A DNA stretch of 64,000 nucleotides, taken from positions 24,385 through 88,384 of the forward strand of contig JBAXRK010000001.1 in NCBI GenBank assembly GCA_037131245.1, given 5' to 3'. Both the position numbers and the translations under genes were made by a program. The notes beneath the pieces are model-generated. The model did not search any database. It had not been told where the DNA came from and saw only the letters and a program-made list of their open reading frames with translations. This DNA is from Candidatus Omnitrophota bacterium. Lineage in GTDB: Bacteria; Omnitrophota; Gorgyraeia; Zapsychrales; Fredricksoniimonadaceae. Each line of letters begins with the position of its first letter. The first letter of the stretch is position 1. Of the stretch, positions 1 to 64,000 are shown piece after piece.

Positions 1-1745
1 GGATTAAAATCACGGGACTTCTTGATAAGGGCGAGCTTGTACGCCGCGCGGTCATTATAAAGAGCAGACAGTTCACGGACCACCATCAGGAATTGCCGGC
101 CGGTCTCCTGACGGGCACGGATGGAAGCCGCGTCATTATCGATACCAAAACCATCCACGCCAAAAAGCGTGCCCAACTTCTGCAGGAAGTCGGACAGGCC
201 GCCACGACGCGCCACGATCACAAAAGCGTGCAGGAGCGCCTGCTGGACATTCGCCAGCCCGCAGGGCTCATCGATCGAGAGCATGATACCGCCCACGCTG
301 CCTGAAGGGATCTGATCGCCGAGGTCAGCGTCAAAAGCCTTGATGAAGCGGAAGTTCGCCTTGAACTCTTCGCGCCCGGCCAACTCCTCAAGCTTTGCTT
401 CAACCCATTCGCCCACGATATCCAGTGCCTTGCCGGTGGCTTTGTCGCGCGCCACGTTCCCCAGGATCACCAGCTGAACGCGGGCGCCTTTGCCATCCAG
501 GTCGAGGCGCAGGAGCTGCTCAATAAGCGTCTCCCCGGTCTCTTCAGTCATCACCGTGAACAGGACATTCAAACCTTTCTGTTTCACGATACGGGTCACA
601 ATACCGAGAGTCAGATGGTTCGGGTTGGTATCATCAAGGCCAAGCTTTTTCTGCAGGGCGCGTTTGTTATGTTCCTTGAACAAAGCGGGGTCTTTATCAT
701 CCTGCGTAAAACCGTCGCGGGCCAGCGCCGAACGGGCGGCCGGCACGTAATTAGCCACGCGCAGGCCGCTATACACCGCGGCCAGTTTTTGCTCGTAAGA
801 CCTCAGCACGCCATCGAGGCCATAACCGCGCTCTTTGGTGAGCACTTCGGCCATGTTGCCCTTGCTCACAAAAACAACAGTATCGGAGTAGATGAAAGCG
901 CCTTTCATAAAATCATGCCGGCCGGCGATAGCGCCATCAGGGAAGGACGACCAGAATTCCAGGCCATTATTCCCGGTGGCATACTGCAGCTCAGGACGTA
1001 AATGGGTCAGCTTGAACAACTCCACCACACCCTGCGTCTTGCTCGTGCTATAGAAATTATGGATCGGGTCCTGATAGCCGCGATGGCGCGCCAGGACACC
1101 CAGGCCCAGGAGATGACGGACCAGTTGGCTATTGAGCGCGACTTTCATCTCTCCGGGGAAAATCCCCTGATATTCGAGGTTATGCGTGGTAAAGATCGAC
1201 GCCGGACGAGCACTGCTGAAAGCGTAAAGTTCACGCAGGAACACCGCGCCCAGGCCGGTCTGCCAATCATTGAAATGGTAAAGGTCGATCTTAACGTTGA
1301 GCCAGAACTTGAGCTCCACCGCCAGCCGCGGCAGCAGGACCGCTTCGAGATAGCCGCCAAGGGAATCCGGATGCGGCGCGGTGTAAAGATTGTTAAAGAG
1401 GTTGCCCGTCACATCAAGCGGCAGCAGGAAGGAACAACCCTGCTGTTCGAGGTACACCACCTTAAGCGGATAGCTGGCGTTGCCTGCCGGGACGGGGATG
1501 GTCATCAGGTCCACCGCGCCGCTCTGGGCGAAGAAAGCCTCGACCGAGTGGAAGCTCTTGAGCACGTCCGCCAGGAACAAAGGCTTCACCACCATGACCG
1601 CGTTACCAACCTCGGCCATCACCGGCGGCACATCGCCCATATACACATGCTGGCCGCCACCCGCGGTGGATTCACGCTTGAGCTCGCGGCCGGTCGACGG
1701 GATGATCACCGGGGATTCCATCGCGGCAAAGACCAAGGACAATTT
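1..1745 (-). other. Domain: glycogen/starch synthase (GlgA-type, GT5 GT-B)-like, running to the left edge of the window
   Basis: AGGGQHVYMGDVPPVMAEVGNAVMVVKPLF; IDLYHFNDWQTGLGAVFLRE; SIFTTHNLEYQGIFP; KGAFIYSDTVVFVSKGNMAEV; NKRALQKKLGLDD..LGIVTRIVKQKGLNVL; QLVILGN; GGIMLSIDEPCGLANVQQALLHAFVIVARRGGLSD. These are collinear with the GlgA motifs TGGLadV / hDWqt / T.HNl.yQG / sptya.E / nK..Lq..lGL..RL..QKG / q.v.LG.G / PS.fEPCGL.Q..a..yG..P.v...GGL.D. Confidence 0.8.
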
Positions 1746-4700
1746 TCCGGCGGCTTTCGCGCGGTCGATACGTTCCACCATGGCGCGGCGCGCGTAATAG
1801 GTCTGCCCCATGCGCCACTCGGGGTAACGCTTCAGAAGCTTGTCAAGGTCGGCCAGGAGCGTGTCGTCATTAAAGATCGACGACCACAGCACCGCGTGAA
1901 TAGCGTCAGCGCGGTAGGGCTCAATGATATGGTTGAATTCGTCTTCAATGATCTTCTCGAGGATGCGCGCGGGCACATTATTTGCCCAGGCGCTTAACTG
2001 CAGGACCGGGAAAGTCTGCGAACGATCAATGAAAGCGATGGGGCCCGCGCGCGGATGGATCTTCACCGGCAGGCCATCGGCCAAAGCGCCATTAAGGTTG
2101 ACCTTCGCCCTGTCACCCAGGCGAGCGAGGACATTCTTGACCGCGCTGGATAGCATTTTCTCGGTGCGGGCCGCTTCGCCTTCAAAACTTTCCACGCGCA
2201 CGCGGCCGGCGGTCAATGAGACCAGCAACTCGCCGTTGATATTTTCCGGATAGGCCGGGACGGTGAGCGGGAAGGTTTCCGGAATACCCACCTGCCTTAA
2301 ATAAGCCAACCGCGCAACGATCCGCGCCATCTCCCTATCATAAGAATTCCGCAGATCAGGGTTTGCCACACGTTCTTTTTGTACGGTCAAAATATTCCCG
2401 ATACTTCCCACCGCTTCAGCATAGATTTCCACAGCTTGTGCGGAGCCCTGCCCCCACTGAGCAGTCAATTGACTTTCAGCAGCCTCCAGAAGAAGCCGCC
2501 GTCCGACCGTAAGTCCGACAAACGCAAGATCAGTCTCACTAAACAAAGCCGCCACTTCATCCATGTTCAAGTCAAAAATATCATCTGTGCGTGCAAAAGA
2601 CTCAGGGAACATCCGTGCTACCACACGCAAATGCTCGGCCGTCATTCTCTGCAAACGGACGATCCAATCATGCATATCATTACGGATAATGCTATTGACC
2701 TCCGCCAGCGCCATCACACGCTCCATGGTCGGATAAGCGTTAAGAACGCCTGTGACCGTCTCCCGCTGATCACGCCATTGACCCAGACGCTCCAAGATGC
2801 CCGCTACAACCTCTTCGGACGGAACACCTCTTGCGGCAGCTGCCAGATCGATCAATTTCACCAGAGTAAGATCGTTATCACGGACCCTGCGATAATAATC
2901 AGCCGGGGCAATCTTTTCAGGGAATGCAGCATAAAAACGGCGAATGTGATACCAGTTAAGGCCAACCAGCTCCTCTCGAACATTCGCTATTCGGGCAAGC
3001 CGGGCAACACTGTCAAAGAATTTAACAACATCAACTTCCCCCGAAACACGTAGATCCTCATGATCAGTTTTGTACTGAGACGATTCCATCATGACACGGG
3101 CCGCCAACTCGGGAGCCGCCTTTTGGAACGCAACCCAATCACCAGCCTTAAGAACCTCCAATGCGCCTTCAACTGAACCAGCCTCCAGAACCAGAAGCAA
3201 CATTGCCTTGCGCTTCTCATAACGCAAATTCCTCTGTTCTAAAGGATAGCGCCTCCAAAAAGCCATTTCCCGGACCAAAGCAGCATAGCTAATACCCGCG
3301 GCATCATTTTCCCGGCGCAAATAAGCGTCCTGCGGCATCAAATAACGCGCATTAAATACATCCTGGTAACGGAACACAGTCGTCGACCAGAACAACGAAC
3401 GCTCAAGGGTCCGCATCAGCGGCCCGAGATTGTCCCCGCTTGGAACTCCAAAATTCGAAATAAAAACCTCCAGCTCTTTAATAAACGCCATCCGCTGCTG
3501 GTTAAAGAACTCAAACCCCTCCAAAGTCAAACCATTGAAAAACCCTTCGAGGTTATCCATATCTTCGGCGCGAACGGAGAATATGCGGTCTTTGATCCTC
3601 TTAACGGCCGCAGCAGACACAACAGCAGCTCCGCTGAACGAACCCGAAGGCCAATCCAATGCTGAAGATATGGCCTCCGATAATTCAAATGCTCTCCAGT
3701 AATAATCCAGCTGAAGATACGAATACTGTTTACGGGGTTTTCCAAACCAAACGCCATCAACATCATGGATCGTGTTCGGGTGATCCGATGTAAGGCGCTG
3801 GGGAGCCAATGTAACAGCTGCGACCTCGCTCCATATCGACCGTTGTAACTGGACGCTCTCAACGGGTTGCTCTCCAAGATAAACAGTCTTACGGCGCGCA
3901 TCAAATGTAACGATCCGGCCATCCCATCGGGACAGTACGTCCATGGCGTTAACAACCCCGACCAATGATGGAATATTTAACCAGGGCTCACGCGAAGCAA
4001 TGGCCGTATGGCAATTCATATCTCCGGCATCTGTGATGACCCCGCCGGCCCGCGTCAACGCATCATTCCAACGGTTAGTCGTTGAATGGACAACAAGAAC
4101 AACCCCCTGCCTGACCTGAGCATATCCCTCCCCGTCACGGATGATCTGCAGTGGACCGGTCACAGCACCGGAATTCGCATTGATCCCGTTTTCGAACATA
4201 ACCGCATCAACAAATATTCCGTCCCTTAAGGCGACCGTCTTGACCTCAATGAACTCTCCCGGATTCGAGCAAGTCAACGGCCTGGCCTGAACGATCCAAA
4301 GACAGCCGGTATTCTTCTCGAGAACAAACTCAACATCCACATGCCGCCCATTATCTTTCGAAAGCGAACGATACGCGTCCCTGATCTCCCTGACTAAAAA
4401 GCCCAACGCCAGGACCTCCTCAGGCTTGAGGACCGCCTCCTGCCGAGGCTGCTTGAGCTGAACCGTCTCCGTAAGGCCGGCAGAAAGCATTTGCGTCATC
4501 ACGGTTTTGGTCGCGATCCGTTCCTCAAGAATGAATTTCGCGTCCGGGCTCACCAGCCAGGTATCTGTCTGAGAATCACCGCCGACGACTGATTCTCCGA
4601 GCCCCAGGCCAGCCGTGATCCGCAAAGCCGGGCGAGCCGTTCCGGTCCCATCCATCGAACAAACAACGCCCGCCGCTGCGGCATCCCCAACCATCGCCTG

Positions 4701-7700
4701 AAGGACAACCGCCATAGCTCCCGCTTCCAGCGGAAGGCCGTTACGCAAACGATAAAGAACAAAACTTGGATCAAAGAAACTGGCCCAAACACTCACCACA
4801 GCTTGCCGCATGGCTGCCTCAGTCGTCACATGGAGTACCGATAAAGCCTGGCCGGCGCAAGAAAACTTTTCCCCGTCTTCAAACGTAGCGGAACTGCGAA
4901 CGGCCACATCATGACCCAGCATCCGCAGTGCAGCGGACAACCGTTCACGGACGGCTGAAGAAATACCAGCTCCGGCCACCAAAGATCTCAGCTTATCGGA
5001 GATCCCCTGAACCTCATCTGCTATGTCCGCGGATCTGCGCGGATCTGCGGCGGAAAATTGCTTGCCCAGGGCCGTCAACCTTGCCCATAAGGAACCAGCC
5101 TCGGGCAACCCGATGATCAGATCTTCAAACGCCTTGGCGCTCAATATCAATGTCTCAGGGACACGGAGCTTCCCTTCAGCGCTACCCTGGGCAACCATTG
5201 AATGAAGAACGCCCATGTTCTTCCCCTTGCCCCCGGCAACCTTAACATCAGCAACCCTGGGATCCGTCAGACTAAACAAATAATCATCCCGGCCAAAAGC
5301 CAATCTGAAATCCACATCAGCGGCCGGCGTAACATCAGCGAATGGCTGGTCCTCCAATCGAACGCCCCAATCGTGATCCTGTTTGACCTTTTCCACAAAT
5401 TCATTGAAGATCCGATCCCCCTGGCAGGAATGATTCGCGCACAATGACGGGATCACTTTCTCCCGCACCGAGCGGCTGGCATCCCAGAAATCCTTGAACT
5501 GAGCATGCTTGTACAAGATCCCGAACCTGAAATCCTGGCGGTCCGACTGTTCAAACCCGGGGAAAGCGTTATAAATACAGGGCAGGCCCATACCGACCGG
5601 GTTGACGAAAAGCTTGCGTATGCTTGCCCAGCAACGAGGGCCATTGCATCCCGGGAACACAGAATTCCCCTTGGTAAAATCATCCCACCTGACAAAAATG
5701 AAGAAATTCGAACCGGCATACTTCTTCTCGAGACGACGCAGATTCTCCAGGGCCTGAGCTTCCTGCTCTTTGGTCAATTCATACTTAATATCGAAACTCT
5801 CGTGCTTTAACCGGCGCACCTTGAGCCTGTCCACCCCAAGGCCAATGGCAAATTCCACCAACCGGTCGAACTGGTCATAATTGCTCTGCAAGATCAGCGG
5901 AGCGAACGAAATACTCGCGAGACGCGTCCGCTTGGGGTCAAGCAACTCAACGGTATTCTTGCCGATCGACGCATTATCCTGAACTTCATACCCGCGCTTG
6001 ATCAACTCGGCCTTCCTCGCCGTCAGCAAACGGACATGCTCTACCACCTTATCGAAAGCCTCAACATTCACTCCAGTCAGGCCCTTACTGGCGATGTACT
6101 GATCTTTATTGCCGAAGTCGAGGCTGATCTGCAGATCGTCAACGTGGGTTAAAAGAAAATCAAGGAACCTCTCCTGCGAGCCCTGGAACCTTGCCAGCAA
6201 TCTGGGATTGTTCAACTTAAACCCGGTCGTCACGAACCTGGTATTGAACCCCGCGGCACGGGCCTCTTTGAGAATATCGATCGAGAACTCTTCTTCCGTC
6301 GGCTCCAGGCCACCGGAGACGATCGCCCATTCCGCCTTTGCCGCACGTAAATCACGGAGGTACCCCCTGATCTTCAACTGCATTTCCCTGCTCTCTCTCA
6401 TCTTTTTAACTTCAGCCAGCAGGCACTTGAACGGCGCCCCATAGTCCTGGTCAAAATATCTCCCGCCGTGTTTGGTAAGATTCGGACAATACTGGCACCG
6501 TAATGAACACGCCAGGGAAGGATGGAATTCAATTTCCATCGGGAAAGGATTCCCGCCGGTAATGGCCGCCTGCCAAAGCGCCCGCTGTTTATTGAGGATC
6601 ATCTTGTAATTATCGTAGTAATAGGTCGGAGTCTCGATCTCGAAAGCAGACTGCAGATACTGCGAATGCCGGATTAACCCGTAAAAGCGCACCAAACCAT
6701 CAAGCTGTAATCCCAGGGTTGCGGCGATCTTTTGGGAAGACATGGTCATGCGGCGCATTAAAAGCCGTATCAACTGGCTCAGGGAAGCAGCATCCTGATC
6801 ACTCAGATCAACGGCAAACTCCCTAAGAATGGCCTCTTTCAAAACACGTGTTTCCGCCTCGTAAAGATCCTCGTCTTTTAAGCCCCGACTGCCGGTATGC
6901 CGCAGGAAATCTCCCCAACCCGCTTTAGAACCCGCGGGCCTGAGCAAAGAGCCCCGGACGAACGGCTGGGCCGCCAGCGCGATACCAAAGGCCAGGTCGT
7001 CTTTAACTTTTTCAACCGCCTCATTCGAAGCACGCTCAAAAAGCATGCAGGCGCCGCACTTGGCAGGCAGAATGCCCTGCGATCGACGGGCCCGAACCTC
7101 CGGCTTATTCCAATATTCCGTGAACGAGGCGTATTCAAAAATAGACCGATCTGCGTTAAGAACATAATCCTGACCGCACATCCGCTCCTGCCCCGGATGA
7201 GCCGTATAACAGCACGCAATGCCCGCACCATACGGATTGATGATCGTTTTATATTCGTCGCGCCAGCAACGTCCGGCCCGGACCTGTTCTGTGGTCCGCG
7301 CGTCTTTCGCAAAATCTTCAAAATTGATCCGGACCTTGAACGCCTGATCCATTTCATACTCGCGCCGGATCTCCTCCAGAACAACCGCCACCTGGGGATA
7401 AAGCACGGGATGCGGCTTCACCAGACTGGCCATCTCGTGCCTGATGGCGATCGCATCGACTCCCATATCCTTGAACCTCGATACGATCTCTTTCAGATGC
7501 GCGGCATTCTCATCGATAACAAGGAGCGCGATCTCAATGTGCACCCCCACTCCGCCCGACCGCCTTCTTGACCGGACCAGGCCGGCAATATTCCCCAGGA
7601 CCCTGTCATAGGAAGGATCCCCGGCCGGCAAGCCCTTGCTGCGGTTATAGGCCTCTGCGTATTCGGCTCCGGCGAAATCAAGGCTGACCCTCAACTTCGT

Positions 7701-10700
7701 CACATGCTGCCGGTAGAAATCATACATTTCCTCAAGTGGCGCCTCAACGATCGGATGCCCGTTGCCTGGCGCAATGCCCCGGCCATCCAGATTGACGCCA
7801 TTCGTATTAAGAATGACCTCCAATCCATTCTCATAAGCAGCCTTAATGATCTCCGTTGAAAGGCTGCTGGCTAAGGGTTCTTTCCCACCGGAAATAAAGA
7901 CCCGCTTTGTTCCGCCGGCAGCAAGCTCATGGATAAAACTCTGGATTTTCCCGATCTTTTCTTCCTTAGTCGATCGCGGGACCTGGGTAAAATAATTGAT
8001 CCCCGCATACCCCTGGCCGCGGCTATAACAATACTCACAGTCAAGATTGCACCACAGGGCAGGATGGAACTCGACTTCAACCGGGTATTTCTTTTCACCA
8101 TTAATAACAGCCAGCCAGAACTCCCGGTCATCTGTGCAAACAGACCCCAGAATATCCGCATACCGCGCAAAAGGCGAACGGAGAACCAGCGCGTCCTGAA
8201 TAAGCGGATTGGCCTGCATGTAGCGATAAATGCTCTCCAATTCTACACGGCTTAAACCCAGCTGTTCGCAGATCGCCTGACTGCGCACAAATGGGTCATT
8301 AAAAAGCATCTCAAAAACAGGCATGATCATTTCTCTGCGGACATCCGCCGACGTCAATGCCTGGATCTGCTGCGCATGGCCGGCCTGGTCTTTCTTGAGG
8401 ACTTCTGTCAACATGCCGATGAGCCTGTCAAGATTGGAATTCTCTAGCAAATCCATCACAACCGTCAAATTCCGTATATTCTCGGTGATCAGATCACTTT
8501 CGTAATGCGCCAAACTTGCATAATCCGTCTTCAATATCGCCTTAAGCGAAAGCACCGCGTCCTTCAATTCCCTGACCGTCGCCGCTTTCTGATCCCCTGC
8601 GTAACCTGAAGCCTTTAAGCGGCGCAGGAGCGTTTCAACTTTAGCCGTCACGCTCCGAATATCGTCGACGCCCGTGCGCGCGTTGAAAAGAGATCGAAAT
8701 TGTTTGCTGTTCAAAGCCAACAACCCTTCCACAAACGCAACCACCTCATTTGGATCAACAGGTTCAGCTGCCGCATACTCCAACTCTTTCTTTAGCCCGA
8801 ATGACTTGACCTTCGGAATACGGACCGCCAGCCAATCATTGCCGTTCTCATCATGTGCCGCCTCGGAGGCTGACATCAGCTCTAAAAATCTCTGATGTGT
8901 CAGGATCTCTCCCATACCACCCGAAAGATTAAAGACGCTTCTGCCGATCGGGTGCCATAACATTGACTCGTAGCCAAGATTAAAGACAACCACCGCCTGT
9001 TTGCCAAGGCCGCTGAGCAAATGGGCCGTTCCCGTATCAAATACCACTCCCATGTCAACCGCACTCAACAGCGCAATATGGGACCCCAATGACATCTGGG
9101 GGATCACCAGGATCTCATTCGCCCCTTCCTCGCCTAATGACCGCTTGATGGACGCGACAGCGGCCCTCGTCTGTTCAATGTCATCAGCATTCTCGCCGCT
9201 GTTAACCAAAACATACGCGCTTCTCTTTGCTGCCAATAATGCCATGAACTTGATAGAATCCTGCTGCGACCAGTTCTTCGCCCCCTTGCGTGATCCGCAA
9301 TGCGGATCAAAATAGATCACGGGCTTAACAAACCGGCCTTCCGCCGGGTTATACGCGCAGCCCAGGTCCCTGATCGTCCTGATCGCCCACTCACGCTCTG
9401 CCTCGCTGACAGAGATCTTCGGTTCAACATCGGTCATCTGGACGCCAAGGCCGCGAATGCTGCTCACCGTGATCTTCCAGGCGTTAAGCCTCTGCTCACC
9501 ATGATTATTAAACACATACTTGCCGTCCGCATTGCCATCCTGGTTCCTGTAGTCATAAAAAGACCCGATAGGCTCATAAGGATTCAACTCATACAACGGC
9601 GGCCGGAAACGATAATAAAGATAATACCCTTTTGATCCGCTCTGTTGATCCCGAAGCTTACGCGACAATTCTTCCTCATTCTCAATATCGATCACCAGAT
9701 CATACGGCCCGTTCGTATCAGCCGCGGGATCGATGCCGCCGGCCTTATACAGGTCCGGGTAATTGGAGAAAACCCTGATCTGCGCTTGCGGGAACATTGT
9801 TTTCAGATGGGCGAACATGCCGAAATACATATTCACCCCCATCCGGGTCGCCGTTCCATTCTTCTTGACGATCAAAATGTGACGGACACTGTCCTTATCC
9901 TGAATATGCGCCAAAGGCTCGTAGCAAACCTGGTTCCTGATCGCCTCACCAGCCAGCGGTACCATTTGACTGTGCCAGGTCGACCTGAAAAACCGGCCTC
10001 TGTACGGCATATGCGCGGGGAATTTTTTCCGGGCGACGACCATCAGTTGCAATTTCTCAAGAGCCAGCGTCCTCACACCAGGATCCTGATCATTCCTCCA
10101 TATGAAATCCAGCGTTTCCAGCACCTGCTCCTCATCGTTGCCCAAATAGTCGCCTATATGTTCGACAATGGAACGGCGCTTTGCCCTATCGACCCTGTGC
10201 AACAAGCTCAGCAGATATTCAAATCTACGGCCCTTATCGCTGAATACAGTGATCACCTGGTCGTAAAGCTCATGCACCGCCGGCGCGACATCGTCGGCAT
10301 GATAACCTCTGGCCAAGTCCTTTAATTCATGGGTCGTCAGGCCCTTGAGATCTGTCTCCCTATCGCGGTTCACGGCCAGCTCAACGGCGTGATAACCCAC
10401 ATAGATCGAAGCCAAAGGATATCCGGACTTAAGCCCCAGGCCTGAATGAGCTAGTACATTGGAATGACGGTTGTTGAAGACAATGGTCGGTGACTGATCA
10501 TTTTCCACGACAATGCTAAGGCGCAGGGACTTGCCTGAAGGAAGGGGCATCTCACGGGCAGCTTCGGCCATTGCCTCAAATCCGCTGACGAGGTTCCGCT
10601 TGAACACAAGATCGCTCAGCCGCCCGATCATCATCTCGCGCACCGCGGGAGGCGCTCTGACATCAACAAGATTCCTCAGGAAGACATCAGCCATGCCTTC

Positions 10701-13700
10701 CTCATCCATGGTCCAGATAGAATGAACATCGGCCATCGTAACAGCGAACATCCGTCCTTCATTAGCCGCCTTCTCCAGTGCCACATGTGTCTGGACGTCC
10801 TCGCTGACATCGCCTCTCGCAAGATTCTTGCCGTTGAACCTTTCCGTTAAACGGGTGATGATGCTTTCAAGCTGCGGCTCCCCGCGGGGTACGCCGGACT
10901 CGCCGACCAACCTGCGGAAAACACCCAATGTTATGCCGTTATACATCCCCTCATGAGCGCGGCACAACATGATCCCGGCGCGTTCAACATTGCCGATCTT
11001 CCGTTCACGCTTGAACGGCATATTCAGGAAACGCTCTACCGATCTCTCCTTAAGCTGATCCAAATATTCGGGATAATCATCGGTTACGGTCGTTCTGTTC
11101 TGGGGCTGGGGAAGAATATAAACCGCGTGCGGAGCGAAGATCGTCGCCGGCAAACATCCCATCTTCTCAACGTTATCCGATAACCAGAGAGCGGCTTCCG
11201 CCAATAGATCATTATCCCGGCTCTCAACCACAAAATAGGTGACCGGCAGATCCATCGTCACAATGCCGACCTTAAGATCAGGACGGTCGACCAGCCACTT
11301 CCGTGCGTGGCGCTCAATAGGATACTCCACATTATAAACATGAATATGCTGATGCTTCGCGTAACGGCCCGCCCCGAGATTTCCCCTCATTCCGGGAAAA
11401 TAGGTGTTGAAGATCCGCACCAGGGTCCTCATGGCCTCGAGATCGACACCTTCTTTATGTTCCTTGGCCACAATGAACATATTGTGCTCAAAGAACGGCT
11501 TCTCAGAAGCGAACAACCGGAACGGAACACCGAACATCTCCTGAAGATCAGCCAACATCAGCTCATCATGATTGCCCAGGATATCAATGCCGTAATTCTT
11601 AACGCAGAAAGGACATTTCCTGACTTCCGCAGGGGTCCTCGGATCAATGGGAGCGTAAGGCGTTTCCAATGCGGGGTTGATCTGTGCGATATAATCGCTA
11701 TTCTCAACATCCGAGGATGAATCAACACTACGGACCCTGATCTGCTCCGGCAGCCACAAAACTTTTCCCGATGCCACTAACTCGTCAAATTGTCTTAATA
11801 CACCCCTGTTAAAGTGATCGGGTTCGGTTTTCCCAGAAAGCAGGTCAACATAAGCCTGCCCGCCTCTGTTAAACCCGAACGTGTCGGAAACTTCGGCCAA
11901 CAGCAAGCGGGAAACAATGCCCTCTCCCAGATCAAGGGCCCGCCACTCTTTGACCTGTTCATATAACGCCGCGAACCGCTGCGGGGTCATGGGAGCTGTG
12001 ACCCTCGCCAGTGAAATGTGCAGCATCGACGCCTTGCGCCGTTCGTCCGCATAAACTTCTCCAAGCGCCTTCCTGACCTCAAAGATCGTTTCGCTATCAA
12101 CATGCCCCTCGGCAAACACCGTACCATCCGGCCCTAAATTGATCCCGCTGAAGCGATACTTGATCGACCTGTTCCCGATAGCCTCCAGAACCTTCTGGCG
12201 ATACGCCGCGGCGTATTTCGGATCCACACGCGGCGCATCCGCCTTAAGATCAGCCGTCGCCGTATCAAAGAACGGCAGGAAGAATGTGGTATGCAGGATC
12301 TCCCCCGGAGTATAGGTCAACTCCGGGAAACTGGCTTTTAACAGCGCCAGAACGCGGTCAAGCTGGCTGCGCGTCATTTCAGGGAACTCGGTCAGCGGCA
12401 CAATAGAGCTGATACAAAAAATGCCCTTGTTAGGCTGCATCGGCTTCGGCGCGCGCCCTTCAGCGACCATGTCGCCGGTGGCCTGCCAAACATTCTGATA
12501 TGCGCTCTCTAGTGTTTCGCGGGATGTGACAGGAATTCTTTTTACCTGAACGCTCGCCTTGACAAAAATGATCGACGCCAGATCGCGCCCGTCATCCGAA
12601 GCAAGAGCACTATCGCTTCCCGCTCTGGGCCGGGCAATAATGGTCGGCAAACCCACAACATGCTGCTGCGCATCGGCACTAGCCCCTAAAAGGACCGCCT
12701 CGGTCAAACCGCGCTCAACCGCTATGGCCGCCACATCCTTGACCATGGCCTCACCAGCCTTATCGTCTGCCCCGCTCCGTTTAAGCGTCATAAATACCAC
12801 ACGACCCTGGGCGTCCTTCCCAACGATAGAGATACCTGCTCTCATAAAGAACGGATCCCAATTGACCCCGTTAGGCCCGGTCGGAGGCTGCTCTTTCACA
12901 ACGCTACAACTCACATCAACCCCATTACGGACAAGCACAACACCGGCGACCGCAACACGTATATCGCTAATGTTTGTCTTAGAAATATTCTTCTCTACAA
13001 GAATGTCTTTGATCCCCGCAACCGGACCATCGACCACAAAGAATGAAAACGTACCTGTGAGAAGCTGAAGGGTTTCCTGCCTGATGCCGGGCGCGGTCTT
13101 CATCAGCAGCTGACCGTTACGAATAAGCATCGTATGCCCTTCCCAATAGTTCCCCTGATGTCCGTTGATAGCGAAGATCGCCCCGGTCTCTTTAACAAAA
13201 GCCCTAACGGTCTTACCGGGGAACGGCACAAATTCCTTCTTAAACCTGGCAGCTAATTCTTCCGTCTGAGCATATTTGGAGAAATCATAAGCGCGGCCTT
13301 TGTCTTCTATATAAACGTCAAATGCCTGGCCCGGATTAAAGACCACTTCACGTCCACTGACCGTACGACCAGCAGCATGGTAATCAATGCCTGTCACCTG
13401 CATACCGGCGATCGTTTCGCTGGCCGCAACAGTAAGCGCCGGAACGATCGTCTTATCCGCTAACTTTCCTCCGATGATGACCCGCAGTTTATTGACCGTG
13501 GCCGGAACATGGCTGATATCAAGATGGATCGTATGCGGGCCAACGGCAACATTCTCAACAAGGACTGGCATGACGTTGCCGGACTCATCAAGAAGCTCGA
13601 TCTTTAATAGATTGTCTTTCAGCGCTTTAAGGACCGCATCACGAGCGATGTTAAACAGGTATTCGGGGACAGGGATCTCGGAAAATTGCAGTTCAACCAC

Positions 13701-16700
13701 ATCGTTACGGCGCAACGGCGGCGCATTCGCGTCAGGCAATTTCTTCAGGGCTTCCTGGACAAACAGCTCTCCAGCTCCGAACGCGATCGCTTCTTTGTAC
13801 TCCTTGATCTGCTGCTTGATCGCGTCCACTGTCAGGGCGTTCATCCCGACCGCGGCTACGAGCTTTTCAGGCATGGCCAGCACACCGGCCACCTTGTTCT
13901 GGAAAATGCCGCCCGCCGGAATGATCACCAGTGAAGGATTGGCTTTGCGCAGCTCAGCGATCGAGCTGCCCTCGGCCTTCAGCGCTTCGGAAACCTTGCC
14001 CCAATGCTTGAGGACAACGCCGTCAACACCCGCCTGGACAGCCGAATTAATGGCTGTCAGGAATGTCGGCTGGGCGGCGGTGTCGATCTCGGCGATCATA
14101 ACCAGCGCGGGCAGTTCTTTACGCAACGCCAGCATCTCAGCCTGGGACGGAACAAAGTCGACTATGATCACAAAGCTCGCGCCTGCCGCGGCCGCGGCGC
14201 GGATATCCGCAAGACTGGCCGCGAAAAAGCCAACCGGCGCCGCGGCATTCTTCGCCCGAAGCGCCTTAAGCACATCCAGGCGGTCAACTGTCGGAATAAA
14301 TCCGGCAACAACCACCTCGTTCATCAAACTAATAATAAGCTCAGGCGACTGGCCAAAGTGGTTCTGCTTCTCTTTAAGTGTATGGCTGCCGACTTCGACG
14401 CGCTTGGCGTTAAACTCCGCCACAATGGCTTGTTTCTGTCCGACAATCTGCTGCGGCGTAACAACCCTGAACGCCACCGCATCAGCCGGAACAGGATCAA
14501 CATCAAAATGAATACTGGCAAAACGGATAGTGATATTGGCGGGATCGATCAGAATGGAGCTGCCGTTGGCACGCACTGCCTGCACAACCAATCGGCCTGA
14601 CCGCAGCGCGATACCGATCATTTCTTTAACAGTTTCCTGCGCAAAAACCGGCACACCGAACGAAGAGACCTCAAGGTCGGCCATGCCGGCAGGCCTGAAC
14701 GTTACCGCAGGAGGCGCCAAAGCTCGCGGCAAACGACTAAGGATACTCTCTCCCAACCGCTCCTCAGCGCTGGAAGCGGCAACAGCTTTCTTGTAAAAAT
14801 ATTCTTTGGCTTTCTCCGTAAGATTGCCGTTCACATCCTCAAGGGCCACAACAAAAGCCGGATCAAGCACATTCCATACTGCAGCGATAAGAATATCCCT
14901 GTTATTCGATGCCCGGGCGGCGCGAAGCTTTTCGCCAAAACTGTTGATGGTATTCTTTAAGACGGCTGACTTCGCGTTGTTAATGGCTTGCTGTTGCGCA
15001 TTCTTGTGCTTGATCTCAATAAAATCTAACAAAGCAACAGCCGCTTTGTCATCCTGGTTATCTTTTGAGTCAGAGATCGCCTGCAGCCAACCATGATGCT
15101 CAGCAACCATCCCGACCCTCAGCTGGCGGCCCGCGGCCGCTTTCATCGCCGCTTTTGCCGCGTCATTGGCTGCCGATAAGACCTGAACACGAACACTACG
15201 CAGCAAATTCAGTTTAGCCGGGACACTTATGATCGCCTGATAAGCATTAGCCTCTTTTGCGATGATCACATTTCTAGCCGTATCCGCGTTCGCTTTGGCC
15301 ACCGCGTCATACACCGCGACAGCTGTTTTCTCGTCGTTATTCTCACTCACATCCGACATCGCCTGCAACCAACCATGATGCTCGGCAATCAACCCGGCCC
15401 TCAACTGACGGCCCGCAGCCGCCTTGATCGCCGTCTTGGCCGCATCATTCGCCGCCAGAGCCACCTGAACACGAGCCTCGCGAATAATATTAACCTTCAC
15501 GACATCAGCAACGATCACAGCAATGGCATCCTTAGCGCCCTTATCAGCAACAACCTTCGCCGCATCAGCGTTCGCCTTGGCCACCGCTTCATACACCGCG
15601 ACTGCCACCTTCTCATCGTTATTCTCATTGACATCCGACATCGCCTGCAGCCAACCATGACGCTCGGCAACCAACCCGGCCCTCAACTGACGACCCGCAG
15701 CTACCTTGATCGCCATCTTCGCCGCATCATTCGCCGCCAGAGCCACCTGAACACGGGCCTCGCGAACGGCATTAACCTTCACAATATCCGCCACGATCAC
15801 AGCAATGGCATCTTTAGCGCCCTTATCAGCAATAACCTTCGCCGCATCAACGTTCGCCTTGGCCACCACTTCATACAGCGCGACAGCCGTCTTCTCGTCA
15901 TTATTCTCATTCACATCCGACATCGCCTGCAGCCACGCATGATGCTCAACAGCCATCCCGGCCCTCAACTGACGACCCGTGGCCACCTTGATCATCGTCT
16001 TGGCCGCATCATTCGCCGCCAGAGCCACCTGAACACGAGCCTCGCGAATAATATTAACCTTCACGACATCAGCAACGATCACAGCAATGGCATCCTTAGC
16101 GCCCTTATCAGCAACAACCTTCGCCGCATCAGCGTTCGCCTTGGCCACCGCTTCATACACCGCGACTGCCACCTTCTCATCGTTATTCTCATTGACATCC
16201 GACATCGCCTGCAGCCAACCATGACGCTCGGCAACCAACCCGGCCCTCAACTGACGACCCGCAGCTACCTTGATCGCCATCTTCGCCGCATCATTCGCCG
16301 CCAGAGCCACCTGAACACGGGCCTCGCGAACGGCATTAACCTTCACAATATCCGCCACGATCACAGCAATGGCATCTTTAGCGCCCTTATCAGCAATAAC
16401 CTTCGCCGCATCAACGTTCGCCTTGGCCACCACTTCATACAGCGCGACAGCCGTCTTCTCGTCATTATTCTCATTCACATCCGACATCGCCTGCAGCCAC
16501 GCATGATGCTCAACAGCCATCCCGGCCCTCAACTGACGACCCGTGGCCACCTTGATCATCGTCTTGGCCGCATCATTCGCCGCCAGCGCTACCTGAACAC
16601 GGGCAGCACGCACCGTATTGACGTTAACAACATCGCTCAGGATCACGGCCATGGCTGCTTTAGTATTACGCGCGCTTACTTCGCTGGCCTTCACCTCAAC

Positions 16701-19700
16701 ATGAGCCTTGACCGCATCAAGCAGACTGGCCACCGTCGAAACAACCTTCGGCATCTTGCGGCCATTCATAGTGATCATGGAACGACGATACGCAGAGATC
16801 GTATCAGCGCCGATCTTCTCTATAATGTCCCTCTTGATGCTGATCACGGAAACCGCCGGTAAAGCCTGCTGCGCGGCACGCAATGAACGGTACTCATTAA
16901 CGATCCTGTCAGCTGTCTGCGCAACAACTGAATCTAGCGTCTTGCGGGCATCAAGCTCCATAGCCCTGACCGCAGCATCCGCATCCATGGGCGCCACAAC
17001 AAGATCATGACCGGCCGGATCAACCGCCGCTCCGCCTTTCATCCACTCAACAAACGCAACCGCCTTGCCCCACAAACTAACAACCTTATAAACACTCCAC
17101 AACGCGACCGGCACTAACCAGACCAGATTAATGATCTTGAAAACAGTCATCGCCATGCCGCTAAGGCCCAGGATAAACGCGCTAACTGTCAAGGCATAGG
17201 TAACCAGGAAAGCGCCGAGCCCGACAACCAAAGCAATCTTGAACCCGGTCGTCCTCATAAACTTCGGGAGCAAATACGGATCACCCGTGAACTTTGCCCC
17301 CTCAACGCCTTTGGCGGGAATAAACTTGTAAACACCGTTATACAGATACTGCCGGTCTGAATGATGCAAGGACGCGTTCATATTACCCTGGTATCTCTTG
17401 AGCAGACCCTGAGTCCGGATAAGCTGCTGGATCTGATCCTGAACATTCACATCAAGAACATCTCCTTTTTCCTGAAGATCCTTGAGTTTTGTCGCAACCA
17501 CTTTAGCTAGTTTCCCGATATCATCCTTCACCATTAATTCATTGTTATCCAGAACCAATCCACCCATAAGGCCCTGCTCGGCGATATACTGCTGCAAGGC
17601 AAGGCGGAAATATTCCGTATCATTAATATCACCGACCTTCTTCTTAAGATCAGCCAGCAGAAGCTCATAGCTGTTCTTCTCTTCCGTCGGCTCCCACACA
17701 AAATATTCTTGGCTGTCACCGATCAAGAGCTTAATGGCTCGGTCGATCTTCCGGTACTCGCTCATGATCCGGCGGCTCTTGATCAGCTTCGTTCCGGCAA
17801 CAAACACCACGGCGGAAGCGGCCAGCAGAACGGAGACGACCGGGTAGAACCACAAGGCAACGACCGCTGTCAAAGTCAGAATAAGCTTGGCCACATTGGC
17901 CTTCTTATCGTTGCTCTTGAGCTCGTAATACCAATCCTTCGCCCCTCTCCACCAGGCATAAAGTGAATACAAGAGGACATCGACGATCTTAAGCCCCGCC
18001 GTTGCCACTTTGTTCCACGGCAACTTGCTATATTTATTATTCTCGTAGAATTTGCTGCCATACAAAACCCCGGGATTATAAACAGCCGGCCCGGCGATCC
18101 AGCTCACAACCTGGATGATATAAAAGCCAGCTGCCAGAAGAATGATCGGCTCCATAGGAATAAAGTACAGAATAAGCGGAAGCAAGGGAGCCGCCAATTT
18201 CACACCGAACCGGTCGGTCGGCACAACGCCCGGTTCTTCATAAAGCACTTTGTATGTGCGAGTGGCCTGCCACCCGGAACGGTCGGTCGGCGGGAATTTC
18301 GGCGTGCCGTGCAGCAATTCATCAAATATGGCTTTCACATAGTTCGGGATCAAGGACCCCATGAAGACGACCAGGCCAGGCTTCACGAACATGCGACGCA
18401 AAAGTTCAAGCAGACCGTAGGGTGAACCGTACAACTGGTTATAGTAATGGACCGCAGGAATGGTAATGGCATGCATAAAGAGGTAGCCGAAAGCAACCAT
18501 GATCGGTGCTAGCGGCAGTCCGTACCAGGAATCAACGTGAAAAACCATTAATGCGATAAAAAGAATGCTGGCAACCAAGCCGGGAAGTTTGCGCAGGAAG
18601 AAATGCGACAGGCCCAGGGTACCCAGTTTGATATGAACAGGACCGGGTGTCATCAAAGCGCGCTGCGCTTCCTTATCCATGAAGATCTCACCCACGTCGC
18701 CGCAATACTTATACTCAGGGACCTTGTGAGCCCCACGCATCCTGGTCTTATCCTGGATCATCTCGACAAATGAGCTATAGCGGATCTCGCCGCCTTCTGC
18801 CAGGATGCCTTCGCCCATGACCGAATCTTCCGCGGCGCGGCACAGCGGGCCGACACCGCCACGGCCAGAGCTAAAGTCACTTGAGTCGTAAAGTGCCGCC
18901 ATTTTGGCATTATGCGCCTCAGCCAGGCTCGCCACGGAATGACCGAAGAACACATCCAGGTCCATGGAATACTTGCCGTATGTCGTTAACGATCCAAGGA
19001 CATCGGTACCCATCTGAGCCGGATGCGTCCAGGTCGATTCCGCGTGGCCGCCGGCGCCGCTGGTAGGCGTCATCGTCTGAACGGTAGAGTACAGCGGGAA
19101 TAACTGTGCGGCTAAACTAGGATTTTGATCATACAAGGCAGTCACAAACGGCAAGAAATAGATCTCTTCGAACGGTATCTGGTTGGAAACGTCCTGGGCG
19201 ATCATATGGCGCGCCCCGATCATCATGGAGCCAAGCTCCATCCAGGCCGCGTCCTTGACCGGCATCAGAAAAGCACGGCCAGACGGATCAAGCAGGCGAA
19301 TATTCGGCACGCCCAAATCAGCATAAAGTTTAACCAGATCAGTATGCTTACCAGCGTCCGCACAGCCAAACGCCCCGGCCGGGATCACATTAAAAATGAA
19401 TTTGTCTGCCGCAAAACGAGCATAGGCCTCATCCACCTCTTGAATATATTTCTTCTCGTGGCTGCCTTCTGTGTATCCGCCTTCAGGTTCATTATTTTTA
19501 TACTGTTCATAGAGCGGATCTGGCAGGTAGTCCCGGGCGAACATTTGCATAACCTTCAGGTGACGCTTATTTTTTATAGCTAATCGCGTGATAGTATCAT
19601 CACGCGAAGTTATAAAACCAATCAGGTTCTTCTGTAAGTTATCTGTGCGGTCATAAGGTTTAAAGAATGTTGTAAAAAGCACATCGACCTGGCCTTTGGG

Positions 19701-22700
19701 CGCTTCCCAGAATATTTTAGCCTCGCCCTGAATGGAGGCAACCTTCAACTGGACCTCCTCTAAAGAATTGAAGGGCTTACCATTATTTTCCATCGCTGCC
19801 TTAACCCCTGTGAAGATCTTGTCAGCGTACGTCGCTACCGTTGCCGCAAGCGCGCCGGTCCGGAATTCAGGCATCGCGGCGGCCTCCCTAATGCGTTCCG
19901 CCAAGAGGCGCTTAATATCATCATCTGTCAATGTCTTTTGAGAGATCAGGGCGTAAGTATATTTAACATAAGCAGGGAACCGGCTCCCCAGAACATAATT
20001 GATCACGAATGGCAAAACGACCCGGACTAACTTCATAAAAGGCGGGAGATCTTTTATGCGATCCAGCTTACACTTTTCAACGAGGAAATTTTCCAATTCT
20101 TCGCGGGATGTCGCATTGTTAACCACATTGGGCAGGCACTCAACAACATCCTTCCATAGTCTTTCAAACGCCATGCCGGCCATAGTAGCCCAATACATGG
20201 TCCGCGGAATATCGGTGAAATGCTCATACGGGGTCAACCGGCCATCGGCTGTTTCAGGAATATCGCGATGATAAAACTTGTTCATGGCCTGCTTCAGACG
20301 ATGCATAGCCTCATGATTGATGCCCTCAAGGTCCTGAAGCGTAATGCCCTTCAAGGACTTCAGCTTGTTGTACTGCGCCTCGGAGATCGACTTGTAATCA
20401 TCCCTGGTCATGTCCTCAAGGAACTGCTCATAATACCTACGGGCCGCGCCCTTGTCGCCACCGGTAAAGTTAAACGAGAAATTGCGGACATGGCTTGTGT
20501 AAAGAACAGCGATGCGCAGGAGCCTGTAGATCGCATCCACGATCCACGGTGAAGCAAAGACCGCGCCTGTGATCCAGACGCCGGTAGCGATCGAGGCAAA
20601 ACCGCCGGATACCATCGTCACCGCTATAACTGTCAAGCCAAGGGCTATTGAAGTCCAGAAAACATATTTTCTACCTGAATTCAACGCGGCAACGAACATG
20701 CTGGCGAAGATCAAGACGACAACACCGTGGAGATGAAAAGAGGCTCCGAACAAGAGCGCCATTCCAACGCCAAACACGAACGCCGCGGCAGCTATCACTA
20801 ATTTTCCGGCTAAATGCCGCACGTATTGCCCCATACCGCCCATTTTCTGTTCGCCCAGCATCTTAAGCGACACATACAGATCCTCGATCGTACGGATCTG
20901 GTGTGTATTGATATCCAACGCCTTATCCTTCGCCACCCGATGCAATTGCAGATAGAATCCGGAAGAAGCGAAAAGAGCGCTGATCAGGATCGCCATGAAC
21001 AGCACGGGGATCGCAATAAGCCCTATAGAAACAGATCCGGTCGCCCCCAGCATGACCAACAGCTTCGGCAAAGACCAGAACATGGCCATCCAGGTCAGGA
21101 AACTGCCGACCCAAACTATATTGCGTAAAACCTTAGCCCAACTCTTTAAAGCGTTATTCATGTGCTCGATCGTCTTCTCATCGATGCCCAGAGAACGATT
21201 ACGGTCCTCAAGATAATTGGGCTTGGTTGCCAGATTCCAGACGAACTTCAGCACGCTGACATCTTCCGGAATGCTCCAAACTCGGCGGTCAAAGAACAAA
21301 GCAAAATAATTCCGGTACGCGCGGGTCAACTTGAGGTAATAGCTGGCCGGCTCGATCTTCTGCTCTTTCTGTTCAAGCTTGATCTGCGGAAGGATCTTGC
21401 TATCAACGAGCTCCTGAGTAAAAGCCACACGGAAAAGATGCATTTTATCATCTGAGAACATCGGCAATTTCATTGGTTTCGAGGCAGGCCATGCTGTTAA
21501 TTGCTCCATCCAAGCGTCGGCTCCTCCGATGGGCTGTAAACGGCGGTCCAATAATTGCAACCTTTCCTGCACATTGGCTAACCGCTGGTAGAACTCAGCA
21601 TCGGAAGGATCCCCCACGAAATCCAGTTCCGCCATCGCGGCCACCCGAACCTCCTCAATGCATTGCCTGGCCTTTATAAAATCATCGTGTTTCAAACGAA
21701 TATCTGTCTGATCCATCATCCTCAAGCTGATACGGTCGATCGTCGTATTGAGGATCATGCGAACATCAGGCACGGTCAGGCCCATGCCACGACGCAGATC
21801 GATCCCGCGCTTATACAGGCGGTCGAAATCGTCCGGCGTGAACTGGGGGCGGTTATTCGACCTCTTGGTCTTGATACCGCCACCGGTGTAACCCCAAACT
21901 GTATCTGATAAGATAGCGCCCCAGACCTGGTCCAGAGCAATGGCAACATCCCAGGCCTCAGCAACAACCCCTCTCTGTTTGCCCCGCATAACACTTCTGA
22001 CAAGCCTGGCCACAAAAGTCGGCCGGTTCACAAATACCCGCTGTTCAACCATCCGGCGAACAACATACTCTTCCAGAGAAATATACACCAGGCCGTCCTT
22101 GATCTTCTTGTGCTTGATCAAAACACCGGCATTCGGATCAGCAAATGTATCGCCGGCTTTCTGGTGCCTTAATTCCTGAATGCGTACACGGACATCATCA
22201 AGAATAGCCTCGCGCCTAGTCTGAACCTCATTGCGATGCATCGAGCGGGCGCCGATGATCTCCCCTAACGTGTTCGCCAGGTCAATATATTCAATCTTGT
22301 CAGAAGCTACGATCGACTTCAAAACTTCGCGGAATTTAGCGGAACTGATCGGACCGACACCTTGTTGATTGGCTTCGATCAGTTTGAGGATAATATTGAT
22401 CACTATACCCTTCAAAGCGGATGGTTCCGTTGAAGACTTCGGCTTGATCATGTTTAACAGGTAATCGGTTCCCGTAATAGGCATCACCAATGAAAGCCTT
22501 AAGGCGTCGATCTTCTTGAAATCCTCCGGCTCCAGAAGCTTTTGAACCTCCTTCAACCGTTCATCCACCATCTGCTTGGTAAAGAACTGATAATTATCAA
22601 AGATCGTGTTCAGCTCTGAAGCCGCAGCCCGCTCAATAGCCTTGATCATAAGGTCATGAGCAATAAAACCCTTGTTGTAAACCAGCTTGTTGTTCAGCCC

Positions 22701-25700
22701 GTCGCGAATACCGCCCACCAGTTCCTTAAGAACATTGAGAGTAAACCCGGGATATTCTTTGAACAGCATCGCCAATGTCCCGGACAGATCCTCGGGCATA
22801 CCCTTCGTGGCCTGCACGGCTTCCTCAGGAGTACGAGCATTTTCAATATTCGACAGAATGTTCAAGACTTCCTGCTTAAACAGCGCGGCATTCGCAGCAG
22901 GCGCCTCTTTAACGGGTGCGATCTTCTTCAGCAGGCCCACGCCGAAGAATCTTTTCATGGACTTCAGGCTGAACCAGCGCTTCGGATTAATGAACCCTAA
23001 GAAACCCAGAAGCGTAAGCGCTATCGTACCGATAACGGTAATCTCAATAACATCCTTCCTGTAATCCTTGATCGTTTTCAATTCCGGAAGGGCACGTCGA
23101 GCAACGGCTTTCTGCTCCTCAGTCAACGCCGCCCTCTGACTATTGCCAATGCCTGCTTCGCGAACAATATTGGCAACAATACTGTTTCTAAGGTCATCAC
23201 TGAGCAACACACTCTTAGGCATATACCAAGGCAGAAGATCCGCGCCCATTGTCTTGCCGATGAACCGTGAACCCTGAACATGAGCAAGGCGGCCATTGAT
23301 ATAGAGGCGATGCGGCACGCCGGCCCAATTCTCGTACCGCTGAGCCAGTTTCCCTGCTACGCCATCTTCATAATTTATTTCAAACACATAATACTGCCCG
23401 GGAGTCTCTGTCGGCTGCTGAATGTAATACGCCGATGGCCGAGCATCATTTACCAGCACGCCCTGCTTAAGGTTCTCTAGGCCCTTATGGCTAATGAACA
23501 TCCCGAAATAAGGCTCCTGCGACGGCGTCAAATAAACTTGTTTGTAATCCGTCACAGAGAAAGGATTCATCGCCTTTAACGCGTCTCTATAATCAAATGA
23601 GAAACTGGTGTGCTCATAGACGCGGTACGCCGAACCACCCCATGGATAATTTCCCTCATAGAGCGGATTCTCAGCCATCATCGGAATATTAAGGGTCATT
23701 GGCTGTAGATGCGTCAGCAATAACCCGTTCGCATCCTGACCGATGAACTCACTCTTCATGTTCGGGCCTTCCGCTGCCGCCACGTAGTTCGACAGGACAT
23801 CCTGGCCCTTTACATAATCAAAGATATACGAACCATTGCTCAGGTCCAGCGCCCCTAGGATCTTCTCCTCGGTCGTCATCAAACCCTGCTTTTCATCAGG
23901 GTAAACGCGCGAAACGAACAGGCGCGGATCGCCCGACGGAATGCCATTCGTACCCACCTTATCCTGCCACGAGAACGCCTTCTTCTGACGGCCTTGCGTG
24001 GAATCCACTTCCTTCTTCACTTCAAAGATCTTATTGCCGAAATTAACGCCCTTATTGCTCACCAGGGTGTTAAGCACGTCGTACAATCCCTGCAGGTCAC
24101 CCGACTTGGCTTTAATGTCATTGGCATGGCCGCGGATGATCCAGGAGGGTATCTCGCGGCTATCCATGATCTGTTTGATCTGGGCGGCAACATCTCGCGA
24201 CTCCATCCCGCGGATGCGCTCGCCGTATCCAAAAACCTGCCAATCGCCGTTGGTCGATGTCATATAAGCGATGGACGAATGGCTGGCAATACCCTGGCCC
24301 TTGAGCTCATCAAGATAATGATTGGCTTTCACCACGTCGCCAACGCGCTGAACAAAAACCCCATTCTCCAGGCGCCCGAAAGCCTGAGCGATCACATTGC
24401 CCTTTAGGTCCTTGACCTCGCGCACCGCGAATTCGACCATACGGCCGCGATACGGGAAGCTGACCTCGCGGTCGATCGTGATCCGCCCGTTATGGTAGAG
24501 CCGGCCGATATCCACCAGGGTCATCGGATAGGTGATCGTTGAACCATCAGCGTAGCGCAAATGGCTGGTCATGATCTTCAACAAACGGTTGCCGTTATCG
24601 TCAAGGACCCAAAGCTCTGAGCCATCCGCCAGGTCAAGCATTTTAGGCAGGTCATTATAAAAATTGACCACTTCAAGAGAGCGATGACGGTCGACGGAAG
24701 AAAGCACTCTTTGGGACTTATCCTTGATCTCAGTGGTATTCACACCCGTGAAATGATCAGCCTTGTCCGCCTTGTTACGGACATCCCCCGCCAGGCGGTA
24801 CACCTGGGCCAGCACCACATCGGCGGCGTTCGTGTTCGCCGGGCCAAACGCGGTACGCAGCGCATCAGCGTAAGCCTTATAATCAAAATTGGTGGTCGCG
24901 CTCGAAACAGGCGCCTTCAAGGCCTTCTCTATATCCCTCACCATCGCCTCGACATCCACCACGGCCGGCTGGCGGGCGACCACAGCATTGATCGCGGCGA
25001 GCGTATCCTGCGGCACATCCAAGAGCGTCAGGCCTTTGGTCACAGAGCTGGAGAGAACAACATTCGTGTTATCCGCCATGGTCGTGGTCACATGCGTGGG
25101 CACCAGCGGGCCAAAGCCGTTATAATCAAACGTAACCGCGCGATCATTCTCCGCCTGATCCGTCGCCCTCTCGCCGATAAAGGGCAGGATGACACGTGAT
25201 TCTTTCACCGTCGCGCCGCTGAAAATATTGCTGAACGTGATCGTGTACCCCGACAGCTCGCGCTTGAAACCATTCATCCGGTAGGTCGGCTCCAGCGGCA
25301 GGTCGGAAGACATCACCAGCGTTTGTGCCGCCGCGTTCCCGATAAATTGATGTTGGCTCAGGTCAACCAGATATTTCTGGGCGCTAATGTTCGTATTCCC
25401 GATGATCTGCTGGTCGATGGTGCTAAACCACGCTACGCCGTTGGTCCTGGTCGACGGCAGAATGCTCAGCCAACTATTCGCCTTGCCTTCCGCGCCCAGG
25501 AGCACAATATCGGTGGCCTTGGCCGGCAGGTTCTTATAATTCACCTCAAAAGCCGCCAGCGTGGTCCAATGCGGGCGCAACTTGTACATATCCGGATAAA
25601 CCACCATGCGATGCGTCGCCTGCCACTGCGCCAGGTCCGCGACCGCGGCGGGATCGGTGAATTTGAACATCCCCTCACCCGTAGCCGCATTCGGCCAACC

Positions 25701-28700
25701 CACCACGCCCTGGGCATTGCGCAACAGAAACGACTCCTGCCCCTGAGCATCCAGGACACGTTCGTAATAAAGTTCCATGGTCTTGATCTTCTGCACCGCT
25801 TCCATCTGGGTGGCAAACACCGTGCTGCCATCAGCCTGCGGCAGCGCGAACATCGATAAGCGCTCGCTCGCGATCTCAAGGCCTTCCACGCCAAACTCGA
25901 AAACCTGCGGATAAGCGCTGGTATTATGCACGCCATCAAAGAGCAGGACCAGCGTGCGGCCATTACCCAGCGGCGTGTCTTTGCCGCTGATCCTGACCGT
26001 ATACAGCGGGTTGTTCGCCGTCGGTTTATTGATCCCGTTCGCCCCTAACTCAAGATCCGTCAACGTGGCCAACGGCCGCGCCCAGCGGGACAATTCCCGG
26101 GCCGACTTCTTGTCCAGCGTGGCCGGCAGGCGATCCAAAGAATACACCACCGCAGCGCCGCGCAACTGCGCCAGGCGCTCAGCCACCGCGCCCGGGCCGG
26201 AAATAAATTTAAGGCCGGTATTCCTCACTGTCATGGAAGACAGCGTTACCGGGCCCAGGCCGTTCACACCCTGCGGCACCATCACGCCGGGCATCTGCTC
26301 TTCAAAGACCCTGAACGGCGAGCCCACCGCGATCCCCGGCAGCGGGCCAACCTTCACATGACGATTCTTGAAACCGATATCAACCAGGATGTTATTACCA
26401 CTCTTCCACTGCTGATCGAGCACCTTGAGGTCAACCAGCGTATTGCCCCAAACCGGGAATTCCAGGCCCGCGCCATTTTGTAAGCTTTCGTACTTACCAT
26501 TGAACGCGCCGATGAGCGACACTTTCACGTCATATTTGGGAAGGGCGAACTCAAGTTCACTGCCGGCTTTCACGCCCTGCTGGGCATCGGTCGCCGTCAC
26601 GTCATACATCGCGTTGCCCTTGAGCGTCGTCTCAACCACATCCTTCACCGACAACAAGCCAACCGGCGTCTGGAAACCCGCGCCGGCGTACAGATAATCT
26701 CTCTTGGGCGCGTAGGCCGAGGTGTCCATCTCAGGACGGAGGAACGCGCGTACCAGGCGGCCGCTGGCTTCATCTTTCCAGCCCAGGCCCAGCTCGGTGT
26801 TAAGCAATTCTTCACGGACAAAAAGTTCTTTGGGCACCCACACGCTGTTACCCTGATCATCCCAATGCTCGATCTTAAAGGCCCCCTTCGCGTCCGCCAT
26901 CACCGCGTTGGCTTTAAGATCAGCAAAGAAGCCATTCGGCAGGTCGCGATGCAGATCAAGCGAAGCACCCTTATTGATATTGCCCGCCGGAGACCCCGCC
27001 CCGACCGGCACATCCATATAGCCCAGGTACGTCAGGTGCCAATCTTTCGACAGGTCAGCGGTACCGGCATCAAAAAGCACCAGGCGCGTGGTCTTCTCGG
27101 CCTGATTGACCGTCTTGCCATTCTTATCGGTAGACTGCTTGTTCATATACTCACGGTCAACCGCGAGCACCACAATGTTCTGGGCTTTCGCGCCCGACCA
27201 CTGCAGGCCAACACCATAACGCGTCGCGGTCGGCGTCGCGGTGGAAGATTCGATATTGCTGATGAACAAGTCCAGCGACCAAACGCTGCGATCGCCGAAG
27301 AACTGTTTAAGAGAAGAAGCGATCGTGGTCTTGCTCTGGAACTTGTCCTGTACCAGCAGGCCCATGGCCCCTTCCGGATTGCGCGACTCGATGATGGTGG
27401 TCAATTCTTTATCAGTAAAGAGCGGCAGCCCCAGGCCCATCTGCTCAAGAGCTTCACCCGCCTGGCGGATCTCAGCGGCCTGGTCATAAAGAGCACGCTT
27501 CTTGGCATGGACCTCGCGCTGCAGGTCATTGATCTGCTGCTGCAGGTCGGCGAGCGCGCCGGGGCCTTCTTCCAGGCGGCGCAGGGCTTCGATCGAAGCC
27601 GCGATCTCCCGGGCCATCTTGGCGTTATACGCCTTACCGGCTTTAACCTTGTCGGTCACTTCTTTGCCCCAATCCTCGGCCTTGACCAGGGCGGCCTGTT
27701 TATCGACGATCAAGCCTTCGGTCGAGATGATCGCGCCCTGCATTAAAGCGATGTTATTCAAACAAATATTCTGCTCAGCCACATTCCCGTCAATGACCGC
27801 CTGGGCGTACTGGTCCTGGAACTCTTTAAGGACGTTTTGACGTGTGATCAATAATGTATTGGCCTCATCGAGATTCCGCTGGGCATAGGCCACACCCGTT
27901 ATTGCGTCCTGATGCTGCCACTCCAGCACATCAGCGCGCAAAGCCTGAGGATTACTGCCCTGCGCCAAAGCCAGGCGGGCATTGAGCTGCTCCAGGTTAG
28001 CCTGAGCATATTCAAGGTTCACGCGCACAAAAGGATCGGCCTGATTACCGGCGGTAAGCTTGTCAATATCCGCCTGAGTCGCCGCGATCTCTTTATTTAG
28101 ATCGGTAATGACCTGCGCTTCAAAGACCCGGTCGCGTTCCATGTAATACTGCTGGGCGAGCTTGACCCGGGCGCCATTACGCACATCAGCCTGACGGCGC
28201 GACCATTCGCCATAGATCTTCGTCCGAAGTTCGGCTTCCTGCGACAACAGGCTATCCTCATGCGCCTGACGGCCCAGCTGCAGCACCTGTTTCAAATACG
28301 CTTCCAACGCGGCCGAACGCTGATCGAGCACCGCGGCCGAAACAACCGGCTTCATATACGTGCCTTTAAGTGAAGACGGATCAAAAACCTCTTCCTGGCC
28401 CATTGCCACACCACCATTGGCTTCCACCTGCTCACGGCTGAGCGCCCTGAGCCTGCCATCGGCCCCGACCTGGGAACCGAACGCCACACCCTTCGGGTCA
28501 GGATTGACGCGCTGAACCATCGCCGGGATCATGCGGCCATCCGCCGCCGCGACGTTAACATCCGTGTGGTACAACAGGACCGAGCGGGCATCGAACGTCA
28601 CAGGGTCTTTCCTGCCGGAAAGCGGGACAGAAATATTCAGGCCGGTGACTTCTTTGCCCGTATCGCGCAAATGCTGGTACTGCGCGCCCGAGAGGAAAAG

Positions 28701-31700
28701 CGTTCTCGGAGACTCGCCGCGCAAGCTGGTCACGATCACTTCGGGGACTTTCACCGTGCGCGCATCAACGAACACAAAGTTATCGCCGCCCTTAGTGGTA
28801 TACATGCTCGGCACATCGCGGCTGACGATACGGATCGCGCGGTCCTTGATCACGCTGGCTTTCTGTACATCCCGCACGACCTTGCCCGACAGGTCGTGGA
28901 CCTGACGTGTCACCTTATAAGTCTCGCCCTTCTTGAGCATGGCCGGCTGGCCCTTCATCAAGCTGTCAGGAAGCACCGGCGCAAAACCATTGTCCAGATT
29001 GGTTTCGCTAAGCTCGCCCGAGATCCCGCGGGCCATGGCTTCACTGATCGCCGCCATGCGCGTCGAGAAAACCACAATGCGGCCGGTATTGATATCGATA
29101 TCCGCGGTCGCCATCAGCGGCTTGCCGTCAGGGGCAAGGAGGAACGAGCCTTTTTCCTGTTTAGGGAGCGGCATGCGAACGGTAAAGGGGATCTCGCCGG
29201 GCGTCATGATGGGGAACACATCCCCGGTACGCGGATCGATCGCGGCGCCATACCCTTCAAAGACACCACGGTAGAACGCTTCCATATTCACCTGGCCAAG
29301 AGCGCCGGCAATAAACCCGAACTTCTCGGGGTTAGCTTTCTCATCGGCTTCGCTTGACCAGGGCCACAAATGCTGATCCTTCAGGAAATCTTTGGCCCGA
29401 GGATCGAACATCGGAACTTCGGAGACCATTTCCCAGGCATTCGAACCGACATTCTGCCGGTACAAGGTCTGCATACCCGTCTTAATACTGACCCCCTGCG
29501 CGAAACGGACATTGCGGTTCGTCGACGTCATGGCCGTAAAGAAGGTGTCGATCTGGGCGCGGGAAGGCACATAAATACCCGGATACTGCTTGAACTTGGA
29601 TTGGCCGGAAATAATGGACCCCACGATCTTCGGCAGGCACTCACCCACGTTCTGAATATCCACGAACCAGGTCTTGTCGGCAGGCTTCACCACCGTGCGG
29701 CCGTCCTTCTGCTGGACGATGGTCGGGAAGTAAAGGTAGTCACCGTAAACACTATTGACCAGGTAAACGCTGTCATTGAAAGCCGAAAGGTCAATATCAA
29801 GGTTGGGTATCACGCCCCAGTTGCGCTTTGCGGCATTAATGACAGCTTTCACGCGGAACAGACGCGGATTAACTTCCACGCCGGTCTGTTTGCCCACGCC
29901 CAGGCGGAACGCGTCGCCCAGCTTGAGGATGTTGAAATTACCGTCCTTAAGGAAATGCATCTTGCCGTCGAACTCAACGCCGAGGATATCGATGCCGTGA
30001 GCGGAAGCGTCTTTATACGGGATCACGATCGCGCCCCAATTGAGCATGTCATGATACTGCGGCAGGCGAACCAGCGAATAGAACTCATCGTAGGCTGTCA
30101 GGAACGTCATCGCCATCGGCAGGCCGCCGTCGATGGAATGGTTAATGAAGCCGCGGGTGATGTTAACGATATCAACCGCCGACGACATCGGCCCGCCGAG
30201 CGAGAGGCCCACGGGGCCGACGCTCAGCACATTGTCCATCTGATCGCCGAAGGTCAGCGCCAGGCTGACCAGCTGCGGATCGCGATCTTTTTTCTGCTGG
30301 AGGATGTTCTTGATGCTGGCGTTAAGCTCCAGCCAGTTGGCGCGCGCTTCGGCAAGTTCGGACGCCGACCAGGCACGTGCCATGACCGCGCGGGTGGCAT
30401 CATCCATATGGCCCTGGCCGAGGCTGTTCACAAACTCTTCCATCAAGCCCTTGGCGCCTTTGTAATCGCCATGGGATACCAGCGACCAGAGCAGGTCCTG
30501 CTGAGCCTGGCTCATCGCGGCCCGGCCGGTCATATCCGACTGCAGGGCCTGCGCGACTTTATCGGTGCGGGAGATCTGGTCTCTGAGTTTCTGAACCTGT
30601 TCATCGATCCAGATCGCGCCCAGCGGAATATTCGCCTCAATATCGCGGCCTTTAAGATGAAGACGGCTGCTGCCTTCCACCGCGTCGCGGTCGACCGACA
30701 CGCCAACGGTGCCATTGAGCACATCAAATCTGAATTTATTGAACGGTACGGGAACCATCTTGTCATCCGCGCCGGACATCTCAAGGGAGAAATACGCGCC
30801 CACGCGGCGGAGCACATCATCGGTCAGCGCCACATCCATCCCCTGCGGCACATTCGCCAGGGCCTGGCGGACCGTGTTGCTGGTAACGACCGGCGGCGCC
30901 TGCGCGTGGATATCCCCGATGATCGCGCGCGCGAAGACGGCGGCCTGCTGATCGGGCATCGCGACGGTCAGGGTTGACGGCACATTGTTCGACGAAACAG
31001 CAGCCACCGGAGCCGCCACGGCCATCGGCGCGACCGCCAGCCACACGAACAAGATCGCGGCCAGGAGCCCACGGGCACGGTTGGACTTCTTTGCTTTCTC
31101 ACCTGACGCACGCGGCGCGAAATAAGTCGGCATCATCAGCGTCTCGCCGAATACCGTCTCAGCCTTAAAATTATAATCGCGATGCCAGGCAAACTCATCC
31201 CAGAAACCGGGATGATTCTTTCTCAGATCATAGAACTCATTGACCGAATACTTATCCTGATCCGGGTGTATGGCCGCGAAGGTCTTCTTATCCCAAGCGG
31301 GTTTTCCAAAGAACGAATAGCGCAAACGCCAGGTCTGCCATAGCGGAGAGATCAGGCACGAGATCACATACTTCATGCCCCAAAGCCCCAGGATCACGGC
31401 CAGATGAGCAAAAAGGATCGACGGAGTCCAAAGGCCGAAGAAGAAACGGAACGAGGTCCAGATGATCGCCACCCACTTCAGGAAGATCACGCCGACACGC
31501 AGGACACGCAGCGGTCCGCGCGGCATCATCATCCCCGGTACAGCCGTCACGGGCGCAGGCAAGCCGATACTGGCAAAAAATTCACGGATCTCACGACCAT
31601 CATTCGGATCATGCCGGTCGTAGCGCAAATGGATCGCCGACAAGGACGTATTAATACCGAAATTAAAATTACGATCCCTGTAAAGCCTGCCGACAGACCG

Positions 31701-34700
31701 GTCAAGCGCGCAAAGATTGATCGCGTGATCGGACAAGCACTGGGCCGGGTCAACCGAGACGCCGCAGGAAGCGCAGTTATCCCCCTGCTGGTGTTCGTGG
31801 CGGATCGCTTCCTGGCCCATCATCGGAATGATAAGGCCTTCATAATATCCGCGGCTCCGGCCGACAGGATTAAGATCAAGGCCAGCCTTGACCTGGCGCA
31901 AGAAACCCAGGAAAGATTCGCTGCCGCGACTTACCATGACTCCGGCATTGATGCGATACTGCTTGATGCTCTTGTTATTCAAATTATAGACCTGGCGCTC
32001 GGGGGAAATATCCTCAACCTCTCTCCTCAAGGTCTTCTCGTCCCTCGGCTTCTCAATGAAGCGGTTGACACGACCTTCCTTGATATCGAGGAACACGCCG
32101 ATCTCGTGAGCTAAAATATCATGTTCAGAAGCCAACGGCGCCGCGATGGTACTACCATTGCCTTCCACCAGCTCTACCGGGCCGACATAAATACAGTCAC
32201 CATTCTTAACGATCACGCCGCCCAGGCCACGCTGCTTCAAACCGCGCGCGCCAAGGCTTAAGGTCATCAGATTAGCCTCCAACATGCTGGGAACATGTCC
32301 CAGTTTGGCAACTGAAGCCATCGGCAGCGGCTGAATGACCTGACGGATATTCCTTCTCATCAAGAGAACACCGATCCGCAGGCTCCCTACCGTGCGGTCA
32401 CGGAAGTCGGCACAATCGAACGCAGCGCCATTGACCATCGTTAACCGACCGGCCTCCGCCGCCACAATACGGTCACGGAAAGCCGACGCCGTTTCACCAG
32501 GGAACAAATGCTCGTGAGCTTTCAAATAGGCCCATAAACTACCACCCTCGCGGATGTCTAACAGAATGGCCGGGACCCTGATATTCGTGTCATTGGCCAG
32601 AGCCTGGCGAACACGCTCAAGGTCATCACCCTCCGTTGAACTGACTGGGACGATCAGCATATCCAACGCCGGATCAGACGATTCATCGGCAAGTGACGTG
32701 ACCATGGCACTCCAGTAGCGGTTCAGCCGGCCTGTATTAACGGTCCCATCGAGCAAGGCATCAAGTGAGAAATGGCGCTTGCGCAGGAACGTCGCATAGG
32801 TATCGCAAAGGGCCAGGACGCCCATGCGGGTAACGCCGGAGTACCAGTAATAGAAGAGCGCGCCGATCTGCGAGAACAGAGAGATGCGCACCACGCTGGC
32901 CGGATCGAACCCGTCAACAGAACCGAAGAACATGCTGTAATACATCATAACGATCTGTGCCAGGAGCGGCATCACCAGCACCGTCTGAACGCCGCGGTTG
33001 ACATTGCGCGTGAACCAGCGCTGGGCCGCCTCAAAACTGCTGGTATCTTCGCTGAACTCAGGCTCCATCAATTTCTGCCACTGAACCTGGAGCTCGGCGA
33101 TCACGGCTTCCTTGTCGGGATACAGCGGCATGACCTTGTTGGTCAGGTCCATCTCATTGATCACGCCGCTGAAGAAACGGCGGCGGATCACCGCTTCGTT
33201 CCACTGCATACCGAACACGAATGTCCCGATCGCCGCCAACGGACGCAGCACCCATCTACCGTGCCAGGTCTTGGAACGGAAGGCCACATATCCGGCCCAA
33301 CCCTGGTGCGTCTTGCTTGACTCGATCGCCCTGATCCTCAAGACCACGATCATGTGCAAGGTCGCCAGGAGCTCCAGCGCTGCTTTGAAATCAGCGGCCT
33401 GTTCCGGCGTCATTGCCTCGCGCGCCATCTTTTGCTCAACCGCTTCAATGGTGCTATTAATATCTTTCGCCAACGACAAGTAAGCCTGATTGACCTTCTC
33501 ACGGCCGGTTGAGAACACCACCTCGCTCAGCGGCGTGATACCGATCATCCACTGGATCTCCATCACCATCGACTCAAGCTTGTCAAACGCGCCATCAACC
33601 GTTGCCTCAGCATTCCAACTACCGGCAATACGGGTAACATTTTCAGCACCCTGAGCCAAAGCCTCATAATTAATGACCTTCAGCGATCCCCTGGTCGATC
33701 CGGGCGCGGCAGATGCTTCCGGAATAGTATGAGCTGGCTGCGTCCGAGTAAACACCCGTTCACGCAGCTTGGTATTGAAGAAGCTGAAGAAATAGATCCC
33801 AAGGAGGGTAGCAAAGAACCCGGTCACGAACAGCAGGAGCGTATTCTCCTCCCAGAGGCGCACCCAATACTGAGACCACATCCGGGCGTTTAACGAAGGA
33901 CCGCTATGACTATTCCCGAAAGCGTTGTTCGCGCGATCGATCTTCTTGAGAAGAGGACTGTATTGATGCAGCAGCACATTCCAGGAACCAAGCTTGCCAT
34001 CAGCATTCAACAAGGCCTGACGGAAGATCTTGTCTTTTTGAAGTTCATTAAGCAAGCCGTTATCCAGGGCTCTTCCCAGAACAGCCTGCACCGCCTCACC
34101 CGCGGGATAGAACGAACGTCCGCCCCAGAACCTGGTCAGGCCGGGAGCTAGCGACGTGTTACGGCCCTGCTCAAGCATGGTCACCAGGATCTCGGAATTC
34201 TGCTGAGCTGCCGCCTGGTCACCAGCCGCCGCCACTGCCATCACACGGACAAAATGTTCTTCTTTCGGAGTCATCAGATCCGAAAGTAAGCTGATCGCCC
34301 CCCGGTCACGGACACCGCCAAGCGCGTACGCGAGCGCTCCGCGAGCCATCGGGTCTTTGTGTCCCGCCAGGGCTGCTTCAAAATATTTTAACCTGGCTGA
34401 CGTGCGGCCAACCTCTGACCAGCGCGACTGAACTTCAGCCGCCTTCACCGCGACGGCAGAGTCATCATTAAGGCCCGGCAATGACGCCCACGCGGCCGCC
34501 GGATCCTGGCTCTGAGCCAACTGCATCATAGCGGCAACACGGCTATCAACGTCGGACCCATTCATCAATTTCTCGATCACATCCGCCATCTGGCCGCGAT
34601 CAGGCGCGTCAACCTGGACAATGCTACCCACCGTCCTGAACTCATTAACGCGATCAATGAACTTGGCAACTTCAGCATCAAAACGCAGCGGCCAGGAATT

Positions 34701-37700
34701 ATCCATATTGACCAGGTTCGGCAGGTCGTCCATGATCCGGTACTCGCGATGATCGAATTTCACCTTGCTCTGGAAGGACGCGGCCACATCATAAATCGTT
34801 CTGATCTGATCCTGTTCCAGCAGCGCCATCAAATAAGCATCCGAATAACGGAACGTTCCGGCATTGAAACGTTCCACGAACGCGGCCGATACTTCATTGA
34901 GGGCGCCGGAGCCAAGCTCATAAAGAGAATTCGCGATAGCCATTTCTTCATTCTTAAACGCTTTGAACTGCTCCGGATCGAACTGATCCATATGCCCGGC
35001 GATCGCCGCTGTATGCATATTAAGAAGCGCCTTGATCGCGCCGGCACCATGCGTACGGCCAAGCGCCATGCTACGGGCGGTGCGCTCTTCGGAAGTCATG
35101 CCTTCGCGCTGAATGTCGAGCGCGGCCACGATCGGATTGATGTTCACCTGTGAAGCCACCCGTGATGTGTCGATCTTCGAAAGCATCATCGCCGCGGCGG
35201 TGCGCACCTGGCCGTTATCATCACCCAATAACTCAGTGGCACGAACCACAATATCTGAAGGCACCGCACTGCGGCCTTTAAGCGCGTTACCAAGAGCATT
35301 AAGCGCATGGATCTTCTGCGCCGGGAAAGCATCATCAGCAAGGCCCTTCATGGAAGCATAAGCGCTCAACACCGCCTGGCGTGATGATTCAGGCGACCTT
35401 ACCAGACCTTCAATAAAATTGATCCGGTTGATGCGGTCATAATCGCGGCTCATCTGAGCACGCGCGCGCAAGTCATTGATGACCTTGGCCGTCTCGGACG
35501 GATGAGCATCAAAGACCGGCAGGATGCGCGCTAGAGCGCCATCAACGTCGCCGATCGCGACCGTCTCAGGATAAGACTTAAGCGTCATATAGCCGTTGAG
35601 GTAAGCCTCGATCAGCCAGGCGGTCGGCAGGTTCTTCTCCACCCCGGCGGTGGCTTTCATGAACTCCACGATCAGGGTCGGATCGGTCTCAACGTTAAAG
35701 CGATTGGCCAGCACCGTGAGCGCGCGGGTGTCGCCGGTATTCCCGCGGGAAGCCAGCGCATTAATAATATCTTTCCTGAGATCCATCGACCCACGGTCGT
35801 AATAAGCGTTAAGCGCGTCATTAAGAGGATCAACAGAAGCCGTATTACCCATCGTACGCTCGAGCGTCACGCGGCCCCAGAGGTCAATGAGAACGCGCTT
35901 CTTGTCATCGGTCAGGCCCAGCTTCGCCGCCTGTGCCAGGCGCTCGGCCTGGTCAAGCGTCAGGATTACGCGGCCTTTGCCGAACTGGGCGGCCGCGTCA
36001 CGCACCTGAGCATCACTGGCGCTGTGGAGCTGACCAATGAACTGATCAACAACGGAGATCGTCACACTGAACTCACGGGCAATAGCCGGCCAGATCGTCG
36101 CGTCCAAACCTTTGTTATTGGCAACCGCGTTCATAACATGACGCACAACCAGATCATGATGATAACCATTAAGTTTCTTGAGAGCGTTAACATACGCGCT
36201 GTAGGCATCAGAAGCCAGGTCACTACCGGCGCCGCTAACACGCTGATGGATCACAACGCCCAGTTCATAGACGATCGGAGCGACCAGGTCGCCGGACTGC
36301 TGCGGATAACGGGCGGCATAATTCGCGACCGTGATCTTGGCGGAAACATCCTCACCGTTGAACGCGTTCTTCAGGGCGGGCGCGGCAACAGCAGGTTCAT
36401 ACGCCGAGATCCAGGCCTGCGCCATCGCACGGACATCCGGATCCTTACTAAGGGAAAGCTGTTCACGGGTCGCGGTAAAGAGCAGGTCCACTTCACCGAA
36501 CGACTGGCCGTTCAAGGTCTGGCCACGGGTGGCATCCCAAACCGTCGCAAGCACTTCATTGTCGGAGGTGGAACGGACAACCTGCGCCAGGATATCGCGA
36601 GCAAAAACCTGCTGTAAAGCGCCCAGCCGGCGGATCGCGTTCAAACGGTCTTCCCCGAACCCGCGCAGGGCCTGTACCGCGTCGCTGTTGCCGGCGGACC
36701 AAAGCTGTTTGAGGGCGGCGTCACGTTTTTCGGGGTTACCGGCCAGCGCGCTATTGATCAGCGGTGCGTAGATGAGCGACTTCTGATCCTGCGCGTTCTT
36801 AAGTGTCGGCACCAAAGAGCGGTCAATGAGGTACTGAGCGAAAATCTCTTTCTCAAACGCATTGCGCGTCTTTATCTGATCATTGATCGCGACAACCAGA
36901 TCATTAAAATACCGGATCATATTCCCCTTGCCATCGAGATCAGCGCCACTGTACGCCGCAGCCTGCAGTTCAATACCGCCGAATAACCTGTTCCAACGGA
37001 ATTGATCCATTTTACCGACAAAGAGCTTGGTCATATCAACATCGTTGGCACCGAGCGTGGCCACATCCATGACTTCGGAAGCCACCGACGCCTGCGGATG
37101 GGCCTGCGCCGCGCGCACCGCCATGTAACGCACATCGCGGTCGCTGGAAACTGCAGCCTTCTTAAGAACATCCTTAGTATTTGACAATGTGCGCGAGAAT
37201 ACGGATGGCTCCGTGTTATGTAAGCGTTTGTACAAGCCTTCGAGCGCGAAAAGTTTAGCGGTGGCGGCCTCGCTGTAACCTTCCTTATCCGCAACACGAT
37301 ACTTGCCCAGGGACTGCTCTAGCACATCAACCAGTCCGGGAACATCACTTTCTTTGATCAGGTTCGCATCGGCATAGGCACGCAAGATGATCGGGCCAAG
37401 GATACGAGTTGAGCCGCTGGCGTTACGACTGATACGGTAGCGTTCGTAAACCTCGGTGCCAATGGTCTTAATTACATTCGAAACTCGCGCCGTGATCGAC
37501 GTTACAGGATCTCCGGCAGAAGATGTTTTCGAGCCTTGATTAAGGTCAGCTGGCGTAAACTTAATGTCAACAATATCATCAATAGCCAGCATCCCCCACC
37601 AGGGTTTGGCTTCGGCGTTAAAGTAGAAGAGGTCATGGTCAACAATATAACCAGGCACGCCACGGTCGCCGGACTTAGCCAAGGCAAGAAGAGCTCCCAT

Positions 37701-40700
37701 CCGCTTGTTCGCATCAAGCTTGTCATTCTTCACCACCGACCATAATACTTTCGAGTTTGTTGCCACCAGATCAGAGGGCTTGATCTCAAACGGCGCATTG
37801 GTCATGTTCTGCCACAAGAGCAGGCCGGAGCTAGCCATGTCGCCCTGACCATGCGTCGCGGGCGTAATACCGGGCGCAGGCGGAACATCATCAAAAGAAG
37901 GCGTGTTAAGCTTCGGCGCCGCCGGAACCTTGGTGGTTTTGGCCTGGTAAGTGTTCGTGGCAACTGGCTTGATCGCGGCATTATTATTGGTGGTCGCGGA
38001 GAACACAACACCATTCGTATCATTGGCAGGAGGAGAGCTCACATCATCCACAGAAGACACCGCGCTTTGCTTGATTTGCGGAGCGCCGGAATCCTTTGAA
38101 ACGTGATCTTTGTTCACCTGATGCCACCAGAAAGCCGCCATCATGAGAGCCATCACCACCGCCAGGCCAACAAATCTCAAACCTTTTCTCGACGCTTTAG
38201 CCACTTTAGACGTTTCAGCAACAGAAGCCTTCGGCGCTTCAGCCGCCGGCGGAGGCGTGGTCTTGGCTGACTCGGTCTTCGTTACGGGTTTGGTCGCAGG
38301 CGCCGTAGGCGGGGCGGGCGGGGCGACCGGTGTTGTGTCCGGGGCCGGCGCTTTAGCCGGTTTACCGCCAGCAACTTCATTGGCCGCGGCAATAAGCGCC
38401 AGCACATGATCGCGATCAACGCTGAAAGCCGACTGATTATCCTTGAGCCACTGGACATACCAGCGCAACAAGGCCGGCGAAGCCTTAAGGGCCGCGATCT
38501 CGCGGGCACGCACTTTGTTCTCACTGGCTAACGGATCACGGAGATGCTCGATCTCATGTTTACCAAAGATCACTTTTGCCAGATCAACGGGATACTGATA
38601 CTGCCCGTTGGCTTTGGCGGTCAAGGCCGGGTTAACATAGAGCACCAGGGTGTTCTTGTCCTGACGGAAACCGAACCTGACCGACCCGGCAGCCGGATCC
38701 ATCACGACCAGCACGGACCTGCCGCCAACATCATGGCTCTGGCCTTCGAAACCGGCGGTGAGCCACGCCAGATCATCCTGGCTCGGAGCATATTTATCAC
38801 CCGCCGGCACTCCGGCAACAACTGCCGGATATTTTCCTTCTGCTGAACCGGCGCAGGAAGAATTACCAGAGATCATAGCCATCACAATAGCCGCGATCTG
38901 ATCAGGAGTTACACCAGCTGTCTTCAAATTCTCAACCAACTTCGAATATGAATCTACTGAGTCAACATTGGAGAGCTTCTGCTTTAACTGCGCATTCTCG
39001 ACCGCCAGGCGCTCATGTTCCGCCGCCGTTTGACCAGCCAGCGCCAGTTTATCTTGCGCCGCGATCTTTTCAACTTCAGCAACAGCCAACTTTTTCTCAG
39101 CCTCTGCAACCTTCTGTGAGTCTTTAAGCTCCTGAGTCAAATGCGCGATCTCAGCCGCTGCTATTTTCTCCGCTTCAAGACGGGCGATGTCAGCCGCCGC
39201 GGCCAGTTTGGCTTCGGCAACTGCCGCTACCTGCTGGGCCTGTGCGAGCTTTTGGTCATCCTCAAGCTTCTGCTTTAATTGAGCATTCTCAACCGCCTGA
39301 CGCTCGTGCTCAGCGGCAGCCGCCAGCTTGATCTCAGCAGCAGCCGGTGCCGCATTGCATGTCGCGCAACCTGATTTAACAGGGGGCACAGTCGGTATAA
39401 ACATCTTTGCCGCAGGAGCAACGGCGCCCAACAGGTCAAAATCGCTGTTCTTTGCCGGAATGACCGGGGCATCTTCACCTGCGGGTGTCAATTCTAATTC
39501 CGGGGCTTTCTTGCCCGCAGGCTCAACAGGCTCGGCGGCCGCAAACAAAGGAACACCCAAAGCCAGATCCGCATCCGACACCTCTGCCTCGCCCCTGGCC
39601 TCATTCTTTGCCTTAGGAGCGGAGATCGGGGTACCATCAGCGCTAAAAATACTCTCTACCTTATCATTGACCGGATACGAGAACATCGCCGGACCAACGC
39701 CTTCCAGCGAAGCTAAAGACAAATCCAGAAGAGTAGCATCCGGAGCAATATCTTTTTTCTCATCGCCCAACAACTTCTCCGCACGCGCGATCAACATCGC
39801 CGCATAATTGGCAGTAGGCAATGCCCCCTGGCTCTGATCGGCCAAAGCAGCAAGATATTCAAAGAATAGATTATGGCGCACCAGGACGTCGATAGTGCGG
39901 GCCTGAATATCCGACTCCGTCGCTTTCTGGTCGATCCAATGTAACCACAAGTTCACCATAGCCCCGACCAAAGCCACGGTCGACGCGCGATGAGCATAGT
40001 TGACACTAACCAAGATCTGAGTGCTCGCCAAATCAAGTTGCGCAATAATATCAGGAGAACTATTAACAATCTTAAATATTTCAGTAAAAAGACCCTTCTT
40101 GCTTTTTGCGTCTATGAGCTTGATGGCTGCCTCTAACGCCGTCATAGCCCTGGCGATCGCTTCACGTTGCTGGGAGACCTTGAGATCAAAACGAGCCAAC
40201 GATTCTCTGGCAGGATAATGACGGACTCCGTTAAGCTCTTTCGTATCAGAAAGCTCAATGCTTTCGGTGCTGCTCGTCGTCTTCTTTTGTTCAATGGCAA
40301 GGCGCGCCAATTCGGCCATTCTGGCCACCTGCTCAAGCGAAGCAGCTCCGAAAACTTCAGGCAACCGAACAGTAGCGTCTGTCCCTGATGCAAGCGCCTT
40401 GTGTGACAAAGAGCTTTCAATATTGTTCCCATCTTCTGACCCTGCCTTAACAATGGCTTCGGGGTTCAACTCAGCCACTTGCGCCGGTGCGTTTGAAACC
40501 AGGATGTTCTCAGGTATCGAAACAACCTCGGCCCTAAAGATCCCCTCCACCTGGTCATTGACCGGATACGAAAACGCCGCCGGGCCAACGCCTTCCATTG
40601 ACGCCAGCGACTTTTCACGGCCTTCGATATCAACCACCGTCAGTTCAACCTTCTCTTCACTCTTGGCAGGAGCAACCGGCGCTGCCGCAGCAACAGCCGT

Positions 40701-43700
40701 CTTCGCGGCGGCAACCTCACGGGCGCGCAGGAACTTGATCGCGCGGTCAATACCGTACGCGCGCATCTCTTTAACCGCCGCTGTACGATCCGCCGCATAT
40801 TTAACAACTTTTCCCCAATGGAGCACCAGGCCCTTGGACGTCCATGTCGTCTTGCCATCAAGGATCCTGGCAACCACATCACGGATCTCCTGGGCATCCT
40901 GCTCGCCGATCGAGAGCCCGAACTGATGCTTATGGCGCAGCAACCTCAGGATCGTATCCGACTGAACAATAGAAGCGCGGCCATTAAGAGTTACCCGGCC
41001 GGCAAGAAGATCATCGAACGCCGCTGTCGGGCCATAAACCTTACCCTGCGCGTCCATCGCCAACTTGATAACAGAAGGCAGACGGCCGAACAGGTTCTGC
41101 TCGCCATTCTCGGTGTAATAGAGGAAGCACGGCCAATTTATCGACGCACGTCCATCGGTAAATACTTTCTGGATCGGGCCGGAATAGGTTACCGAGAGGC
41201 CCTGGAACGTCGCGTGGATCTTACCGTTCTCGATCGGGGCCATACCGGTGGAATCAGCCAGGCCAAGCGCCCTGGCGAGACGGTCCATTTCCTGACGGGC
41301 CGCCGCTACAACACGGTCGGAAGTTTTCAAGCTGGTGGACGCCTGCTTGTTCTCTTCATCGGTCAGATCGACCAGAACGCTGATATCCAGATCATTGACC
41401 TGACGGCCATAGAACACATCGCGGACCGATCCGCCAATAATAATGATGCGATCGAGTTTATTGTCGCGCAAGAATTTCAGGAACGCCTGCAGGCGCGTAT
41501 CTTTAATATCGCTGGCTTCAAACTGACGGGTCGCGCGGACGCGAGTGACCAGATCGCGGTTAAGCGTTACTTCCTTGTCATCCTGCGATTTCTTAGCCTC
41601 GGCTTCTTCGCGGGATTTCTTGTCCGCGGCAGCTTGGCTGATCTTCTGTGCTTCAGTATTAAGAGCAGGCGGGAACAAGGCCACTTCCAATAAATCAAGA
41701 AAATCATTATCCACAACAATGCCAGCATTAATAGTGGTTGGCGCTAACAACCAATCTGAGAAATCATTTAATAAATTCAAAGAAGTTAAACGCGCCATAT
41801 CACGTTTACGCGTCTGTTCTTCATTGTATCCAAGAACATGGTCAAATTCATGTGCCATGACAATACGTTGAACGTTCGGGGGAGCACGCAACATCTCTGG
41901 ATTAAAATAGATCGCCCATAATTTTCCGCCTTCAACAACAAGCTCCTTAACAGCCGCAAGGACCGATAGTTGAGGGGCGAGTACAAAAACAACCTTCACC
42001 GTATCAAGTTTTTCTTTATGGTCATAATCATTAATCAGGCTCAACAAAGCAGATCGCTGTTCAATTGTAACCTCAAACTTCTCCCCATCTTTAACCGGTG
42101 CTTGGACAGGAAATGCCTTAAGATCATTATCAACGTTTACGGCAAATCTCTGGCCGCGAGAAATCGATACAGATCCCGGTCTTCCCAATGAAACCAGTTC
42201 TTCTCTCCATCTCGTCATTTCGACCTGGGCCTGATTTCCAGAGCACCCCGCGTTCTCAAAATTAGTCCAATATGTTTCAGACACCGTTTCATAAACCGAC
42301 GGTATCTCTAGTGTAAACTTAACAACAAAATCATACCCCTCTTTTGCCCATTGCAATGCTTGCGGGAAAAACTCACAAATCTTATCTTCGTCTTCAGTAG
42401 GAATTCTTTCTCTAAACCTTCCGATAACGTCCGCCGCTTGAATTCCAAGTATTTTCTTAAATGCCTCAATTTCGGTGACGCTACTCATAATCGCAATATT
42501 TTCATCTGTTACTGGGATTCCAAACGCAGCCAACTTAACTTTGACAGAGGCCCTAACTTTTCTCTCTGCTTCTATCTTTGCTAAACGCTCTTTTTCAAGT
42601 CGAACTGCTTCTACCTGAGCCATCGACTTCTTAATATCTAACCAGAACGCATTTATAAATCTTCCAAGCCTTACCAAAATAGGCCACGCGACCAAAATCA
42701 AAACTACGTACGCAGCAATATACGAAAGACTATGCGAATTGAGATCAGAAAGGTTTTGTCCAAATACAACGAAACCAGCTAAAGCCGCCTGCGAGTTCGC
42801 TCCTTTTTCGGCTAGAGCCAAAATTTTACGCTCGCGCACCGCACGGATTCGCTCCGATGAAGCTGTCTTTACTTGATTACGTTCATCAGAAGTAATTAGA
42901 GCTTCATTTATAGCTAAAAGTTTTAGCTTATTGGCCAGTTCTTTCTCTGCAGCAGCCTTTTCCTCGGCAATCTTTTTATCTGCCGCCGCCTTCGCTTCCA
43001 ACGCCGCCTGAGCCTTCTTCTGCTCGGCCACCTTGGCAGCGGTCACAATAGCGAAGTTGCTGGCATTAGCCGGAACATTGCCAAGGATCAAATGGATACT
43101 GGCAAAACGAATATTGATATCGGCCGGAAGAGCGCTGACGATGCGTCCGTCGGTCAGCGCGTACTGAACAACCATTTGACCGGATCTCAACGCGGCGAGA
43201 AGAACATCTTTGAAAGCTTGCTGGAGCGGTTCGGGGACACTATAAGAGGAAAGATCAAGGTCAACAGAGCCATCGGCATTCCTGGTCACGGCCGGGGGAG
43301 CCAGAACCTGCGGCAATCGAGCGATGATACTTTCGGCAAGCCATTCTTCAGCCACTATCCTGCGAGCATTTTCCTGGATCTGGGCCTTCTCCATGAGATC
43401 AATGAATATTCCCGTCGCCGCGTGCTTGTCGTCCTCGTTCTGAACCTCAAGAACGATGTTGGCTTTTCCCGTCAGGTGCCGAACAACCGCCGCGCCAACC
43501 GTGATCGGCATCTCCTTACTACTCAACTTAGCAGCGGCTTCAGCTTCCCGAAGCGGATTGGCACAAACGCCGCTCTCCTTGACAGCCGCATGATATTTCC
43601 TGAACGCAGCCAATAACTCTGCGCCGTTCTTATTCTCATTCCGGGCCTTTTCAAGTTCGCCAAATGCTTTGTTCTCTGCTTTCTTGGCATCGTCTGCCTT

Positions 43701-46700
43701 TTTCTTGAGGCCGTTAATTTTGCCCTGTTCTTCTTTGATCTTGCGGCTTGCGTCACTCAACGCCGATGCCACATCAACATTCGCCAGATATTGCCCGCTC
43801 ATTTGATCAAGCTTAACCGTGATCTGAGAGCTTCTCACTTCGATCGACCCGATCGTCCTCACTAAAGCATTCAACAGCTGCTCCTGCGCCTTCTTGGCAT
43901 TACCGCCATTCACATCCACCAGGGCGCGGCGCAAGCCCTGGTTCCAATCCATCCGCGCTACCATTCCACGAGCCACCCACTGTTGGCGTTTCTCAGACTT
44001 GACCTTCGCCATGATCATGGCAACATTCTCAACGAACACCGCCTGTCTCTGCTCAATGATCTTTTGAGCGGCCTTAACCTGACGAGCGTCAACAGCCTTA
44101 GACAGTGCCTGTACCGTCACTGAATCTTTCGGCATCTTGCCACCATTCACATCCATCATCGCCTGACGATACGCAACCAGCTGAGCCCTTCCCGCCTTGC
44201 TGATCAAAGCTCTAACGGCCGGGTGCCTCACCGCTCTATTGCTTCTGCGTTGCTCAGCCTTCACGCGATCGTAATCTTCATCCTGATATGTCTCGGGATC
44301 GGCCTTCAGATCGGCCAGCGCCTGTTGGGCGACTTTTGCATGCTGAGCATACTTGACCGGCAGCACCCGGATCACGCGTATCTCATCTGCGGCCGTCCTC
44401 AAGACCTGAGCCTCAATAACGGACATAACCTTCTGCGCATCCGCAACAAAGATCGTCAGTAGATCATTGGACAACTTTTTCTGCGCTTTCTTCAGGTCGC
44501 CGCCGTTAACATCCACCAGGGCCTGGCGAAGGCCGGTAGTCCAGTTCATCCGGACCATTGCGCCTCGACGGATCTCCTGGCGCTTGGCTTTCACAGTATT
44601 GACAACAAAGATCCAATAGCGCTGATCAACGATCACTTGAGACGCTGCGATATGAGCCGCCATTAGATCATTGAACAATTTCTCCTGCGCCTTTTTAAGA
44701 TCTCCGCCGTTCACAGCCACCAGAGCCTGACGAACACCAGCGGTCCACTTCATCCGGCTCATTGAACCGCGAACGATCCAAGCCTGGCGCTTCTCGCTCT
44801 TGGCCCTGGCCTTTGCCTTCGCCATCAGGACCTGAACGCGGCGAATATCTCCGCTTCTGACATTGACCACATTCTTCACAAAAGAACGATAACGACGCTC
44901 AAATATCTGATTCACCGCCGGTGCTTTTTTGCCCGAAGCCACCAGCGCCAATTTAGCCATTGCCCACACCGCCAAGTGAGCCGCTTCAACATTCCCCTGT
45001 TTCTGCTGCAGGATCCGTGTCCAATCTCCCGCGCTCAACCGGGAAGCCATCGCCTTGCCAGCAGCGATCGTCTGTGCCTTGATATCATTATCGCGTTTCG
45101 TTTCAATAGCTTTCTTGTCATTCCCAAGCTTCTTCACTTCAGCGCTGGCAACTGCAGAATCAAGCATCAATTGTGTAGCCTCTGCGTCCGTCAAACTGGC
45201 AGACGCCGCAGCTTTTGCCTTCTCTAAAGCGTTCTTCGCCTTATCTTCTTCCGCTTTGATCCGTGCGTTCAAGGCGTCAATAGCTGCTTTAGCCGCCGGC
45301 GTAATTGCCTCGATCGCCGCATTCTGCGCTTTTACTTCGTCCGCAACCCGTTCCATGCCGAACAGGGATCCATCATTCCCCGGCGTCCACGGCGTCTTCG
45401 GACCATTGTTCTTCTCCGCTTCCAGGGCCGCATCATTGCCCTTCCGTGTCTTGCTCTCAAGCCTGAGCAAATTGAGCACATCATAAAGGCCGATCAGGGC
45501 ATCCAAACCAATAACATTATTCGCGAGTTTATGCTTAATATCCGTCATGATCCCGGGGTACGGAGCGATCGGGAATGGCAAATACTCCGCTTCCGTGATG
45601 TACCATAGTGCGCGCTCGTAAAGCCTGTTGTTCTTAAAAGCCTTCTTGCCGGTCGTGTCCATCAGCGGCCGCGGCAAGTTACCGGTCAGGCGGACCACTT
45701 CCAGAATATATTCATCGGCCAGGATCCCAGCCTCAGCCATAGCGGAAAGCATCTCTTTACGGGCCTCATCAGCGATCCTATTGGAGAGAATGCCCGTCCT
45801 GACCAGCGACTGGATCTGAGCCATAGCATGGCGAGCGCGGATCTGCGCCATAGTAACCTGCGCCTGCGGGATCTCCGCGAACGGAAGCTTCATGCCCTTG
45901 GCGACAATACGGCCGGCCACAGCATCAGAGCGTTTTGCAAGATCCGTGATGCTCTTATCTGCCGTCTCAATGCTGTTCACAGCATCACTGATAAAGACGA
46001 TCGAAATATTACCGAAAATACGACGATAATGAGATACATTCTGATTGAAGACGCGAACGAGACCCAGAGAACGATCCGTGCCATTACGCTCAGCCTTGAT
46101 CGGATCGGCGTATCCTGACATCTCAGCGGCCACTGCATCCACCAAAGCTGTTTCCTGATAAGAAACCTTCTTCTCCAGCTGTGCCAACGGAGAGAACTTC
46201 ACGTTCATAATGTTAAGCGCATCCAGGAAGCCCCAGCTGAGCGCCTGTAAGGGCATCTTCACCACATCATCCCACCAATGCTTCAGCTCATGGCGGAACT
46301 CGGTCCAATTGCCTTCAGAAGCCAGGCTGATCATGGTCTTCATGTCAGCTCTCGGATTTAAAATGTACATCCCCGCCCAGCCGGCCACAAAGCTCATGAC
46401 CGGGAGGAACCACAGGGCGATCAGTTCAGGGGCAAAGCCCATGAACGCGGCCAGGAGGAAAGTCCAGAAAGCGCCGGTCCGTATGGCATTCTCATAGCGA
46501 AGGTACATATCCACGAAGTTCCTCATGCGGACGATGGTCGCGCCCTTACCGGTTGAAGAGATGAACTTCGCCAAACGCTGGGCACCGATCATGCCGACCG
46601 ACTCCTCATATGTCCATATCCAGTTGACAAAGAACCAGTAGAAACGAACCGCGACTTCCTTAATGAAGGTCGCGATCGCACGAGGGCCGAGGCCGCGATG

Positions 46701-49700
46701 CTCTTCATAAGCGATATTAAACAAAGCGCCAAAGCTGATCGCCTGCGAGAAGAAAATAGCACCGACCCATAAGTAAACCGGCAAACCAGCGAACAGGTTA
46801 TAGCCCAGGATCAGGAAGAAGAAGATGACCCAGCGCAGATAGCGAGCGACAGAAGGCTTCTTGAGATAGAATCCAAAACCGTCGAGCCAGAAATTATCCA
46901 TCTTATGGGCCCACGGCGTCTTCGGTGAGAGGAGCATGGTGAGCGGCATACGGCCAGCCACAGACTCGGTGGAATCGCTCGCCCATTTGTAAGACGATGT
47001 GCGATGATTGAGCTCGGAATAGAACCAGTTCTTCCCGCGCCGATAATAACGCAAGTGCTTTGTGCGGTAACCGAAGAGCGCAAAAGCGACCGTCGTGATC
47101 GAATCTTCGGCAACATAGTCGTCGCCCGCCAGACCTTCCGACCAACGCATAGCCTGGGTGCGGACCATGAACTTACCATAAGCCGTCACGCCGCCGACCT
47201 GATCCTTACCGGTAAGCGCGTGATAGTAGAAGGCATTCTCCCCGATCGGAACGATCTTGCCGACCGAGCTGATATTCGTGGCGATATAATGATCGATGAT
47301 CGGTACGCCGGAACCCAGGCGGGAATCATAATAGAACTCGGAAATGACTTCCGGCGTATACCAGATATCTTCAGTACGGGCATGGTGGTCCGCGTCGACC
47401 AGATCAAGGGTCAGACCATGTGTGAACGGAACGGACACGGTCAGCGAGTTCCACTTCATGGAATGCGGCTGCTCGATCGGATTATTCCGGTTCCAGGTCG
47501 CCGTTGCGCCCTCGACAATGACCGTCTTGAACAGAGGCCTTACCCCATTCATAGCCTTCGAATCATTGGTCGCAGCGATCAACGGCTCCATCTTCCCAGC
47601 CAGACGCAGATGCTCCTGCACCAGATCATCACGATCAATGACGCCTTCCAAATATGCCTGGCGCAATTTCGGCAACAGAACATACAAGTATTCTCTCAAA
47701 CTAGACATGACCATCGGATCCATAGATTCAGGAATGAGCTGTCTAAAGCGTATCAGCTTGCCCTGGTCTTGGCTCAAGCGCTGAGCAATGCGCTGCGTTG
47801 TAGCCTGAACCGTTCTGACTTCCACAGCGAGCTTGGTATATCCTTTTTCTTCATAATTACCGAACGAACCAAAATGTTTCATCATCAGGCGATCCGTACG
47901 CTCTTCCACCGCCAGGCTGATCTGCGCGTCAGTATAATCTGGACGGATCATCCTCATGCGATACTCATAAACCTTTTTAACCTTAAGAGAAGACGCGGCA
48001 TTATTCCAAAGATCGGCCAGGAATGTATTGGCCCATTCGACCAGGAATGTCTGGGTCATATTGCGAATGCCTTCCATGGAATGCTTGGGCTCTCCGGGCA
48101 TACGACGCAATTCTCTTAACTCATGGGCGCTGGCGCGTAAGAAGTATGCCGGCTTCCCGTTAAGCTCACCGATCCTCAGGCCATCCTGACGAACCGCGTC
48201 GATCCTGTCCGAATCCACAGGGATCCAAACACCCTGCTCGAGCGTGCGAACCATGGCCTGCCAATAAGCCCTCTTGTCACGAGCCAACAAGCCAAAACGA
48301 GTCGTCAGCTCCTCGACCATTTTCTTGTCTTCCTCTTTAGTAACAGTCAACTTGTTAAGCTCATCCCAAACGAAAAAGGTATCCTCACCGAAGCCCTGCA
48401 TAGACAAGGCATAAGCCAAAAGATCGCGCTCACGAACCGGGGCCGACGGACGGTCAAAACGGATCTGGTCATTAACAAAATGAATGATACGGTGCCTGCG
48501 CTCTTCTGAGGTGTCGCGGTTATCCGCACGGAACAGATCCATAACATTGCGATACCATGGCTGATCTTCACCCAAAAGGACAGCCAGACGGTTCAGGCGC
48601 TCCTGGTCAAAGGCCGGTGAATTGCGATACTGACGGATGATCGCTTTCCAGGCCAGCGCGTCATTAGGATCGATCAACAGCTGCTTATGATCCGGATTAG
48701 TCAGCTCTTCGATGATCGCAAGCTCAAATTCATTGATCGCTTCCTGGCCCATGGTCAAAGGCTGACGCCCGGCGGCCTTGAAATTATTGGCATACCAGCC
48801 TTCGGCCTGGTTACGGAACAGATGATCGAGAACCGTCGGAAGCTGCTTATAGGTCTTTACATCATAAATGTGCATTTCCCGATAATAGCGACGCGTCACC
48901 AGGCTCTTCACCAGATAACCCATGGAATAGAAGGTCAGGCGCAGAGTCTCAAAGACCACCGCAAATAGCAGGATTTGCAGAACAACCCGCAGAACATTGT
49001 AGACCAGGATGGACGGCCCGACCGGCAGGAACGTATTAAGCGCGACCGCGGAGAGCAGAATGCCCGCCTGAACCATGAGCTGCAGCTTGTGCATTCTGAC
49101 AACGCTCTTAAGCGAAACCTTCTTCTGCGCTTCCGCCGGAACTTTCTCGCCGGCTTCCTTGGCCGCCTTGGCCGCCTGAGCTTTCTCCGCTTTCATCATA
49201 TGACGGCGGACCAAGAGGAAGAACCCTTGAGCGATCAAAAGCGCAAGCGGCACAGCAATAACAAGATACCAGTTAGCCGCCAGGAGGTACGGAATGCCTA
49301 TATAAGAGATCTGTGAGATCGCGTTCCAGAGGATCACCCCACCCAGACCGGCGGACAAAATAATGATCATACTGCTGTGGAAAGCGCGCATCTTGTCGAG
49401 CATATGCTTGGCATAAGGATTGCCTTTGCTCAACCCTAAAATGTCCCAGATCGTCTGACCCTTCATACGAGCGCCGGAGAAAACACTTAAAGTGAAGCGC
49501 CAGAAGCCCATCCAGAATGTCTGATAAGCTTCCAAACGATGCTTGATGCGCGGCAGCCCGGTCAAATGCTCACTTGTCATAATAAAAGTGCGGAACTTCT
49601 CGATGAACTGATGATATTGATCGTTCTGATTGATCGGGAAAGATTGCGGCCCCGTGACCACATCAAAAGAATGCGTCCCATCCATGATGCTCAGAACATA

Positions 49701-52700
49701 TGTCTCAAATTCCTTCCTCAAGGCTTCCAGCTTATCCTTTTTATCCTGGCTCATTTTCCCGTTCTTGGCCAAAAGATCCTGCCCCAGGAGGAAGCGCCAG
49801 GCCTGGTTCTTCTCTTCCCACATGAACGAGAACTTATGCAGTCTCGATGAGCCGAAACGATCTTTAACATTCTCCTGTTCACCGACCTTCCAGGAAGGAG
49901 CACCGGCGCCCATTTCACTGAAACTGATCTTCACGATCAATTGGTACAGCCTCATGAACGCCGACATGAAAGCCTTGCCCTCTGCCTCGTTCTCATACCA
50001 ATGGGAATAACGGGTTTTAACAAGATAGGAATACAGCCACTCGTCCAAACGGCCCTGGCCGTTGATCGCAACGCCTTCCGACGTCAACACCTGACGCAGC
50101 ACATACATTTCAAGAGGAACAATGCGATGACGCGCGCCCTCACCCGGATTGGCTTCCTTCTCAAGGTCATCGTTCGATACAACGTACATACCGGACGGAG
50201 ATTTCTCACGCGGCAGATCCAGCTCTTCAAAATCAGCAGCCAAACGGATGCTCTTAACGATCGTCTCGATCAAACGATGGCGGGTACCGACATTGGCATC
50301 TTTGCTGCCAGCTTCCCCGGCATAAAGGTCATATGACAGGCCGAGCTTCGTAAAAAGCTCCTTGACCTTGCGCTCGATCTCCAACGCGCGCGTCGATGAC
50401 ATCCGGTCATCGCGGGCGATCACAGAACCCCTCACCACCATTGAACGGGCACTTTCCGGATGATCCACCCGGCGCATCATCTCGGCCACGACCCGGCGTT
50501 GAAAACGCGCCGCGGAGATCAACGGACGGACCGTCTCAAGGGAGCGGAGTGCCGCTTCATAATTTCCACGACCGAACGCGTCTATCAACTCGCTAAGCGC
50601 AATAGCCGGACCTTCTTCAGCCGCAACCCTCTCTTTATCCTGACGGAAATACTTGCTGGACGGATCGAAAGAATTATCCCGGATATGAGCCATCCGCTTT
50701 TCGATCCTGCGCCACTCTCTGGCACGGTCACGGGCACTCGGGATCTTGGAAACAACCTTCTCCAGGCGCGGCAGGACAGCATTCCTGAAGATCGTATAGT
50801 TATCAAATCTTCCCAAAGCCTTACGGGCATCAATAATGACATTACTCTGATTCGGTTTCCATCCGGCGCTGATCAAGTCCTGATTATTGTCGGCATTGAC
50901 ATTGACCTTATGGCTCCGACGAATAGCGCGATAACCGGCGGTCAGAAGGCTGTAAATCAAATACATAAGCGGGAACGCAAGGACGGCAGTCGCTATGCCT
51001 TTGGTCCAGCCCCAGACATTGGCCCAGAAATGGCTCTGCTCATAATTCTGGATGGAATCAACCTTGATCTGCGGCACATCCGAAACTTTGATCTGCTTGT
51101 CGAACGCCGAAAGCTTAAGGACATCAGGATCATTCTTACCATTCTTCACTTTCTCAATAACCTTATCCAGCGTCCTCTCGGCGTTGCTCTTCAGGAACGG
51201 AACAAAACGCTGGATCTTGCTGATCGCACCATCACTGGTCATGTCGGAGGCATTCAACTCGGATTCAAATCCGGCCACGCCAAGATCCGTAAAGAAACCG
51301 CTCGCGTTCTTCTTGCTCGCCACCGTCTTGCCATTGGCCTGCAGACGAACCGCGGCCGGCTTCTCACCCAAAGTCCAGGTCTGGCTCTTCGCATCAAACT
51401 TCGGATGAACATACACTTGTGATAAAACATACGCTTTGCCATCAAGGTTAACAGCGTAATTAACCACAACACTGTACAGCCCCTTGGCCTGTCCATTCTC
51501 TATTTCCAGCGAGTAAGCTGACTGCTCCCAATTATCGAAATGCAGCTGAACATTAGCCGGTGTGCTTTGACCACGTCCCTCGAAACCCTTGAAAGCCAAG
51601 CGGCCGCTAGCCAGGTCAAAGCCCTGATAGCGCAAGCCCTGCTCTTTCACGCTCTCGGCTTTATAAACGCTGTGACTGTTTGTCATGATCTCGCGGCCGT
51701 TCAACTGAACAACTTCACCGCTACCAACCGCTTGACCCTTCATTGATTCAAGCGCCATGCGCAACACCGTTTCGTTAACATCAGCCCCGGTCTTGAACGT
51801 GTTCCCATTGAGCTTGAACTCATGACTTTCGAGCGCCAACCTCGAATTGAGCTCATCGCCGTATTTCGAAACCGTCATCCAGCCGGGAACACCCTGTGGC
51901 AGGCCGGTCGAAGGCTTGCTGTCACTAAACTCGTTCATTGTCACAAATTCACGGCCGCGATTATCGAGGATCTGCCGGTCGGCCTGCAGCACATACTTAA
52001 ACGCGATCTCACCCTTAAATTGATTAAGCTGATCACGCAAATGCTCCCAACCGCTCAGCATATCACCGGCGGTAAAACTATGCCCGTCAGCTACGCGAAC
52101 ACGGCTATAGACAATATAACCTTTGCCATCCGGCGCGTTGGTGATCAAGCCGGTATTATCCGAGAAGGAATCAACCTGCTCATTCATACCATGTGTCTGG
52201 GTCTTTAGAGCCTTAAGAGCGATATCAATAGAGCCCTGGCCATTATTAACTAAATCCTCCGTATAGAAGAAATATGTCCGCACGCCGTTCACTTCACGGA
52301 CGCGGTCACGGCCCTGCAGGTCGATCAGCGCGGTATAGGCCACATCATTCGTGGTCCCGGCTTTCAGGTCGATATGATGCTCGATACCGGCATAAGAGAG
52401 CGTGCCGTTGCGGAAAATGCGATTAGCCAGGCTGAGGTCATTGAAGTCCGTGATCTTGTTGCCATTAACATCGAGCAGCCAGCTTTCATCCGTCAGGTAA
52501 TTGCCAACCATCGTCCTGGCCGACGTCGCCACGCCCAGGGCACGGGGAACGCCCACATACTGCTTGGTCGTGATCTCGCCATTCGCGCGGCTCTCGACCA
52601 CATTATTATTCCCGTCCTTGATCTCGGTGTGCTTATCATTGAGCAACAGGCTGGTGACCTCGGACTCAATGCGGGTCAGGTCGCGGCTGGCCTCACCCTG

Positions 52701-55700
52701 AAGGGCGCCGATCACCACATTCGCGATATTCGTATTAACGGTAAACTTGGCGCGCGCCGATGTAACGAACCCATGGAGATCAACTTTAACAACGGACATA
52801 TCAGCATTCGTCCGGGCCGCCTGGATGGACGTCTTGAGGTTCGCGGTCGCCAGCTGGATATCGGCAATATCCGCCACGCCATTGATCGCGTCCAAGATCG
52901 GCTTGCGAATAAAGAACGTGGCCGACTTGGTCTCGCCGATAGAAACCTTCTTGGTCACGTCACTCAACAGGACCGTTTCCACATGCGAAGCAATGATCGG
53001 GCCATAACCGTTATTACCGGAATTCTCTAAACGCCCGCCGGCCACCTTCTGAAGCGTCTGCTCTCCAACATACGGAACAACCACGCGGTGTTCCTTAATG
53101 ACCTGGCCATTAAGCACATTCTGGAAAACGATCGTATATTCAGTGAGCGCGAATTTCTGGCTCTTAAGCTCCGCCGCCGTCTTATGCGCCGCCAGCCACG
53201 CCGCTTCACTCTGAATGACCTGAGTGGCTTTTTCTTTATAGAATTGCAGGTTGGCATCCGGCGTGAACGACTTGGTGGTCTCAACCATGTTGGTCTTATT
53301 AAGGAAGTCGGCTTTCTTAAGATCGACCAGGAACTTCTGGGCGCTCAAGTTCACATCACCGATGATCTGCTGATTGATCGTACTAAACCACGCAATGCCA
53401 TCCGCCTTGGTCGTATCCGTGAAGGACAACCAGCCTTCGGGAGCGCCCGTGGTATCAATAAGCGTGATCTCTTTAATCCCAAGATCGATCAACGCCTTGA
53501 GAACCGCCGGATCCCTCAGTGACGCCTGGCTCACGAACTGCGCTGTGCCATCCGGCCAGATCACCAGGAAATTGCGGTTCACAAAATCTTTCATCGTGAG
53601 CGTCAGCTCCGACGTCATCCCCGGCACCCTGTTTTCCACCGCCTGCGACAGGATACGGAACCGCAGGACGCCCTCGGGCTTGCCAACAACCTGGACCATA
53701 TCGGTCATCCGGTCATGAACCTTCTTGACCAGCTCGCTCTCGCTCTTCATCTCCGCCGCCAACTGCTCGGCCGTCGCTTCGCCCTTCACATAGATCGTGT
53801 ACGTCTCATCAGCCACATTCTCGACTTCCAGCGCGTCAGCCTGATACGCCGCCTGCTGGAGCTTGAGCAGCTTCTTATATTCATTATCACCGGCCAAGCC
53901 CGTCTCATACGTCGCCACAACCTTGCCATTCTCAACCAAGACCATCTGATCAGCCGCGAACGGCTCACCGCCGATCAAGTAACGGCCACTGACGCCATAC
54001 TGAACCGCACCCTTCACATACTGGGCGGCCTTGAATTTCTCAACCTGGGATTTATTGGTCACCGTCACCGTGGGGCCGTCCACGAAATGGATAAAGCCGC
54101 GGTTGATCACACCCGCCAAACGCTCCTGCGCGATCACAGTGTTCGCGTCAATGCTGCGGATATTGTAAGCAAACGACGGATCGAAGATCCCCCAGCCGCT
54201 GCCATCTGTCGGACGGACAACCAGCGTATCCCCGGTGAGCGGCAAGCTGCCCAAACGCTGATGCGCCTGGATATCGGCCTGCTGCGCCGCCGTCAGGTCC
54301 ATGAACCGGGTCGCGCCGGCCGGCAGCACGGAAACCTTCTCAGGCCAGACATTGCCCTGATAAACGATCGCGCCGATATAATTCGTATCGGTCTTATCGA
54401 AGATCGCGCTCCACTCATAGCTCGGATAGAAACGGTTACCCAGCGAACCATTGACCGCGCTGACGATATTCGTATCCACCGGGCGGTTGGAAGACGTATT
54501 GAACGCCGTCGCCTTGTACGTGTCAGCGATCGTCTCTTTCCCGCCGAACATCGCGACGATATCATGCGGCCAGGCCGTGAACTGATCGGCCACCAGGCCA
54601 ACGCCCGTACCCGCCACGCGGCCTATAAAGGAAGGCTTCGGCGTGCGGTAAGCACCGGTAAAATCGTAATGCGGAGCCGTCGCCGGTTGACGCAGGACCA
54701 CGCTGCCATCCGCCAGATGAACCTCTTCCAGGCTGTTCACCTGGGAAGCCTGGGTCTGGAACTCGGTGATCGCTTCGGTGAAATTGTCACGAATAACGCC
54801 CGCGATCTTCTCACCGTTATAAACGCCGCCGATGCGGATCTCTTCATTATGGAGCGCTTTACCAGTGCGCAACCTGACCAGGAGCGGCTTGCTCATATCG
54901 GTATTCAGGCGGCCCGTTTCGTAATCGTACATATCCTGGGTCACGTAAACCGGCGCGCTAAAGACGATATTGTATTTGATCTCATTGTTAGCCGGGTTAC
55001 GCGCCATCACCACCCCGTTCATCCGGGCGGCGTAATAGGTGCCGTTCACGTCAGGCATATAACGGATAACCTGGCCCAGCTTATTGGTCTCAACGCGATA
55101 AGCTACGCTCTTATCCACATGGCTGAACAGGTCGGCCCGCAGGATATTGGTATTCGTTTCAATATCATTGGCATATTCAAAATCCTGGTGAACGGTGCTG
55201 ATCTGGATCGCATGGCCACGGGGCTGCCAAGTGAACTGATTACGGCCATCGCCAACCGCCCTCAGGAAAGGCAGGCCGAGATAATGATGCGGCATGCCCA
55301 AAATAGCGCGGCCATTATCGTAATAGGAAACCGAGAACAGCGTTTCAACCTGCGGCTCATCATCATAAGCGGTGAACGATGTGCGGGTGGTCCAGTTGAT
55401 CGGCCCGATGGTCTTGATCACGCGCATCAGCAAGGACGGCTCGGAGTACCAATCAGCATCCTGGCCCTTATTGTCGTAGCTGATCACGGTGTCGTAGATC
55501 TGGAAAGACAGGTCAAGCCAATTCGCGCTGGCCAGGGCGATGTCGGAAGCGCTCATCCCGTCCATGTTGATCAGGCTAACCGTCTGCTGGCCCCATTTAT
55601 AGTAGGTGCCGCCCGGCAGGTTAGCGTTAAAGAAGAAGGCGCCCTTACCGGAAACGTCCTTGCCCACCAGGTCGCCGTACATGCTGAAACTGGCCGCCGC

Positions 55701-58700
55701 GTTATACTGATAGCGCGAGCTGTGACGGAGCTTGTTGCGGTCATTCCCCAGATTCCTGATGTACTGCGCATCCTGATCGCGGGTGAACGTCTTCGCGCCA
55801 GCTTCCAGCAGAGCCTTGGCTTTCTCGGCCGCAACCAGAGCCGCGCGCGTTTCGTTATAAGTCGTAATGTTATTGGTGAGGGTCGCGGCTTCATCAAGCT
55901 TATCGGTGATCTGGCCAGCCACCGCGCTCAACCGGCTGCTTACAACCTCAAGCGGCGTTTTGCCGGTTACCAGGTCCGGATCGGTCACTTCAAGCAAAGC
56001 CTGAACCAGCGTGCGCCAACCGCGCTTGGGATCCATCTGGGTAAAGTTCACGGTCACGTTGCGCTTGGAGTTATCCCCAAAGCCCAGGCGCTTCATGTTG
56101 AACTCGGCCCCGCGCTCATTGTTATTGAAAGCCGCTTCATCGGTCACCGACTTCGGATCGAAAATGAACACCACCTTACCGGCTTTGACCTGTTTAAGGA
56201 TCGAAGTGCTTTCGGCACCAGAGAGGCCCTGCGGCATCCCGTACTCCTTGCCAGCATGGTTAATGGTGACGATCTCATTATCGATCGGGGAGATGAAGAT
56301 ATAAGCCGGGGTACCCTTCACGGCTACAGCCTTGACCAGGGGAACATTAACATTGAACGACCCCTGAACCTGGCTATAACTCTGTGAAGGCTTACCGAAC
56401 GAGCTGCTGTCTTCGGCACGGGATGTCGTCCCCTGGAAGACAGCGGTGAACAAAAGGACGGCCAGGGCGAGGCTAAATATGTGCCTCAAGGGGGTAAAGT
56501 TACCCCGGCCAGTGACTTTGACGGAGAACCCATCAAAAGTCTGGGTGACGAACCCTAAATTTTTGCGGATCTGTTTTACTGTATCAGATATACGGGATGA
56601 GAGCTGCGCAAGGGCCGCGGACACACCTTCGGCCGGGGTTTTCCCTTCCTTGCGGACAGAGAATCCTACCGGTTCCTTGCTTGCGCCCTGATCGGGCTGG
56701 GCAGTTCTGGGAGATCTATATACTGGGCCCTGACCGACACTTTCCACACCCTTCACACCCGGCATTCTCAAGGCGGTTCCGGCCCCGTTCTCTTTACCGG
56801 CACCGACACGTTCCACACCCTGGGCATTGCCTAATCCGCGTAGAGCCTTGATCCCGTTCTTGATACCGGTGATCACACTCTTCACGAACCTGGTGTTACT
56901 TCCCACACGCTGCGCGTGGGTGGTGCCATCAGTCAGACTACGGGCACCCTTGTTTCCATCTTCATTCGACTTACCGATCGCGTTACCGTTACCGGCAGTC
57001 GGGCCTTCTTCATCAGCGGCAGACACACGACCCGATTCCGTACTAGCCACACCACGGGCGGCACGTCCCCTGTCAGAGCGGGCGTTCATGATCTCCAGAC
57101 GGATCCTGGTATACAACCCAAGAGCGATCCTGGTGACCTCTCTCCACACCTTCTCCACCGCGGGCGCACTCACTAAACCCTTGACAGAACCGGTGTACAG
57201 AGCCTTCATCACATGAGCCATCTTCTGGCTCAAAGAGCGAGTACTACTACCTTCATCGACAGTAACCGCGAACAGATCCTCGCGGGCATTCGTGTTCGAC
57301 CTACCATTGTCCCTGGCGTGATTGCGAGCAGTTGAACGGCCAGCCTGGACATTAGCCCGTTCATTGCTTTCCCTGTTATTACCAGCAACCTTGACCTGCG
57401 CTTTAGCGCCATTTACTGCCCTACGTACTGCATTCACTACGATCCTACGTGCTACATTAACAGTATTCGCTACATTTGCTTCTGTGCTACCAGTCCGTCC
57501 TACTTTACCTTCAGCGCCGATACCGGACAAACCTAGCGGTCGGGCGCCGATCTTCTCGACGACAACGAGTTTCTTTACCGCGGCAACGAGCCTGCCGATG
57601 GCCACAAACACTACATTCACTACATTAACAGTAACAATACTATCTCTCTTACCCTCCACGACCGCTCCGACTCTGAGAGAGAGTCTGCGGCCTGTGATAC
57701 GACCCGAGTCGCCGAATACCGATTTAAGCCATTTCCAGAAACTCAATATTTGGGCCGCAATCAGCTTGCGGTTCTTGATGCCAATATAGAGAATAGCTCC
57801 AAAGGCAAGTAAAGCGCCAACAGGCGTAGTTCCGCCAGCGCCAGCACCGGTCGCAGCCGAGGCCGTACCGGACGTTCCAAAGGTAAAGAGCAGGGTCATC
57901 AGGCCCATACCGCCAGCCATCGGCATCGCTCCGCCAGGCAGGTTAGGCATTGAAGGCACCTGGGGCATCGTAGGCACGGTCGGCAAATTCGGCACAACCG
58001 GCATAGTCGGCATAACCGGGCCTGTCGGACCATTCACCGGGCCCGTAGGACCGATAGGACCAGGCGGCAGGCCATTGCCCGGAATAGTATTAGACGAAGT
58101 CGTTGGCAGGGCCGTGGTATTGATCGGATCCTGCTTGGGTTCCTGTTTCGGAGCCTTGGAAGCGACCACATTACCAAGATTGACCACTAAGGTATTGCCA
58201 GGGATAGCCGGTTCAGGCTGATCAAAGGTTGTGGCCTCGGATTCAGGCGCGTTAGCCAAAGCGCCAGCCAAAGCGACCATAGCCACGGTCTTCTTGGCCT
58301 TAGGCATAGCCCAACCAAAGAATTTACGGAAAACCCCTGGCTTAGTGGTCTTAAGCGAAGCCGGGGCCTGAACAACTGGCGCAGGCGGCGTTTGAATTTT
58401 TGAAGCAAAACCATCAAACTTGGCCACGACCAGCGGCGCATTCTGCTCATTGAACTTGCGGATCTCTGGCATGCCGGTAAAACGACTTGCCAGCTTAAGG
58501 GCTCCGGCAGCCTGCTGACGCCTGCCTTCCCGCACAGATCCATCCTTGTTAAAGGAAAGAAGTTTGCGTATTTCTCTGTCGCCTGGTCTCAATTCGTAAG
58601 TGTCCGTATCATGGCTATCGGCAAACATCATCAACCGGGCCGCGAGCGCGACCAATTCATCCCTGGTCATCGTGCGCTGAGGCACGCCGGAAACAGTAAA

Positions 58701-61700
58701 TTCAGGCGCCGCAAAGGAATACACGCCTTGAGGATCCTTTGTCAAGGGCATCCCAAACGCTATACTGGCATTTCCCTCTTCACCCAAAGCTCCGGCAACA
58801 AGAATGGCTTTATTCCCATTCCCGTCAAAACGGACATTTCTCTGGCCTCGATAATCATCGGCATAAATAAAGCGGACACGATCGGTATTATTACCCTGCA
58901 AGACCACCGTGGTCAGGCCGATGGGCGAATCGACGCCCTCGATGATCTGATCGCCTTTTTCGATCCCCAGGGAAGAATTGAAATCCGCGGACAAAGTCGT
59001 AGTCGTTCTCATGCCATCCGCCGCGACCTTCACTTCTGTCACAGTCTGCACAGGAACATCGGCAATAACAACATTTTCGGCATCCATCACGGCAGTACCA
59101 TTACCCGTAGACTCCAGAGGCACGACCGTGGCTTTACGGCCCTTCTGATCCCTAACCACGCCAGTCAAGGTCCGAGTGCCATCCTGAGCAACCGTTGAGA
59201 TCACTTGTGTCTTGCGGTCAAACTCCTGGCCCGGCTTCAAGGTGAGCTTGCCCTGCGTGATCTGGACGTCACGATCCTCGGCACCCGTATTACGCGCCAC
59301 ATAAGCCGTCATGACCTCCGGTTTACGCGTATCGGCAATACGGGAAGGAATGATCTTGCCCACAAGGCTTGTCAGCATGATCCCCAGGGCGAACTTCTGG
59401 TCGCCCGCGTTGATCTTGCCCTTCAGATCCGTAATGCTTCCAGTCAGGCTGTCCGCTGTGAGCTCTTCGCGGGACTTGTCCACATGGGTACCCAGCGCCG
59501 TCTTCAATTCTTCACTGATAGCGCCACCTTTAGCGATATCCAGGCTCATCAGCATCAAAGCGCTCAAGCTTTCCTGATTGACTTTCATCAGCCACTCAGC
59601 GCCACCGATGGTATGATCCATCAGGACCTGATCGTTCACGTCATAGCGGCCATTACGCATCAAGCCATAAACTTTATCCAGGACAACCTTATCCTGACCG
59701 GCCGCGGTCTCCCTTTGCTTATTAAGGAATGCCGTGATCCGCATGTTATGGAGCGTGGTCACGATAAAGTGGCGGATCGCGAAGGACTGCTGGAGCGCCT
59801 GCATATACTCGGTGGTCAGCCTAAGGTCCCCAACATCATAGGTAAACACATTCTGATTCCGGGCCCAGGCCGCGGTACGAGCTTCGAGCTCCTTGGCAAA
59901 AGTAGCCAGGCCGACATCGCCCTTAGCATTGGCCAGCACCGTCTTAATATCTGACTGGACTTCTTTCAAATTGGCGAAAATGCCATCCATGACCTCTTCA
60001 TTGAACAGGACATACTTCTTACCCTCAACATCCTGGTCACGGTTATTGCGGTTGACGGCATGAGTCAGGTTAGCCGTGGTCCAATGCTCGGCATCGGCCA
60101 CGATAACGTCCAAATTACCCTTAAAGCTATGCTGTTTAGCCATGATCGGGAGCGCGACCGTAATGCCAGGGATTTCCTGGCCGGCATAGGTACCCGTCTT
60201 TTCAATAGCCTGACGGATCTGGTCTTCATTCGCATTACCATCGATCGCCAAAGCGCCAAACTGCTCCTGGATCTCTTTTAACAGGGCAATATCGGAGACA
60301 AGCACCAATGTCCCGCGGCCTTTAGCTTTGGCTTCGGCCACCAGGGCGGCAATACGCTGCTTTAAGGCCACACGATCGCTAACACGGCCGGTAGTCACAT
60401 GATCTTTATGGGTCTCAGGTAAAGCCGCCTGTTTCCAGACATTGCTCTCATCTTTTTCATCACCGGCAATGGTGGTACCGGTCTTGGCCTGGATCAGGGC
60501 ATCAGTGCCCATCCGTGTGGCGGTAAGACCAACCACCAGGCCACCCTTGGTGTCAAAGATCTCTTCGATCGGGTTCTCGGCCACGGTCTTGTCGCTGAAA
60601 GCAATGGCGTCAACATCGATCTTGTCTTCTTCTTTAGCCGTTTCATTATAGATCTCGGCCTTGGCCAGCTTGTCGATGAACTCGCCGATCATCTTGTCGT
60701 GCACCCGGCCCATGCGGTCCACATGAACGAACTGGTTGCGCTTGCCTTTGCCATCACCACTATCAACCTTGGCCAGCGCCAAACGGGTACCTTCCTTCTC
60801 AAAGAGAGACCGGATCACACCACTAAGAATATCCGCTTGCTGGCCTTTATAATCCTGGCGCAGAGCATCGGACACCAGCAGGTCGGTATGGCCGGCCTGG
60901 GTGGTATTCAAGGCTTTATTAAAGTAGATCGCTTTAACACCGTTTTCATTAGCAAGCTTGAACTCCTCAAGCGAAGCGATAACCTTGATCTCTTGAGTGC
61001 TCATTTTAGCGCGAACATCCTTCAGGATCGACCGGATGGACGCCATCAGCTTCTGCGTATTGGCATCTTTAACCCCGGTCTTACCCTGGGTGGAAATATA
61101 CGTCTTCTCCATTGTTACCAGATCGTCCACTTCGTCCGCCACGATGTGCAGGTTCTGCTTCATCTGATCCAAAGCCAGGCGTACATCCGCAACGGCCGCC
61201 TGGATCGGCTGGCTGTCATGGGACACGGAATCAGCACTGAAATAAACCGGCATGAACCCGCGTTGATCGATGGAGAAAAGCTTGAGTTTCTTCTGATCCC
61301 TGAGGTCCGCGGCGATCACTTTCAACTGAGCGAGCGTGTCAGCTTCGATCTGACGGCTTGCGGGCGTTCCAGTGGGCGTCTTGGCCTGTTTCTCGCGTAG
61401 ATCAGAATATGTCTTGTAAAGGCCGTCCATGGCGGATAAGGCAAAGCCTTTTTCAGCAAGCAGCTTCTGGATGACCGGGGTTAAATAATCGGTACCGCCA
61501 GCCAGTAACTTCTGATAGTCAGACTCATCACGGACCAGGAAGTTGGTTTGCAGGCCTTTTTCCATGAAAAGGATCGTAGCGGCAATACCCACCAGCGTTT
61601 TACCTTTGGCGTTCTCGGCAATAGCGGTCTTTCCCTGAACCAGGCTAAGCGTCATTTTCTTCTGCTCATCTACCCTGGCATCCAACGGCCGGCCGACTTC

Positions 61701-64000
61701 CCTGCCGATCTGTTTGATCCGGTCAAAAAGGGCGTTAACTTCCTGCTCCGTAACCTGCGCGCCATCCGCCTTCTGCGCGGCATTCATCGCCAAAGCGGGA
61801 GTACGGCCGGACATCTCGTTAAGCAGACGGGTCGGATAATCAATAATATTCCTGATGATCTGCATGGGCGTGGGAATAGCCCCGGAAGGAACATTGGACG
61901 GCAGCGGCGCATTGTTCTGCTGAACGGCCCACTCAGGCACGCCCTGTTTCTTGAACGTTTGAGCGCTGACCTCGGGCATGGACTCTTCGGTAGCCCCGGT
62001 ATCTTCAAAGAAATGCTTGCCATCGTACTTGGCAGGAGCGGGAGCCGCCGTAACCTCGGCAACCGGCTGGGCCACCTGATCGGCCGCTGTTTCAACCGTG
62101 GCCGGAGCTTCATCCATAGCCTTGACCGTGGCGGCAAGTTCGGCCTGGGCCGCCAACACGGTGCGCGGCTGGACACCGTTCTCGATGGCCTCGATCTTGG
62201 AGTTATACAAGTTATAAGCGTTCTGGAACTGGGTCCGGGTGATCTTGCCGGCCGCGAAACGCTGGGCCACGCGCTTGATCTTACCCTTATAAGCGATGAC
62301 CTCGATCTCTTCAGGCGTCTTCTCGATACCAGCCGCCTTGAGGATGTCGTTGCAGTAGATGATCCCTTTAACCATCGCGAAGCTGTACTGCGGCGCCCAA
62401 GCGGCGAGCCAGGTAGCGAACTTGGCTTCGATGGCGACCGCGGCCTGCTCATTGCCCTGCTGGCGGAGCGTCGCGGCCTTGCGGTTGACCGAGAGGGACA
62501 TCTTGTAGACCGTGTTGAAAACTTCGCTCTTCGCGGCAGCGCGGGCGTCAATGATGAACGGCTTGAAGGCGCCCTTACCGCTGAGGAGGCCGTCTTTCTG
62601 GGCCGTCTCAAGCGCTTTGGCGTAAGCGGCATCGCCAATAATACCCTTGATGATCGTCTGCGCGATAATGCCCATGTTCGCGGCCGCGGCCACGATAGAG
62701 GCCATCTCGTTCACCGTGAACTCACCAGCTAAGAACTTATCGGCCAGCACCTTGGCGGCGGCGGCGACTTCACCGGAAAGCTCAGCCTTCGGGGCTTTGT
62801 ACGCGATCACGCCCACGAACGCGGCCAGGAAGCCGGCCTGGTTCTCGATCTTCATGCGGCCCATCAAAGCCTTGATACGCTTGGCCTGGTCAACATTCTT
62901 GTCGGTGGTGACGCCCAGCGCGCCGTTCCAGTAAGCCTGCCAGATATCGCCCGGCTTCCAATAATCTTCGGAAGCCTTCATGGCGTTATTAGCGGCACCG
63001 GTGGAAGAAACTTTGAAGCAGGAACCGAGGTGGTTGGTGGCGTCGTTGGTACCGATCTGGCCAGCCACTTTCTCAATGATCGACAGATACGGCAGGACGT
63101 TCCCGACATTTTCAGGATCAAGATCCCCGGAGGACGCCATCCGGTCATAAGAATTCAGCGCAAGCTCCAGCCGGCCATGATCAAATCTGGCAAAATCGGC
63201 CATATCTTCAAAAACCTTCCGGGCCGTTTTACGATCAATGCCACTGGCTTCCAGGCGCTTCATGATCTTAAGGTTCTCGAGGACGAGGTCGGACACATTG
63301 AAACTAAGCGTCGGGACGACCGCATTGGTCAACGGCTTGGGCATGATGGTGGGCGTCAGGCCATTGTAAACTTTCTGACGATCCAGCATGTTGGTGGTGT
63401 TCCACGCGCCATTCGCGTCAACCGTGACCGGAACAATAACGGGTTTTACCTCACGGGCCAAACCAGAAACAAGGGCCGGCGCGATGATCGTGTGCTTCCT
63501 GAAATTAAAGAAAGACTTCCCGAAGAAGATCTGATTCGGGTCAAAATACTGCCAGGTCTTCCCGTTAATAACGCGGAAGAACCCGAAATGAGACACGGTC
63601 TTGCTCTTTTCAACATCGACATTCAGATTCTCATTGGCATTACCCGAAAGGCCAGCAACGCCAATAACCTGCTTTGCCGTGACCGGAGTGCCGACATCAG
63701 GCAAGCCTTTCTCGTCCAAATGGCTATAGTAGGAATAATAGGGCTCCGTGCCGTTATTGTGCTCAACAATAACCACCCAGCCGTATTGATCCACAAAACC
63801 CACAAAAGCAACCTTACCCGCGGCAACCGACTTAACATCGGAACCAATATCGACGATCACATCATTGCCTAAATGCGGACGTTTTTTACCAGCATTGCCG
63901 CGCAAGGACTGGCCGAAACTGTTAAACCCGACCGCCGCTTTGGCCGAAGAAGCCACGGGCCACTGCAGATCGGCCGTCATCATTGAAGGCCGCGATCCCT
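1..64000 (-). CDS. Interior fragment of a single giant ORF (21,332 complete codons in the window, both termini outside it) encoding a multi-pass membrane, multi-enzyme megaprotein
   Basis: Hand translation of the minus frame (codon top coordinate = 2 mod 3) is open from 63998 to 3. Codon-by-codon spot checks found no stop at 30000-30059 (PQYHDMLNWGAIVIPYKDAS), 45003-45059 (GKAMASRLSAGDWTRILQQ), 41943-42119 and 42240-42299 (the AT-richest stretch). No track ORF lies in this frame. More than 15 independent enzyme signatures share it. Confidence 0.93.
3870..4175 (-). other. Domain: PEP-utilising enzyme mobile (swivel phosphohistidine) domain
   Basis: SGAVTGPLQIIRDGEGYAQVRQGVVLVVHSTTNRWNDALTRAGGVITDAGDMNCHTAIASREPWLNIPSLVGV (compare G.a.G.v......G.ILV...T.P.w......a.GivT..GG.tSHAAIvARElGiPaVvG). 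The candidate catalytic His is in NCH (about 4003-4011). No PEP-binding TIM barrel follows. Confidence 0.72.
4270..5280 (-). other. Domain: PEP/pyruvate-utilising enzyme ATP-grasp (PPDK_N / PEP synthase N-terminal)-like
   Basis: VKVAGGKGKNMGVLHSM; LRVPETLILSAKAFE; VAVRSSATFEDGEKFSCAGQALSVLHV; VWASFFDPSFVLYRLRNG; MAVVLQAMVGDAAAAGVVCSMD; VDVEFVLEKNTGCLWIVQARPLT. These are collinear with the GGKgaNL / VP.gf / VAVRSSA..ED..SFAGQ / ASl...RA..YR / MAV.VQ.MV / W..Q.RP. signatures. Confidence 0.75.
5400..6550 (-). other. Domain: radical SAM enzyme 2 (CX3CX2C) with a Cys-rich C-terminus; paralog of module 1
   Basis: MEIEFHPSLACSLRCQYCPN (about 6483-6513); WAIVSGGLEPTE. C-terminal cysteines: PGCNGPRCWAS..GLPCIY..SLCANHSCQG. 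The N-terminal leader (ATLGLQLDGLVRFYGLIRHSQYLQSAF) parallels module 1 (EQLGLSRVELESIYRYMQANPLIQDAL). Confidence 0.8.
7000..8090 (-). other. Domain: radical SAM enzyme 1 (CX3CX2C) with a Cys-rich, SPASM/twitch-like C-terminus
   Basis: VEVEFHPALWCNLDCEYCYS (Cys codons about 8022-8056); KRVFISGGKEPLAS (GGEP-type SAM motif). C-terminal cysteines: RCWRDEY..GIACCY..RMCGQ..AKCGACMLF. Confidence 0.8.
8910..9890 (-). other. Domain: glycosyltransferase family 9 (heptosyltransferase)-like GT-B
   Basis: VRHILIVKKNGTATRMGVNMYFGMFAHLKTMFPQAQIRVFS (N-terminal pattern ILvi....iGD......l..Lk..fP.a.I). KPVIYFDPHCGSRKGAKNWSQQDSIKFMALL (K.Wp pattern). MSLGSHIALLSAVDMGVVFDTGTAHLLSGLGKQAVVVF (compare sL.el.all..a.l.i..DSGpmHlAaAlG.P.v.lF). 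Confidence 0.6.
11090..11625 (-). other. Domain: HIT-superfamily (GalT / Ap4A-phosphorylase-like) nucleotide transferase or hydrolase
   Basis: RKCPFCVKNYG (CPFC, about 11603-11615); FFEHNMFIVAKEH; histidine triad GRYAKHQHIHVYNV (HxHxHxx, about 11333-11360). Confidence 0.55.
11865..12430 (-). other. Domain: 2H phosphoesterase (LigT / cyclic phosphodiesterase)-like
   Basis: Two H-x-(T/S)-x motifs are spaced about 90 aa apart: GEILHTTFFLPF (about 12275-12297) and KASMLHISLARVT (about 12003-12027). Confidence 0.55.
12540..13215 (-). other. Domain: phosphodiester glycosidase (NAGPA/DUF2233)-like, divergent
   Basis: AIFAINGHQGNYWEGHTMLIRNGQLL (INGGFF..G..I.dG pattern); VAGVVLVRNG; RAGISIVGKDAQGRVVFMTLKRSGADDKAGEAMVKDVAAIAVERGLTEAVLLGASADAQ (R.AIG.d..G.l.l..vDGR..S.G.tl.elA.....G...AlnLDGGGS pattern, partly degenerate). 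Confidence 0.4.
13780..14310 (-). other. Possible (beta/alpha) barrel-like phosphate-binding module (ThiE/NanE-like?); weak call
   Basis: The beta-alpha pattern alternates: GASFVIIVDF / ALVMIAEIDTAAQ / GVDGVVLKHWG / LVIIPAGGIF..LAMPE. The ..PAGGI.. loop near the C-terminus is typical of ribulose-phosphate-binding barrels. Confidence 0.3.
14480..14760 (-). repeat. Paralogous module, copy B (LAPPAVT..IRFASIH)
   Basis: RLPRALAPPAVTFRPAGMADLEVSSFGVPVFAQETVKEMIGIALRSGRLVVQAVRANGSSILIDPANITIRFASIHF. Confidence 0.8.
14930..16830 (-). repeat. Array of six 94-aa (282-nt) in-frame helical repeats
   Basis: The plus-strand landmark gcctgca(a/g)cca recurs at 15079, 15361, 15643, 15925, 16207 and 16489 (period exactly 282). 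The unit is RE.ARVQVALAANDAAK..IK.A.GRQLRAG..AE.H.WLQAMSDVNENNDEK.AVA.YE.VAKAN.DAAKV.ADKGAKDAIAVIVAD.VKVN.. Its W..A..DVN(E/G)(N/G) core relates it to the VNGG repeats at 43850-44830. Confidence 0.9.
15432..16586. repeat. Exact tandem duplication: 564-bp unit (two 282-bp sub-repeats) at 100% identity over about 2.05 copies
   Basis: Base-by-base comparison shows 15432-16022 is identical to 15996-16586 (offset 564 nt, 188 codons). Identity breaks at 15431 (c) versus 15995 (t), and at 16023 (a) versus 16587 (c). Confidence 0.9.
17075..18615 (-). other. TM clusters (about 8 helices) after GT-like copy 2
   Basis: LGLSHFFLRKLPGLVASILFIALMVF..LPLAPIMVAFGYLFMHAITIPAV; LAAPLLPLILYFIPMEPIILLAAGFYIIQVVSWIAGPAV; VAKLILTLTAVVALWFYPVVSVLLAASAVVFVAG; FKIALVVGLGAFLVTYALTVSAFILGLSGMAMTVFKIINLVWLVPVALWSV. 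Confidence 0.65.
18700..19480 (-). other. Domain: glycan-synthase-like GT-A core (FKS/GT48-like), copy 2, probably degenerate
   Basis: ADKFIFNVIPAG..LVKLYADLGVPNIRLLDP (compare Fks1 RKFKFLVSMQ..LLRAYPDLQIAYLDE). MMIGARHMIAQD (compare VGAREYIFSEN). GRGGVGPLCRAAEDSVMGEGILAEGGEIRYSSFVEM (compare [38 protein letters not shown]). The DxD position reads DPS. All comparisons are from memory. Confidence 0.4.
20500..21115 (-). other. TM cluster (about 6 helices)
   Basis: VWVGSFLTWMAMFWSLPKLLVMLGATGSVSIGLIAIPVLFMAILISALFASSGFYL; LVIAAAAFVFGVGMALLFGASFHLHGVVVLIFASMFVAAL; VFWTSIALGLTVIAVTMVSGGFASIATGVWITGAVFASPWIV. Confidence 0.65.
22985..23052 (-). other. Predicted TM helix closing region II
   Basis: VIEITVIGTIALTLLGFLGFINPKRW. 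Confidence 0.65.
24950..25510 (-). repeat. Paralogous module, copy B (WFST-QQIIG module)
   Basis: IVLLGAEGKANSWLSILPSTRTNGVAWFSTIDQQIIGNTNISAQKYLVDL..YTITFSNIFSGATVKESRVILPFIGE..NGFGPLVPTHVTTT. Plus-strand 25381-25435 is about three-quarters identical to 53341-53395. Confidence 0.8.
27430..28320 (-). other. Long alpha-helical / coiled-coil stretch inside region II
   Basis: ALEAYLKQVLQLGRQAHEDSLLSQEAELRTKIY..LEYAQANLEQLNARLALAQ..IEALRRLEEGPGALADLQQQINDLQREVHAKKRALYDQAAEIRQAGEALEQ. Confidence 0.55.
30990..31075 (-). other. Signal-anchor-like TM opening super-module B
   Basis: KKSNRARGLLAAILFVWLAVAPMAVAAPVAAVSS. Confidence 0.6.
31338..31500 (-). other. TM cluster (about 2-3 helices)
   Basis: RVGVIFLKWVAIIWTSFRFFFGLWTPSILFAHLAVILGLWGMKYVISCLISPLW. 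Confidence 0.65.
31850..32660 (-). other. Domain: sugar-phosphate nucleotidyltransferase (NTP_transferase)-like, divergent
   Basis: IGVFLDIKEGRVNRFIEKPRDEK (F.EKP motif, 32034-32060) and QYRINAGVMVSRGS (the INAG(I/V)Y-type motif, 31932-31952). The N-terminal GxGxR loop is not evident. A Cys cluster follows: CASCGVSVDPAQCLSDHAINLC. Confidence 0.4.
32800..33850 (-). other. Scattered TM helices (about 5)
   Basis: NTLLLFVTGFFATLLGIYFFSFF (33780-33850); WVLRPLAAIGTFVFGMQW; VQTVLVMPLLAQIVMMYYSMFFGS; ISLFSQIGALFYYWYSGVTRMGVLALC. Confidence 0.55.
34200..37150 (-). repeat. HEAT/ARM-like alpha-helical repeat array
   Basis: D..VR-type helical hairpin starts recur: DRDVRYMAVRAAQAHP, DPDVRAMAQAWI, DAQVRDAAAQFG, NGQVRTAAAMMLSKI, DVDSRVAAMMQLAQS, DPMARGALAYALGGVRDRGAISLLSDLM, EEHFVRVMAVAAAG. 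Confidence 0.5.
38118..38400 (-). other. Pro/Ala/Thr-rich linker followed by a TM helix
   Basis: KPAKAPAPDTTPVAPPAPPTAPATKPVTKTESAKTTPPPAAEAPKA, then GLRFVGLAVVMALMMAAFWWHQV (38118-38185). Confidence 0.6.
38440..38840 (-). other. Minimal zincin-like motif region, HExxH copy 2
   Basis: NTLVLYVNPALTAKANGQYQYPVDLAKVIFGKHEIEHLRDP. The HEIEH codons lie at 38558-38544. The context is the same as copy 1 (L.(I/L)Y.NP..L, then HExxH). Confidence 0.35.
38930..39350 (-). repeat. Ala/Glu/Lys/Gln coiled coil with an internal 291-nt duplication
   Basis: AAAEHERQAVENAQLKQKLEDD (plus-strand anchor cttctgctttaat at 39267) and TAAEHERLAVENAQLKQKLSNV (anchor at 38976). The offset of 291 nt equals 97 codons. 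Confidence 0.75.
40870..41500 (-). other. Domain: Pol-beta superfamily nucleotidyltransferase head (tRNA CCA-adding / poly(A) polymerase family-like)
   Basis: DRIIIIGGSVRDVFYGRQVNDLDISVLV fits the GGxVRDxxxGxxxxDxDI signature (41392-41445). Downstream, IVQSDTILRLLRHKHQFGLSI fits the ..DPLR.LRa.RF...f.I helix. Confidence 0.72.
41790..42000 (-). other. Minimal zincin-like motif region, HExxH copy 1
   Basis: GKLWAIYFNPEMLRAPPNVQRIVMAHEFDHVLGYNEEQ. The HEFDH codons lie at 41852-41838. Confidence 0.35.
42650..42730 (-). other. Predicted TM helix (inside the AT-rich island)
   Basis: LSYIAAYVVLILVAWPILVRLGRFINAFW. Confidence 0.6.
43060..43340 (-). repeat. Paralogous module, copy A (LAPPAVT..IRFASIH)
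   Basis: RLPQVLAPPAVTRNADGSVDLDLSSYSVPEPLQQAFKDVLLAALRSGQMVVQYALTDGRIVSALPADINIRFASIHL. Copy B lies at 14480-14760 (offset 28,584 nt at the IRFASIH anchor). Confidence 0.8.
43850..44830 (-). repeat. Four helical repeats carrying a VNGG motif
   Basis: RMKWTAGVRQALVAVNGGDLKKAQEKL (about 44690-44720); RMNWTTGLRQALVDVNGGDLKKAQKKL (about 44485-44520); LVAYRQAMMDVNGGKMPKD (about 44131-44160); RMDWNQGLRRALVDVNGGNAKKAQEQL (about 43885-43920). Spacing is irregular (about 204, 355 and 240 nt). Confidence 0.8.
46362..46845 (-). other. TM cluster (about 5 helices)
   Basis: YLRWVIFFFLILGYNLFAGLPVYLWVGAIFFSQAISFGALFNIAY; VRFYWFFVNWIWTY; AFWTFLLAAFMGFAPELIALWFLPVMSFVAGWAGMYIL. Confidence 0.65.
46900..47720 (-). 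other. Domain: processive glycan-synthase-like GT-A core (GT2 / FKS-type GT48-like), copy 1
   Basis: LTLDLVDADHHA (DxD-like). GKFMVRTQAMRWSEGLAGDDYVAEDSITTVAFALFGYRTKHLRYYRRGKNW resembles my memory of fungal Fks1 (..[30 protein letters not shown]..). SSYKWASDS is a degenerate QxxRW position. Upstream, SEERRHRIIHFVNDQ (about 48470-48510) resembles Fks1 EAERRISFFAQSL. TM clusters flank both sides. Confidence 0.45.
48910..49520 (-). other. TM cluster (about 5-6 helices)
   Basis: FWMGFWRFTLSVFSGA; MIIILSAGLGGVILWNAISQISYIGIPYLLAANWYLVIAVPLALLIAQGFFLLV; LMVQAGILLSAVALNTFLPVGPSILVYNVLRVVLQILLFAVVFETLRLTFYSMGYLV. Confidence 0.65.
50930..51010 (-). other. Predicted TM helix closing region I
   Basis: HFWANVWGWTKGIATAVLAFPLMYLIYSLLTAGYRAIRR. 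Confidence 0.65.
51010..56427 (-). other. Large non-membrane region I (about 1,800 aa; Gly/Asn/Thr/Val/Tyr-rich, probably beta-rich and extracytoplasmic); function unknown
   Basis: It has no hydrophobic helices and lies between two TM anchors (56427-56492 and 50930-51010). Composition and short alternating motifs suggest a beta-rich fold. No catalytic signature was recognised by eye. Confidence 0.4.
52850..53470 (-). repeat. Paralogous module, copy A (WFST-QQIIG module)
   Basis: ITLIDTTGAPEGWLSFTDTTKADGIAWFSTINQQIIGDVNLSAQKFLVDL..YTIVFQNVLNGQVIKEHRVVVPYVGE..NGYGPIIASHVETV. It matches copy B at 24950-25510 at nucleotide offsets 27,960 and 27,891. Confidence 0.8.
56427..56492 (-). other. Signal-anchor-like TM opening super-module A
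   Basis: LRHIFSLALAVLLFTAVFQGTTSRAEDSSS. Confidence 0.6.
56500..57770 (-). other. Basic, Arg/Asn/Val/Gly-rich low-complexity (probably disordered) linker
   Basis: Example: TVNVVNVVFVAIGRLVAAVKK..ANVANTVNVARRIVVNAVRRAVNGAKAQVKVAGNNRESNERANVQAGRSTARNHARDNGRSNTNARED.. and GVERVGAGKENG..GVKGVESVGQG. No enzyme motif was recognised. Confidence 0.5.
57775..57915 (-). other. Predicted TM helices (about 2)
   Basis: GGMGLMTLLFTFGTSGTASAATGAGAGGTTPVGALLAFGAILYIGIKNRK. Confidence 0.6.
57930..58080 (-). repeat. Pro-rich low-complexity tract (about 12-nt periodicity)
   Basis: GNGLPPGPIGPTGPVNGPTGPVMPTMPVVPNLPTVPTMPQVPSMPNLPGG. The plus strand shows reiterated ggcat/ggcac-containing 12-mers. Confidence 0.8.
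58246..58296 (-). other. Internal signal-peptide-like / TM segment
   Basis: FFGWAMPKAKKTVAMVALAGALANAPESE: a basic n-region, a hydrophobic core, then an A-x-A-like motif. It is in frame and has no upstream stop. Confidence 0.5.
59990..61700 (-). other. Domain: divergent SecA DEAD-like (SF2) ATPase motor
   Basis: LVQGKTAIAENAKGKTLVGIAATILFMEKGLQTNFLVRDESDYQKL (compare SecA L..GKIAEMKTGEGKTLVA..VVTVNDYLAKRD). LHIVADEVDDLVTMEKTYISTQG (compare [22 protein letters not shown]). GLTATRMGTD (compare MTGTA). ITVALPIMAKQHSFKG..VIVADAEHWTTANLTHAVNRNNRDQD (compare [36 protein letters not shown]; the arginine-rich motif is degenerate). Confidence 0.7.
63520..63905 (-). other. Domain: peptidase M23 (LytM/lysostaphin-type peptidoglycan endopeptidase)-like
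   Basis: RPHLGNDVIVDIGSDVKSVAAGKVAFVGFVDQYGWVVIVEHNNG..YYSHLDEKG..VTAKQVIGVAGLSGNA..VSHFGFFRV. This matches the HxGxD, G.V.A...G.V, gyG..V.I.H, Y.HL and G..G.tG pattern. The terminal HxH is altered (SHFGFF instead of PHLHFE). Confidence 0.72.

What the first reader, a model, noticed from the sequence alone, without database searches (positions are those of the whole stretch)
40870..41500. CCA-adding / poly(A)-polymerase-type nucleotidyltransferase head inside a membrane megaprotein
IGGSVRDVFYGRQVNDLDISV is a near-textbook GGxVRDxxxGxxxxDxD motif of the tRNA nucleotidyltransferase / poly(A) polymerase family, and the following recognition helix (DTILRLLRHKHQFG) is present. No tRNA-binding body or tail domain is evident downstream. 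A stand-alone NTase head fused between a zincin-like motif and coiled coils has no obvious housekeeping role.
Basis: partly seen in the sequence, partly recalled or inferred. Interest (0 to 1): 0.55.

Follow-up and report, generated by a model that had tools for sequence, protein, structure and literature searches.

The report
Truncated CCA-enzyme-like core in giant protein
A 280-residue piece of a giant membrane protein (over 21,000 residues) is a distant, cut-down relative of the enzyme that adds CCA to tRNA ends: it keeps the metal/nucleotide-binding motif but lacks the tRNA-binding half and most other catalytic residues, and it belongs to an undescribed domain family common in large Omnitrophota proteins.

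Summary
IGGSVRDVFYGRQVNDLDISV lies on the minus strand (window 41376-41438). It sits inside one stop-free frame that spans the whole window (21,332 codons, open at both ends).

The surrounding 280 aa (40722-41561, minus) fold with high confidence (pLDDT 91.8). The 40 best PDB matches are all class II CCA-adding, A-adding or poly(A) polymerase enzymes. Profile-profile alignment (E 4e-18) maps the domain onto canonical residues 2-233 of about 396. That is head plus neck, with no body or tail.

Pfam's own PolyA_pol model stays below threshold (18 vs 23 bits).

The domain belongs to an unannotated family:
- 257 hits in total, 61 at E<=1e-30.
- Host proteins range from 430 to over 7,800 aa.
- 8 of the 9 members that carry a taxon name are Candidatus Omnitrophota.
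- HEAT repeats usually lie just N-terminal of the domain.

GG and DxD are invariant across the family. The third carboxylate is Q in most members and T here. Motif B (RRD) is lost, and the base-templating Asp of EDxxR is not conserved. The window copy has also lost the family's own K-R...D residues.

Best reading: a Mg-NTP-binding, catalytically crippled or re-purposed nucleotidyltransferase core in a cytoplasmic loop. It is not a tRNA CCA-adding enzyme. It is a new variant of a known kind, of moderate interest.

The parts
3..63998 (-). Single stop-free reading frame of 21,332 codons, open at both ends: a fragment of a giant multi-enzyme membrane protein that hosts the domain.
   Evidence: Six-frame stop scan. 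TM-like segments. Pfam domains: Peptidase_M23, HEAT_2, Radical_SAM/SPASM, PPDK_N/PEP-utilizers, Glyco_transf_5.
40722..41561 (-). Class-II-nucleotidyltransferase-like catalytic core (head + neck), 280 aa (giant-frame residues 7480-7759).
   Evidence: AF2 pLDDT 91.8, pTM 0.89. Foldseek top 40 hits are CCA-adding / A-adding / PAP enzymes. hhalign to canonical enzymes E 4.2e-18, canonical positions 2-233 of 396. 227.8 bits to a family HMM built without the window.
41385..41435 (-). Motif A: GGSVRDVFYGRQVNDLD (G43 G44 R47 D48 D57 D59). It is the Mg2+/triphosphate-binding signature with its two carboxylates.
   Evidence: Read from the sequence. G43, G44, D57 and D59 are invariant in 58/58 family members; R47 93%, D48 95%. 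This is the only stretch matched by Pfam PolyA_pol.
41262..41369 (-). Family-specific helical insertion after motif A (domain residues 65-100; 'LTxEER...LAxALG').
   Evidence: Left unaligned (gap) against canonical enzymes in hhalign. Helices 68-74 and 82-98 in the model. E70, L95 and A96 are conserved in the family.
41175..41198 (-). Strand LSVTYSGP. T125 occupies the position of the canonical third metal-binding carboxylate (the E of 'EITTxR').
   Evidence: hhalign of the window and of the family against canonical enzymes, anchored by the following TDGR. Family composition at this position: Q 39, H 5, E 4, D 4 of 58. This part of the alignment is low-confidence.
41064..41087 (-). Motif B equivalent GRLPSVIK (canonical RRDFTINA). 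Only R160 is retained.
   Evidence: hhalign. The family consensus here is x-[T/S]-G-A-x-L-L.
40992..41054 (-). Motif C-like hinge DAQGKVYGPTAAFDDLLAGRV, well conserved with canonical 'mD..G..YDy..Gl.DL..GrvR'.
   Evidence: HMMER alignment to human TRNT1. hhalign. D170, G173, Y176, G177 and G188 are about 90% conserved in the family.
40917..40958 (-). Motif D helix DTILRLLRHKHQFG (canonical EDxxRxLRxxRF..G). R206 is kept; the templating Asp is T203.
   Evidence: Gapless HMMER alignment of the family to TRNT1 EDYLRILRYFRFYG. Family composition at 203: D 22/58; at 206: R 51, K 7.
40725..40961 (-). Neck: a helical bundle (helices 201-214, 220-234, 242-255, 259-268, 271-279) ending where the canonical body domain would begin.
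   Evidence: Secondary structure of the model. The hhalign end point is canonical residue ~233.
42654..42731 (-). TM-like segment N-terminal of the loop that holds the domain (SLSYIAAYVVLILVAWPILVRLGRFI).
   Evidence: Hydropathy scan. K/R counts in the flanks favour the following loop being cytoplasmic.
38127..38183 (-). TM-like segment C-terminal of the same ~1,490-aa loop.
   Evidence: Hydropathy scan. The N-flank has 5 K/R against 3 on the far side.

Best explanation
The segment is a diverged, truncated class II nucleotidyltransferase catalytic core: a Pol-beta-type head plus a helical neck, homologous to CCA-adding enzymes and bacterial poly(A) polymerase. It is embedded in a probably cytoplasmic ~1,490-residue loop of a giant multi-enzyme membrane protein of the Omnitrophota 'Archaeovorin' type.

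Shown:
- Fold and homology.
- Absence of the tRNA-binding body and tail.
- Intact motif A (GGxVRD...DxD).
- Membership of a conserved, previously unannotated domain family.
- Loss of the third carboxylate (T125), motif B (RRD to GRL), the templating Asp of motif D (DTxxR), motif E, and the family's own conserved K144/R145/D149.

Inferred mechanism: the domain still binds Mg2+-NTP through motif A and the conserved Arg of the motif D helix. It cannot position a tRNA, and it lacks the residues that activate the 3'-OH and read the ribose and base. This copy therefore most likely acts as a nucleotide-binding module that is non-catalytic or only weakly catalytic, with a regulatory or scaffolding role. 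It is not a CCA-adding enzyme or a poly(A) polymerase. Across the family, the HEAT repeats usually found just N-terminal probably replace the body and tail as the partner-binding element.
For: Homology and fold:
- AF2 model from a 26-sequence alignment: pLDDT 91.8, pTM 0.89.
- Foldseek PDB ranks 1-40 are all class II CCA/A-adding/PAP enzymes: E down to 2.2e-7, TMq up to 0.57, about 270 aligned columns.
- Family profile against PDB sequences: 15 of 16 hits are CCA-adding enzymes or PAPs.
- hhalign: family E 2.9e-19, window alone E 4.2e-18. Both cover only canonical residues ~2-233 of 396.

Family:
- 257 hits at E<=1e-3 and 61 at E<=1e-30 among 1.84 billion representatives.
- The window scores 227.8 bits against a family HMM built without it and nests inside the family in an NJ tree.
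- 8 of 9 taxon-named members are Candidatus Omnitrophota.

Active site:
- G43, G44, D57 and D59 are invariant in 58/58 members.
- Position 125 is Q in 39/58 members and T in the window.
- The family lacks RRD.
- Position 203 is D in only 22/58.
- The window alone has P-C...Y where the family has K-R...D.
- A more distant group of small stand-alone relatives keeps a carboxylate at position 125 and an R-x-E-x-T-x-N motif B, so the losses are specific to the large-protein family.

Roles of motifs A-E and of the body and tail are taken from PMC12166844 and PMC11784652.

Cytoplasmic placement:
- K/R bias at both flanking TM segments.
- ATP-, SAM- and nucleotide-sugar-dependent domains occur in the same polypeptide (PPDK_N, Radical_SAM, Glyco_transf_5).
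Against: - Perfect conservation of both DxD aspartates and of GG over sequences only 25-35% identical is also what an active enzyme would show.
- Q, H, E or D at position 125, or E/D at position 123 (31/58 members), could still ligate a metal.
- The alignment around the third-carboxylate strand is the weakest part of the hhalign output. Model coordinates could not be inspected, so a compensating acidic residue in space is not excluded (candidates: E111, D136, E151, E154).
- Nucleotide binding itself is untested.
- The TM topology rests on a crude positive-inside count.
- The canonical comparison set was drawn from weak hits of the family profile, so it may be biased towards family-like CCA enzymes.
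Confidence: 0.5

Rival explanations
1. It is an active nucleotidyltransferase with a new acceptor. The head+neck core still transfers NMP, but onto something other than a tRNA 3' end: another RNA, a protein side chain, or a sugar or small molecule. Acceptor recognition would come from flanking parts of the giant protein, which are HEAT repeats in most family members.
For: - GG and DxD are invariant in 58/58 members; R47, D48 and R206 are about 90% conserved.
- The fold is confident and compact.
- Stand-alone 433-467-aa HEAT+core genes exist, so the unit is autonomous.
- In the giant protein P0005 the domain lies upstream of fucose pyrophosphorylase, cytidylate kinase and uridine-kinase-type domains, which is a nucleotide-handling context.
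- The distant 280-aa relative P0090 sits in a GlcNAc-2-epimerase / aminotransferase / PIG-L operon, which hints at small-molecule chemistry in this branch of the superfamily.
- In human CCA enzyme, E164G in motif D (the family has G at this position) is tolerated (PMC11784652).
Against: - The third carboxylate is Q in two thirds of the family and T here.
- Motif B (ribose and triphosphate contacts) is gone.
- The window copy uniquely lacks the family-conserved K144, R145 and D149.
- There is no conserved downstream partner and no HEAT repeat next to the window copy.
Confidence: 0.33
2. It is a bona fide tRNA CCA-adding enzyme or poly(A) polymerase domain fused into the giant protein.
For: Motif A is canonical. 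Motif C and the TDGR turn resemble canonical enzymes. The best structural matches are CCA-adding enzymes.
Against: - There is no body or tail, and these bind the tRNA. The alignment stops at canonical residue ~233.
- The third carboxylate, the RRD and the templating Asp are absent. D165 and R168 are reported as irreplaceable for CCA addition (PMC11784652).
- The Pfam PolyA_pol and NCBIfam CCA models match only about 23 residues, far below their cut-offs.
Confidence: 0.03
3. It is an evolutionary relic: a folded spacer with neither ligand binding nor catalysis, retained only as structural filler in a fast-evolving giant protein.
For: - The window copy sits on a long branch (25-34% identity to every other member).
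- It has lost several residues that the family conserves.
- Giant-protein domains are reported to be highly divergent (West-Roberts preprint).
Against: - The window keeps every invariant family residue (F27, L31, G43, G44, D57, D59, G128, R209) and most near-invariant ones.
- A relic would not be expected to keep both metal-binding aspartates and the GGxVRD loop intact.
Confidence: 0.12

Closest known systems
Class II tRNA CCA-adding enzymes (e.g. T. maritima 5HC9/3H37, human TRNT1 4X4W/8CBM, G. stearothermophilus 1MIV)
   Same: Same Pol-beta-type head and helical neck (Foldseek E 2e-7 to 1e-5, TMq 0.5-0.57). Same motif A. Recognisable motif C hinge and motif D helix with its Arg. hhalign probability 99%.
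   Different: - No body or tail domains (about 160 residues missing).
- Third carboxylate E to T (Q in the family).
- Motif B RRD to GRL.
- Motif D EDxxR to DTxxR.
- Motif E ER..E lost.
- A ~25-residue helical insertion after motif A.
- Embedded in a protein of over 21,000 aa instead of a ~400-aa soluble enzyme.
- Below Pfam and NCBIfam thresholds.
Bacterial poly(A) polymerase I (E. coli PcnB, 3AQK/3AQL/3AQM)
   Same: Same superfamily. The family profile hits it at E 2.3e-6, with the N-terminal helix plus motif A aligned. Structural match at E 1e-4.
   Different: PAP I keeps EDxxR and RRD and has RNA-binding body and leg domains. None of these is present here.
Short viral PolyA_pol-head proteins and phage 'tRNA nucleotidyltransferases' (BFVD hits)
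   Same: Best viral structural match E 1.5e-8, TMq 0.59. Several viral proteins of 170-370 aa are likewise truncated relative to cellular CCA enzymes.
   Different: No detectable sequence similarity by tblastn against 50,697 phage genomes. The viral proteins are stand-alone and their functions are mostly untested.
Small stand-alone head+neck relatives (P0090/P0093/P0104 group, 260-290 aa, uncharacterised)
   Same: Same head+neck-only architecture. They score 75-109 bits against the family HMM and pass the Pfam PolyA_pol threshold (24-29 bits).
   Different: They keep a carboxylate at the third-carboxylate position and an R-x-E-x-T-x-N motif B. They are single-domain proteins, one of them in a sugar-modification operon.
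Archaeovorin-type / multi-enzyme giant proteins of Omnitrophota (West-Roberts et al. 2023 preprint; 2026 complete-genome preprint)
   Same: The host ORF has the reported signature: many TM segments, HEAT_2, GT5 starch synthase, PPDK_N, radical SAM, a peptidase (papers). Family member P0005 has the reported PilZ + sugar ABC transporter downstream.
   Different: Neither paper mentions a PolyA_pol/CCA-type nucleotidyltransferase domain (text and supplement searches). No SecA_DEAD domain was found inside this window. The window's taxon could not be established.

Membership tests
Class II tRNA nucleotidyltransferase / poly(A) polymerase (Pfam PolyA_pol PF01743) | Scores above the Pfam gathering threshold (23 bits) | tested here: not met
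   15.3 bits (670-aa query) and 18.0 bits (280-aa query). Only profile positions 3-25 of 126 match. 15 of 26 family members reach E<=0.01.
Class II tRNA nucleotidyltransferase / poly(A) polymerase (Pfam PolyA_pol PF01743) | Pol-beta-type head plus helical neck fold | tested here: met
   AF2 pLDDT 91.8. The top 40 Foldseek PDB hits are all class II enzymes. hhalign probability 99%.
Class II tRNA nucleotidyltransferase / poly(A) polymerase (Pfam PolyA_pol PF01743) | Motif A GGxVRD-x(7-8)-DxD | tested here: met
   GGSVRDVFYGRQVNDLD at 41385-41435.
Class II tRNA nucleotidyltransferase / poly(A) polymerase (Pfam PolyA_pol PF01743) | Third metal-binding carboxylate on the strand after motif A (AtCCA Asp185; PMC12166844) | tested here: not met
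   The canonical E of 'EITTxR' aligns to T125. The neighbouring candidate position 123 is S. The alignment is weak here and no coordinates were available.
Class II tRNA nucleotidyltransferase / poly(A) polymerase (Pfam PolyA_pol PF01743) | Motif B RRD (ribose and triphosphate recognition) | tested here: not met
   RRDFTINA aligns to GRLPSVIK. Only one Arg is kept.
Class II tRNA nucleotidyltransferase / poly(A) polymerase (Pfam PolyA_pol PF01743) | Motif C hinge (D..G...DL..G.vR) | tested here: met
   DAQGKVYGPTAAFDDLLAGRV aligns to mD..G.vYDy..Gl.DLk.GrVR.
Class II tRNA nucleotidyltransferase / poly(A) polymerase (Pfam PolyA_pol PF01743) | Motif D EDxxR base template (Asp and Arg essential; PMC11784652) | tested here: not met
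   The window has D202-T203-I-L-R206. The Arg is kept and the templating Asp is replaced by Thr (gapless register).
Class II tRNA nucleotidyltransferase / poly(A) polymerase (Pfam PolyA_pol PF01743) | Body and tail domains that bind tRNA/RNA | tested here: not met
   The alignment ends at canonical residue ~233 of 396. An Ala/Pro linker and unrelated sequence follow. Downstream regions are not conserved among family members.
Class II tRNA nucleotidyltransferase / poly(A) polymerase (Pfam PolyA_pol PF01743) | NMP transfer to an RNA 3' end | not testable with these tools
   Needs biochemistry.
HEAT-linked NTase-core family of large Omnitrophota proteins (defined here) | Full-length match to a family HMM built without the window | tested here: met
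   227.8 bits, E 7e-72, HMM positions 2-277. Nested within the family in an NJ tree.
HEAT-linked NTase-core family of large Omnitrophota proteins (defined here) | HEAT repeats directly N-terminal of the domain | tested here: not met
   8 of 10 scanned members have them. In the window the nearest HEAT_2 hit is about 2,000 residues C-terminal, and none lies in the 4,800-aa chunk holding the domain.
HEAT-linked NTase-core family of large Omnitrophota proteins (defined here) | Family-specific conserved K144, R145, D149 and Q125 | tested here: not met
   The window has P, C, Y and T. It is the only one of 59 sequences with this combination.
Archaeovorin-type giant protein (West-Roberts et al. 2023) | Giant ORF with many TM segments and GT, PPDK, radical SAM, HEAT and peptidase domains | tested here: met
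   At least 21,332 codons. About 20 TM-like segments. Domains. Definition.
Archaeovorin-type giant protein (West-Roberts et al. 2023) | SecA_DEAD-like domain; Omnitrophota genome | tested here: inconclusive
   No SecA_DEAD hit inside the window, but the ORF continues beyond both ends. The taxon is undetermined: the window was not found in the genome or metagenome collections, and the PPDK segment has hits of 39% identity or less (34% or less for hits covering the whole query), to assorted phyla.
Minimal NTases (MNT / CD-NTase / aminoglycoside NTase) and defence-system NTases | Best structural or profile match to these families | tested here: not met
   CdnC E 1.5e-2, TMq 0.24. AAD(9) E 1.7e-2. 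No PADLOC model matches the domain.

The most novel reading that the evidence does not exclude
The HEAT-linked, body-less CCA-enzyme core is a repurposed nucleotidyltransferase that Omnitrophota use on a non-canonical target. One possibility is nucleotidylylating prey or host tRNA/RNA ends, which would follow the logic of the MenT/AbiEii toxins (my comparison from memory, not tested here). Another is nucleotidylylating a protein or cell-envelope sugar. HEAT repeats would supply target recognition, and a Gln-based two-carboxylate active site would represent a new catalytic variant of the class II family.
Probability: 0.15. Interest if true: 0.75.

Novelty: new variant of a known kind. Interest (0 to 1): 0.45.

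Why it matters
Giant Omnitrophota proteins are mostly unannotated sequence. This work gives one recurring ~280-residue block a confident fold and ancestry: the class II CCA-adding / poly(A) polymerase catalytic core.

The block forms a sizeable family (61 cluster representatives at E<=1e-30) that standard Pfam annotation largely misses.

The pattern of what is kept and what is lost gives a clean, testable case of either a nucleotide-binding pseudoenzyme or a re-wired transferase:
- Kept: invariant GG and DxD, the hinge, and the Arg of the motif D helix.
- Lost: the third carboxylate (E to Q or T), RRD, the templating Asp, and the tRNA-binding half.

The 433-aa stand-alone HEAT+core genes are small enough to express and assay. 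They offer an experimental handle on one piece of proteins that are otherwise intractable.

Tried and rejected
1. Single-sequence searches were too insensitive. phmmer against the PDB gave no relevant hit. The word-indexed homologue search found only one relative. An AF2 run on a 2-sequence alignment gave pLDDT 49 and was unusable.
With the window domain it found no relative in genome contigs.
3. An exact 51-mer of the window was absent from genome contigs and metagenome contigs. The source contig and taxon remain unknown.
4. The PPDK segment was used to find close relatives of the host protein. Full-length hits were 34% identical or less, one half-length hit reached 39%, and all were ordinary PEP synthases. 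This says nothing about taxonomy.
6. Zincin + NTase as a conserved two-domain module: rejected. HExxH occurs within 400 aa upstream in only 2 of 50 members, at different distances. There is no profile or PDB support for the HEFDH region.
7. A conserved downstream partner domain: rejected. Only 8 of 32 downstream flanks resemble any other.
8. The Gad2 (anti-Gabija NTase) link suggested by precomputed PF26128 'weak/faint' flags could not be reproduced with the local Pfam copy or by tblastn against phages. It is kept only as a lead.
9. Defence-system NTase: no PADLOC hit for the domain.
10. Text and supplement searches of the two giant-protein preprints for nucleotidyltransferase / PolyA_pol / PF01743 / CCA found nothing.
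Full report
**1. The observation**

The quoted peptide is encoded on the minus strand. IGGSVRDVFYGRQVNDLDISV is at window 41376-41438, and DTILRLLRHKHQFG is at 40917-40958. The plus-strand ORFs listed over the region are shadows of a far larger frame. Minus-strand frame 3..63998 has no stop codon in 21,332 codons and is open at both ends of the window. GC skew is negative throughout. A hydropathy scan finds about 20 TM-like segments. 'Membrane megaprotein' is therefore correct. GG.[VIL]RD occurs once in the 21,332 residues. From the composition, I estimate about 5e-4 chance occurrences of the full GGx[VIL]RD-x7/8-DxD pattern.

**2. What standard annotation sees**

- Pfam PolyA_pol matches only 23 residues (profile positions 3-25 of 126). 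It scores 15.3 bits on a 670-aa query and 18.0 bits on the 280-aa domain, both below the gathering score of 23.
- The NCBIfam CCA-enzyme models match 21-25 residues at E~0.01.
- phmmer against PDB sequences finds nothing relevant.
Deeper searches were needed.

**3. A family exists**

- The word-indexed search found a single relative, P0001. It is a complete 433-aa gene on a 1.5-kb contig, with HEAT repeats followed by this domain (34% identity).
- A two-sequence profile was searched exhaustively against 1.84 billion cluster representatives. It gave 257 hits at E<=1e-3, 90 at <=1e-10 and 61 at <=1e-30.
- The strong hits are full-length matches of about 270 residues inside proteins of 430 to 7,840 aa. 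Two of them carry two copies (P0003, P0009).
- The weak tail (E 1e-5 to 1e-8) contains ordinary ~390-410-aa CCA-adding-type enzymes with full PolyA_pol + PolyA_pol_RNAbd domains. It also contains a group of 260-290-aa stand-alone proteins.
- The window is only 23-34% identical to every other member. It still scores 227.8 bits against a family HMM built without it, and it nests inside the family on a long branch in a rough NJ tree.
- Of the nine members that carry a taxon name, eight are Candidatus Omnitrophota MAG proteins and one is labelled Thermoproteota.

**4. Fold and homology**

- With a 26-sequence alignment (A3), AlphaFold2 gives pLDDT 91.8 and pTM 0.89. The two-sequence run gave 49.
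- Foldseek against the PDB returns class II CCA-adding, A-adding and poly(A) polymerase structures at ranks 1-40. E-values run from 2.2e-7 to 8e-4, TMq reaches 0.57, about 270 columns align, and identity is 13-16%. FAM46A, CdnC and AAD(9) appear only afterwards, at E>=8e-4 with TMq 0.24-0.34.
- BFVD returns viral PolyA_pol / tRNA-NTase proteins (best E 1.5e-8).
- The family profile against PDB sequences gives 16 hits, 15 of them CCA enzymes or PAPs (best 1.8e-6). Two stretches align: motif A, and the segment from the end of motif B to motif D.
- hhalign of the family against 21 canonical enzymes gives probability 99.2%, E 2.9e-19. The window alone gives 99.0%, E 4.2e-18, 23% identity.
- Both alignments cover canonical positions ~2-233 of ~396. 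That is the head and neck, which hold motifs A-E. The body and tail, which bind the tRNA, have no counterpart (domain roles from PMC12166844).
- Downstream of the domain comes an Ala/Pro-rich linker and unrelated sequence. Downstream flanks are not conserved among family members.

**5. The active site, residue by residue** (domain numbering; residue 1 = codon at window 41561-41559)

- **Motif A is intact.** G43, G44, D57 and D59 are invariant in 58/58 other members. R47 is 93% conserved and D48 95%.
- **Third carboxylate.** The canonical Glu of the 'EITTxR' strand aligns with T125, anchored by the conserved TDGR turn that follows. The family has Q in 39 of 58 members, H in 5, and E or D in 8. 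The alternative register (position 123) is E/D in 31 of 58 members but S in the window. This stretch is the weakest part of the alignment.
- **Motif B.** RRDFTINA aligns with GRLPSVIK. The family consensus is x-[T/S]-G-A-x-L-L.
- **Motif C.** The hinge is well kept (D170, G173, Y176, D184, L185, G188, R189).
- **Motif D.** The gapless register against human TRNT1 (EDYLRILRYFRFYG versus family GDiLRlLRlkhqfG) makes the window D202-T203-x-x-R206. The Arg is conserved (R 51, K 7 of 58). The templating Asp is present in only 22 of 58 members and is Thr here. In the human enzyme the Asp and Arg are irreplaceable, whereas the Glu tolerates Gly (PMC11784652).
- **Motif E.** Only a Lys remains.
- **Family-specific residues.** The family also has conserved polar residues of its own: K144 (K/R 49 of 58), R145 (43 of 58), D149 (D/E 52 of 58), T152, S158, T160 and G161. 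The window has P, C, Y, N, F, R and L at these positions. It is the only one of the 59 aligned sequences (58 members plus the window) with P-C...Y.
- **Small stand-alone relatives.** This group keeps an Asp at the third-carboxylate position and an R-x-E-x-T-x-N motif B. The losses are therefore specific to the large-protein family, and the window copy is the most degenerate member seen.

**6. Context**

- *Within the family.* HEAT repeats lie just N-terminal of the domain in 8 of 10 scanned members, and also in P0001, P0152, P0018, P0088 and P0113.
- *In the window.* The domain is not next to HEAT repeats. It lies in a ~1,490-residue loop between two TM-like segments (42654-42731 and 38127-38183). 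The K/R distribution on both sides favours a cytoplasmic location. This is a weak inference.
- *The host ORF.* It carries Peptidase_M23, HEAT_2, Radical_SAM+SPASM, PPDK_N+PEP-utilizers and Glyco_transf_5. This domain signature is reported for 'Archaeovorin' / multi-enzyme giant proteins of Omnitrophota.
- *Family member P0005.* This 5,751-aa partial protein from an Omnitrophota MAG has fucose pyrophosphorylase, cytidylate kinase, methyltransferase and uridine-kinase-type domains after the NTase-like domain. It is followed by PilZ and a sugar ABC transporter, as described for such loci.
- *Literature.* Neither giant-protein preprint mentions a CCA/PolyA_pol-type domain.
- *Taxon of the window.* It could not be fixed.

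**7. Interpretation**

*Shown:* this is a diverged class II nucleotidyltransferase head+neck core without an RNA-binding body or tail. It belongs to a conserved and largely unannotated family.

*Inferred:*
- Motif A and R206 are preserved. The residues lost are the third carboxylate (which in this fold helps hold the metal that activates the acceptor hydroxyl), the ribose/triphosphate-reading RRD, and the base-reading Asp. The simplest reading is a module that still binds Mg-NTP but transfers poorly or not at all, acting as a nucleotide-binding regulatory or scaffold element in a cytoplasmic stretch of the giant protein.
- Invariant DxD is equally compatible with a re-wired active transferase that works on a different acceptor. 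I rate this only somewhat lower (0.33 against 0.50).
- It is lower still for this particular copy, because it has also lost the family's own conserved K-R...D.
- Genuine CCA or poly(A) addition is very unlikely (0.03).
- A ligand-free relic is possible but fits poorly with the retention of every invariant residue (0.12).

**8. Novelty and verdict**

- The kind of protein (class II NTase superfamily) and the host (giant Omnitrophota-type protein) are both known.
- The body-less, usually HEAT-linked subfamily with a Gln/Thr at the third-carboxylate position appears undescribed in the literature I could search. It is missed by curated thresholds.
- I classify it as a new variant of a known kind, interest 0.45.
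- The decisive tests are listed in the next steps: a coordinate-level look at the active site, co-folding with NTPs, and binding and transfer assays on the domain and on the small stand-alone HEAT+core proteins.

Noticed in passing
window 3-63998 (minus strand): The entire 64-kb window is one stop-free reading frame of 21,332 codons, open at both ends. It is a fragment of a giant gene. No close relative was found: the NTase domain is 34% identical or less to any of the hits examined, and PPDK-segment hits are 39% or less (34% or less over the full query). A 51-mer from the window is absent from the genome and metagenome contig collections.
   Followed up: partly
window 63606-63878; 35154-35348; 7047-8054; 3894-5243; 801-1640 (all minus strand): Pfam domains in the giant frame: Peptidase_M23 (E 1e-12); HEAT_2; Radical_SAM + SPASM; PPDK_N (E 5e-51) + PEP-utilizers mobile domain; Glyco_transf_5 starch-synthase domain. 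This matches the 'Archaeovorin' / multi-enzyme Omnitrophota giant-protein signature.
   Followed up: partly
window 41838-41852 (minus strand): An HEFDH motif lies about 97 residues N-terminal of the NTase-like domain. Support is limited to a YgjP-like metallopeptidase hit at E=0.3, with no PDB match. It is not a conserved neighbour of the domain in the family. HExxH occurs 4 times in the frame, against about 0.3 expected from composition.
   Followed up: partly
window 40506-40628 and 39615-39737 (minus strand): Two copies of a ~30-residue peptide motif, SLAS[ML]EGVGPA.FSYPVND.VE.IF, lie about 300 residues apart just C-terminal of the NTase-like domain. Their meaning is unknown.
   Followed up: no
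L002 2866-4269 and neighbours (JGI 3300046706 contig): A stand-alone 467-aa HEAT + NTase-core gene (P0018) lies next to AbiEi_4 antitoxin-type and PIN-domain genes. This hints at a mobile or toxin-antitoxin neighbourhood, but it is a single case.
   Followed up: no
L004/L005 6001-6843: A distant 280-aa stand-alone relative (P0090) sits in an operon with GlcNAc 2-epimerase, a class III aminotransferase and a PIG-L deacetylase. This small-protein group keeps the third carboxylate and a motif-B-like R-x-E-x-T-x-N, which suggests an active small-molecule or sugar nucleotidyltransferase branch of the superfamily.
   Followed up: partly
P0001, P0152, P0153 (precomputed Pfam lists): Precomputed annotations list PF26128 'Gad2' (the phage anti-Gabija protein predicted to be a nucleotidyltransferase) as a weak or faint hit on family members. 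This was not reproducible with the local Pfam copy or by tblastn against phage genomes.
   Followed up: partly
P0028 (4,511 aa, NCBI MFC1754287.1): One family member is deposited as 'Thermoproteota archaeon', while eight others are Candidatus Omnitrophota. This could be mis-binning of a predator contig with its archaeal prey, or a real transfer.
   Followed up: no
L006 8-17263 and 17385-23224 (GCA_041648935.1, Omnitrophota MAG): In giant protein P0005 the NTase-like domain (aa 1728-2014) is followed by fucose pyrophosphorylase, cytidylate kinase, methyltransferase and APS-kinase/uridine-kinase-type domains. The gene is followed by PilZ, a sugar ABC transporter and a GH2 glycosidase, as described for giant-gene loci.
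   Followed up: partly

Follow-up and report, generated by a model that had tools for sequence, protein, structure and literature searches.

Does an M23 peptidoglycan endopeptidase-like domain with an altered HxH motif still act as a zinc enzyme, and what could it do in a protein of more than 21,000 codons? The type of feature is ordinary, and LytM-domain decay of this type is already well known; the unusual part is the host protein. The window (the whole 64-kb stretch of DNA analyzed) is spanned on the minus strand by a frame with no stops over 21,332 codons, in line with the megaprotein of an earlier note. Its codon-position GC (0.59/0.40/0.63) is typical for coding sequence, and all Pfam matches of the window fall within it. 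The giant protein is multidomain with many candidate membrane-spanning segments, and its other domains (HEAT, radical SAM, PPDK_N, and starch synthase) form a set like that of reported Omnitrophota giant proteins. The N-terminal region is headed by the M23/LytM domain and is otherwise orphan. The frame begins at window position 63998, and residue i occupies 63998-3(i-1) down to 63996-3(i-1).

3..63998, minus strand: stop-free frame, a giant-gene fragment open at both window ends
63978..63983, minus strand: ATG ATG (M6, M7), where the giant gene possibly starts, or else a domain/fusion boundary
63519..63980, minus strand: M23/LytM-like domain, residues 7-160, from the HMM of 98 relatives, Pfam, AlphaFold, and Foldseek
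63861..63875, minus strand: HLGND (HxxxD), residues 42-46, zinc ligands 1 and 2 (H42, D46), intact
63717..63728, minus strand: YSHL, residues 91-94, with catalytic histidine H93, intact
63615..63629, minus strand: NLNVD, residues 124-128, most probable HLHFE equivalent, both His replaced by Asn
63641..63594, minus strand: NANENLNVDVEKSKTV, residues 120-135, the string preceding SHFGFF in the earlier note
63593..63576, minus strand: SHFGFF, residues 136-141, equated with PHLHFE in that note
63576..63614, minus strand: VEKSKTVSHFGFF, residues 129-141, either inserted behind the HxH strand or, in the register of that note, forming that strand
63537..63542, minus strand: D153-P154, conserved C-terminal "DP" of the M23 domain, from alignments

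The domain is real, and its assignment to M23 is far beyond chance. Pfam PF01551 (Peptidase_M23, cutoff 28.7 bits) covers residues 41-131 (window 63606-63878), residue 131 falling on profile position 89 of 96. The match scored 48.1 bits (E = 1.4e-12) with a 5,000-aa query and 55.2 bits (E = 8e-15) with a 200-aa query, well above the cutoff. A sequence search of the PDB returned 29 M23/LytM chains at E ≤ 1, and a search of 1.84 billion representatives returned 3,519 M23 relatives at E ≤ 0.001. In the AlphaFold model, pLDDT exceeds 90 across about residues 50 to 120, and Foldseek matched the predicted domain to M23/LytM structures with a probability of 1.0. Thus, the M23-type domain proposed earlier is present; the strings quoted for it all exist, and the strand on which they are read is the minus strand.

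Two of the motifs said to be well kept, HxGxD and Y.HL, are so in an alignment of the 98 closest relatives. H42 and D46 are invariant (98/98), as is H93, and Y91 is found in 97 of 98; all four are present in the query. P154, kept in 88 of 98 relatives, does not vary in alignment A1. In all, the query matches the conserved H42, G44, D46, Y91, H93, L94, G116, G119, N120, A121, and P154.

The HxH motif is a different matter. It is present in all 98 relatives, and its loss is unique to the query among them. The H, H, F, E, and R of this strand, conserved in 90 to 98 of the 98, are all replaced. The only histidines after residue 95 are H137 and H169, and the domain's C-terminal part contains H137 (63588-63590, within VEKSKTVSHFGFF) alone. 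Because H137 is the sole available histidine, no register can yield H-x-H; the motif, noted earlier as altered, is incomplete in every one.

Which residues replaced it depends on the register. Pfam, MAFFT, hmmalign (posterior, 0.8 to 0.9), and AlphaFold all place NLNVD on HLHFE with the insertion following; the AlphaFold model, which predicts a strand at 124-130 (block pLDDT, 86), is not independent of MAFFT, whose alignment served as its input and passed on its register. The polar/hydrophobic alternation of NLNVD would fit HLHFEV, the AAT codons of N124 and N126 are each one base away from CAT, and restoring both histidines (N124H/N126H) gave a subfamily HMM score 6 bits higher and a longer alignment. 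The earlier equation of SHFGFF with PHLHFE, after an insertion, is not established. With gap costs removed, the NLNVD and SHFGFF registers tied: sequences edited to fit registers A, B, and C reached 116.3, 116.6, and 114.0 bits, the first two being the tied pair. A third register would keep H137 as the zinc ligand, placed on the second His of HxH in the pairwise alignment P0024; of 16 long pairwise alignments, just one showed it. NLNVD is the most probable equivalent of HLHFE and the one given by ungapped profiles; under it both histidines would be gone, not one.

The M23 site consists of HXXXD and HXH, and LytM structures substituted there contain no Zn (PMC8416486). With its third zinc ligand lost, the domain is most likely without catalytic zinc, and loss of activity would accompany this. 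The domain retains its beta-sheet core and substrate groove, together with H42 and D46, two of the three zinc ligands, and the catalytic histidine H93; the HxH strand has decayed, most probably to N124-L-N126, beside a 12- to 13-residue insertion. EnvC keeps fewer than the three of five active-site residues that remain here, so residual or altered activity is possible. H137 could also serve as a replacement ligand; it lies 11 residues past N126 in a poorly modelled loop (pLDDT <50 for residues 138-151).

We lean slightly toward a degenerate LytM module, at or near the N terminus of the giant protein, that binds or regulates rather than hydrolyzes. The noncatalytic LytM domains of EnvC and DipM are the best PDB match by sequence and the best matches by fold, and the LytM groove of EnvC accommodates the amidase interaction helix (PMC10268282). 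By analogy, the earlier suggestion of an amidase activator, binding module, or shifted ligand is reasonable. A zinc-free groove might hold a peptidoglycan stem peptide or dock a partner-protein helix, as EnvC does with AmiA/AmiB. However, no amidase, LysM domain, or coiled-coil partner was found within the 64-kb window, and no equivalog of EnvC, NlpD, ActS, or DipM came from NCBIfam, whose best score was 36 bits where the cutoff is 270. Any link of the megaprotein to murein would rest on this single domain.

Position 1 of the HMM of the 98 relatives aligns to M7 (80 bits), and Met1 of at least 90% of these stand-alone proteins falls there; the window holds only 17 nt 5' of M6/M7. The domain probably sits at or near the N terminus. 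With translation starting at M6/M7, the protein would lack a signal peptide, which would leave the domain in the cytoplasm and apart from murein. No relative of this particular degenerate domain was found. The 98 relatives are leaderless M23 proteins of about 160 aa (24 to 33% identity to the query) whose consensus begins at the M23 domain itself. The domain would probably derive from such a stand-alone peptidoglycan endopeptidase, an endolysin-like gene; one relative, P0172, directly follows lambda-like tail genes of a prophage.

The M23 domain heads a minus-strand frame that is read from window position 63998, contains 0 stops in 21,332 codons and is cut at both window ends. Residues are numbered so that residue i occupies window positions 63998-3(i-1) down to 63996-3(i-1); the interval described in the earlier note, 63520-63905, corresponds to residues 32-160. 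GC content at the three codon positions is 0.59/0.40/0.63 along the frame, typical of coding sequence, and all domain matches of the window fall within it. The candidate start codons and the Pfam domains other than M23 are:

63983-63978, minus strand: ATG-ATG (M6/M7), candidate start of the giant gene or fusion boundary, with 17 nt of the window upstream
35154-35348, minus strand: HEAT_2 (Pfam), residues ~9551-9615
7047-8054, minus strand: Radical_SAM and SPASM (Pfam), residues 18649-18984
4266-5243, minus strand: PPDK_N (Pfam, E = 9e-51), residues 19586-19911, then PEP-utilizers from 4112
1143-1640, minus strand: Glyco_transf_5, the starch-synthase catalytic domain (Pfam), residues 20787-20952

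The query is an M23 domain. Residues 41-131 matched the Pfam profile Peptidase_M23 (PF01551) with 48.1 bits (E = 1.4e-12) in a query of 5000 aa and with 55.2 bits (E = 8e-15) in a query of 200 aa, compared with a gathering score of 28.7. Among PDB sequences, phmmer matched 29 M23/LytM chains, the top one being the LytM domain of EnvC (8c0j_B, E = 5e-8). AlphaFold, supplied with an alignment of 99 sequences, produced a model with a mean pLDDT of 72.6 and values above 90 over a core of roughly residues 50-120; a single-sequence run reached a pLDDT of only 30 and gave no usable model. Foldseek assigned the alignment-based model to M23/LytM structures with a probability of 1.0 and returned 60 PDB matches at E ≤ 0.001. 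The best 50 of these 60 were almost all M23/LytM domains, with the LytM domains of DipM and EnvC at the top, followed by ShyA, Csd2, lysostaphin and others, and the model superimposed on the EnvC LytM domain with a target-normalised TM-score of 0.75. The M23-like domain recognized in the earlier note is thus borne out by both the profile alignment and the structure model that the note had called for.

HMMER was run against 1.84 billion cluster representatives, and 3519 M23 proteins were found at E ≤ 0.001. The best full-HMMER matches were generic M23 proteins only, no specific relative of the query domain was present among the examined matches of the 3519, and identity over the matched stretch was mostly 26-48% among the matches listed. 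The best representatives then served as seeds for a profile search that gathered 1813 proteins; those at the top are mostly stand-alone, 150-180 aa long, and carry the signature GNAxGMxxxDQHLHFExRT. Stand-alone M23 peptidases of ~160 aa are the closest to the query by sequence (HMM score of 80 bits over residues 7-123, 24-33% identity). They share its N-terminal boundary, their Met1 falling on M7 of the query, as well as the FG…RPH.G.D and SGNA motifs. They differ from it in being single-domain proteins with the GMxxxDQHLHFExRT signature and in keeping the HxH histidines and the glutamate (98/98 relatives) together with the arginine, and are presumably active; the query is without the signature.

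The N-terminal consensus of the stand-alone relatives, MESKIAWPL…, contains no signal peptide. One of them, the leaderless 162-aa protein P0172, is encoded in a prophage of Silvimonas soli (CP106736.1; positions 8001-8489 of locus L001) directly after a lambda-like tail module. Genes for Phage_tail_L, NlpC/P60-JAB and a GpJ-type tip lie 5' of it, and Com/MethyltransfD12 and HicAB genes lie 3'; no phage context was seen around another relative, P0164. This location points to a lysis or tail-associated role in prophages for some subfamily members. The top PHROG match is an endolysin family. The query therefore seems to be a copied M23 gene of the leaderless, endolysin type, which either starts the giant gene at ATG-ATG or marks a fusion boundary.

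Close counterparts of the region were not recovered. Queried with the domain and with residues 1-1200, a word-indexed search of 5.8 billion proteins returned no match; residues 151-1200 (60399-63548, minus strand) are fully orphan, with no detectable homologue in this index. Residues 151-2000 had no relative among PDB sequences, and an exact 70-mer from 63451-63520 had no match in genome or metagenome contig collections. A related-locus search with residues 1-700 in metagenomes and with the PPDK region in GTDB genomes returned nothing, and tblastn against phages gave no match. P0011, a database protein with 7 matched stretches at residues 151-197, is a Big_2-like repeat protein and was dropped as a compositional match.

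The query was aligned with 98 proteins from among its closest relatives, and residues were tallied column by column. The query retains H42, G44, D46, Y91, H93, L94, G116, G119, N120, A121 and P154, all near-invariant or invariant in the relatives. The HxxxD motif, which provides zinc ligands 1 and 2, is present as H42-L-G-N-D46 and is invariant in 98/98 relatives, and the catalytic histidine of YxHL is present as H93, so the description of both motifs as well kept was correct. The damage in this alignment is limited to the HxH strand, where the query carries H→N124, H→N126, F→V127, E→D128 and R→E130 at columns in which both histidines and the glutamate are found in 98/98 relatives, the phenylalanine in 90/98 and the arginine in 96/98. 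Past residue 95, the sequence has no histidines other than H137 and H169, and a complete HxH is therefore impossible in any register. The candidate readings are N124-L-N126, H137-F-G139 or V135-S-H137, and the zinc triad is complete only in the last of these. The altered HxH reported earlier is confirmed in this sense. The query lacks the HxH that an active M23 metallo-endopeptidase requires, and its LytM fold with at least one lost active-site residue is that of a degenerate LytM (dLytM) domain. The degenerate-site reading is a reasonable one.

Which residues occupy the HxH strand depends on the alignment register. In register A, N124-L-N126-V-D128 is set on HLHFE and is followed by an insertion of ~13 residues. 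MAFFT picked this register in 3 different alignments, as did the majority of phmmer pairwise alignments; hmmalign to a general M23 HMM built from 60 sequences assigned it a posterior of 0.8-0.9, and the PF01551 match runs ungapped up to residue 131, profile position 89 of 96. In the AlphaFold model, residues 124-130 are predicted as a strand with a block pLDDT of 86, and pLDDT is under 50 at residues 138-151. AlphaFold is not independent evidence on this point, however, because its input alignment already had register A, and the general preference for register A arises partly from gap costs. We therefore cut out the segment taken as the insertion in each register and scored the remaining sequence with the general M23 HMM. 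Register A scored 116.3 bits, register B (H137-F-G139, residues 125-136 removed) 116.6 and register C (V135-S-H137) 114.0, compared with 109.5 for a sequence truncated at residue 123. The subfamily HMM aligns no further than residue 123, and its score stays at 79-80 bits whichever candidate strand is masked or deleted; the N124H/N126H edit adds 6 bits with this HMM. The alternation of polar and hydrophobic residues in NLNVDV is exactly that of HLHFEV, whereas register B would bury R142, and both asparagine codons are AAT, one base off CAT; these two points would favour register A. On balance, we consider register A probable. The case illustrates that the HxH register is unreadable by eye and that the choice made by profile tools is shaped by gap costs. 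The possibility that the strand had been duplicated locally in tandem (NLNVDVEKSKTVS versus HFGFFRVINGKTW) was tested and rejected, there being no protein or codon similarity.

The M23 catalytic site consists of HXXXD and HXH, and LytM structures substituted there are without zinc (PMC8416486). In degenerate LytM domains of the EnvC type, the vacant groove takes the interaction helix of AmiA/AmiB and dislodges the amidase's autoinhibitory helix (PMC10268282). By analogy, the query would probably serve, with some margin of doubt, as a non-hydrolytic module whose groove binds murein peptides or a partner protein. No LysM, coiled-coil partner or amidase domain was detected by Pfam downstream within the 21,332 aa of the window. 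A start at M6/M7 implies the absence of a leader, so the giant protein would need its own export route for the domain to reach the cell wall.

Two other readings turn on H137. The earlier note had equated SHFGFF (residues 136-141) with PHLHFE after an insertion; in this register B, H137-F-G139 is the HxH following a 12-residue insertion, the catalytic histidine is kept and the zinc-ligand histidine has become glycine. In its favour, the score equals that of register A once the insertion is excised. One insertion is enough, at a loop that varies across the family, and HFGFFRVINGK then aligns gap-free with HLHFEVRKNGK. The equivalence is nevertheless not secure: Pfam, MAFFT, hmmalign and AlphaFold all take NLNVD, helped by gap costs and alignment bias, and the strand pattern would leave R142 facing the core and F141 at the position of the conserved glutamate. 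We hold register B, and the reading built on it, to be doubtful; it leaves no zinc triad and has the same functional consequence as a non-hydrolytic module. Register C, which is less probable again, underlies a different proposal, in which the domain is still an active metallo-endopeptidase whose site has been rebuilt. The third zinc ligand would be supplied by H137 of the inserted segment, with VSH (135-137) forming the actual HxH strand or else with the loop bent back over the groove; H93 would be the catalytic histidine that is left, and murein would be cut for remodelling of the cell's own envelope or against prey. H42, D46 and H93 are intact, long loops before HxH are frequent (spacing of 10-14 in 19 motif matches, 150 representatives), and the excised score is only 2-3 bits below those of A and B. 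The register itself was found only in the phmmer pairwise alignment to P0024, a database protein with the sequence …PPHLHFGIY, which sets S-H137-F-G-F-F on L-H-F-G-I-Y; this is just 1 of 16 long pairwise alignments. The first HxH histidine is still absent in this register (V135), the model has pLDDT below 50 at residues 138-151, and the presence of both histidines in 98/98 relatives suggests that both are needed. An active rebuilt site is improbable.

The domain could also be a relic in decay, with nothing specific to do: an endolysin-like gene that was captured, became joined to the giant gene at its 5' end and is drifting without selection on M23 function. The five lost near-invariant residues all fall in the catalytic strand in the MAFFT register A, the next 1,850 aa are without detectable homologue or PDB relative, and the degenerate state is shared by no relative found. 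However, the near-invariant core residues examined outside the catalytic strand are kept (the glycines, Y91, L94 and P154) and the frame is unbroken; with family HMMs the domain still reaches 80-114 bits, and the core of the model exceeds a pLDDT of 90, all of which argues that the fold is maintained. We rate decay slightly below the rebuilt site, as an improbable explanation. A leaderless endolysin-type M23 domain might finally have been domesticated and serve the giant protein in cell-wall work through a non-canonical site, exported by the protein's own route and not by a signal peptide: either a rebuilt zinc centre of H42/D46/H137 that still cuts murein, or a dLytM "key" that would dock into peptidoglycan amidases and switch them on, conceivably those of prey. 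This is the most speculative of the proposals and very unlikely.

The preferred reading, a non-hydrolytic groove module, has its nearest functional models in the dLytM activators EnvC, NlpD, ActS and DipM, which, like the query, combine an M23 fold with an incomplete HXXXD/HXH site. A groove-binding role without hydrolysis is likely, on this analogy, to be shared with them. Partial decay of M23 sites as such is common and well studied, and the query belongs to the dLytM kind. It retains more active-site residues than EnvC, in which the equivalents of HxxxD and H93 are absent, and it differs from the activators in being embedded in an ORF longer than 21,000 aa and in carrying a 12-13-residue insertion at the HxH strand. 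The analogy is confined to function; no equivalog-level NCBIfam match was obtained (EnvC, 36.1 versus 270 bits; DipM, 20.1 versus 740; ActS, 19.6 versus 375). The LytM domains of SpoIIQ (B. subtilis), Csd2 and PrgK have likewise lost part of the zinc site and are protein-protein interaction modules of envelope-spanning assemblies. The ligands lost in SpoIIQ and the scaffold LytM domains differ from those lost in the query, and no sequence-specific relationship of the query to SpoIIQ, Csd2 or PrgK LytM was detectable. Structures 3uz0_B, 5j1k and 8s0u were among the Foldseek matches of the query model; SpoIIQ is treated in PMC4982068.

Bacterial proteins reaching tens of thousands of residues have hardly been characterised, and very few of their segments have an assignable fold. 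Omnitrophota giant proteins of the "Archaeovorin" type are single ORFs of more than 10,000 aa; the ORF studied here exceeds 21 kAA, with at least 21,332 codons. The frame matches them in its domain repertoire, its many TM-like segments and its largely orphan N-terminal region. The top-20 domains of these proteins include HEAT_2, Radical_SAM and PPDK_N (West-Roberts et al. 2023, bioRxiv 10.1101/2023.11.21.568195), and a 2026 preprint describes Radical_SAM and the starch synthase Glyco_transf_5 (PF08323) in a sugar-metabolism module, along with many TM helices (10.64898/2026.06.07.730766). Omnitrophota giant genes are also recognized by a flanking T2SS/T4P-like locus and pilZ genes; the flanks here lie beyond the window. 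Both preprints place C39 and S8 peptidases near the N termini of giant proteins, and M23 is absent from their main texts and supplements (10.1101/2023.11.21.568195; 10.64898/2026.06.07.730766). The M23 domain, identified with confidence and lying at or near the N terminus, provides an annotation anchor, among the few recognisable modules of a giant orphan protein and possibly the first. At ~160 aa, the LytM module is a small, expressible handle for asking whether the giant protein comes into contact with murein, whether it binds zinc and whether a hydrolase is recruited by it.

Several features of the rest of the frame were recorded. The enzyme domains cluster near its far end (1143-8054, minus strand, residues 18649-20952). 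A hydropathy scan found 21 or more strongly hydrophobic 19-mers, all of them from residue ~1900 onward. The stretch at 56500-58600 on the minus strand (residues ~1800-2500) has an odd composition, with a GC2 of 0.51-0.53 versus a mean of 0.40. It consists of a Pro/Thr/Gly-rich linker, TM-like segments at residues ~1902-1918 and 2040-2072, and an Arg/Asn/Val/Gly-rich part at residues 2100-2480, and ends with a signal-peptide-like segment, IFSLALAVLLFTAVFQGTTSRA (residues ~2505-2527). An alternative frame for residues 2100-2500 was rejected, as no convincing or better ORF was present. At 41799-42998 on the minus strand (residues 7001-7400), GC3 drops to 0.36-0.38 versus a window mean of 0.63 (z about -3.5), and a strong hydrophobic segment lies at residues 7091-7109; the lowest overall GC of the window, 0.48, is found in 42001-44000. 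The stretch of residues 7001-7400 may be of different origin.

Long antisense ORFs occur on the plus strand at 53715-56387 (890 aa), 63030-63872 (280 aa) and 61548-62732 (394 aa). The latter two, which had no Pfam match, were rejected as genes, and no promoter or terminator signal above shuffled controls was found for the antisense ORFs opposite the domain. The 890-aa translation is rich in Arg, Leu and Ile and is not protein-like in look. The antisense ORFs are most likely by-products of the codon bias of the giant frame.
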